DNA of 34,030 nt from a virus (taxonomy: Duplodnaviria; Caudoviricetes). Under the pieces are notes generated by a model that was given only the letters and a program-made list of their open reading frames with translations, was not told where the DNA came from and did not search any database. The translations under genes were made by a program, and so were the position numbers. Shown in pieces: positions 1-34,030 of this stretch. Every line of letters starts with the position of its first letter. The first letter of the stretch is position 1. Location of the stretch: IMG/VR virus record IMGVR_UViG_3300037458_000342, positions 1 through 34,030 of that record; one strand, given 5' to 3'.

Positions 1-37
1 GACACGAGTCAGACCCCCATTTAACCAGAGCGCCCCT
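1..37 (+). repeat. Probable last unit of a TIGR-like dual-repeat array, truncated by the window edge
   Basis: g|acacgagtc (9)|AGACCCCCA (11-19)|tttaaccag (9)|AGCGCCCCT (29-37). Same two repeat types and 9-nt spacing as the array at 25732-26136, but only one unit is visible. Confidence 0.7.
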
Positions 38-47
38 CCTCGGGCTC

Positions 48-1022
48 ATGGACGCCGCTACCATCAAGAGGTTCTTGCGAGCTGTGAACGCGCGTAACGT
101 CACCGTTAGCGGTGGTTGGGTGCAGGCCGCGTGCCCGCTCGCACCGTGGCGGCACAAGTCTGGGCGGGACTCGCATCCGTCGTTCGCCGTGAAGGTGGAG
201 CCGGAGGCCGAAAGCCCCTACAACTGCTTCAGTTGCGGGGGCGGGCCTGACCTGCTGACGTTGGTACAAGCGTTGGCAGCCCACGGCGCGACGGCACCGC
301 GCTATGACCTGAAGACCGCTGTCGCCTTGGCGGTCGAGGACGGGGATCGGCCGATTCGATTCACCGTGAAGGAGTGGGGCGCGGAGGCGGATGCCGAGGA
401 GTACGTGACGCTTCCAGAGCCGTGGTTGGCCACGTTCATGCCCGCGGCGCAGTCGCCGCGTGCCATGCGTTACCTGAAGAGCCGGGACGTACCTGACTCT
501 GTGATCACGTTTCTGGACCTGAGGTACGACACGGAAAAGGATGCCGTCTGTTTCCCGATCCGTGACGCCGAGGGTGTCCTGTGCGCGCTTCGCGGTAGAC
601 GCCTACGCCCGAAGGGCGACGCCCCGAAGTACCACGTGTACGGCGACGCCAAGGGCAGGCGCAACACGGCCGTCTGGTACGGCGAGGCGTGGCTGGACTT
701 CGACAAGCCCGTGCTGATGGTCGAGTCTGTCTTCGACGTTGCGTCGGCTTTACGCGTGTACCGCAATGTGTGCGCGCCGATGACGGCTGGGTTCTCCGAG
801 CGTCGCGCGGCACGCCTGAAGCAAGCCATCGAAGTCGTCACCGTGTTCGACGCTGATCCCGCAGGGGACAAGGCCCGGGCGCGCGCTTCCCAGCGATTGC
901 CGGGCGCCCGCGTTACTCACCTGTACCCGCCGGCCGGGCACAAGGATGTCGGCGACATGTCGGTGGCCGATCTTCGCGAGCTGTTGTCTGGCAAGTTACG
1001 ACTCACAAAGGAGTGGCGATGA
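48..1022 (+). CDS. DNA primase (N-terminal Zn-binding domain plus Toprim domain)
   Basis: CPLAPWRH...YNCFSC zinc motif; YLKSR; FPIRD; Toprim motifs VESVFD and FDADPAG; KDVGDM. Confidence 0.88.
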   Translation: MDAATIKRFLRAVNARNVTVSGGWVQAACPLAPWRHKSGRDSHPSFAVKVEPEAESPYNCFSCGGGPDLLTLVQALAAHGATAPRYDLKTAVALAVEDGDRPIRFTVKEWGAEADAEEYVTLPEPWLATFMPAAQSPRAMRYLKSRDVPDSVITFLDLRYDTEKDAVCFPIRDAEGVLCALRGRRLRPKGDAPKYHVYGDAKGRRNTAVWYGEAWLDFDKPVLMVESVFDVASALRVYRNVCAPMTAGFSERRAARLKQAIEVVTVFDADPAGDKARARASQRLPGARVTHLYPPAGHKDVGDMSVADLRELLSGKLRLTKEWR

Positions 1023-1888
1023 GCGACATCCGCACGCTGGTGCGTAGTACCTACGACTTGCAGGCCCTGAGGATCCAGATGGGGAACAGGATCGCGGCGC
1101 AGTTCAAGGCCAAGCTCGGGCAGGCTCCGGGTACGACCGAGGACACGCTGTCGCCGGACGCGCAGGAGGTGCTGAAGGTCCTGCGGCTGTCGTATACGCG
1201 AATCACCGACGGCGTTGTCTCCGACGCGCGGTTGAGCCGCCTGAAGTTCGAAGGCGACGGGGTCATCGACACACCGACGGAGCTGGCCCTCGTTGCCCAG
1301 TACATCGAGCTGGACACCGCGGAGAAGCGCCAGTTCAGGCGGTTCGAGGACCTGCTGCTGAATTACCCGATCTACACGGAGTTTCTCGCCGGCGTGCGAG
1401 GCTGCGGCCCGGCCATGTCTGGCGTGATCCTGTCGGAGATCGACATCCACAAAGCCCGTTACCCGTCGTCGATATGGCAATACGCCGGCCTTGACGTGAA
1501 GTCCGACGGACGCGGCGCGTCGCGTCGCGCGGAACACTTGATCGACCGCGCCTATGTCGCGAGCGACGGCGAGGTGAAGACGCGCAAGTCGATCACCTTC
1601 AACCCGTTCCTGAAGACGAAGCTGGTGGGCGTGCTGGCTCCGTCCTTCGTGAAGCAAGGGGACGCGTCGCCTTATCGCAAGGTGTACGACGACTACAAGA
1701 ACCGGTTGGCGAACCACCCGAATTGGCAGGAGCGCACGAAAGGGCACCGGCATGCAGCGGCGATGCGGTACATGATCAAGATGTTCCTCGTCGACCTGTA
1801 TCGCGAGTGGCGCACGTTGGAGGGCCTGCCCGTGGCGCCGACCTATCAGGAGGCCAAGCTGGGGCACAGCCACGGTGAGGCCACGTAG
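1019..1888 (+). CDS. tasA: Nop-domain / IS110-related RNA-binding protein with no nuclease domain; TasA-like TIGR-associated protein
   Basis: N-terminal coiled coil (YDLQALRIQMGNRI), then FLAGVRGCGPAMSGVILSEID...SSIWQYAGL and FNPFLKTKL...YRKVYDDYK...HRHAAAMRYMIKMFL, typical of the IS110 C-terminal/Nop fold. No DEDD RuvC domain. AAGGAG RBS and ATGA overlap with the primase stop. Matching dual-repeat arrays are present in the window. Confidence 0.8.
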   Translation: MSDIRTLVRSTYDLQALRIQMGNRIAAQFKAKLGQAPGTTEDTLSPDAQEVLKVLRLSYTRITDGVVSDARLSRLKFEGDGVIDTPTELALVAQYIELDTAEKRQFRRFEDLLLNYPIYTEFLAGVRGCGPAMSGVILSEIDIHKARYPSSIWQYAGLDVKSDGRGASRRAEHLIDRAYVASDGEVKTRKSITFNPFLKTKLVGVLAPSFVKQGDASPYRKVYDDYKNRLANHPNWQERTKGHRHAAAMRYMIKMFLVDLYREWRTLEGLPVAPTYQEAKLGHSHGEAT

Positions 1889-1971
1889 GGCTGGACAGCG
1901 CGGCTCCGGTCGGTATGATCGCCGCCGCACTCAATGATCAGTGCAGGTAACACAGAGCAGTAGGAGCATCC

Positions 1972-3087
1972 ATGGCAATCACGTTTTTGAAGCGCGGGCG
2001 CGCAGCGCAAGATGCGCACGAGAAGGCAGAGAAAGAGGCAGAGGTCCGGGCCGCACAGAACAAGGTGCGACGCTTCTGGGTGCCGAAGGACGGCGAGACG
2101 ACGATCACGTTCCTCGATGGCAAGCTGAACTCCGACGGGCTGCTCGATGTGGTCTCGTACCACGAGCACCGGGTGTTCGCGAACGGTCACTGGCGGAATT
2201 TCTTCCCGTGCACGGCCGCGGAAGAGCCCTGCCCGATCTGCGAGCAGGACAACCAGCCGACCCTCGTGACGGTGTTCAGCGTCCTCGACCACTCCAAGTG
2301 GAAGGACCGCAGCGGCAAGGTGCACCGCCACGAGCGCAAGTTGTTCGTGGCGAAGCGCGACACCGTGAAGCGGTTGCAGAAGCTCGCGTCGAAGCGCGGC
2401 GGCCTCGCCGGCTGGCGCGTCTCAGTCAGCCGCCTCGGGGACCGTTCGCCGGAGGTCGGCACGGACTTCGATTTCGTCGAGAAGGTGAACCTGAAGGCGC
2501 TCGCGGCCGAGTTGAAGCTCAAGCCGGATGACGTCCGTCCGTTCGATTACGACGAGGTGATCCCGTACTTCAGTGCGGACGAGCTGCGCGATGCCGGCTT
2601 CGGTGGTCACGTGGTCGGGCAGCAGGACACGCGTGCGTTGCGCAAGCAGGGCAAGGCGCAGACCACGGACGACGATGACGATGATGACGACGCGTTCACC
2701 TCGCGCAGCCTGAGCAAGAAGAAGGCCAAGCCCGTCGAGGACGACGAGGATGATGACGCCTTCGAAGACGCCGACGGCGAGGAGGCGGACGACGAAGACG
2801 ACGCTCCGCCGGCCAAGGCGAAGGCCAAAGCCAAGAAGAAGGCCAAGCCCGTCGTCGTCGACGACGAGGAGGACGAGGACGAGGACGAGGACGAGGCCCC
2901 GTCTGCGGCACGCGCGCCGTGGCGTAGTGGCAAGAAGAAGGCCGTCAGCGTCCCGGACGACGAGGACGATGACGCGTCGGACGACGAAGACGACGAAGAC
3001 GAGGCGCCTGCGCCGAAGGCCGTGAAGAAGGCGGCCAAGAAGGTGAAGAAGCCCGTCGAGAGCGACGACGAAGACGACGATCTGTAG
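1972..3087 (+). CDS. Single-stranded DNA-binding protein, gp32-like, with long acidic/basic low-complexity tail
   Basis: RRFW...TITFLD...YHEH...FPC...CPIC zinc motif; very acidic C-terminus ending EDDDL; located in the replication block. Confidence 0.7.
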   Translation: MAITFLKRGRAAQDAHEKAEKEAEVRAAQNKVRRFWVPKDGETTITFLDGKLNSDGLLDVVSYHEHRVFANGHWRNFFPCTAAEEPCPICEQDNQPTLVTVFSVLDHSKWKDRSGKVHRHERKLFVAKRDTVKRLQKLASKRGGLAGWRVSVSRLGDRSPEVGTDFDFVEKVNLKALAAELKLKPDDVRPFDYDEVIPYFSADELRDAGFGGHVVGQQDTRALRKQGKAQTTDDDDDDDDAFTSRSLSKKKAKPVEDDEDDDAFEDADGEEADDEDDAPPAKAKAKAKKKAKPVVVDDEEDEDEDEDEAPSAARAPWRSGKKKAVSVPDDEDDDASDDEDDEDEAPAPKAVKKAAKKVKKPVESDDEDDDL

Positions 3088-3099
3088 GCCCCTGAGGAG

Positions 3100-3127
3100 G
3101 CCGCCGGCACGACGCCGGCGGTCTTCT
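3100..3127 (+). terminator. GC-rich hairpin, possible weak terminator or processing site
   Basis: ggccgccggc-acgac-gccggcggtc stem followed by only a short TTCT tract. Confidence 0.4.
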
Positions 3128-4486
3128 ATGCGCACACCACGATACGTACATAGCGCTGCGGTCTACGAGTCCAAGGATTTGCCTGCTGGGGCGTTACGGG
3201 CCACCACGCGATTCGGGGACGAGTACATGCTCGGGCGTGTGCATGAAGACGGCACGCTGTGGATGCCACGCATGTTGTGCCCTCCCGCCGCTGAGGACCG
3301 CCGTTCCAGAGGCCGCCGGGTGGCGTACGATCATAGATTCACCCCGCGGACGCCTGAGCAGGCGCGGGTGTCTGAGCGCGGCCGGCAGATGCTGCTGGAT
3401 GGGCGCAGTTTCATCCTTCGCGCTCCAACCGGGTGGGGGAAGACCGTTGTCGGGTGCTCTCTGATCTCGGCGCCGCAGCGACGCACGCTGGTGATCACGA
3501 CCAAGGAGGACATCATCAAGCAGTGGGTGGACGCTGCGATCAAGGTGCTCGGGCTGGCGAGAGACGACGTCGGGCTGTGGTGCGGTGATTCAGTGCCTCG
3601 CGACGATCAGCCACTGGTGGTCGGGCTGGTGCAGTCGATCATGAAGGGCCCTGAGCGCTACCCGGGCGTGGACTATGCGAGCTTCGGGCTCGTGGTGTGC
3701 GACGAGGTGCATCGCATGGGGGCGGAGCATTTCAGCCAAGCCATGTGGTGGTTCCCGGGCCGGCTGAGGCTCGGGCTGTCGGCGACGCCGTATCGCAAGG
3801 ATGGGCGGGAGCAGGTGTTCCTCGGTCACATCGGGCAGGTGGAACTCACGGCGACCCAGCAGACGCTGGTGCCGCGGGTGGTGGTTCGCAGCTCCGACTG
3901 GCGCGTGCCTCGCGTGGTGCGCGACGGGAAGCTGATCAGGCTGCCTCACACCGCGGGCAAGCTGGGCCACGTCAACAAGCTGCTGGGGCGGCACGAGCCT
4001 CGCAACCGCATGATCGCCCGTTTCGTGTTCACGGCGTACGGTCGCGGACGTAACACCGTGGTGTTCTCCGACTCCATTGACCACCTGAGGCGGCTGCACG
4101 CGGCCTTCAGGGCGCACGGGGTACGGGACGCCGACATCGGGTACTACGTGGGTATTACGCAGGGAGGCGTGGACTCGGTCTACGCGGGCGGCAAGAAGGA
4201 TCGGGTGGCGCAGCGCGAGGCCGATAAGCTGAAGCGGGTCGTGCTCGCAACATATCAGATGGCCAGCGAGGCGACGGACGTCCCGCAGTGGGACACGTGC
4301 GTGCTGGCGGTCCCCCGCAGTGACGTCGTGCAGATCGTCGGACGGATCCGCCGCGAGCACCCCGGCAAGGGGATCCCCGTCGTGCTCGACATCCTCGACG
4401 CGGATTCACCGATTTACGAACGCTTCCATCGGTCGCGTGTGCGCTGGTACAGGAGCATCGGCTGTGACATTCGATTTAAGGGTTGA
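3128..4486 (+). CDS. Superfamily 2 (DExH) helicase
   Basis: Walker A APTGWGKT, DEVH, SATP, QIVGRIRR. Confidence 0.92.
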   Translation: MRTPRYVHSAAVYESKDLPAGALRATTRFGDEYMLGRVHEDGTLWMPRMLCPPAAEDRRSRGRRVAYDHRFTPRTPEQARVSERGRQMLLDGRSFILRAPTGWGKTVVGCSLISAPQRRTLVITTKEDIIKQWVDAAIKVLGLARDDVGLWCGDSVPRDDQPLVVGLVQSIMKGPERYPGVDYASFGLVVCDEVHRMGAEHFSQAMWWFPGRLRLGLSATPYRKDGREQVFLGHIGQVELTATQQTLVPRVVVRSSDWRVPRVVRDGKLIRLPHTAGKLGHVNKLLGRHEPRNRMIARFVFTAYGRGRNTVVFSDSIDHLRRLHAAFRAHGVRDADIGYYVGITQGGVDSVYAGGKKDRVAQREADKLKRVVLATYQMASEATDVPQWDTCVLAVPRSDVVQIVGRIRREHPGKGIPVVLDILDADSPIYERFHRSRVRWYRSIGCDIRFKG

Positions 4487-4511
4487 CAAACGGAGAGGTG
4501 GTACCGACAAT
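4483..4511 (+). promoter_or_regulatory. sigma70-like promoter with conserved box
   Basis: TTGACA-17 nt-GACAAT; begins TTGACAAACG. Confidence 0.6.
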
Positions 4512-4539
4512 GACCAAATCTTCACCCCCAAGAGTGCCT

Positions 4540-5067
4540 ATGGAACCCAGCACCGACGCAATTGAGCGCAATCGGGCGTCTGTCCGTCGCTGGTACGCCG
4601 CCAACCGGGAGGAGTACTCGGCGCTTCGACGCCGTCGTTACAAGGCCAACCCGAAGCTGCGAGCCAAGGCGCGCAAGGCGGCGGCCAAGTATCGCCGTGA
4701 TCGGCAGCGCGGACTCATTCAGGTGCGGCGGACGCTGTCCCGCACGCTCAATGGCGTCGCGGTGACGGTGTACACGTCCGGGCACGTCACGGACCGAATC
4801 CAGTGTAGCCCGCAGGTGCTCCGGAGCTGGGAGGAGCGCGGCTGGTTGCCGCGGCCTATTTTCGAGGGTGAGAAGCACCGGCTCTACACGGCGCATCAGG
4901 TGGGGCTGATCAAGCTGCTGGCCGACGTGGCGCGCCCGAAGCGCGGGCGTCGCGTGTCCGCGGGCCCGGTCCTGAGTGAGATCGTGGACGTCATCCACAA
5001 GACGTGGAGGGTCGAGTGTGGCAGTCAAGCTGAAAAAGTCCAAGACGGCCGTCGCCGCCGTCGTTAG
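4540..5067 (+). CDS. MerR-type HTH DNA-binding protein with Arg-rich N-terminal helix (start uncertain, 4510 or 4540)
   Basis: YTSGHVTDRIQCSPQVLRSWEERGWLPRP...HRLYTAHQV matches the MerR HTH pattern. Confidence 0.7.
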   Translation: MEPSTDAIERNRASVRRWYAANREEYSALRRRRYKANPKLRAKARKAAAKYRRDRQRGLIQVRRTLSRTLNGVAVTVYTSGHVTDRIQCSPQVLRSWEERGWLPRPIFEGEKHRLYTAHQVGLIKLLADVARPKRGRRVSAGPVLSEIVDVIHKTWRVECGSQAEKVQDGRRRRR

Positions 5068-5347
5068 CACGGAGCGGTCCTCGGGGGCTCCTCAGCAGGA
5101 GTCCGTCCCGGTGCGCGTGGTGGAGTCCTCTGGAGAGCCGATGGCTAACGTGGGGTTCTCCGCGTCCATGACGCGCAACCTCGGCAACTACGAGTCCGTG
5201 AAGTTCACGGTAGCGCTGTACATGCCGGTGCCGGTCGACCTGTCTGCGGGGGCGGATCCTACGCCGGCGCTGGATGCGAATTTCCAGTACGTCCAGCAGT
5301 GGGTGGACGCTAAGATCGGCGCCATGCTGGATGAGCTGAATGAGTAA
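5018..5347 (+). CDS. Hypothetical phage protein
   Basis: GGAGG RBS, GTG start, TRNLGNYESVK motif; overlaps the recA start. Confidence 0.7.
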   Translation: MAVKLKKSKTAVAAVVSTERSSGAPQQESVPVRVVESSGEPMANVGFSASMTRNLGNYESVKFTVALYMPVPVDLSAGADPTPALDANFQYVQQWVDAKIGAMLDELNE

Positions 5348-6401
5348 GCTCAAGGAGCTGGTAGCGAAGTTCAACAAGGACCACAAGTACGAAGTGGTCA
5401 AAGTTGGAATCACGCGCGACGATCCGCCCCGGATACCGACGGGGGTGTTCCAGTTCGACCTAGCTACCGGCGGGGGAATCCCCGCGGGCCGGGTGACGGT
5501 GCTCTACGGCGCCGAGTCCTCAATGAAGACTACGATGGCGTGCAAAGTCATCGCGTCGGCACAACGCATGTGGCCTGAGCGGCGCGCGGTGTTCGTGGAC
5601 CTCGAAGGCACGTTCAGCCGAGGCTGGGCGCGGCGCATGGGGGTGGATACCGACGCCATGGTGTACGCGAAGCCGTCGAGCGCTGAGCAGGCGGTGGACC
5701 TCATCGAGGGCCTCATCTACGCCGAGGACGTGTCTGTCGTGGTGCTCGATTCCGTGGCCGCACTGGTCACGCAACACGAGCTGGATTCACCCGCCGAGAA
5801 GGCCATGGTTGGCACGCAGGGGATCCTCATCAATAAGCTGTACCGCAAGACGGCTCGGGCGTTGAGCATCGCCGAGGAAGAGGGGCGGCAGCCCACGCTG
5901 GTGATGATCAATCAGATCCGATTCAAGGTCGGCGTCACGCACGGCGATCCGGAGACGATGCCCGGTGGGCCGTCGTTCAAATACGCTGCGAGTCTCGTGG
6001 TGCGCCTGTACGGGAAGGACGAGTACCTGAAGGACCTGAGCACCACGCTGCCGGCGTACAAGAAGATTTCAGCCATCGTGAAGAAGTGGAAGGTGCCGAT
6101 AACGGCGCGCGCCTTCGAGTACGCGCTGGCGCTGCTTCCAAACCCAAAGCTCGGGCTGGTCGTGGGCGAGTCTTACGACGTCGCAACGATCATGCACTAC
6201 CTCAAGTCGTACGAGCTGCTCGTGAAAGCGGCTAAGTCCGGGTGGGTGGTGCGCGACGAGCATGGCGAGATACTCATCGAGGCCAAGACGCAGGAGGCCA
6301 TCGAGACCAAGATCCGGACGGAGCCAGAGTTCAACACGACGATACGCGCGCTGATCCTGCGCATCGTGTTGGAGCAAGGCGAACACCTCGACCCGAACTG
6401 A
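5340..6401 (+). CDS. recA: RecA/UvsX-like recombinase
   Basis: IPTGVFQFDLATGGGIPAGRVTVLYGAESSMKTT, FVDLE, VVLDSVAAL, INQIRFKVG, PETMPGG...ASLVVRL. Confidence 0.93.
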   Translation: MSKLKELVAKFNKDHKYEVVKVGITRDDPPRIPTGVFQFDLATGGGIPAGRVTVLYGAESSMKTTMACKVIASAQRMWPERRAVFVDLEGTFSRGWARRMGVDTDAMVYAKPSSAEQAVDLIEGLIYAEDVSVVVLDSVAALVTQHELDSPAEKAMVGTQGILINKLYRKTARALSIAEEEGRQPTLVMINQIRFKVGVTHGDPETMPGGPSFKYAASLVVRLYGKDEYLKDLSTTLPAYKKISAIVKKWKVPITARAFEYALALLPNPKLGLVVGESYDVATIMHYLKSYELLVKAAKSGWVVRDEHGEILIEAKTQEAIETKIRTEPEFNTTIRALILRIVLEQGEHLDPN

Positions 6402-6408
6402 GGCCCGC

Positions 6409-6759
6409 ATGCCAGTTGACAACCCGTACTTGCGGCGCACCCGCAACCCGACGCATGGGCAGCAGGCGGAGAAGCGCGCTGCCAGACGCCTCGGGGGTAG
6501 GCAGACGCCAGCCAGCGGCGCACTGGAGGGCGCCAAGGGCGACATCCGACGGGGCAGGTTCTTGCTGGAGAGCAAGGCCACGCGCAAGCGCTCGATGAGC
6601 GTGCAGCTCGCGTGGCTGGAGAAGATCAGCAAGGAGGCGTTGGACGCCGGCCTAGACCCCGGTGTCGTGCTCCAGTTCGTAGACTCTACGGGGCGCTCGT
6701 ATCCGGCCGGGCGCTGGGTACTCGTGCCTGAACGGGTGTTCGAGGAGCTGACGGCGTGA
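6409..6759 (+). CDS. Hjc-type Holliday junction resolvase (PD-(D/E)XK)
   Basis: AEKRAA...PASGA...KGDI...LLESKAT. Confidence 0.75.
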   Translation: MPVDNPYLRRTRNPTHGQQAEKRAARRLGGRQTPASGALEGAKGDIRRGRFLLESKATRKRSMSVQLAWLEKISKEALDAGLDPGVVLQFVDSTGRSYPAGRWVLVPERVFEELTA

Positions 6760-7661
6760 AGCGGCGTCTCAAGGGCAAGGTGCAGCCGACGCTGTCAGTC
6801 AAGGACTTGCTGATCGCGGAGATCGGCGGACACGAGGTGGCGCGCCCCGCTGGCGAGCTGCATGCGTCGGATCTCACGCGTACGGACCCGGAGTTCTGCC
6901 CTCGCGAGGTCGTGCTGATGCGGAGGCTCGGTGTCAAGCCGAAGCCAATCCGTGTGGAGCACGCCATGCGCGTTACGTGGGACGACGGCCATGATCGGCA
7001 GTGGCGCATCAATAACCAGTACCTGCGTGACTACATGATCGGCGATTGGCGCTGTGCACGTTGCGACGAAGCCGTGGCGTGGTCTCGGTATCCTGAGGAG
7101 TACGAGTCATCGTGCTACCCCGGGGGCCACGTGTGGCAGTACCGTGAACCTGTGTTCAAGCACCCCAGCGGGTTTACGGGGTCGCTTGATGGCGTGGTGG
7201 CCTTCGGTGCCTCGCGGCGCCGTCCGCTGGAGATCAAGATCGTCAAGGGCGAGCCCACCAAGGGGTCGCAGGCGCCGAATTTCAGAGAGATCATCGCGCC
7301 CCTTGCTGAACACCTTGTGCGCACCCGGCTCTACCTGCGCCTGATCGCAGAATCAGAGGACCGGCGTGCACGGATGATCGACACGTCGGCAGCGCATGTG
7401 CTCTACGTGTCGCGGGGGCACGGCGCCAAGGACGAGCATGGGCTCGTGACGCCGTTCAAGGAGTTCGTGGTTGAGCGTGACGACGCGTCGGTGGAGCGCT
7501 ACGTCAAGATGGCGATGGCGGTGCGCGCGGGGGAAGAGGGCAGGACTCCTGAGGGGGTATGCCCCTCGGCGATGTGCCGCCGCGCCAAATCGTGCGCGGT
7601 GGTGAAGGAGTGCTTCTCTGGCAAGCACCCGGCGAACCTCAAGTGGAGGGCATCCAAGTGA
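6756..7661 (+). CDS. Cas4-like PD-(D/E)XK exonuclease
   Basis: LHASDL...FCPR, GSLDGVV...LEIK, C-terminal C..C..C...C cluster. Confidence 0.72.
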   Translation: MKRRLKGKVQPTLSVKDLLIAEIGGHEVARPAGELHASDLTRTDPEFCPREVVLMRRLGVKPKPIRVEHAMRVTWDDGHDRQWRINNQYLRDYMIGDWRCARCDEAVAWSRYPEEYESSCYPGGHVWQYREPVFKHPSGFTGSLDGVVAFGASRRRPLEIKIVKGEPTKGSQAPNFREIIAPLAEHLVRTRLYLRLIAESEDRRARMIDTSAAHVLYVSRGHGAKDEHGLVTPFKEFVVERDDASVERYVKMAMAVRAGEEGRTPEGVCPSAMCRRAKSCAVVKECFSGKHPANLKWRASK

Positions 7662-8227
7662 TCATTGCGGGACTGGACGTTGCGACTCACCTAGGCTTCG
7701 CCGTGTGGTCGGAGGGCGTGATCGTGCACAAGAGCGTGGTGCACTACCCGCCGGAGGAGGGCACGGAGCAGGACCGTGGGCTTCGCATGCGTCGGTATGA
7801 GCGGTACGCCGCGGCCGTCGAGGATCTGCTGAGCGAATGGGCTGTATCGCACGTATTCGTCGAGGGGTACGGTTATGCGAACAGCCGGACCCTAGTGACG
7901 CTGGTGGAGCTAGGCACGGCGGTGCGTCTCGTCCTCCATGAGAGCGCCGCCCGCTGGTCTGAGGTGGCTCCGAGCGTGCTGAAGAAGTTCGTCACCGGCA
8001 ACGGCGCGGCGAAGAAGGACCTGATGCTCCTAGAGGTCTACAAGCGGTTCAAGGTGTCGTGTAGCACGCACGACGAAGCTGACGCCGTGGCGCTGGCGAT
8101 GTTCGGAGCGGCGTCTCTAGGCGAACCGGTAGACCTGCCGGCGGCGCAGTTGGCGCTTGCGCGGCGCGCTCCAGTGAAACGACGCCCCAAAGCCAAGCGC
8201 GCTTCACCGGACTTGACAAACGAATAA
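7658..8227 (+). CDS. ruvC: RuvC-like Holliday junction resolvase
   Basis: IAGLDVATHLGFA, VFVEGYGY, PSVLKKFVTGNGAAKKD, HDEADAVALA; GTGA overlap start. Confidence 0.85.
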   Translation: MIIAGLDVATHLGFAVWSEGVIVHKSVVHYPPEEGTEQDRGLRMRRYERYAAAVEDLLSEWAVSHVFVEGYGYANSRTLVTLVELGTAVRLVLHESAARWSEVAPSVLKKFVTGNGAAKKDLMLLEVYKRFKVSCSTHDEADAVALAMFGAASLGEPVDLPAAQLALARRAPVKRRPKAKRASPDLTNE

Positions 8228-8242
8228 CAGCGTGTATACGAT
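8213..8242 (+). promoter_or_regulatory. sigma70-like promoter with conserved box
   Basis: TTGACAAACG; TTGACA-18 nt-TACGAT; AAGGAGG RBS downstream. Confidence 0.6.
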
Positions 8243-8269
8243 GCTGGCGTGGGACTAAAGGAGGTCCGT

Positions 8270-9064
8270 ATGACCAAGGCACCATCGCAGGCCGTCATGC
8301 CCAAGGCCAAGAAGAGCGTCAAGAAGCCCGTGGCCTCGAAAGTCGAGGATCCGCTGCTGGCACTGGCGCACGAAGTCGAAAACATGAGCCGTGAGCAGGC
8401 GTTTGCGGCCCTGCCGGCGCTCATGGAGAGCGTCGACAGCAACTACATCCGCCTCGGTGGCGTGCTTGCCACGATCCGCGACGAGGGGTGGTGGCAGGAG
8501 GAGGGGTACGCGACGCTGAGCGAGTGCTTGGAGAGGCACTTCGGGCTCCAGTACCGAAAGGCCGCGTACCTCATGCAGACCTACGAGAACCTGATCAATT
8601 CAGGGGTCGCGTGGGAGCAGGTCAAAGCCCTCGGGTGGAGCAAGCTCCGGGTGGTGTCGTCGGTGCTCACCAAGGAAAACGTCGATGAGTGGGTGGCGAA
8701 GGCCGTCGGGCTCACGGTGCTCCAGCTCTACGACGTCGTGCGCGAGTTCAAGTCTCAGGCGCTGGAGACCAGCGGCGTGACCCCGGAGGAGATCGAGTCG
8801 AAGACGACCACGATCAGCTTCAAGGTGCACGTCGACCAGAAGGAGACGATCAAGCAGGCCGTCGAGAAGGCACGCAAGGAGGCGAACACGGAGTACGACG
8901 CCGTCGCGCTCGAAGCCATCTGCATCAACTACCTCAGCGGCGGCAAGGTCACGAAGCCGAAGAGCCTGAAGGCCGTGCTCAGCAAGTACTCACCGGAGGA
9001 CGTCTTGACGGCGTTCGGGGAGATCTGGCCGGACATCGAGATCGAAGCCACGCTGCCGGAGTGA
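8270..9064 (+). CDS. Hypothetical helical protein, possibly DNA-binding
   Basis: Strong RBS and phage-like codon usage; C-terminal TTTISFKVHVDQKETIKQAVEKA looks ribbon-helix-helix-like. Confidence 0.75.
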   Translation: MTKAPSQAVMPKAKKSVKKPVASKVEDPLLALAHEVENMSREQAFAALPALMESVDSNYIRLGGVLATIRDEGWWQEEGYATLSECLERHFGLQYRKAAYLMQTYENLINSGVAWEQVKALGWSKLRVVSSVLTKENVDEWVAKAVGLTVLQLYDVVREFKSQALETSGVTPEEIESKTTTISFKVHVDQKETIKQAVEKARKEANTEYDAVALEAICINYLSGGKVTKPKSLKAVLSKYSPEDVLTAFGEIWPDIEIEATLPE

Positions 9065-9068
9065 TGCC

Positions 9069-9650
9069 ATGACGCTGCAAGAGCTGTTAGGACTGGTTCG
9101 TATGGCGCGGCAGCGCGCTGAGCAGGCGGTCATGTCGCTGGAGCGAGCCGAGCGTCTTCTGGAGGACTCGCAGCCGCTACAGGCAGATGTGGATGGAGTG
9201 TCGAAGCGTGATGTCGTGTCCATGCACCTGACGTTAGCGGCCACGGACGTTTCCGTGCTGCGCGCACGCGTAGATCAGGCGGCTGCTGGGATCACCTCCG
9301 TTCCGGACGCGGACCCTGTGCACGCGGTGGCAGCGTCCAGCGTGATGTGCCCGCGCTGCAAGCGGTTCTGGGCGTGGCTTGGGGAGCAGGGGCAGTCTGT
9401 ACAGCTCAACGGCCGATGCTTGGTGTGCGCACTGATCGACGAGTCATGCAGCGAGGAGGAGCGTGAGCGGCTGTTTGCCACGGCGGTTCGCGGCCGTGAG
9501 GCGGCGGAGGCTCACACAGGTCGTCGAGTGTTCCCGTGCATCGCATGCAGCAGCACCGGCGGCGATGATGAGGTGCGGTGCACGCGCTGCGGGGGGCGCG
9601 GGTGGGTGCTCGGGTATCCACCCGGAGCAGGCCACCGGGCCCCAAGTTGA
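9069..9650 (+). CDS. Hypothetical protein with CxxC zinc-finger pairs
   Basis: CPRC, CLVC, CIAC, CTRCGGRG. Confidence 0.6.
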   Translation: MTLQELLGLVRMARQRAEQAVMSLERAERLLEDSQPLQADVDGVSKRDVVSMHLTLAATDVSVLRARVDQAAAGITSVPDADPVHAVAASSVMCPRCKRFWAWLGEQGQSVQLNGRCLVCALIDESCSEEERERLFATAVRGREAAEAHTGRRVFPCIACSSTGGDDEVRCTRCGGRGWVLGYPPGAGHRAPS

Positions 9651-9700
9651 CACCGGTGTGACCCCGGTATAGAAGCCCGACATTACCGTCGAGGCAGGTC

Positions 9701-10291
9701 ATGGGGAAGAAAAAGAAGGTTCACGCGCTGGCCAAGTCCCCGGAGTTCCAGCCACAGGCCGGATCTCTGCGGTGGGAGGCCATCAAGGAGGACTATATCG
9801 CGCAGAACCTTACGAGGGCCAAGGGACAGCCAGCATTCAACCTGCGCAAGCTGGCGGAGGCGCATGGCGTCTCCTACCACTACGTGCGTCAAATCGCGGC
9901 CACGCAGAAGTGGAACAAGCAGCTCAAGGAGCGCATCGAGCAGCGCAAGCAGGAAGCCGTGGCCAATATTACCGGCGTGGCGTTGTTCGACGAGATCGAG
10001 ATCCGTACGCGGCAGGCGACGTACGCGCGGCTCGCGTCTTCGTTGGCCTACCAGAAGCTGTCTGAGATGACGAGGGAGGACATCAAGAAGCTGTCGGTGC
10101 GTGACGCCATCGAGCTGTTGCGGATTGGCTTGACGGAGGAGCGCGTGGCGCTCGGCATCAAGGATACGGGCGTGCCGCCGCCCGCGGCGGAGGAGCGGCA
10201 ACTCTCAGACCAGCAGGTGTTCGCCGTGGCGCGACGCGTTATCGAACTGAAGCGGGGGCAGGATGGCAGCTACGGCACAGAGCCCTCCTGA
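9701..10291 (+). CDS. Probable terminase small subunit
   Basis: WEAIKEDYI...LRKLAEAHGVSYHYVRQIA...KW HTH; directly upstream of and overlapping the large subunit. Confidence 0.7.
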   Translation: MGKKKKVHALAKSPEFQPQAGSLRWEAIKEDYIAQNLTRAKGQPAFNLRKLAEAHGVSYHYVRQIAATQKWNKQLKERIEQRKQEAVANITGVALFDEIEIRTRQATYARLASSLAYQKLSEMTREDIKKLSVRDAIELLRIGLTEERVALGIKDTGVPPPAAEERQLSDQQVFAVARRVIELKRGQDGSYGTEPS

Positions 10292-12983
10292 GGTTACCGC
10301 CACTGCGTACGATGCGGAGACCGTAGAAGGGTTCCTCAGGTTTCTGGAGCAGAACGAGCTTGGCGTCGAGGACGCCGAGGCTTTGTACGCACGGCCGCCG
10401 GTGGACATCGAGACGTTCATCCAGTCGCCGGCCTACCTCAACAAGCCTGATAGCGTGTTCCCCGCTGTCATGGCGGAGCTGATCGAGTGCAACAGTGGTC
10501 GATACGTCGAAGCCGTGTTCACGGGGGGCATCGGCAGCGGTAAGACCACGGCGGCCCTGTACACCAACGCCTACCAGCTCTACCTGCTGTCATGCATGCG
10601 GGACGCGCACGGCCGATTCGGGCTGGACTCCGCGTCGGAGATCCTGCTGATCTTCCAGAACAAGACCGCTGCCCTTGCGAAAGAGGTGTCCTACAACCGC
10701 TTCAAGGCGATCATAGATTCATCTCCGTACTTTCAGCGCTACTTTCCTTACCGCAAACGGATCACGTCGCGTTTGGTGTTCCCGCGACGCATCGAGGTCG
10801 TGCCCGTGAGCGGGCAGGAGTCGGCCGCCATTGGCCAGAACGTCATGGGGGGCATCATTGACGAGCTGAACTACATGGAGGTGGTCGAGCAGTCGCGTAA
10901 ATCAGTCGATGCAGGGAAGTTCGATCAAGCCGTGGCGATCTACAACTCCATCGCACGGCGCCGCAAGTCGCGCTTCATGCAGCAGGGGCGGTTGCCCGGC
11001 GTGCTGTGCTTGGTGTCGAGCCGCCGCTACCCCGGGCAGTTCACGGACAAGAAAGAGGAAGAAGCCCGCACCGACCCGACGATTTTCGTGTACGACAAGT
11101 GCACGTGGGACATTCGCCCCGACGCGTATTCGGGCAAACGCTTCTATGTTCACGTCGGCAACCTCAACCGGCGGCCTCGCATCCTGAACCCCGGAGAGGA
11201 GACGGGGTACGATCCCACGCTGATCAGGGCAATCCCGGAGGAGCACCGCACCGAGTTCGAGGCTGACATCATCAATGCGCTGCGCGAGATTGCCGGCGTA
11301 TCGACGCTGTCGTCGTACCCGTTCTTCGTGAACCACGAGCGCGTCTCAGCGTGTTTCGAGGAGACGGACGAATCCTCCGTGTTGTCGGCGCCAGAGGTGG
11401 ACTTCCACGACACCCGGGTGCGCATCCTGACGTCCCGCCTGCGGGATCTGGAGCACCCACGGTGGGTGCATGTCGACCTCGGCCTCACGGGGGACTCAGC
11501 GGGCGTCGTATGCGGGTACGTACCGCGGTTCGTGAAGATCCCGCGGGACCAATCCATCGAGACGTTGCCGGAGATACGAATCGACTTTGCGCTGCGCGTG
11601 AACCCACCGCGCAACGACGAGATTAACTTCGAGAAGATCCGCCTACTGCTCTACAAGCTGCGTGACCAAGGAATGAACATCCAGTGGGTGTCGTTCGACA
11701 GCTTCCAGTCACGGGACTCCATCCAGATCCTGCGCCAGAAGGGGTTTCAGTCAGGGCTGGTGTCAGTGGACAAAGACACGCATCCGTACGACGTGCTCAA
11801 GACCGCGATGTACGACGGGCGGGTCACGCTTCCTAGGCACGACCCGCTCTTGAAGGAGCTGTTGGCACTGGAGCGTGTGCCGCTCAAGGACAAGGTGGAT
11901 CACCCCCCGAACGGGTGCTTCACGGGGGACACCCGCGTCGCTTTGTTGGACGGCACGTTGCCGACATTCGAAGAGCTGGCCAGTCGATTTGGCTCTGGCG
12001 AGCGGTTCCCGGTGTATTCGGTGGATGAGCAGGGGATGTGCATGGCATGGGCGCACAGCCCACGTATCACGCGGCAACAGGCGGAGCTTGTCGAGGTGAT
12101 TCTGGACAACTACACCGTGGTCAGGTGTACGCCGGACCACCTGTTCATGACTCTGGGTGGCGAGTGGATACAGGCGCAGCACTTAACCCCGGAGATCAGG
12201 CTGATGCCGCTGTATCGAAGCCATTCCCACAAGGGTGGCTGGGCAGACTACGAGCGGGTGTGGTGCCCGGTCAGAAAGACGAGACTTTTGACGCACCACA
12301 TGGCGCTGGATGCAGTTGGGCGCGTGCCAACTGGGCAGGTGATTCACCACCGGGATCATGACAAGCGGAATAACGATCCGCGCAATCTGGTGATACAAGG
12401 ACGTGAGGACCACGCACGACAGCACACGGCGCACCGGCACGCGACGGATACGTTCTACGTGGCGCGGCTGCGGGAAGGCCACCGGCAGTACCGAGAATCA
12501 GGCGGCAACGAGCGCAGTCGCCAGAACATTGAGCGATTATTCGCGGAGGGTAAGCTGAAGCGGGGCCGGGACCTGTGCTCGGTAGAGGGGTGCCTGTCGG
12601 TGTCGAACGCCAAGGGGCTGTGCGGGGCGCACTATCAGCGAATGCGCCGTGACCGGCAGCGGGTTGGCCGTACTGGGTCCCAGCAGAACCACCGAGTCTT
12701 GTCAGTGCGTTCGTTGCCTTGTCGGGAGGACGTGTGGGACATCACGGTAGACCGCACGCACAACTTCGCGCTGGCCAATGGGATCATCGTGCACAACAGC
12801 AAGGATGTCGCTGACGCATTGTGCGGGTGCGTGTACGGGTTATCGCTGCGGCGGTCCATCTGGCTGGAGCATGGCATCAGCCTGTTCGAGATCCCGTCCA
12901 TCCTGCGCGAGCGCGTAGTGCGGGCCGGGGACGCGGTCCGCGGGGCGTCGGAGGCGGCGGGCGTCGACGAGGCGGTCGCATGA
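10263..12983 (+). CDS. terL: Terminase large subunit, interrupted by an intein
   Basis: TGGIGSGKT Walker A, GIIDE Walker B, HVDLGLTGDSAG and SFDSFQS nuclease motifs; DHPPNG|SKDVADA is restored after splicing. Confidence 0.9.
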   Translation: MAATAQSPPEVTATAYDAETVEGFLRFLEQNELGVEDAEALYARPPVDIETFIQSPAYLNKPDSVFPAVMAELIECNSGRYVEAVFTGGIGSGKTTAALYTNAYQLYLLSCMRDAHGRFGLDSASEILLIFQNKTAALAKEVSYNRFKAIIDSSPYFQRYFPYRKRITSRLVFPRRIEVVPVSGQESAAIGQNVMGGIIDELNYMEVVEQSRKSVDAGKFDQAVAIYNSIARRRKSRFMQQGRLPGVLCLVSSRRYPGQFTDKKEEEARTDPTIFVYDKCTWDIRPDAYSGKRFYVHVGNLNRRPRILNPGEETGYDPTLIRAIPEEHRTEFEADIINALREIAGVSTLSSYPFFVNHERVSACFEETDESSVLSAPEVDFHDTRVRILTSRLRDLEHPRWVHVDLGLTGDSAGVVCGYVPRFVKIPRDQSIETLPEIRIDFALRVNPPRNDEINFEKIRLLLYKLRDQGMNIQWVSFDSFQSRDSIQILRQKGFQSGLVSVDKDTHPYDVLKTAMYDGRVTLPRHDPLLKELLALERVPLKDKVDHPPNGCFTGDTRVALLDGTLPTFEELASRFGSGERFPVYSVDEQGMCMAWAHSPRITRQQAELVEVILDNYTVVRCTPDHLFMTLGGEWIQAQHLTPEIRLMPLYRSHSHKGGWADYERVWCPVRKTRLLTHHMALDAVGRVPTGQVIHHRDHDKRNNDPRNLVIQGREDHARQHTAHRHATDTFYVARLREGHRQYRESGGNERSRQNIERLFAEGKLKRGRDLCSVEGCLSVSNAKGLCGAHYQRMRRDRQRVGRTGSQQNHRVLSVRSLPCREDVWDITVDRTHNFALANGIIVHNSKDVADALCGCVYGLSLRRSIWLEHGISLFEIPSILRERVVRAGDAVRGASEAAGVDEAVA
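11916..12797 (+). mobile_element. Intein (294 aa) carrying an HNH endonuclease domain
   Basis: Starts CFTGDTRVALLDG; block B VRCTPDHLF; ends VWDITVDRTHNFALANGIIVHN followed by Ser; internal HHRDHDKRNNDPRNL. Confidence 0.93.
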
Positions 12984-13022
12984 TTCTGTGTGCAGTTTGA
13001 ACCCAGTAAAGTGGCGGGGCAC

Positions 13023-13050
13023 TGTCAGGAGACACCTCACCGCAGGATGC
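13023..13050 (+). promoter_or_regulatory. Two GGA-loop mini-hairpins, candidate CsrA/RsmA sites
   Basis: tgtc-AGGA-gaca (13023-13034) and gca-GGA-tgc (13042-13050) in the leader of the 13086 gene. Confidence 0.45.
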
Positions 13051-13085
13051 ACGTTCGGTTCACCACCATGTAAGGGAAAACGGTC

Positions 13086-13979
13086 ATGAGCAAGCAAGTC
13101 TTCAACGAGATCCCCCGGCTGACGGTCAAGGGCGAGGCCCTCCACCAGCTCGCGCAGGCGGTTCAGGGCGCGTTCGAGATGAACGTGCTGCGCCTCGCAG
13201 CCAACGTCGTCGACCGCGAGACGGTCACCATCGGTCCGGAGTCGTTCCAGATCGTCCAGATCAATACCGACACCAACGTCAACAGCACGTCGCTCGACAA
13301 CACGAACGCGGAGTCCACCGAGACGATCACGGCCCACGGCCTGTCGGTCGGCGCGATCCTGCGCTGCGAGAGCGAGTTCATGCGCGTCAAGCAGGTCGTG
13401 GACGTCGACACGGTCGTGCTGACCCGCGGCTACGCAGGTTCGACCATCGCCAGCCACGCCGACGCGTCGGACATCTTCAAGGCAGCGGCGACGGCGCTGA
13501 CCGCGGGCAAGATCTACGTGCCCGTCGGAGCCACGCTGACGCCGGCCGCGGCGGGCCCGCTGCTCGCCACGGGGCTGGCAGCGCTCAGCACGCAGGGGTG
13601 GACGTTCAGCTATGCGAGCAACGCGCTGGTGATTCGCCGTGAGGCGAACGGCAAGCACGTGGCCTGCACGGAGACCCTGTCCGGCGTGGACAACGTGTGG
13701 GCGGCGGCCAGCACCTACGGCGGCATCGAGAAGGGCGAGGTGGTCAAGGCGCTCGGCATGCGCGTGCCGAACGCAACCGAGGTGGCCCTCGGGGTCATGG
13801 AGTTCTACTTCCCCTTCAACCCGGCGTTCGCGCGCGTCTCGGTGTTCACGACGTCGACGGGTGCCCCGGTGGCGTTCGGCGGCGCTGTGGCGTGGGCCGA
13901 CAACAAGGTGACGCTCACCAACGGCACCGACCCGGACTTCGCGGCCACGCACACTGTCGTGGTCGAGGCGTTCGGCTGA
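13086..13979 (+). CDS. Probable virion structural protein
   Basis: Thr/Ala/Val-rich, beta-type sequence; VVLTRGYAGSTIASH motif; strong codon bias; followed by a terminator. Confidence 0.6.
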   Translation: MSKQVFNEIPRLTVKGEALHQLAQAVQGAFEMNVLRLAANVVDRETVTIGPESFQIVQINTDTNVNSTSLDNTNAESTETITAHGLSVGAILRCESEFMRVKQVVDVDTVVLTRGYAGSTIASHADASDIFKAAATALTAGKIYVPVGATLTPAAAGPLLATGLAALSTQGWTFSYASNALVIRREANGKHVACTETLSGVDNVWAAASTYGGIEKGEVVKALGMRVPNATEVALGVMEFYFPFNPAFARVSVFTTSTGAPVAFGGAVAWADNKVTLTNGTDPDFAATHTVVVEAFG

Positions 13980-14002
13980 GCCTAGGCCATACGGCCTTCG
14001 GG

Positions 14003-14031
14003 AAGCCCCGGTTCGCCGGGGCTTTTCGTTT
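14003..14031 (+). terminator. Rho-independent terminator
   Basis: aagccccgg-TTCG-ccggggctt followed by ttcgttt. Confidence 0.88.
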
Positions 14032-14103
14032 CGCGCCATTGCAGTTACATACGCGCGTCGTATGCGCCTCGTGCACGGCGCATACGTCGACCCTGTGTTA
14101 GGT

Positions 14104-14132
14104 TTGACATACGCACTCTGCGGCTGTAACCT
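14104..14132 (+). promoter_or_regulatory. sigma70-like promoter with conserved box
   Basis: TTGACATACG; TTGACA-17 nt-TAACCT. Confidence 0.6.
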
Positions 14133-14255
14133 TCTGATGTGATTGAAGTACCGAGCGCCTGAATTTCAAAATTTCAGCGTGTTTGTACTGCTGTCGTGTA
14201 TGTGTCGTGTACTGTGGGTATACGACATCTGTATGGGCACGAAAGGAGTCTGTTC

Positions 14256-14441
14256 ATGCGATCCGAGATCCTCGACTACTTGGACCTGAAGAACGCCGAG
14301 GCGCGCGCTCGCTGGGCGCGTCTCTACTTCAGTGGGCACTTCTGTGACGACCGGCGTACCAGTGAAGAGCGCGCCCGATTCGAGGCGTGGTACCAACCTG
14401 CGCGCGTTGACGCTGATAGGTTCTTGCTGGGGGTGCAGTGA
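14256..14441 (+). CDS. Small hypothetical protein
   Basis: AAAGGAG RBS; GTGA overlap with the next gene. Confidence 0.65.
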   Translation: MRSEILDYLDLKNAEARARWARLYFSGHFCDDRRTSEERARFEAWYQPARVDADRFLLGVQ

Positions 14442-14665
14442 GCGTTCGGCTGGCGTCTGTCTGGGATGGGGTGCCGGACGCGGACGCGCTCAAGTGTCGA
14501 TTGGCGGTGGCCCGTGATACCGCTCGCCCAGCCAAGGAGCGCCTCGATGCGCTCAGCTACCTGAACGGCGCCGTGAAGGTCATGCTGACCATTGAAAAGC
14601 GCCGACGTGTGGCGGATTATCTGGCCACGCAAATCCGAGCCATTCGCCCCACCATCACCTACTGA
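14438..14665 (+). CDS. Small hypothetical protein
   Basis: Translationally coupled ORF. Confidence 0.55.
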   Translation: MSVRLASVWDGVPDADALKCRLAVARDTARPAKERLDALSYLNGAVKVMLTIEKRRRVADYLATQIRAIRPTITY

Positions 14666-14672
14666 GGACGTC

Positions 14673-15116
14673 ATGAACGCGACCACGGACAACACGCCGG
14701 TGTACTCCAGCTCCGCCAAGATCGGATCTCGTCGATGGCTGGCTGGGGCGTTGGTGGGGTCGGCGGGCGTGCAGCGCGCCTACCTGCTGGACATGAAGTA
14801 CCAGTCTGGGGTGCCGCAGCGGTGGTGCTTGATCACGCTCGTGGAGGCCACCCCGGGGGCGTACGAGTTTCAGGTGCGCTGGGTACACTCCGAGGACGCA
14901 GCATCTCTGGAGGGTGACGTGCTCGCGGCTGTTCATGCGGCGCCGCCGAGCATGAGCGTGTCCCTTGGAGGCGTTGGGCATCCGGTGGCAATCGAGCGCT
15001 TCGAACGCGTCGTCAGCAACGTCATGCACAACTTGCTGACCCCGCTGCCGGCCGTCGACTTCATATGGCAGCGGTTCGCGACAACCGACGGTGTCGGCGC
15101 ATACGCGCCTCGGTGA
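14673..15116 (+). CDS. Hypothetical protein
   Basis: GAGGA RBS; fits the tightly packed operon. Confidence 0.65.
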   Translation: MNATTDNTPVYSSSAKIGSRRWLAGALVGSAGVQRAYLLDMKYQSGVPQRWCLITLVEATPGAYEFQVRWVHSEDAASLEGDVLAAVHAAPPSMSVSLGGVGHPVAIERFERVVSNVMHNLLTPLPAVDFIWQRFATTDGVGAYAPR

Positions 15117-15337
15117 GCGGTGTGATTCGCCTGAAGTTCCACTCGGATACGAGCTTCAACAACTTCATCGGTGACGCGTCTGACGCCCTCGGCGGCTTGC
15201 CGGGGCGTGTCGTGGAGGCCGAGCGCAGCGTGTTGTTGACGCGTGAGGAGTACGAGGCCGATGCCGTCGACCTCAAAGAGCTGGTGCGTGACTATGGCGG
15301 CCAGATCGTGCATGACGGGGGTTTGACAAAGCCATAA
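15113..15337 (+). CDS. Small hypothetical protein
   Basis: GTGA overlap; GC3-biased codons. Confidence 0.6.
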   Translation: MSGVIRLKFHSDTSFNNFIGDASDALGGLPGRVVEAERSVLLTREEYEADAVDLKELVRDYGGQIVHDGGLTKP

Positions 15338-15351
15338 AGTAGCCGTACTAT
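15323..15351 (+). promoter_or_regulatory. sigma70-like promoter
   Basis: TTGACA-17 nt-TACTAT, then CAAGGAGGG RBS. Confidence 0.7.
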
Positions 15352-15377
15352 TGCCGTGGACGGACAAGGAGGGAATC

Positions 15378-17408
15378 GTGGCACTACCACTGGTTTACGC
15401 GTTCGGGGTTGGAACCGCCTCCGTCGAGCTGGTCGATAAGACGGTCGTCGGTGGGAAAGGCGCCAATCTCATCGAGATGGCGCGCATGGGGCTGCCTGTA
15501 CCGCCCGGGGTGATCATCCCGGCGCACGAGTGCATCAGCTTCCTCAAGCCGAAGCCTGAGTACGTGCGCATGCAGCAGGTCGGCGAGCTGGTCGACGCGG
15601 TGCTTGCGCACTTCGACAAGAACGTGGTCCCGACCCTCGGGTACATGCCGTTGCTGTCGGTACGTTCGGGGGCGCGGGTGTCCATGCCCGGCATGATGGA
15701 CACATTGCTCAACGTCGGGCTGCGCGCTGCCGTGGCGTCCGAGTGGGATGCCCGCATCGGCAAGGCGTGCCGCCGGGACTGCCAACACAGGCTCAACGAG
15801 ACGTACACCAAGCTCGTGGGGGCCCCGCTCCCCAGCCTGTTGCGGGCTCAGCTCATCGGCGCCGTGAGCGCCGTGTTCAAGTCGTGGAACAGCGAGCGCG
15901 CTATCGAGTACCGGAAGATGCACGGGTACCCGGAGGACTGGGGCACCGCAGTCACGGTGCAGGCCATGGTGTTCGGCAACATGAACACAGAGTCATGTTC
16001 CGGGGTGCTGTTCACGCGCGACCCGGCCACCGGAGAGAACTTCGTCGTTGGTGAGTTCCTGCCCGAGGCGCAGGGCGAAGACGTGGTGGCCGGAGTGCGC
16101 ACGCCGCAACCGCTCCACGAGATGGAGGAGTGGAACGCTGGGGTGCTCGAAGAGCTGCTCACGGTGAGCGCGCGGCTGGAGGAGCACTACAGGGATGCGC
16201 AGGACATCGAGTTCACGGTGCAGGACGGCAAGCTGTTCGTGCTCCAGACTCGTAACGCCAAGCGCACCGCGGCTGCGGCGTTCAAGATCGCGCATGACAT
16301 GGCGTGCGAGAAGCTGATCGACAAGGGCACGGCCGTGGGAAGGGTGACGGCCGAGCAGTACGCGACGCTGCTTCGCGCGCGGGTGGCCCCGGGGTTCAAG
16401 CAGGCCCCGACGATCACCGGGATCGCGGCGTCACCGGGGCTGGTGAGCGGGGTGGCGGTGTTCGATCCAACGCTGGTGGCGACGGTTCCGTCGGCCATCC
16501 TTGTGAGGACGGAGACGAGCCCGGAAGACTTCCCGGCCATGGTGAAGGCTGCGGGGATCCTCACCAGCACGGGCGGCATGACCAGTCACGCGGCGGTCGT
16601 GGCGCGCGGCATCAATAAGCCGGCGGTCGTGGGCGCCTCTGGGATGCTGGTGACCGCCAAGGGCGCAACCCTGTCGAGCGGCGGGGTAATGGCGCCCGGG
16701 GATCGCGTGACCATCGACGGCGCCACCGGGAATGTGTGGGTGAACGTCGAGGTGCCAATCGAGGGTGGGGCCGTGACCCCGGAGGCGGCCACGGTCGTGC
16801 GGTGGGCGGCACGACGCAGCTCGAAGCTGCCGGCCGTCGAAGTACGGGACGTCGGCGGTCTCCCTGACGCCGGTCACGTGTACCTGAACGTCTCGGCGCT
16901 GACGACGGCGATGCAGTTCAGGGCGCTGATCAAGGAGCTGGCGGCGCGTCCCGCGTTGCAGGGGGTGATCGGGTTTGTGCGCCCCTTGGTGCCCCTGAGC
17001 CCCGAAGACCGCACGTTCTTGGAGCTGCTCGCCGCAACGAATCAGACGGGCGGCGAGGATAGCCCGGGGTGGGGCAAGCTCTTCGGGGTGCTGACCAAGG
17101 CGGCGGGCTCGAAGAAGGTGCGGGCGCAGTGGGCGGTGCATGTGCCGCAGACGGCCACGGCCGAACAGGTCGGGGCTGCGACAGCCTCTGGCTGGCGACT
17201 CGTCCGGCCCGTGCGCACCATGGCCGAACTGCTGGAGGCCGATGGGCTCGTAGTGATCGACGCCGCGTTCCGCGAGCGCATGAGCACGCACGAGGGGGTC
17301 TCGCTGGAGACGCTCATGGCCACGCTGGGCAAGGCGGGGCGCCGCGTTGCCGAGTTCGGCGGCGCCGTGGCTGCTTCTGATTTTGTGGCGGAGGTACTTG
17401 GAAAGTGA
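15378..17408 (+). CDS. Pyruvate phosphate dikinase-like protein: ATP-grasp and phospho-His domains plus an unrelated C-terminal domain
   Basis: GGKGANL, SVRSGARVSMPGMMDT, AQGEDVVAGVRTP, DIEFTVQDGKLFVLQTR, GGMTSHAAVVARG; pyruvate-binding barrel motifs absent. Confidence 0.88.
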   Translation: MALPLVYAFGVGTASVELVDKTVVGGKGANLIEMARMGLPVPPGVIIPAHECISFLKPKPEYVRMQQVGELVDAVLAHFDKNVVPTLGYMPLLSVRSGARVSMPGMMDTLLNVGLRAAVASEWDARIGKACRRDCQHRLNETYTKLVGAPLPSLLRAQLIGAVSAVFKSWNSERAIEYRKMHGYPEDWGTAVTVQAMVFGNMNTESCSGVLFTRDPATGENFVVGEFLPEAQGEDVVAGVRTPQPLHEMEEWNAGVLEELLTVSARLEEHYRDAQDIEFTVQDGKLFVLQTRNAKRTAAAAFKIAHDMACEKLIDKGTAVGRVTAEQYATLLRARVAPGFKQAPTITGIAASPGLVSGVAVFDPTLVATVPSAILVRTETSPEDFPAMVKAAGILTSTGGMTSHAAVVARGINKPAVVGASGMLVTAKGATLSSGGVMAPGDRVTIDGATGNVWVNVEVPIEGGAVTPEAATVVRWAARRSSKLPAVEVRDVGGLPDAGHVYLNVSALTTAMQFRALIKELAARPALQGVIGFVRPLVPLSPEDRTFLELLAATNQTGGEDSPGWGKLFGVLTKAAGSKKVRAQWAVHVPQTATAEQVGAATASGWRLVRPVRTMAELLEADGLVVIDAAFRERMSTHEGVSLETLMATLGKAGRRVAEFGGAVAASDFVAEVLGK

Positions 17409-17444
17409 GCACGGCGATGCTAGGGTCGGCGCCCGTACACCATC

Positions 17445-17876
17445 GTGTACGGGGATCGGCTGTTGCAGGAACGAATACGCTGTCCGCGCTGCAACGGGTT
17501 GTCGTGGATGGAGTGGCACGACCCGGACCTCATCCAGCGCTGCCTGTGTGGCCTGCACCGTTACCTGTGTCGTCGAGTGGAAGGTCTGACGGTGATGACC
17601 GCGGCCGTGGCGCCTCAAGAGGCGCGACTGCCGGCGCGCGATACCAAGATCCACCGATGCCTGATGGCCGTGGTCGACGGGTGGCCGAGGAGCCTGTTGA
17701 CGCAGGACATCGCCACAGCGTCGAACCTGAGTGGCAAGGAGACCAGCGCGTTGTTGGCGGTGCTCGCAGCACGCGGGCTCGTGGAGCGCTTGGAAGAGCG
17801 GCGTGGCCTGATTGGTGGTTCTGTATGGGTTTTGACGCGCAGCACCGCACAGATGCTGCGCTTGGAAAAGGAGTGA
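17445..17876 (+). CDS. Zn-ribbon plus winged-HTH protein
   Basis: CPRC...CLCG; LTQDIATASNLSGKETSALLAVLAARGLVER. Confidence 0.65.
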   Translation: MYGDRLLQERIRCPRCNGLSWMEWHDPDLIQRCLCGLHRYLCRRVEGLTVMTAAVAPQEARLPARDTKIHRCLMAVVDGWPRSLLTQDIATASNLSGKETSALLAVLAARGLVERLEERRGLIGGSVWVLTRSTAQMLRLEKE

Positions 17877-17879
17877 CCG

Positions 17880-18164
17880 ATGGCGCTGATCCTGTCTGCC
17901 CGTGAGGGCGAGTCTGTCTACGTGGGTGACCGCAAGGTCACGGTCACGGAGATTTACCACGCGACCCACTTCAAGGTGTGCGTCGTCGACGAGTTCGTCG
18001 ACGCGGTGTTCACCATCCGCGCGAGCGAACGCACGGAGATCCTGCCTGACGTCTTCCTGTCGGCCGGGAATACCGGCAACGCGCATGCCGTGAAGCTCGT
18101 GTTCGAAGCTCCGTCGGACCGTGTGATCCTGCGCGAGCGCCTGTATCAGCGCGGGAGCCGCTGA
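17880..18164 (+). CDS. CsrA/RsmA-like RNA-binding protein with an internal insertion
   Basis: LILSAREGESVYVGDRKVTV and VKLVFEAPSDRVILRERLYQR match the two ends of CsrA. Confidence 0.7.
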   Translation: MALILSAREGESVYVGDRKVTVTEIYHATHFKVCVVDEFVDAVFTIRASERTEILPDVFLSAGNTGNAHAVKLVFEAPSDRVILRERLYQRGSR

Positions 18165-18475
18165 TGTTGACGTTCGAGGTGTCGTCCGTTGCCGTGCAGC
18201 AGGCGTATAACCTCGGGCTCGGCGACGACGCGGAAGCGTTGGTGGCTCTGCTTGCGCGGTTCGCGCGTGCCGCGGCCCTAGTCACGGATGACCGCGGCAC
18301 GCGGCGGTATGGCGGGTACGTGCTCGACGTGCGCGGGTGCCGCGTGCACAGCATCGCCAAGCTAGACCCGCGCGCCAGCGTGTGCCCGGATTGTCATGGG
18401 ACGCAACGGCATCGGATGTCGGACAACGGGAAGTGGGTGGAGGTCCCATGCCAAGCATGCACCACGGAAAAGTGA
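18164..18475 (+). CDS. Hypothetical protein with C-terminal zinc finger
   Basis: CPDCHG...PCQAC; TGATG overlap. Confidence 0.6.
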   Translation: MLTFEVSSVAVQQAYNLGLGDDAEALVALLARFARAAALVTDDRGTRRYGGYVLDVRGCRVHSIAKLDPRASVCPDCHGTQRHRMSDNGKWVEVPCQACTTEK

Positions 18476-19047
18476 AGACGCCGCGAGTTCGAGTGAACCG
18501 GTCACGAGCGGTTGGCCCGGAGCCTCATTGGGTCGCGTTGGCGTTCGCAGACCGCGCTGACTCCGGGCGTATCATTGCCGGGCCCTACAGTGCATGGGTG
18601 CGGCTCCCGCACCGTGGCGCCGGCGTTGTCCGGGTCAACATGGCGGGCGCCAAGCACGGTCCGGCGGAGTTCACGGTGGAGACGCCGGACTTCGGCGTAC
18701 CGCCGCGCGCCGCGTTCATGCGTGCCCTGCGTGCCGCCGCGGAAGCGCTGCTGGCCGGGCGCGACGTGTTCGTCGGTTGTGGGTATGGGTACGGGCGCAC
18801 GGGGACATTCTTGGCGGCCCTGTTCAAGCTGCACTTCGAGCTGCTGTGGGTGCTGCGCCGGACCTCCACATATCCGGAGGAGCGCCGTCCGGTCGAAGCC
18901 ATGCGCCTCGCGTACACCGAGCGAGCGGTCGAGACGAGCGAGCAGGAAGAGTTCGTGTGGGCGCTGAACGTGCGATGGCTCGCGCGCAGCTTGGCGGTGC
19001 GAGAAGACTGGCGCGTACTGTTTGACAAACGGTTCTGGATGCTCTAG
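18448..19047 (+). CDS. Cys-dependent (PTP/dual-specificity-like) phosphatase; start uncertain, 18448-18472
   Basis: PDFGVP acid loop, VGCGYGYGRTGTFLA (CX5R), AVETSEQEEFV. Confidence 0.8.
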   Translation: MPSMHHGKVKTPRVRVNRSRAVGPEPHWVALAFADRADSGRIIAGPYSAWVRLPHRGAGVVRVNMAGAKHGPAEFTVETPDFGVPPRAAFMRALRAAAEALLAGRDVFVGCGYGYGRTGTFLAALFKLHFELLWVLRRTSTYPEERRPVEAMRLAYTERAVETSEQEEFVWALNVRWLARSLAVREDWRVLFDKRFWML

Positions 19048-19050
19048 GAT
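19022..19050 (+). promoter_or_regulatory. sigma70-like promoter with conserved box
   Basis: TTGACAAACG; TTGACA-17 nt-TAGGAT, then CAAGGAGGG RBS. Confidence 0.7.
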
Positions 19051-19077
19051 CCTGTTGTCGGACACAAGGAGGGAATC

Positions 19078-20091
19078 GTGGCGACACTGAGTCAACACCG
19101 TAGGCGACCGGTATTTCAGCCGCTGGACCTGCGCGACGTGCCCGTAGCGGCCGTAGTCGCCAAGTTCGAGCAGGCAAAGAATCATCTCGCGAGCCTGCCC
19201 AACGGGTCGGCCATGCGGCGCCCGGAGCACGAGGCCATCGCGTTTTACATGACTAACGCGTTCGTGGCTGAGGTGGGGCAGCGCGTGGATGCCGACGCGG
19301 ATCTTGGGCCCTACGAGCCGCTCGTCGAGGATTATCAGGCGGTGGTGCGCGCTGCCGCACTTCGCATGTTCAACTACCTGCTGCTGATATGCACGCGTGA
19401 ATCGCGGCACGTATACAACGATGCCGCGCTGTTCGACGCGCTCGACAGTCGCTACGGCTGTGCGGCCTTTACCAAGGCTCTTCGGTCGCTGGGGTCGTCG
19501 GGGTCAGTACAGCACCTGTTGAAGCACCCGCCGAAGGTGAAGCTGGGGGCGTACACGGATCATCTGGTGGCGGTGTTCAGCGAGGGCTCGTTCAACTCGC
19601 AGTACGGCGGGTCAGCGTGGGCGTCTATCGCCAGCGTCCTTCAACGGTTCGTGCACGGAGTGATCAGCCCGGAGCTGCTGCTCGATACCGGGTTCACGCT
19701 CGCGCACAACAACGGCCCGATTTTCAACAAGGAGATGCTGTACATGCCGTACGACTCGTACGAGCTGACCAGAATCCTCGATGTACAGCGCGCCGGCCAG
19801 ATCCCGCAGTTGGTGGACAGCAACATCAGTCTGATGATCAGTAACGAGCACCGCACGATGCACAAGCGGGCACGCGATCTCTTAGGGGATTCGGTGTGCG
19901 GTGCAGTCGACTGGCTACGGGTGGTCGAGCTTGGGGCCGTGCAGTCGTACGCCGTGGAAGTGGCCGCGCAAAAGCAGAGCACCCAGCACACGCAGCTCAA
20001 GGGATTCGTGAAGACGGTGTCCGGAGCGCCCTCCGTGGTGGCGATGGCGCATAACACGTACGCCATGACGACCCAGAGGAGCGCCGCATGA
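19078..20091 (+). CDS. Hypothetical helical protein
   Basis: Strong RBS; conserved-looking motifs ICTRESRH, YGGSAWASIA and LAHNNGPIFNK. Confidence 0.75.
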   Translation: MATLSQHRRRPVFQPLDLRDVPVAAVVAKFEQAKNHLASLPNGSAMRRPEHEAIAFYMTNAFVAEVGQRVDADADLGPYEPLVEDYQAVVRAAALRMFNYLLLICTRESRHVYNDAALFDALDSRYGCAAFTKALRSLGSSGSVQHLLKHPPKVKLGAYTDHLVAVFSEGSFNSQYGGSAWASIASVLQRFVHGVISPELLLDTGFTLAHNNGPIFNKEMLYMPYDSYELTRILDVQRAGQIPQLVDSNISLMISNEHRTMHKRARDLLGDSVCGAVDWLRVVELGAVQSYAVEVAAQKQSTQHTQLKGFVKTVSGAPSVVAMAHNTYAMTTQRSAA

Positions 20092-20795
20092 GCAAGCGCA
20101 AGCACAAGCACAAGAAGAAGCACGACGGCCGAGGCCCAACCAAGCCGCCGGTGATGGCGCATCATTGGGGGCGTTGCTACGAGAAGCACAGCGCCTTAGC
20201 GCTCGGCAACGGAACCCTGTTGGGGGCGAGCTGCCTGCAACCGCGTGACGGGTTCGACGTCTACGTCGGGCTCGACGAGGGTATGGAGCGGAGGCACCTC
20301 GCCTTCCCGTGGCAGCCGGCGTCAAAGGTAGTGGAGGTCAAGTTCCCGATCCGGGACGGTGGAGTGCCAACGGACGTCGCTCAGTTCGAGCGCATGGTGC
20401 GCTGGCTGGTGGAGCGTCTCGGCGATGGGCAGCGCGTGCACATCGGGTGCATTGGCGGGCACGGGCGTACTGGAATGCTCATGGCCGCAATCGTGCGCGT
20501 TTTGCATGGGGATCTCGATGCCGGCAGGTGGGTCCGCGAAAATTACTGCAAAGAAGCCATCGAGACCAGTGCACAGGTGGAGTTTCTGAGACGTGAGTAC
20601 GGCATTACACCTGTCGAGTTGCGAAGCCGCTGGGCCTCGCCGCGCTCCCTGCTAGGGAAGCGCCACGAGCCGCTCGACTGGTTCGAGCCTCTGTACGACG
20701 ACGGCCTGTCGGGGATGGAGCCTCGTGAGCAGGTCTACTGTGCAGGGCATCGCGGGCTCGTGTGGCACCCGGCAGTGTGCGTGGAGAAGCTCTAG
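20088..20795 (+). CDS. Cys-dependent (PTP/dual-specificity-like) phosphatase
   Basis: FPIRDGGVP, HIGCIGGHGRTG (CX5R), AIETSAQVEFL. Confidence 0.85.
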   Translation: MSKRKHKHKKKHDGRGPTKPPVMAHHWGRCYEKHSALALGNGTLLGASCLQPRDGFDVYVGLDEGMERRHLAFPWQPASKVVEVKFPIRDGGVPTDVAQFERMVRWLVERLGDGQRVHIGCIGGHGRTGMLMAAIVRVLHGDLDAGRWVRENYCKEAIETSAQVEFLRREYGITPVELRSRWASPRSLLGKRHEPLDWFEPLYDDGLSGMEPREQVYCAGHRGLVWHPAVCVEKL

Positions 20796-20800
20796 GGTAC

Positions 20801-20828
20801 TTGCATTTGGCAAACGCTTTGCTATTGT
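20801..20828 (+). promoter_or_regulatory. sigma70-like promoter with the box in the spacer
   Basis: TTGCAT-16 nt-TATTGT with TG extension; TTGGCAAACG at 20807. Confidence 0.55.
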
Positions 20829-20849
20829 GATGACTTACAAGGAGGGAGC

Positions 20850-21293
20850 ATGGGTACGAAGCAGTCGGTGATCAAACTCCGGGACGCGACTCAGATCGGC
20901 CAGCGCGTGGCCGGTTCGTCGCAGGGCTCGGTGTACACCACGGTGTTGGTTTCGAATCTGCTGAACGTCGCCGTACGGGTGGAGGGTGCGACGGTGTCGA
21001 TCCGAGTCGAACCCACGGGGGCCGAGTTCTCGGAGCCGGCGGCGCACATCTGCGATGCGCTGCAATTCAAGCGCGTCACGACGCACGCGTCGCAGCACTT
21101 CCCGGTGTTGGACGTGGATACGGCCTACCAGTTCGTCAGCAGCGTGCTCGCGGCGATATTCGTGCGCCTCGTGCAGCGCGATGGGTGCAGGGCCACCTTG
21201 GAGGACCCGGTGCACCTCGTGCGGGCGATAAGCCCGTCGCTCTGGGCCGTCGTCGCAGAGGCACAGGGGATCAGCGTGGAGGAAGAGGCGTGA
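20850..21293 (+). CDS. Hypothetical protein
   Basis: CAAGGAGGG RBS; first gene after the promoter. Confidence 0.7.
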   Translation: MGTKQSVIKLRDATQIGQRVAGSSQGSVYTTVLVSNLLNVAVRVEGATVSIRVEPTGAEFSEPAAHICDALQFKRVTTHASQHFPVLDVDTAYQFVSSVLAAIFVRLVQRDGCRATLEDPVHLVRAISPSLWAVVAEAQGISVEEEA

Positions 21294-21544
21294 ACGCCGT
21301 GGCGGTCTTGCGTGGGTCGCAGAGCATGGCGGCGCTGTGTGCCGGAGACGTGATCGAGGCGGGCGGGCTCGTTGAGGTGGACCACGCACAGCCGCTCGTA
21401 TGGCAGTGCAAGCGTCGCGTAGATCTTGATGACGGCAGCGCAGAGCTGGAGTTCGACGTGTACTTTCGCGAAGTGTTCTTGGCCAAGGTGTGGGCCGACA
21501 TGGAGCCCGATGGCGAGATCACCGACTGGGGGGTGAATTCATGA
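21290..21544 (+). CDS. Hypothetical protein
   Basis: GTGA overlap. Confidence 0.6.
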   Translation: MNAVAVLRGSQSMAALCAGDVIEAGGLVEVDHAQPLVWQCKRRVDLDDGSAELEFDVYFREVFLAKVWADMEPDGEITDWGVNS

Positions 21545-22071
21545 TCTGGACACAGGATTACACGACGCTGGCCGGCGTACTGGGCATGGATCTGGTGAAG
21601 GGCGTGAGTCCCCACAACCCGATTCGCGGATCTGCGCGCATCAAGGTCCACGGACCTGAGCCCCTCTCGGTGGCGTCGAAGATGACGGTCGAGGGGTCGG
21701 GCGCGTACCCCTACACGCTGGGAGTCGTGTTGCACATCATGGGGGACCTGTACGCGGTCGTGCTTGTGTCGCGCGAGTGGGACACACAGGCCAGCCAGTA
21801 CATGCGCATGTGGCTGGTCAACAGGCAGCGCATGGCGAAGCCCCCGGCAGAGCTGTTCCCGGCCGCAGGTAACTGGGACGCCGAGGTGTTTTACGCGGGG
21901 TTCGTCGACGCCATTGTCGGCGGGTACAGGCGGGCGGCCTCGGCCACCGCCGAGTGGGTGGTGGTTCCTGACGCGCGTGCCGAGGTCGTCGCGCTGATCG
22001 AAGCGCGTAAGGCCGCGGGTGTGTCCCGGATCAGCGCGAGGTTCCGCACGGTGGGGCCACGTGGCGTATGA
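21541..22071 (+). CDS. Hypothetical protein
   Basis: ATGA overlap; GGGGTG RBS. Confidence 0.65.
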   Translation: MIWTQDYTTLAGVLGMDLVKGVSPHNPIRGSARIKVHGPEPLSVASKMTVEGSGAYPYTLGVVLHIMGDLYAVVLVSREWDTQASQYMRMWLVNRQRMAKPPAELFPAAGNWDAEVFYAGFVDAIVGGYRRAASATAEWVVVPDARAEVVALIEARKAAGVSRISARFRTVGPRGV

Positions 22072-22358
22072 GCATCGTCGACGACCTTCGCGCACGGCGC
22101 GCGGCTGCGGGTATTCGGGAACGCCCGGATGGCACGCCTCGCGTGGTGCAGCAGCTCGCGTATGACTTCGATCTGCACGCGTTCGTCGGGCTGCTGTTCG
22201 ACGATACCGTGATGTGGGTGGATGCGGCCGTCGTCGGCGTGGGCGTGTTCGTGCGCACCCCCGACATGGGGAGCTACTTCCGGGCGCAGGCGCACATGCA
22301 CACCGCCTACCTGCGCCGACACGCCGGTCTGGAGTTCGACGACGAGGGCGTGGCGTGA
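22068..22358 (+). CDS. Hypothetical protein
   Basis: ATGA overlap. Confidence 0.6.
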   Translation: MSIVDDLRARRAAAGIRERPDGTPRVVQQLAYDFDLHAFVGLLFDDTVMWVDAAVVGVGVFVRTPDMGSYFRAQAHMHTAYLRRHAGLEFDDEGVA

Positions 22359-24697
22359 AGTACACGGTGTGGTGTTCGTCGACGAGCGTGGGTGTGCTGG
22401 AGGAGATCCTCCCGGGCGTGTGTCTGCGGCCGGAGCCGGACATCGTGCCGGTGGCGGTGCGTCGCGCGTTTCCGCCGATCCCGGACGGGGCCCTGCTTCT
22501 CATGGGGACCCCCTTCCTGAAGGCCATGCAGGACATGAAGCTCGTGAAGCGCAACGCGTCGCTGACGTCGTGCCGCGAGACCGTGTTCGACCTCGACGGC
22601 ACCAAGGCACTGTTGACGTTCGACCCTACGCTGGTGCTTCGCGAACGCGAGCGCCTGACGGACGTGCTCTGGGACATGAATCTGTGTGCACGTCTGGCGC
22701 GGACGGGGTCGACGCGCCCGGAGATCGGCACCTACCGCTGGGTGGAGGACTTCAGCGACCTCGTCAAGCGGTTCCGAGGGCTGGAAGGCAAGCTGCCGCG
22801 GATCGCGCTGGATCTGGAGACCACGGGGCTCGATGCGTTTGCGCGAGACGCCAGAATCCTGACGGTGGCGCTGTCTGCTGCCGCAGGCGAGGCGTACGTC
22901 TACCGGGTGCCCCCCAATGGCCAGCCCTCGACGACGGTGCTCAAGCAGCTCCGTGCGCTGCTGTGTGGCCCGCGGGCCCGGGTGGTGGGAGCCAACCTCA
23001 AGTTCGACTTGGTGTGGCTGGCTGCCCACTGGGAGATCCGCGGCATCCGTCAAATCTTTGACACCCATCTCGTGGGCAGCCTGCTCGACGAGAACCGCAG
23101 CAATTCACTGGAGACCCACGCCAAGCTGTACACGGCGATGGGCGGGTACGACATGGAGTTCAACAGGGCCCACGACAAGGGCTCCATGGCCGAGGCCCTC
23201 GACGCTGATCCCGACGGATTCCTCACGTACGCGGGGGGCGATGTCGACGCCTGCCTGAGGGTGGCCACGGAACAGCGTCGGTTCGTGCGTCGCGACACCC
23301 GGCTCACGCGATTCTTCACCCGCCTGTTGCTGCCGGCGGCCAAGGTGTTCGCCAAGGTGGAGGAGCGTGGCATCGTCGTGGATGCAGCGCGCTACGCCGA
23401 GCTGGAAGCCCAGTGCCGCGCCGACGTGGCGGCCCTGACTGCCGAGGCCCTGAGCCACGTGCCGCGCCGCCTGCTCCTGAAGTACGCCGACAACCTGAGC
23501 CCGACGCGGCCCGCGCTGCTACGTGATTATCTGTTCACACGGCGGGGCCTCAACCTGACGCCGGAGCTGGTGACGCCGAAGGCACAGGCCGCGCTGGATC
23601 GCGGTGAGCCCGTGGACCTCGTGGCCAATGCGAGCACGGCCGCAGAGCACCTGCAACGGTTCTCCGACGTGCCGGAGGCCAAGCCGTTCGTGGAGGCCAT
23701 GGCCAAGCTGGGGGTCACCAACAAGATCCTCAGCACGTACATCGTGGGGTTCCGCCGCCATCTGCGGGACGACGGCAAGTTCCACCCGAGCTATCGCATG
23801 GGGCGCGGATCGAGTGCCGACGACGCCGAGGGGGGCACCGTGACGGGGAGATTGTCGGCTACCGACCCGGCCTACCAGACGCTGGTAAAGCGCGGTGTCT
23901 GGGCCAAGCCGCTGCGCTCCGTGTTCCCGTGCCCGTCGGGCTACGCCATCGTGAAGTTCGACTTCTCGCAGGGCGAGCTGCGGATCACGGCGGTGGTCGC
24001 GGATGACCCGGTCATGCTCGACGCGTACCGGCACGGCAAGGACATCCACGCCCTCACAGCCGCCAGCATGACGGGGGTCACGCTCGAACAATTCATGGCG
24101 ATGCCCGAGGAGGTCGTCGAGGAGCGCCGGCGCGCTGCCAAGGCCGTGAACTTCGGGTTCCTGTACGGCATGCAGGCGCCGGGGCTCGTGGATTACGCCC
24201 GAAAATCCTACGGGGTCCTCATGACCCTGCCGCAGGCGCAGAGTTACCGCGGGGCGTTCTTCGACACGTACGCCGCACTGGAGCCGTACCACGCCCGCAT
24301 CAAGGAGTACGCGCACAGACACCAGATGGTGCGCAATCCACTCGGTAGAATCAGGCACTTACCGCTGATTCGTAGTCCGTTTCGAGATGTCGTGAGCATG
24401 GCCGAGCGCCAAGCCATCAACTCGCCGATCCAATCGTGCCTCAGCGACATGATGCTGCTCGCCATGGTGGAGCTGGATCGACGCTGGCCGGACCTGTGGA
24501 TCTTCGGCATGACGCACGACAGCCTTGAGCTGTACGTCCCGCTCGATGACGTCGACGTCATGGTGCCCGCGATCAAGGACGTCATGGAGAACCTGCCGGT
24601 CGCGGACTTCGGGTGGACCCCGGGAATCCCCTTTGTGGTCGACGCCGAGGTGGCGACGGCCGGTACGTTGGCCGACGTGAAGAAGGTGAAAGCATGA
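22355..24697 (+). CDS. polA: Family A DNA polymerase with 3'-5' exonuclease
   Basis: DLETTGL, NLKFD, YAGGD exonuclease motifs; TVTGRLS, DFSQGELR, RRAAKAVNFGFLYG, AINSPIQS, HDSL. Confidence 0.95.
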   Translation: MKYTVWCSSTSVGVLEEILPGVCLRPEPDIVPVAVRRAFPPIPDGALLLMGTPFLKAMQDMKLVKRNASLTSCRETVFDLDGTKALLTFDPTLVLRERERLTDVLWDMNLCARLARTGSTRPEIGTYRWVEDFSDLVKRFRGLEGKLPRIALDLETTGLDAFARDARILTVALSAAAGEAYVYRVPPNGQPSTTVLKQLRALLCGPRARVVGANLKFDLVWLAAHWEIRGIRQIFDTHLVGSLLDENRSNSLETHAKLYTAMGGYDMEFNRAHDKGSMAEALDADPDGFLTYAGGDVDACLRVATEQRRFVRRDTRLTRFFTRLLLPAAKVFAKVEERGIVVDAARYAELEAQCRADVAALTAEALSHVPRRLLLKYADNLSPTRPALLRDYLFTRRGLNLTPELVTPKAQAALDRGEPVDLVANASTAAEHLQRFSDVPEAKPFVEAMAKLGVTNKILSTYIVGFRRHLRDDGKFHPSYRMGRGSSADDAEGGTVTGRLSATDPAYQTLVKRGVWAKPLRSVFPCPSGYAIVKFDFSQGELRITAVVADDPVMLDAYRHGKDIHALTAASMTGVTLEQFMAMPEEVVEERRRAAKAVNFGFLYGMQAPGLVDYARKSYGVLMTLPQAQSYRGAFFDTYAALEPYHARIKEYAHRHQMVRNPLGRIRHLPLIRSPFRDVVSMAERQAINSPIQSCLSDMMLLAMVELDRRWPDLWIFGMTHDSLELYVPLDDVDVMVPAIKDVMENLPVADFGWTPGIPFVVDAEVATAGTLADVKKVKA

Positions 24698-24993
24698 GGA
24701 AGCGTGGCGAGAAGCGCGTGCCCACTGCGACGAGTGAAGTGCGTGCACGGGTTCCCAAGGATGTCGCGGCTGCCCTGAGTCGCGTGGCTCGGCTGTCCGG
24801 GTGCACGGAGGGGCAGGTAGCGGCTGTCATGGTGGCGTCGTACGTCGACGCGGCAGCACACGCTGCGCAAGCCAAGGGGCTGTTGGTCCCGGTCGACGCC
24901 GCGGCCCGCGCACTTGATAAGCTGCTGCGCACCCCGAACGCCGTGGACGTCATCCGCCGCCGGCAGGCGCAGCGCGCCCGGAGCGAAGGGTGA
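24694..24993 (+). CDS. Small ribbon-helix-helix-like protein
   Basis: SEVRARVPKDVAAALSRVARLSGCTEGQV; ATGA overlap. Confidence 0.55.
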   Translation: MRKRGEKRVPTATSEVRARVPKDVAAALSRVARLSGCTEGQVAAVMVASYVDAAAHAAQAKGLLVPVDAAARALDKLLRTPNAVDVIRRRQAQRARSEG

Positions 24994-25289
24994 GTGGCCA
25001 GCGGATTGAATACCCGAACCACCTGCCGGCCGTGCTGCCGGCGAAGTGGCGGCGCGATCCGTATTACCGGGACCTTGTCGTCGTGCACGAGCCCCCGGTG
25101 GGCGTGACCGTGGAGATCCGCGGCCTGTGCTGCACGGTGGAGTTCACGGGCGAGCGCGCCCGGGCGTTCCCCTACACGCCGGAGGAGGCCGCCGCCATGG
25201 TGGTCGAGCGCTTGCTCGTGGATGTCCAGACGGACCTGCGCCCGCTGCTACTGGCACGCCTCACCGCGGCTTTGCGCCACGTGAGGTGA
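24990..25289 (+). CDS. Hypothetical protein
   Basis: GTGA overlap; coding-like codon usage. Confidence 0.6.
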   Translation: MSGQRIEYPNHLPAVLPAKWRRDPYYRDLVVVHEPPVGVTVEIRGLCCTVEFTGERARAFPYTPEEAAAMVVERLLVDVQTDLRPLLLARLTAALRHVR

Positions 25290-25353
25290 ACACAGAATCA
25301 TGCGTAGCCGCTGCCCGCATACCAGAGACCTGTTCAACCCAGAGGAGATGACG

Positions 25354-25734
25354 ATGACGGAAGCCAAGACGGCGCCCGATGGCGCACCGACGGAAGACAC
25401 GACCCCCGAGACCACGACCCCGGCGAAGCGCCGGCGCACCGTGCCGGACGATGTCGCGCTGCTGAGCAAGCCCGGGCCGAAGCCGCGGTTGCCGACGGCG
25501 CGCGAGCGGCACCCCCTGACGACGTCTGCCATGCGCACGTTCAAGCTCGTGCGTACGCAAGACGAGACCGGGATCAGCGGCACCGGGGTGGTCGCCGAAG
25601 GCGTGGAGTTCAGCAACGGCTGGTGCGCGATGAGCTGGCTGACGGCCATGCACTCCGTGGCCGTGTACCCCAACGTGCGTGCCGTCGAGGCCATTCACGG
25701 GCACAACGGGCGCACGCGCGTCGTGTTCGACTGA
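25354..25734 (+). CDS. Conserved phage-type hypothetical protein
   Basis: GAGGAG RBS; DETGISGTGVVAEGVEFSNG...IHGHNGRTRV domain. Confidence 0.7.
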   Translation: MTEAKTAPDGAPTEDTTPETTTPAKRRRTVPDDVALLSKPGPKPRLPTARERHPLTTSAMRTFKLVRTQDETGISGTGVVAEGVEFSNGWCAMSWLTAMHSVAVYPNVRAVEAIHGHNGRTRVVFD

Positions 25735-26136
25735 GGCCCGAAAAGGCCAGCCACCCGCAGCACCGCAGCGCGCCACGATCTTCGCATACACCCATGTCGT
25801 TCTAGCGCGCCGAACACCCGCAGATACCCAGTGAGACAATGCGCGCCAAAATCCACAGTCACCCAGCCCAAGGAGCGCGTCAATGTCGGGAAGCCCACCG
25901 TCGCCATAAAGCGTGCCGATTGTCCCGAGACCCCCGAAAAAGGCGAGGCGCGTCATAGCCGGGCTAGATCACCGAAAGAGCAAGGCGAGCCTTAGTTCAC
26001 TAGCCACCCACGCAACTTCAGCGCGCCAAAGCATAGGAGCCCACCAGTGAAACGAAGCGCGGCGTACCTGAAGAGGCCCCCTGTGAGTGCAATCGCGTCG
26101 AAACCCACAAGCCCTCCACAGCGATGAAGCGCGTCG
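25732..26136 (+). repeat. TIGR-like (tandem interspaced guide RNA) dual-repeat array, 11 units, ~36-nt period
   Basis: Edge repeats (consensus AGCGCGCCA) at 25767, 25804, 25840, 25874, 25910, 25947, 25984, 26020, 26056, 26092, 26128 alternate with loop repeats (consensus AGCCACCCA) at 25749, 25786, 25822, 25857, 25892, 25928, 25966, 26002, 26038, 26074, 26110. All are separated by unique 8-10 nt (mostly 9 nt) spacers. Confidence 0.9.
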
Positions 26137-26378
26137 TTACGATACGTGTTCAAAGGCCGGACAAACCCGGGGGACCGCCGCCACGCGGCTCACGTACAAA
26201 TCCGGTGCCCGTGGCGGGGAAGCGTGGCGTCGAAGCGGGTCGTTCTGTCTAGGCCCGCAGCGGCGTGCACGCCATGCTGCGTGGGGCCAGTTCACCGAAT
26301 CGGTGCTCATGGCCCCGCCTTCATGCTGGCCGTTGGATGCCCTACACTCGGCCGCGGCGCTACCTGAGGGGTTTGCTC

Positions 26379-28589
26379 ATGCCCATTTCCAGAAAGACAC
26401 GCGAGCGCGTCGGACTCCCGCCGAAGGCTACGGAAGCCGAAGTGCAGGAGGCGTTAGCCGCCGCGCTCGGGGTGCAGTCGTCGGCGATGATCGTCGAAGA
26501 CCGCACGACGCTTTCGAAGGCGGAGGAGGAGCTGTTGCAGTCCAAGGCCCTGACGGTCGAGGACGATCCGTGGAATCAGCTCCCGAACGAGCGACGCACC
26601 AACCTCATCCGGCCCACGTACAACCCCGTGCAGCTCGCCACACTATGCGTGCAGAACAACACGCTCGCGCAGTGCCTTGACGCCTTCGAGGTGAACATCG
26701 ACGGCACTGGGTTCGAGGTAGAGCGCAAGGACAACGACACGGCGAGTGAGGAAGAGGAGGACGACAACATCGAGCCCCTCAAGGAGATGTTCCACTCGAT
26801 CAACGTCAGCGAATCGTTCACGTCGGTGCGTCGCAAGGTGCGTCGCGACCGTCACACGTACGGCAATGGCTACATGGAGGTGCTCCGCAACGAGGCCGGC
26901 GAGATCACGCTGGTCAACCACATCGACGCCAAGCTCGTGTACATGGTGAAGCTCGACGACCCTGTCGAGGTGGAGCGCACGATCAAGCGCGGTGGCAAGG
27001 AGCAGAAGGTGCGCATGCTCGTGCGCGAGCGGCGCTACGCGATGATGATCGGCAACAAGGTGCGATACTTCCGCGAGTTCGGCAGCTCGCGCGAAATCGA
27101 CGCCGACACGGGTGAGTGGATGGGGCCGGCACGGGCGACTCCGGACGCCCTGTTCAAGGGCAAGCCCATGGACCCGAAGTTCAAGGCCACCGGCGATCAG
27201 GACAAGTTGCCACCAGAGCCCGGCACGCCCGGCGCGCGGGCGCCGACGGCCGCAACGCCTGCGGATGGCGCGCGCACCGACAAGCCCGTGGCGGAGATGA
27301 CGCCGGAAGAGCGCCGCAAGCGCATGGCTGTGGCCAAGGCCACCGAGCCGAAGCCCGTGGTGGCGACGCCGCCGCAAGCGGGGGACGATCCGACCCGGCA
27401 AGTGGGAGCGACTCCGAAGTCGGCGGGCGCGCGCGGCACGGAGATCATCCACTTCAAGGATCGCCCCGATATTTCGACCCCGTACGGCGTGCCGGTGTGG
27501 ATCAATCAGGTGCCATCGGTGCTTGGCAGCCGCAAGGCCGAGGAGCTGAACCTCGAATACTTCAATCACGGTGGCATGCCGCCGGTCATGATTTTCGTGC
27601 AGGGCGGCCAGCTCTCGCAGCAATCCAAGGATCTGCTGAACACGTACCTGTCGGGGGCGGCTAAGACCAAGCTGCGCGCGGTCGTGGCCGACGTGTACTC
27701 GACGGGAGGCGACCTGACGTCGACGTCACAAGTGAAGGTGAACGTGGAGCGATTCGGCGGAGACCAGCGACAGGACTCCATGTTCGAGGGGTACGATGAG
27801 CGTTGTTCAGCGCGGGTGCGCGGAGCTTTCCGTCTGCCCCCGCTATTCACCGGGGACACCGGGGATTACACGTTCGCCACGGCGTACGCGAGCTACGTGG
27901 TCGCCGAAGCGCAGGTGTTCAAGCCGGAGCGCGAGTTGTTCGACGAGGTCGTGAACAACACGCTCATGCGCGAGTTGGCGCCCGACTACGTGTTCCGCAG
28001 CCTGCCCCTGACCGTGGTCGACGTCGCCGTGAAGCTGCAAGCCCTCGGGCTCGTCAAGGACATCACGGACACCAAGACGTTCGTCGACGAGGTCAACGAG
28101 ATCGGCGGGCTCAACCTCACGTTCAAGGAACCCGCGGATCCCATGGGAGGCTTCGGCATGCCGGGGGCGGGCGATCCGTTTGCGCCGGCCGGAGAAGATG
28201 AGGAGCCCGGCGCGCCCGGCGGATTCCCACCTGCCAAGGGGGCGTTTCCTCCGGGCAACCCCGTGGGCGTGCCCAAGGTACCGACGCCGAAGCCAACCAA
28301 GCCGTTGCCCTCGAACTTCGCGAAGGCGAATCGCGAGCGCATCGCGAAGATGGGTGACGACGTGTTCACGCAGCTTGCGGACGACTGGGCGGCGCACCTT
28401 GCCGGGGACAAGCAGTTCGACGCGGGCGCCGTGAACTTCATGAAGTCGTGCATCGACGCGTTCCACCCCCAGATGCGCAAGCTGTTCAACGCGTACGTGG
28501 GCATGCGCCTCGCGCCGGGCGCCAAGTACGACCCGGACGGCGTCGCCGACCTGATGGCTTGCGCGGGAGACGCTTTGTGCCGTCACTGA
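26379..28589 (+). CDS. Portal protein (PBSX-like) with low-complexity insertions
   Basis: TYGNGYMEVLRN, EIIHFK...PYGVPVW, YFNHGGMP, AFRLPPLFTG...ATA. Confidence 0.85.
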   Translation: MPISRKTRERVGLPPKATEAEVQEALAAALGVQSSAMIVEDRTTLSKAEEELLQSKALTVEDDPWNQLPNERRTNLIRPTYNPVQLATLCVQNNTLAQCLDAFEVNIDGTGFEVERKDNDTASEEEEDDNIEPLKEMFHSINVSESFTSVRRKVRRDRHTYGNGYMEVLRNEAGEITLVNHIDAKLVYMVKLDDPVEVERTIKRGGKEQKVRMLVRERRYAMMIGNKVRYFREFGSSREIDADTGEWMGPARATPDALFKGKPMDPKFKATGDQDKLPPEPGTPGARAPTAATPADGARTDKPVAEMTPEERRKRMAVAKATEPKPVVATPPQAGDDPTRQVGATPKSAGARGTEIIHFKDRPDISTPYGVPVWINQVPSVLGSRKAEELNLEYFNHGGMPPVMIFVQGGQLSQQSKDLLNTYLSGAAKTKLRAVVADVYSTGGDLTSTSQVKVNVERFGGDQRQDSMFEGYDERCSARVRGAFRLPPLFTGDTGDYTFATAYASYVVAEAQVFKPERELFDEVVNNTLMRELAPDYVFRSLPLTVVDVAVKLQALGLVKDITDTKTFVDEVNEIGGLNLTFKEPADPMGGFGMPGAGDPFAPAGEDEEPGAPGGFPPAKGAFPPGNPVGVPKVPTPKPTKPLPSNFAKANRERIAKMGDDVFTQLADDWAAHLAGDKQFDAGAVNFMKSCIDAFHPQMRKLFNAYVGMRLAPGAKYDPDGVADLMACAGDALCRH

Positions 28590-29086
28590 AGCCTACTGAG
28601 CGAGAGAGGTTTGAGGCCAAGGTGCGGAAGTCCGCTGACTGCTGGGAGTGGGCTGGGTACAGGAATAAGCAGGGATACGGGGTCTTCATGCGTACAGGAA
28701 AGCGAAGCCCTGACAAAGCTCATCGGGTTGCATGGCAGTTGTACGTGGGTGAAATCCCGTCAGGGATGCTTGTGCTGCACCACTGCGATAACCCCCGCTG
28801 CGTTCGCGTTGGTCATCTCTATGTCGGGGATCAGCGCCAGAATGTGCGCGATTCTGTAGTGCGCGGCAGGCACCGAGTAGGGAAGCCATTCAAGCCCGGA
28901 CAATTTCGTGGCGAGGCCAATGGGCGTGCGAAACTCACGAATATTCAGGCCCTCGACGTTAGACGCAGGGCGCTGTCGGGGGAGAAGCGTAAGACCATTG
29001 CAGACGACTATGGAATCAGCCTGAGCATGGTGACTTTCATCAAGAAAGGGGCTAACTGGGCCGGGGATTGCTTGCACGATCATTGA
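28577..29086 (+). CDS. Free-standing HNH homing endonuclease
   Basis: CWEWAG...GYG...AHRVAW...VLHHCDNPRCVRVGHL...N, GEANGRAKLT, C-terminal HTH; more AT-rich than its neighbours. Confidence 0.9.
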   Translation: MPSLKPTERERFEAKVRKSADCWEWAGYRNKQGYGVFMRTGKRSPDKAHRVAWQLYVGEIPSGMLVLHHCDNPRCVRVGHLYVGDQRQNVRDSVVRGRHRVGKPFKPGQFRGEANGRAKLTNIQALDVRRRALSGEKRKTIADDYGISLSMVTFIKKGANWAGDCLHDH

Positions 29087-29244
29087 GAAGGCGCCCCTCC
29101 CCCCGCCTTCGGCGGCCTAACCTGTGCGGGGAGAGGGGCGGTGCGGGGTAGTGGCGGTTAACGGCGTGCCCCTCACGGCCCGCAAACTACAACCTGCAAA
29201 CCCGTTTGTATGTTCGGCGGCACACATAGGCGCCGGGAGGCCGG

Positions 29245-29421
29245 ATGAACCACAAGCGCAGGCGGCCGAAGTCGCGACGCGCGGGCTGCCTGATGTGCAA
29301 GCCCCAGAAGGACCAGCGGCACCCCAAGGGGAAGCGCGAGACCGAGCTTGGGCACCGGGGCTTCGGCAAGCTGCGCGCGGCGCGTCACGCACGCGAGGAT
29401 TTACAGCACAGCTTGATTTGA
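29245..29421 (+). CDS. Small basic protein (58 aa, not in the ORF track)
   Basis: GGGAGG RBS; MNHKRRRPKSRRAGCLMCKPQK... Confidence 0.65.
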   Translation: MNHKRRRPKSRRAGCLMCKPQKDQRHPKGKRETELGHRGFGKLRAARHAREDLQHSLI

Positions 29422-29441
29422 CAAACGGCTAATGCGATAAT
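29413..29441 (+). promoter_or_regulatory. sigma70-like promoter with the box in the spacer
   Basis: TTGATT-17 nt-GATAAT with TG extension; TTGACAAACG at 29418. Confidence 0.65.
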
Positions 29442-29467
29442 GCGCATGGAGATTCAAGGAGGGCTAC

Positions 29468-29695
29468 GTGAGCAAACGGGTCTACGTGAACATCGGTTCC
29501 AAGCAGTACACCGTCACGTACCGGGACGATGGCTACCCGCCCAACATCTGGACGAGCTGGGAGATCATCAATCCCCGGACGGTCTGGAGCGTTCACCCTA
29601 AGTACTTCCACCGGAGCATGTCGGTGTCACCACACGGCACGCTCGGCAAGAAGGTCCTGAAGCTGGCATCGGCCCAGCTCACCAAGGAGGGCTGA
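29468..29695 (+). CDS. Small early-type hypothetical protein
   Basis: CAAGGAGGG RBS. Confidence 0.7.
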   Translation: MSKRVYVNIGSKQYTVTYRDDGYPPNIWTSWEIINPRTVWSVHPKYFHRSMSVSPHGTLGKKVLKLASAQLTKEG

Positions 29696-30007
29696 ATGAA
29701 CAAGCGCGAGACCCGGTTCTTCAGTGGCGCCACGCCGCTCGTCAGTGCCACGCACTGGGGCCTGAAGGCGTTCGAGGCGCACTTCCCCGGCGTGGGCGGC
29801 ATCACGGGGCGCGGCCCTTTCTACGTGGGCAACATGGCGCGCTGGGTCGGCCGCACCGCGGATGGCCACGAGCTGCCTGTCACGCGCATCATCGGCTACT
29901 CGACGAACCCCAGCCGGCACGCGTGCGACGCGCGCTGCCAGACGGCGCGGGGCTCGAATTGCGAGTGCTCGTGTGGGGGTGCCAATCACGGCGTGCTCAG
30001 CTACTGA
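29696..30007 (+). CDS. Hypothetical protein with Cys-rich C-terminus
   Basis: HACDARCQTARGSNCECSCGGANHG. Confidence 0.7.
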   Translation: MNKRETRFFSGATPLVSATHWGLKAFEAHFPGVGGITGRGPFYVGNMARWVGRTADGHELPVTRIIGYSTNPSRHACDARCQTARGSNCECSCGGANHGVLSY

Positions 30008-30011
30008 GTAC

Positions 30012-30040
30012 TTGACATACGGCGTAAGTGATCGTAGAAT
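30012..30040 (+). promoter_or_regulatory. sigma70-like promoter with conserved box
   Basis: TTGACATACG; TTGACA-17 nt-TAGAAT. Confidence 0.75.
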
Positions 30041-30067
30041 CACAGTCGAGGATTCAAGGAGGGCTGC

Positions 30068-30211
30068 ATGAACCAGACGATCTACTTCAAGGGCTCTGTG
30101 GCGGACTTCGCCGCGCTCATTCAGGCGCTGATGGCCGCGGGCATCGCGTTCACCACCAAGGTGTACGGCGACCTGTCGGCGGGCGCCGAGATCACGCTGA
30201 CCGGCTACTGA
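30068..30211 (+). CDS. Small hypothetical protein (47 aa, not in the ORF track)
   Basis: CAAGGAGGG RBS; MNQTIYFKGSVADFAALIQAL... Confidence 0.65.
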   Translation: MNQTIYFKGSVADFAALIQALMAAGIAFTTKVYGDLSAGAEITLTGY

Positions 30212-30223
30212 GGAGGGCCGCGC

Positions 30224-30451
30224 ATGTTCACCCGCAAAGAGTTGACGTTCCGCACGCAGGGCGGCATGCCATTCAAGGTGGCGGCCGGTACACCGGTCGA
30301 GGCCATCGCGGCGGAGCCCGGCTGGTTCTGGGTGAAGCCCGAGGCGTTGCCCGCCAACAGCATCGAGCGCCACGACGCCACGTACTACGGCCTGCGCGTG
30401 TTCGAGACCAACGTGGTCAAGGAACCGCCGGCCAAGGAGGACGCCGAATGA
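30224..30451 (+). CDS. Small hypothetical protein
   Basis: GAGGAGG RBS. Confidence 0.7.
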   Translation: MFTRKELTFRTQGGMPFKVAAGTPVEAIAAEPGWFWVKPEALPANSIERHDATYYGLRVFETNVVKEPPAKEDAE

Positions 30452-30705
30452 AGCAGAGCACTCCGCGCTACCGCACGCAGATCGTCGACAACGCGCTGAA
30501 CCACTTGGACCCGGACGCCGTGGGCTTCAGGGGGTCGGAGGCGTGTGAGGCCGCGCTGCGCGATCCCGCGCTGCGCAACTACCTCGACGCGTGGGTCATG
30601 CCGTACCTGAAGGCGCTGCGCGACGACGACGTGCCGAAGTGGATGCGCGACGCCATGCGTGACGTCGAGCGCTACGAGCGCCGCGGCGCCGGGAGTTCCA
30701 CGTGA
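30448..30705 (+). CDS. Small hypothetical protein
   Basis: AAGGAGG RBS; ATGA overlap. Confidence 0.7.
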   Translation: MKQSTPRYRTQIVDNALNHLDPDAVGFRGSEACEAALRDPALRNYLDAWVMPYLKALRDDDVPKWMRDAMRDVERYERRGAGSST

Positions 30706-30938
30706 AACCCGCGCGTCGCGTGAAGTCGCCGTTCGACCGCATCGCGCAGCAGAACCGCCTGCTCTGGGCGTTTTTGCAGCACGACACCGCGGAGCGCAAC
30801 AAGCGCCGCATCATGCGCGTGCTGTTCGAGGGCCGGGATCCCATCTTGGAGCCCACGTCGCGCGCCGAATCGCGGCGCCTCGCGCGCTGCTCGGCTGCCG
30901 CACACCGCACGGGGCGCAGCGAGGAGTTTGACGCGTAG
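30702..30938 (+). CDS. Small hypothetical protein
   Basis: GTGA overlap. Confidence 0.6.
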   Translation: MKPARRVKSPFDRIAQQNRLLWAFLQHDTAERNKRRIMRVLFEGRDPILEPTSRAESRRLARCSAAAHRTGRSEEFDA

Positions 30939-30940
30939 GC

Positions 30941-30969
30941 TTGCTTAGACAAACGACGTATGCGATACT
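30941..30969 (+). promoter_or_regulatory. sigma70-like promoter with the box in the spacer
   Basis: TTGCTT-17 nt-GATACT with TG extension; TAGACAAACG at 30946. Confidence 0.65.
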
Positions 30970-30998
30970 AGCGGCGTCGGGAGAGCAAGGAGGTTCGG

Positions 30999-31175
30999 AT
31001 GTTCCAGTACAAGTGCTTCTACAAGGGCAAGTCCGTCGACGTCAGCGCGCTGAGGAGCTTCGACGCGCAGCAGGCGGCGGCCAAGCTCCTGAAGGCCAAG
31101 AGGCCGTACGAAGTCAAGGTCGTGCTGGCCGCCGCCAACGGCGTGCCGGTGCCCGTCGACCCCGCCAGCCTGTAG
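30999..31175 (+). CDS. Small hypothetical protein (58 aa, not in the ORF track)
   Basis: CAAGGAGG RBS; MFQYKCFYKGKSVDVSALRSFDAQQAAAK... Confidence 0.7.
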   Translation: MFQYKCFYKGKSVDVSALRSFDAQQAAAKLLKAKRPYEVKVVLAAANGVPVPVDPASL

Positions 31176-31185
31176 GGAGGGCAAC

Positions 31186-31413
31186 ATGAAGGTTCGAGCT
31201 GGTTCGTGGTACGTGTACTCGCCGGTCGCGCTCGATGTCTACGACGCGCGCACGGCCCTGAAGCCCGGTGACCGCGTGCAGGTGCGCAACCTGAACGGTG
31301 CGCCGAAGGCCAACACCATGGGGCACGCGCACGTGTTCGACGCTAACGGCAAGTTCGCCGGCCTCGTGTGCACGGCGAGCCTGAGCAAGCCCGCGGCCGG
31401 GGAGGTGGCGTGA
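31186..31413 (+). CDS. Small hypothetical protein
   Basis: GGGAGG RBS. Confidence 0.7.
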   Translation: MKVRAGSWYVYSPVALDVYDARTALKPGDRVQVRNLNGAPKANTMGHAHVFDANGKFAGLVCTASLSKPAAGEVA

Positions 31414-31730
31414 ACAGGCATACGCCGGGGCCGTGGCGCGCCGAGCGCACAGAGACCGTGCGGGGAAACCCCGCGTGGCTGATCGACTCCGCAACCGTTC
31501 GCGGCCTCGCGCTGCTGGAGTTCATGCGTGCCGAGGATCGCGATGATTTCGGGACCGCCAATGCCGCACTGATGGCGGCGGCGCCTGAGCTGCTCGCCGC
31601 ACTGGAGGACGCTCTGGCCTGCATTGACGGCATCCCAGAAGCGGATCGCGCCCGCCTCGGGCTGTACTCCATGCGCTGGTACGGGGAAGCCCGCGCCGCC
31701 ATCGCCAAAGTCAGGGAGGTCCGCCCATGA
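31410..31730 (+). CDS. Phage protein of the HTPGPW...ANAALMAAAPELL type
   Basis: Recognisable common phage motif pair. Confidence 0.75.
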   Translation: MNRHTPGPWRAERTETVRGNPAWLIDSATVRGLALLEFMRAEDRDDFGTANAALMAAAPELLAALEDALACIDGIPEADRARLGLYSMRWYGEARAAIAKVREVRP

Positions 31731-31897
31731 ATAAATCGGTACGCTGCCCCCGATGCTACGGCCGCGGCTACGTCCCAGAGAAGCGGCGCGCGTCGGGGCG
31801 CAACCCGCAGGCGCTCGGGTTCTACGCCCGCACGTGTCCGCGGTGTAGCGGATCCGGGGCAGAGCGTCCAGTGTCTGGAGGGCGGCGCGGTGAGTGA
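31727..31897 (+). CDS. Small DnaJ-type zinc-finger protein (56 aa, not in the ORF track)
   Basis: CPRCYGRG...CPRCSGSG; GGAGG RBS. Confidence 0.6.
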   Translation: MNKSVRCPRCYGRGYVPEKRRASGRNPQALGFYARTCPRCSGSGAERPVSGGRRGE

Positions 31898-32075
31898 CAC
31901 CATCGACGACTTCCGCGCTCTCAAGGAGCATCGTCGCGAGGAGCGCCGCCGGCTTGGCGTGGAATGCCCGCGCTGTCGGCAGGTGCGCCTGAAGGCACAC
32001 CCCTCGATCCTGCTGCCCGGCCAGCGTTGCCGGGTGGACGGCTACGTCGACCCACGTCAACGGGAGGACACATGA
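31890..32075 (+). CDS. Small zinc-binding hypothetical protein
   Basis: CPRC...CRVDGY; GGAGG RBS. Confidence 0.6.
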   Translation: MSDTIDDFRALKEHRREERRRLGVECPRCRQVRLKAHPSILLPGQRCRVDGYVDPRQREDT

Positions 32076-32434
32076 GCGAGCGCAACGTGCAGCACTACGA
32101 GCGGTGGAACCGCGGGGGCCGCCACAAGTGGTTCACGAAGGACATCGCGCGGCGCCTGCCGGACCTCGGCGCCCACGAGGGCAGGGCGGCGGCCGACGTG
32201 CCGGTCGTCGTGAAGCTGTTCAACCCCACGGGGCGCGGCACGTGGTACATCACGGAGGCCGACCTCGCCGAGGGCGTGGCGTTCGGCTACTGCGTGATCC
32301 ACTACGGCGAGCTGGGCTACGTGAGCCTCGCAGAGCTGCGTGAGTTCCGCGGCCGGCTGGGGCTCGGCATCGAGCGCGACGAGGGGTACAGCGGCACATT
32401 GGCCGACGTCATGAGAACGGAGTCGCCGTCGTGA
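32072..32434 (+). CDS. DUF2958-like protein
   Basis: VVKLFNPTGRGTWYITEAD...FG...ELGYVSLAEL...LGIERD. Confidence 0.8.
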   Translation: MSERNVQHYERWNRGGRHKWFTKDIARRLPDLGAHEGRAAADVPVVVKLFNPTGRGTWYITEADLAEGVAFGYCVIHYGELGYVSLAELREFRGRLGLGIERDEGYSGTLADVMRTESPS

Positions 32435-32685
32435 TCCGCATGAAGGTGGACTACGCCGTGGTCTGCGCCGCATTGCTTGGCAAGGCCCCGGAGGGGCTGT
32501 TCGTCGTCGACGACGCCGGTGAGCTGCGCGTGCAGTTCGACGAGCTTAGGGTGGAGCACGCGCGCCTGACGCTGCTTTTCAAAGGGACGGTCGTCGGGCG
32601 GATGGACTACAGCATCGGCCCATCCGGTGCGCTGACCGTCACCGGGATCGCCGGCACGACGGGGTTCAGCTTTGACGTCACCTGA
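32431..32685 (+). CDS. Small hypothetical protein
   Basis: GTGA overlap. Confidence 0.6.
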   Translation: MIRMKVDYAVVCAALLGKAPEGLFVVDDAGELRVQFDELRVEHARLTLLFKGTVVGRMDYSIGPSGALTVTGIAGTTGFSFDVT

Positions 32686-32690
32686 GGCAC

Positions 32691-32719
32691 TAGACAAACG
32701 CATATAGCTGTGGGACAAT
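32691..32719 (+). promoter_or_regulatory. sigma70-like promoter with conserved box
   Basis: TAGACAAACG; TAGACA-17 nt-GACAAT with TG extension. Confidence 0.65.
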
Positions 32720-32746
32720 GTGCTGGGTGATCAAGGAGGGCTGAAA

Positions 32747-32857
32747 ATGATGGAGTTCCTGACGTTGCTCGTCGCCGTGTTCGGCGGCACGTTCCTCGCC
32801 GGCGTCGCGTTGACGTCCGTGCAGGTGGTCGTGGCCAGCGTGGAGGTGGCGCAGTGA
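32747..32857 (+). CDS. 36-aa hydrophobic, probably single-pass membrane peptide (not in the ORF track)
   Basis: CAAGGAGGG RBS; MMEFLTLLVAVFGGTFLAGVALTSVQVVVASVEVAQ. Confidence 0.6.
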   Translation: MMEFLTLLVAVFGGTFLAGVALTSVQVVVASVEVAQ

Positions 32858-33060
32858 GCACGTCCTACGGCAAGAACGTCTACCAGATCGTGAAGCACTG
32901 GCTCACCGCGAACGGCACGCAGCACAAGCAGATCGTCGCGCAGGGGCTGTCCCTGAAGACGGCGCTGACGGCTAGAGGTGCCATGGTGGCCACCGACTTC
33001 GGCGGCGCCGGCGTGCAGTGGGTGGCCTACGGGGTCGCCACGACTGGGACCATGCAGTAA
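32854..33060 (+). CDS. Small hypothetical protein
   Basis: GGAGG RBS; GTGA overlap. Confidence 0.65.
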   Translation: MSTSYGKNVYQIVKHWLTANGTQHKQIVAQGLSLKTALTARGAMVATDFGGAGVQWVAYGVATTGTMQ

Positions 33061-33080
33061 CCGAATCAGAGGAGGATCAC

Positions 33081-33284
33081 ATGGCACGCGAAGCAACCTT
33101 GACCTACATCCGCGCGGCACGCCGCCAGCACGATGGTTACGACGGCGTGCTCTACGTGCACGCGTGGGCGACCGGCGCGCAGGAGCTGGTGTTCGCCGAT
33201 CACGAAGCCGCCGAGCGCTGGGCGCAGGCGGAGCGCGATGCCGGCCGCGCAACCACCCTCGCTGGCTACCGGGAGGCGTCATGA
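33081..33284 (+). CDS. Small hypothetical protein
   Basis: GAGGAGG RBS. Confidence 0.65.
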   Translation: MAREATLTYIRAARRQHDGYDGVLYVHAWATGAQELVFADHEAAERWAQAERDAGRATTLAGYREAS

Positions 33285-33634
33285 AGACCAGTGGCTGGCT
33301 GGCTGGACTCAAGGCAGGGGATCGGGTGGCGACGACGCGTCATGGGGGGTGCGGCTTCGCGCTGTACCGTGTGACCCGGGTCACGCCGACGCAGATCGTC
33401 GTGGGGGGACAACGCTACAACCGCGAGACCGGGGCGCAGCTCGGGCGCGGGGGATGGGGGCGATGCCTGATCGAGCCCACCGAAGAGATCCGTGCTGCGT
33501 GCCGGCGCGAGGCGCTCATCCTGAAGTTGTCGCAGTTCGACTACGGGACGTTGCCGGTGGCGACGCTCGAAGAGCTGTACGCCATCACGACGCGCAATGC
33601 GGAGCGGCCCAGCAAGGGCGAGGAGGGGGCATGA
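33281..33634 (+). CDS. Hypothetical protein (SH3-like LKAGDRV...VTRVTPTQIVV)
   Basis: GGAGG RBS; ATGA overlap. Confidence 0.65.
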   Translation: MKTSGWLAGLKAGDRVATTRHGGCGFALYRVTRVTPTQIVVGGQRYNRETGAQLGRGGWGRCLIEPTEEIRAACRREALILKLSQFDYGTLPVATLEELYAITTRNAERPSKGEEGA

Positions 33635-33870
33635 TGTCGAGGTGTCGCACCTGCGGGCAGGATCTACCGGAGCGCCACGGCAGGCCGTGGAACCCGTTCG
33701 AGCTGAAGCGTCTGCGGAAGGAGGCGCGCTACGCGCGTCTGTACGGGTACGACTGCGATGTGTTCCTGCGCAACTACGCATGGCGCGCAGGGCGCACGGT
33801 GACCGCCGTGTACCTGAAGGCGCGCGAGCTTGGGCTTGTGACCGGAGACCCGCCTGCTGGGTGCATGTGA
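33631..33870 (+). CDS. Small Myb/HTH-like protein
   Basis: RPWNPFELKRL...GRTVTAVYLKARELGL. Confidence 0.6.
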   Translation: MMSRCRTCGQDLPERHGRPWNPFELKRLRKEARYARLYGYDCDVFLRNYAWRAGRTVTAVYLKARELGLVTGDPPAGCM

Positions 33871-33914
33871 TCACGTGATCACATTTGACAAACGGATACC
33901 ACCTCCCGCATAAT
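33865..33914 (+). promoter_or_regulatory. 20-bp perfect palindrome abutting a sigma70-like promoter
   Basis: ATGTGATCACGTGATCACAT (33865-33884), then TTGACA-18 nt-CATAAT with the TTGACAAACG box. Confidence 0.7.
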
Positions 33915-33940
33915 CTGCGTGGGGTATCAAGGAGGGCAAC

Positions 33941-34030
33941 ATGGGAATCAGAGTCTACGTCCTGAAGTCGAAGAGCATCGGCGACTGCACGCGGGGCGGC
34001 GTGTCGTCGAAGTACGACGAACTCGTGGTC
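33941..34030 (+). CDS. Hypothetical protein, truncated by the window end
   Basis: CAAGGAGGG RBS; MGIRVYVLKSKSIGDCTRGGVSSKYDELVV... Confidence 0.65.
   Translation, partial: MGIRVYVLKSKSIGDCTRGGVSSKYDELVV

What the first reader, a model, noticed from the sequence alone, without database searches (positions are those of the whole stretch)
25732..26136. Cryptic 36-nt dual-repeat guide-RNA array (TIGR-type) between the polymerase operon and the portal gene
Seen: the non-coding gap parses into 11 units of [edge repeat ~AGCGCGCCA][spacer A][loop repeat ~AGCCACCCA][spacer B]; the first edge repeat (TGAGGCCCG, 25732) is degenerate. Spacer pairs A/B: aaaaggcc/cagcaccgc, cgatcttcgc/tgtcgttct, aacacccgc/gtgagacaa, aaatccac/gcccaagg, atgtcggga/tcgccataa, attgtcccg/aaaaaggcga, tagccgggct/aaagagcaa, tagttcact/cgcaacttc, aagcatagg/gtgaaacga, tacctgaag/gtgagtgca, aaacccaca/cagcgatga. 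Both repeats usually begin AG and end CCA/CCG, so each spacer is bracketed CCR...AG. Established: TIGR-Tas systems use two alternating short repeats with ~9-nt spacers, processed into ~36-nt guides with box C/D-like motifs that are bound by Nop-domain proteins and target DNA through both spacers on opposite strands without a PAM. Inference: this is such an array. Its repeats are too short and degenerate for CRISPR finders, and AG appears to replace the UG motif I recall from described arrays.
Basis: partly seen in the sequence, partly recalled or inferred. Interest (0 to 1): 0.95.

Follow-up and report, generated by a model that had tools for sequence, protein, structure and literature searches.

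The report
Satellite TIGR guide array in phage
This phage carries an 11-unit array built like the guide-RNA arrays of the TIGR-Tas system described in 2025, but 24 kb from the only matching Tas gene in the contig, so it likely supplies extra DNA-binding guides from a distance; its targets are unknown, and one related strain appears to have two more units in mid-array.

Summary
Confirmed. 25732-26136 is a non-coding array of 11 units of 34-37 nt with alternating edge and loop repeats, exactly as parsed. ORF 1019-1888 is a nuclease-less TasA: best PDB matches are TasH and TasR, it keeps the Y/H processing dyad, and a 73%-identical homolog is in the published Tas table. The AG motif is not new: the characterised SpTIGR and FpTIGR arrays have it. 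What is unusual is the position. The array lies 23.8 kb from tasA, beyond the 5-10 kb flanks stated in published surveys. The tail of a second array sits at 1-34, where relatives keep theirs. The satellite array persists nearly unchanged in runs of three other studies; one allele has 109 nt in place of 37, i.e. two more units (inferred). Other phages have remote and tas-less arrays. No target was found; expression is untested. This scan has noted satellite and orphan TIGR arrays on other DNA before. New variant of a known system.

The parts
25732..26136 (+). [quoted passage not shown]
25732..25740 (+). Degenerate first edge repeat; its first three bases are the stop codon of ORF 25300-25734
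26020..26061 (+). Unit 9 region: replaced by a stretch 72 nt longer in the major allele of run X14; both break points fall in edge repeats (inferred from contig coordinates)
   Evidence: tables 5, 7, 8
26128..26136 (+). Terminal edge repeat, full length
1019..1888 (+). tasA: 289-aa Nop-domain protein without a nuclease domain; Tyr276/His283 align with the SpTasH processing dyad Y289/H296
1..34 (+). 3' tail of a second, tas-proximal TIGR array cut by the contig end: loop repeat 11-19, 9-nt spacer 20-28, truncated edge 29-34
   Evidence: rank 2 of 68,000 sites; array-like letters continue upstream in runs X4 and X14; full arrays here in relatives
48..1022 (+). DNA primase gene between the proximal array and tasA, overlapping the tasA start
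25300..25734 (+). Last ORF of the polymerase gene run (phrog_7499, unknown function); the array likely rides on its transcript
22214..24697 (+). Family A DNA polymerase ORF (context; true start not fixed)
26137..26378 (+). GC-rich, moderately structured stretch between array and portal; no consensus terminator or promoter
   Evidence: (z -1.9)
26379..28589 (+). Portal protein gene (context)

Best explanation
This is a dual-repeat TIGR guide array lying 23.8 kb from the phage's tasA gene, likely transcribed with the polymerase genes, predicted to be cut inside the edge repeats into about eleven 36-nt guides by that TasA, which would then bind 18-bp DNA sites without cutting them and likely block their transcription. 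Shown by sequence: the array anatomy, a TasA with a Nop fold and Y/H dyad and no nuclease, a second array of the same repeat type beside the primase-tasA genes, and persistence of the satellite array in related strains. Inferred: read-through transcription (the first repeat overlaps the upstream stop codon and no promoter consensus was found); processing by this TasA at a distance; dual-strand PAM-free binding (spacer A on one strand, spacer B on the other); repression as the outcome. The targets most likely lie outside the phage, in a host or co-infecting element that changes slowly, because the spacers are stable across strains and have no good match in the 34 kb held.
For: Anatomy and statistics. 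Edge repeats have the extra internal pair in 11 of 12, loops in 1 of 11, the rule TIGRFinder uses to tell them apart. The box D G faces C or U of box C in 10 of 12 edges and 10 of 11 loops. Protein: phmmer to TasH E 3e-12 and TasR E 1.6e-10, the only 2 PDB hits; model pLDDT 82.8, the ten best Foldseek hits all TasH/TasR, E 4e-10 to 6e-8, IS621 2e-3. The dyad Tyr is invariant in 52 aligned sequences; SpTasH processes its own array with Y289/H296 (PMC13421893). Relatives with 73-74% identical TasA carry arrays of the same repeat type just upstream of the primase, and the window has the tail of one there, so this TasA reads these repeats. The array is held by contigs of runs X4, X5, X14 (three studies) with fewer changes than the ORF next to it: X5 1 in 201 nt against 21 in a 302-nt piece lying mostly over the ORF; X4 2 in 305 against 5 in 265. 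Remote arrays with a tas in the same record occur elsewhere: G003 18 kb, G109/G025 about 14 kb, G061 11 kb, G097 9 kb. A TasA repressed a reporter and bound DNA in bioRxiv 2026.09.09.750476.
Against: No RNA evidence. The record is about 37% complete, so a second tas could lie in the missing part, at least 7.9 kb downstream; 2 of the 47 records (G019, G056) hold two tas genes. Repeats are more degenerate than in SpTIGR; unit 1 has a poor first edge, and 5 of 11 units are not 9+9. No consensus terminator follows the array. No target found: none within 1 mismatch in the own 34 kb, exact sites for units 5, 8, 10 absent from IMG/VR (0, 0, 0), unit 5 has 14 scattered hits in GTDB, about the 17 expected by chance. 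The repression data are for a stem-loop TasA; for a dual-repeat TasA I saw only guide binding (FpTasA). Low divergence in the array could also reflect recent recombination between strains.
Confidence: 0.72

Rival explanations
1. The array is a functional TIGR array but is served by another Tas, encoded in the missing 63% of the genome or by a co-infecting phage.
For: Record 37% complete. Two tas genes occur in G019 and G056. Complete genomes G001 and G004 hold arrays and no tas by an unfiltered HMM search, so arrays can exist without their own protein.
Against: The tasA at 1019-1888 sits behind an array tail of the same repeat type, and its closest relatives use the same repeats. No tas in the 7.9 kb downstream.
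Confidence: 0.1
2. The array is a relic, left when a neighbouring tas gene was lost or when the array was moved, and no longer gives working guides.
For: Degenerate repeats (0.67-0.69 pairwise identity), 5 of 11 units off the 9+9 norm, degenerate first edge, no promoter or terminator consensus, no target found.
Against: Fewer changes than the neighbouring ORF in strains X4 and X5; two listed changes (26098, 26134) turn a G-U box pair into G-C; the length change in X14 is exactly two units. No tas fragment near the array.
Confidence: 0.1
3. The guides act on the phage's own genome (timing of early and late genes, replication or packaging) rather than on foreign DNA.
For: Stable spacers; tasA sits inside the replication operon; the array sits at the replication/structural boundary. 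Unit 4 matches 25594-25610 in the upstream ORF at 14 of 16 positions with a 1-nt gap. Most of the genome is missing.
Against: That match is reached by 62 of 1500 shuffled guides, and by any of 11 shuffled guides in 14 of 150 trials; within 1 kb of the array by 6 of 1500, a post-hoc test. A change at 25599 in X4 and X14 adds a third mismatch. The other 10 guides have at least 4 mismatches. Across 654 guides of other phages there is no excess of self-matches over a control geometry.
Confidence: 0.06
4. The repeats are not TIGR: chance, a coding repeat, a CRISPR array or protein-binding iterons.
For: Repeats are short and loose; standard finders miss them.
Against: 0 of 2000 shuffles; 0 arrays in 1.42 Mb of shuffled loci; stops in all frames; two alternating repeat types; 93 of 114 records found by the motif encode Tas; edge repeat within one base of SpTIGR's.
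Confidence: 0.02

Closest known systems
SpTIGR-TasH of Salicola phage CGphi29 (Faure et al. 2025, PMC12045711; PDB 21kl, 9w03; PMC13421893)
   Same: Phage-borne dual-repeat array, 36-nt units, AG...CCA repeats with an edge repeat one base from this array's consensus; Nop domain and Y/H dyad align.
   Different: SpTasH has an HNH nuclease and its array follows the gene directly; its repeats are more uniform. Here there is no nuclease and the array is 23.8 kb away.
FpTIGR-TasA of Flavonifractor plautii (PMC12045711)
   Same: Solo Nop-domain TasA with a dual-repeat array, 9+9 spacers, AG...CC repeats; binds 36-nt RNAs.
   Different: Array adjacent to the gene. Here one array is separated from tasA by the primase gene and a second is remote.
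TasA as RNA-guided repressor (MbTasA, bioRxiv 10.64898/2026.09.09.750476)
   Same: Nuclease-less Tas predicted to bind DNA and block transcription.
   Different: MbTasA uses stem-loop guides; stem-loop Tas lack the Y/H dyad that this protein has.
CRISPR arrays, including phage mini-arrays used in trans (recalled, no call)
   Same: Array of guides that can lie apart from the effector gene.
   Different: One repeat of 25-36 nt and one spacer per guide; here two 9-nt repeats and two 9-nt spacers.
IS110/IS621 bridge-RNA recombinases and box C/D snoRNPs
   Same: Nop fold (Foldseek E 2e-3 and weaker); PHROG labels the family 'transposase'.
   Different: No DEDD/RuvC domain in the 289-aa protein; guides are in arrays.

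Membership tests
Dual-repeat TIGR array | Two alternating 8-12-nt repeats with about 9-nt spacers, about 36-nt unit, mostly 5-15 units | tested here: met
   11 units of 34-37 nt; 15 of 22 spacers 9 nt; definition
Dual-repeat TIGR array | Box D and box C motifs shared by edge and loop repeats, with the box C/D pair | tested here: met
   AG start in 7 of 12 edges and 10 of 11 loops; G with C or U in 10 of 12 and 10 of 11; same AG form in SpTIGR and FpTIGR
Dual-repeat TIGR array | Edge repeat has an extra internal base pair, loop repeat does not | tested here: met
   11 of 12 edges against 1 of 11 loops (rule)
Dual-repeat TIGR array | Typically truncated first and last edge repeats and a terminator behind | tested here: inconclusive
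   First edge degenerate, last edge full; no consensus terminator; the paper says 'typically'
Canonical TIGR-Tas locus | Array adjacent to the tas gene | tested here: not met
   23.8 kb from tasA, none in the 7.9 kb downstream. Met only by the array tail at 1-34. Hence filed as a variant, not as a canonical locus.
Tas protein family | Coiled coil plus Nop domain related to TasH/TasR | tested here: met
   a 73%-identical homolog is listed in Table S1 of PMC12045711
TasA | No HNH or RuvC domain | tested here: met
   289 aa, model begins with the coiled-coil helix, no Pfam nuclease hit
Dual-repeat Tas clade | C-terminal Y/H processing dyad | tested here: met
   Tyr276/His283 align with SpTasH Y289/H296; Tyr invariant in 52 sequences
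TIGR-Tas | Array transcribed and processed into 36-nt RNAs bound by Tas | not testable with these tools
   No raw RNA reads were laid
TIGR-Tas | Tandem-spacer, PAM-free binding of a DNA target | tested here: inconclusive
   No convincing natural target; binding itself needs a bench test
CRISPR array | One direct repeat of 25-36 nt with spacers of like size | tested here: not met
   Two 9-nt repeats; no Rfam match
IS110 recombinase | N-terminal DEDD domain and a single bridge RNA | tested here: not met
   No such domain in the model; Tas structures score far better

The most novel reading that the evidence does not exclude
TIGR arrays are free-standing guide cassettes that spread through phage genomes apart from tas and are loaded at a distance, and they change by swapping whole guide units at edge repeats in mid-array. 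The two co-existing alleles of this array (11 and 13 units) would be a natural snapshot of TIGR guide gain, and reading the new units would point at the source of spacers and at what TasA targets.
Probability: 0.35. Interest if true: 0.8.

Novelty: new variant of a known kind. Interest (0 to 1): 0.52.

Why it matters
Two stated open questions for TIGR-Tas are how arrays gain spacers and what they target. Published surveys start from tas genes: Faure et al. took 5 kb on each side; the TIGRFinder preprint annotates arrays around tas loci and the only flank I saw stated is up to 10 kb, median 5.4 kb recovered. A full-length array 24 kb away falls outside these, so guide repertoires are likely undercounted. 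This phage has many strain-level relatives in public runs, with an array that is stable in sequence yet differs by whole units. That makes it a practical population in which to watch guide gain and loss. The system itself is known and the biochemistry is predicted to be ordinary TasA.

Tried and rejected
AG box D as a novelty: rejected. Self-targets: none within 1 mismatch in the 34 kb; the unit 4 match is compatible with chance. Targets in 2.17 Mb of fetched loci for 1,278 distinct parsed guides (those of 18 nt or more were searched; the parser caught only 4 of the window's 11 units): 0 exact, 14 at one mismatch, against 23, 14 and 15 for three control geometries. Self-targeting across 654 guides: no excess. 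Exact sites for 3 of 11 guides in IMG/VR: none; 1 of 11 in GTDB: 14 scattered hits, chance level. Shared units with other arrays: best case 4 mismatches. Array beside the portal in more distant relatives: none in 47 IMG/VR portal loci or in the DLP5 and RcZahn stretches; several of those loci hold little upstream DNA, and the closest portal relatives (60-66%) were not among them. Portal and polymerase as single queries found no IMG/VR relatives; the five tas-bearing records tested hold no portal match. Host not found: no tas match in plasmids. G041 was dropped as an orphan because it has one isolated motif match and no array. Paper searches for 'TIGR array'+'orphan' gave 0; 'tigRNA'+'in trans' and 'spacer acquisition' gave only the founding paper and reviews, seen as listings.

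Full report
Observation. [quoted passage not shown] Lag-36 autocorrelation is 0.418 against 0.299 +/- 0.016, with 0 of 2000 shuffles reaching it; after removing codon periodicity it is the strongest such signal in the window. Repeats are 0.67-0.69 alike pairwise and spacers 0.27. All six frames carry stops. TRF and Rfam miss it.

Setting. The window is a whole linear virus record, about 37% complete. It runs primase, the 1019-1888 gene, SSB-like gene, helicase, RecA, resolvases, later a family A polymerase, small ORFs, the array and the portal. Portal and polymerase are 40-47% like those of Stenotrophomonas phage DLP5, Rhodobacter phage RcZahn and Rhizobium phages, in which polymerase and portal are adjacent or nearly so. 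No array or tas was found in those two stretches or in 47 more distant portal loci, so the array looks like an insertion of this lineage. The host is unknown.

The protein. ORF 1019-1888 has no Pfam hit. Its only two PDB sequence matches are TasH (E 3e-12) and TasR (E 1.6e-10). The AlphaFold model (pLDDT 82.8) starts with the coiled coil and has TasH/TasR as its ten best Foldseek hits, ahead of IS621 and Nop5. Tyr276 and His283 align with SpTasH Y289/H296, reported as the residues that process the precursor, and the Tyr is invariant in 52 aligned sequences. The protein of the nearest IMG/VR relative (L001, 73% identical) is in Table S1 of Faure et al.. It is a TasA of the dual-repeat clade.

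The array is TIGR-type. The 139 loci listed lie on 114 records, and 93 of the 114 encode a Tas homolog; 27 of 32 among records at least 90% complete. In the loci fetched with long flanks the gene is mostly within 1 kb of the array. A chain finder gave 0 arrays in 1.42 Mb of shuffled loci. The AG start is not special: SpTIGR has edge AGCGAGCCA and loop AGACAACCA, and FpTIGR also has AG...CC repeats; Faure et al. note that the motifs diverge together.

Two arrays. No array touches tasA in the window, but relatives with 73-74% identical TasA (L001/L170, the same sequence over the stretch shown, and L169) carry arrays of roughly 7 and 17 units (counted by eye) of the same repeat type just upstream of the primase. 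The window begins with loop repeat, 9-nt spacer and truncated edge at 11-34; a profile trained on relatives ranks that site 2 of 68,000. Contigs of X2, X4 and X14 run on 0.6-1.2 kb beyond position 1, and the 30 and 14 letters shown for X4 and X14 are array-like. So the phage has a usual proximal array, cut by the contig end, and the finding is a second array 23.8 kb from tasA. A second tas in the unassembled part cannot be excluded; none lies in the 7.9 kb downstream.

Remote arrays recur. G003, a complete 62-kb genome, has tas at 34.4-35.4 kb, an adjacent array of 50 repeats and another of 76 repeats 18 kb away. G061 (11 kb), G097 (9 kb) and G109/G025 (about 14 kb, identical over the stretch compared, apparently within an ORF) are further cases. 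G001 and G004, complete by terminal repeats, have arrays of 22 and 7 repeats and no tas by an unfiltered HMM search. G088 and G118 (94%, 93%) have short arrays and no tas by the tool's search only. Earlier notes of this scan describe like cases; they are not independent evidence.

Strains. Contigs of runs X4, X5 and X14 (three studies, labelled wastewater or activated sludge; X2 may be the source and is not counted) hold the array in place. Changes are fewer in the array than in the ORF before it: X5 1 in 201 nt against 21 in 302; X4 2 in 305 against 5 in 265; X14 2 in the array and 4 in the ORF within one 432-nt piece. Fifteen rows of differences were not shown, and two X14 contigs over units 6-8 differ at 5 and 1 places. 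Of the listed changes, two fall in spacers (25837, 26109); two turn a G-U box pair into G-C (26098, 26134). In X14 a 310-nt contig at depth 39 matches 26061-26222 with its letters 149-310 and, by a 39-letter side, up to 26023; no loose end is listed there and the neighbouring contig ends 30 letters into that side. I infer that 109 nt replace 37 nt, a gain of 72 nt or two units, with both break points in edge repeats. A window-like allele is present at depth 12. The inserted letters were not shown, so this rests on coordinates, and gain in X14 cannot be told from loss in the window's lineage.

How it likely works. The first repeat overlaps the stop codon of ORF 25300-25734 and no sigma-70 promoter consensus lies in 24700-26500, so read-through from the polymerase genes is the simplest source of precursor (inference). 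By analogy with SpTasH the TasA dimer would cut in mid-edge, giving 36-nt guides; the half-edge construct in Table S3 suggests the cut follows the fourth edge base (my reading of a plasmid sequence). Each guide would pair spacer A with one strand and spacer B with the other over 18 bp with no PAM. Without a nuclease the result would be a roadblock, as shown for a stem-loop TasA. Targets: none convincing in the own 34 kb, in 2.17 Mb of fetched loci, in IMG/VR for three guides or in GTDB for one. Stable spacers fit a slowly changing target such as host DNA better than a fast arms race, but this is inference.

Comparison and verdict. It works like, and by anatomy is, a dual-repeat TIGR-TasA system; it fails only the adjacency of array and gene, so I file it as a variant. 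I found no paper describing remote or orphan TIGR arrays. What I saw: PMC12045711 parts 1-4 of 12, found passages, and searches of Tables S1 (cut when stored) and S3; its supplementary PDF with fig. S4 could not be read and may show remote arrays. bioRxiv 2026.09.09.750476 parts 1 and 3-6 of 7 and passages; its dual-repeat motif list and search window are missing from the held text and its supplements are closed. PMC13421893 and bioRxiv 2026.08.11.744272 as passages. Yang et al. 2026 only as cited. Interest 0.52: a real, well-supported member of a young and topical system, with an unusual position and a lead on guide turnover, but no target and no new chemistry.

Noticed in passing
window 1-34: Tail of a second TIGR array upstream of the primase gene, cut by the contig end; public contigs extend 0.6-1.2 kb further.
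   Followed up: partly
L001 8730-8775 and L169 140-190: Conserved leader in front of the tas-proximal arrays with two interleaved complementary stems (H-type pseudoknot-like), one stem with a change on both sides; read by eye from two sequences only.
   Followed up: partly
G001:C1:41199-41621 (L035) and G004:C1:37771-37887 (L051): TIGR arrays in genomes complete by terminal repeats with no tas gene by an unfiltered HMM search.
   Followed up: partly
G003:C1:53598-54954: 38-unit satellite array 18 kb from tas, larger than the tas-adjacent array; tas has an in-frame insertion of about 200 nt.
   Followed up: partly
L073 9950-10150 (G109; same stretch in G025): Short TIGR array apparently embedded in a protein-coding gene about 14 kb from tas; frame not checked.
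   Followed up: no
G008 (L003), 132.8 kb: TasA 50% identical to the window's, with no array found by either finder in the whole record, 71% complete.
   Followed up: partly
L206 3500-4850 (Ralstonia phage RSL1, AB366653.2): A cultured phage has a TasA homolog (38%) followed by an unannotated 1.4-kb degenerate dual-repeat array, seen by eye; RSL1 names were not found in the held, cut copy of Table S1.
   Followed up: partly
window 25594-25610 (- strand): 14-of-16 match with a 1-nt gap to guide 4, 120 nt upstream of the array; probably chance.
   Followed up: yes
L034 2159 and L041 8698: One guide of L034 matches the tas gene of another phage (L041) at 17 of 18 positions, a single hit within the chance background.
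   Followed up: no
window 10263-12983: 906-aa ORF with an intein and HNH endonuclease, behind a terminase-small-subunit-like gene.
   Followed up: no
window 15351-18164: Phage-borne pyruvate phosphate dikinase-like gene and a CsrA-like gene.
   Followed up: no
window 18337-19047 and 20088-20795: Two DSP-PTPase-like ORFs (weak Pfam hits) flanking a gene of unknown function.
   Followed up: no
window 26379-28589: Portal has a long insertion of about 100-150 aa (roughly residues 250-350) absent from cultured relatives, which match in two pieces; an HNH gene follows.
   Followed up: no
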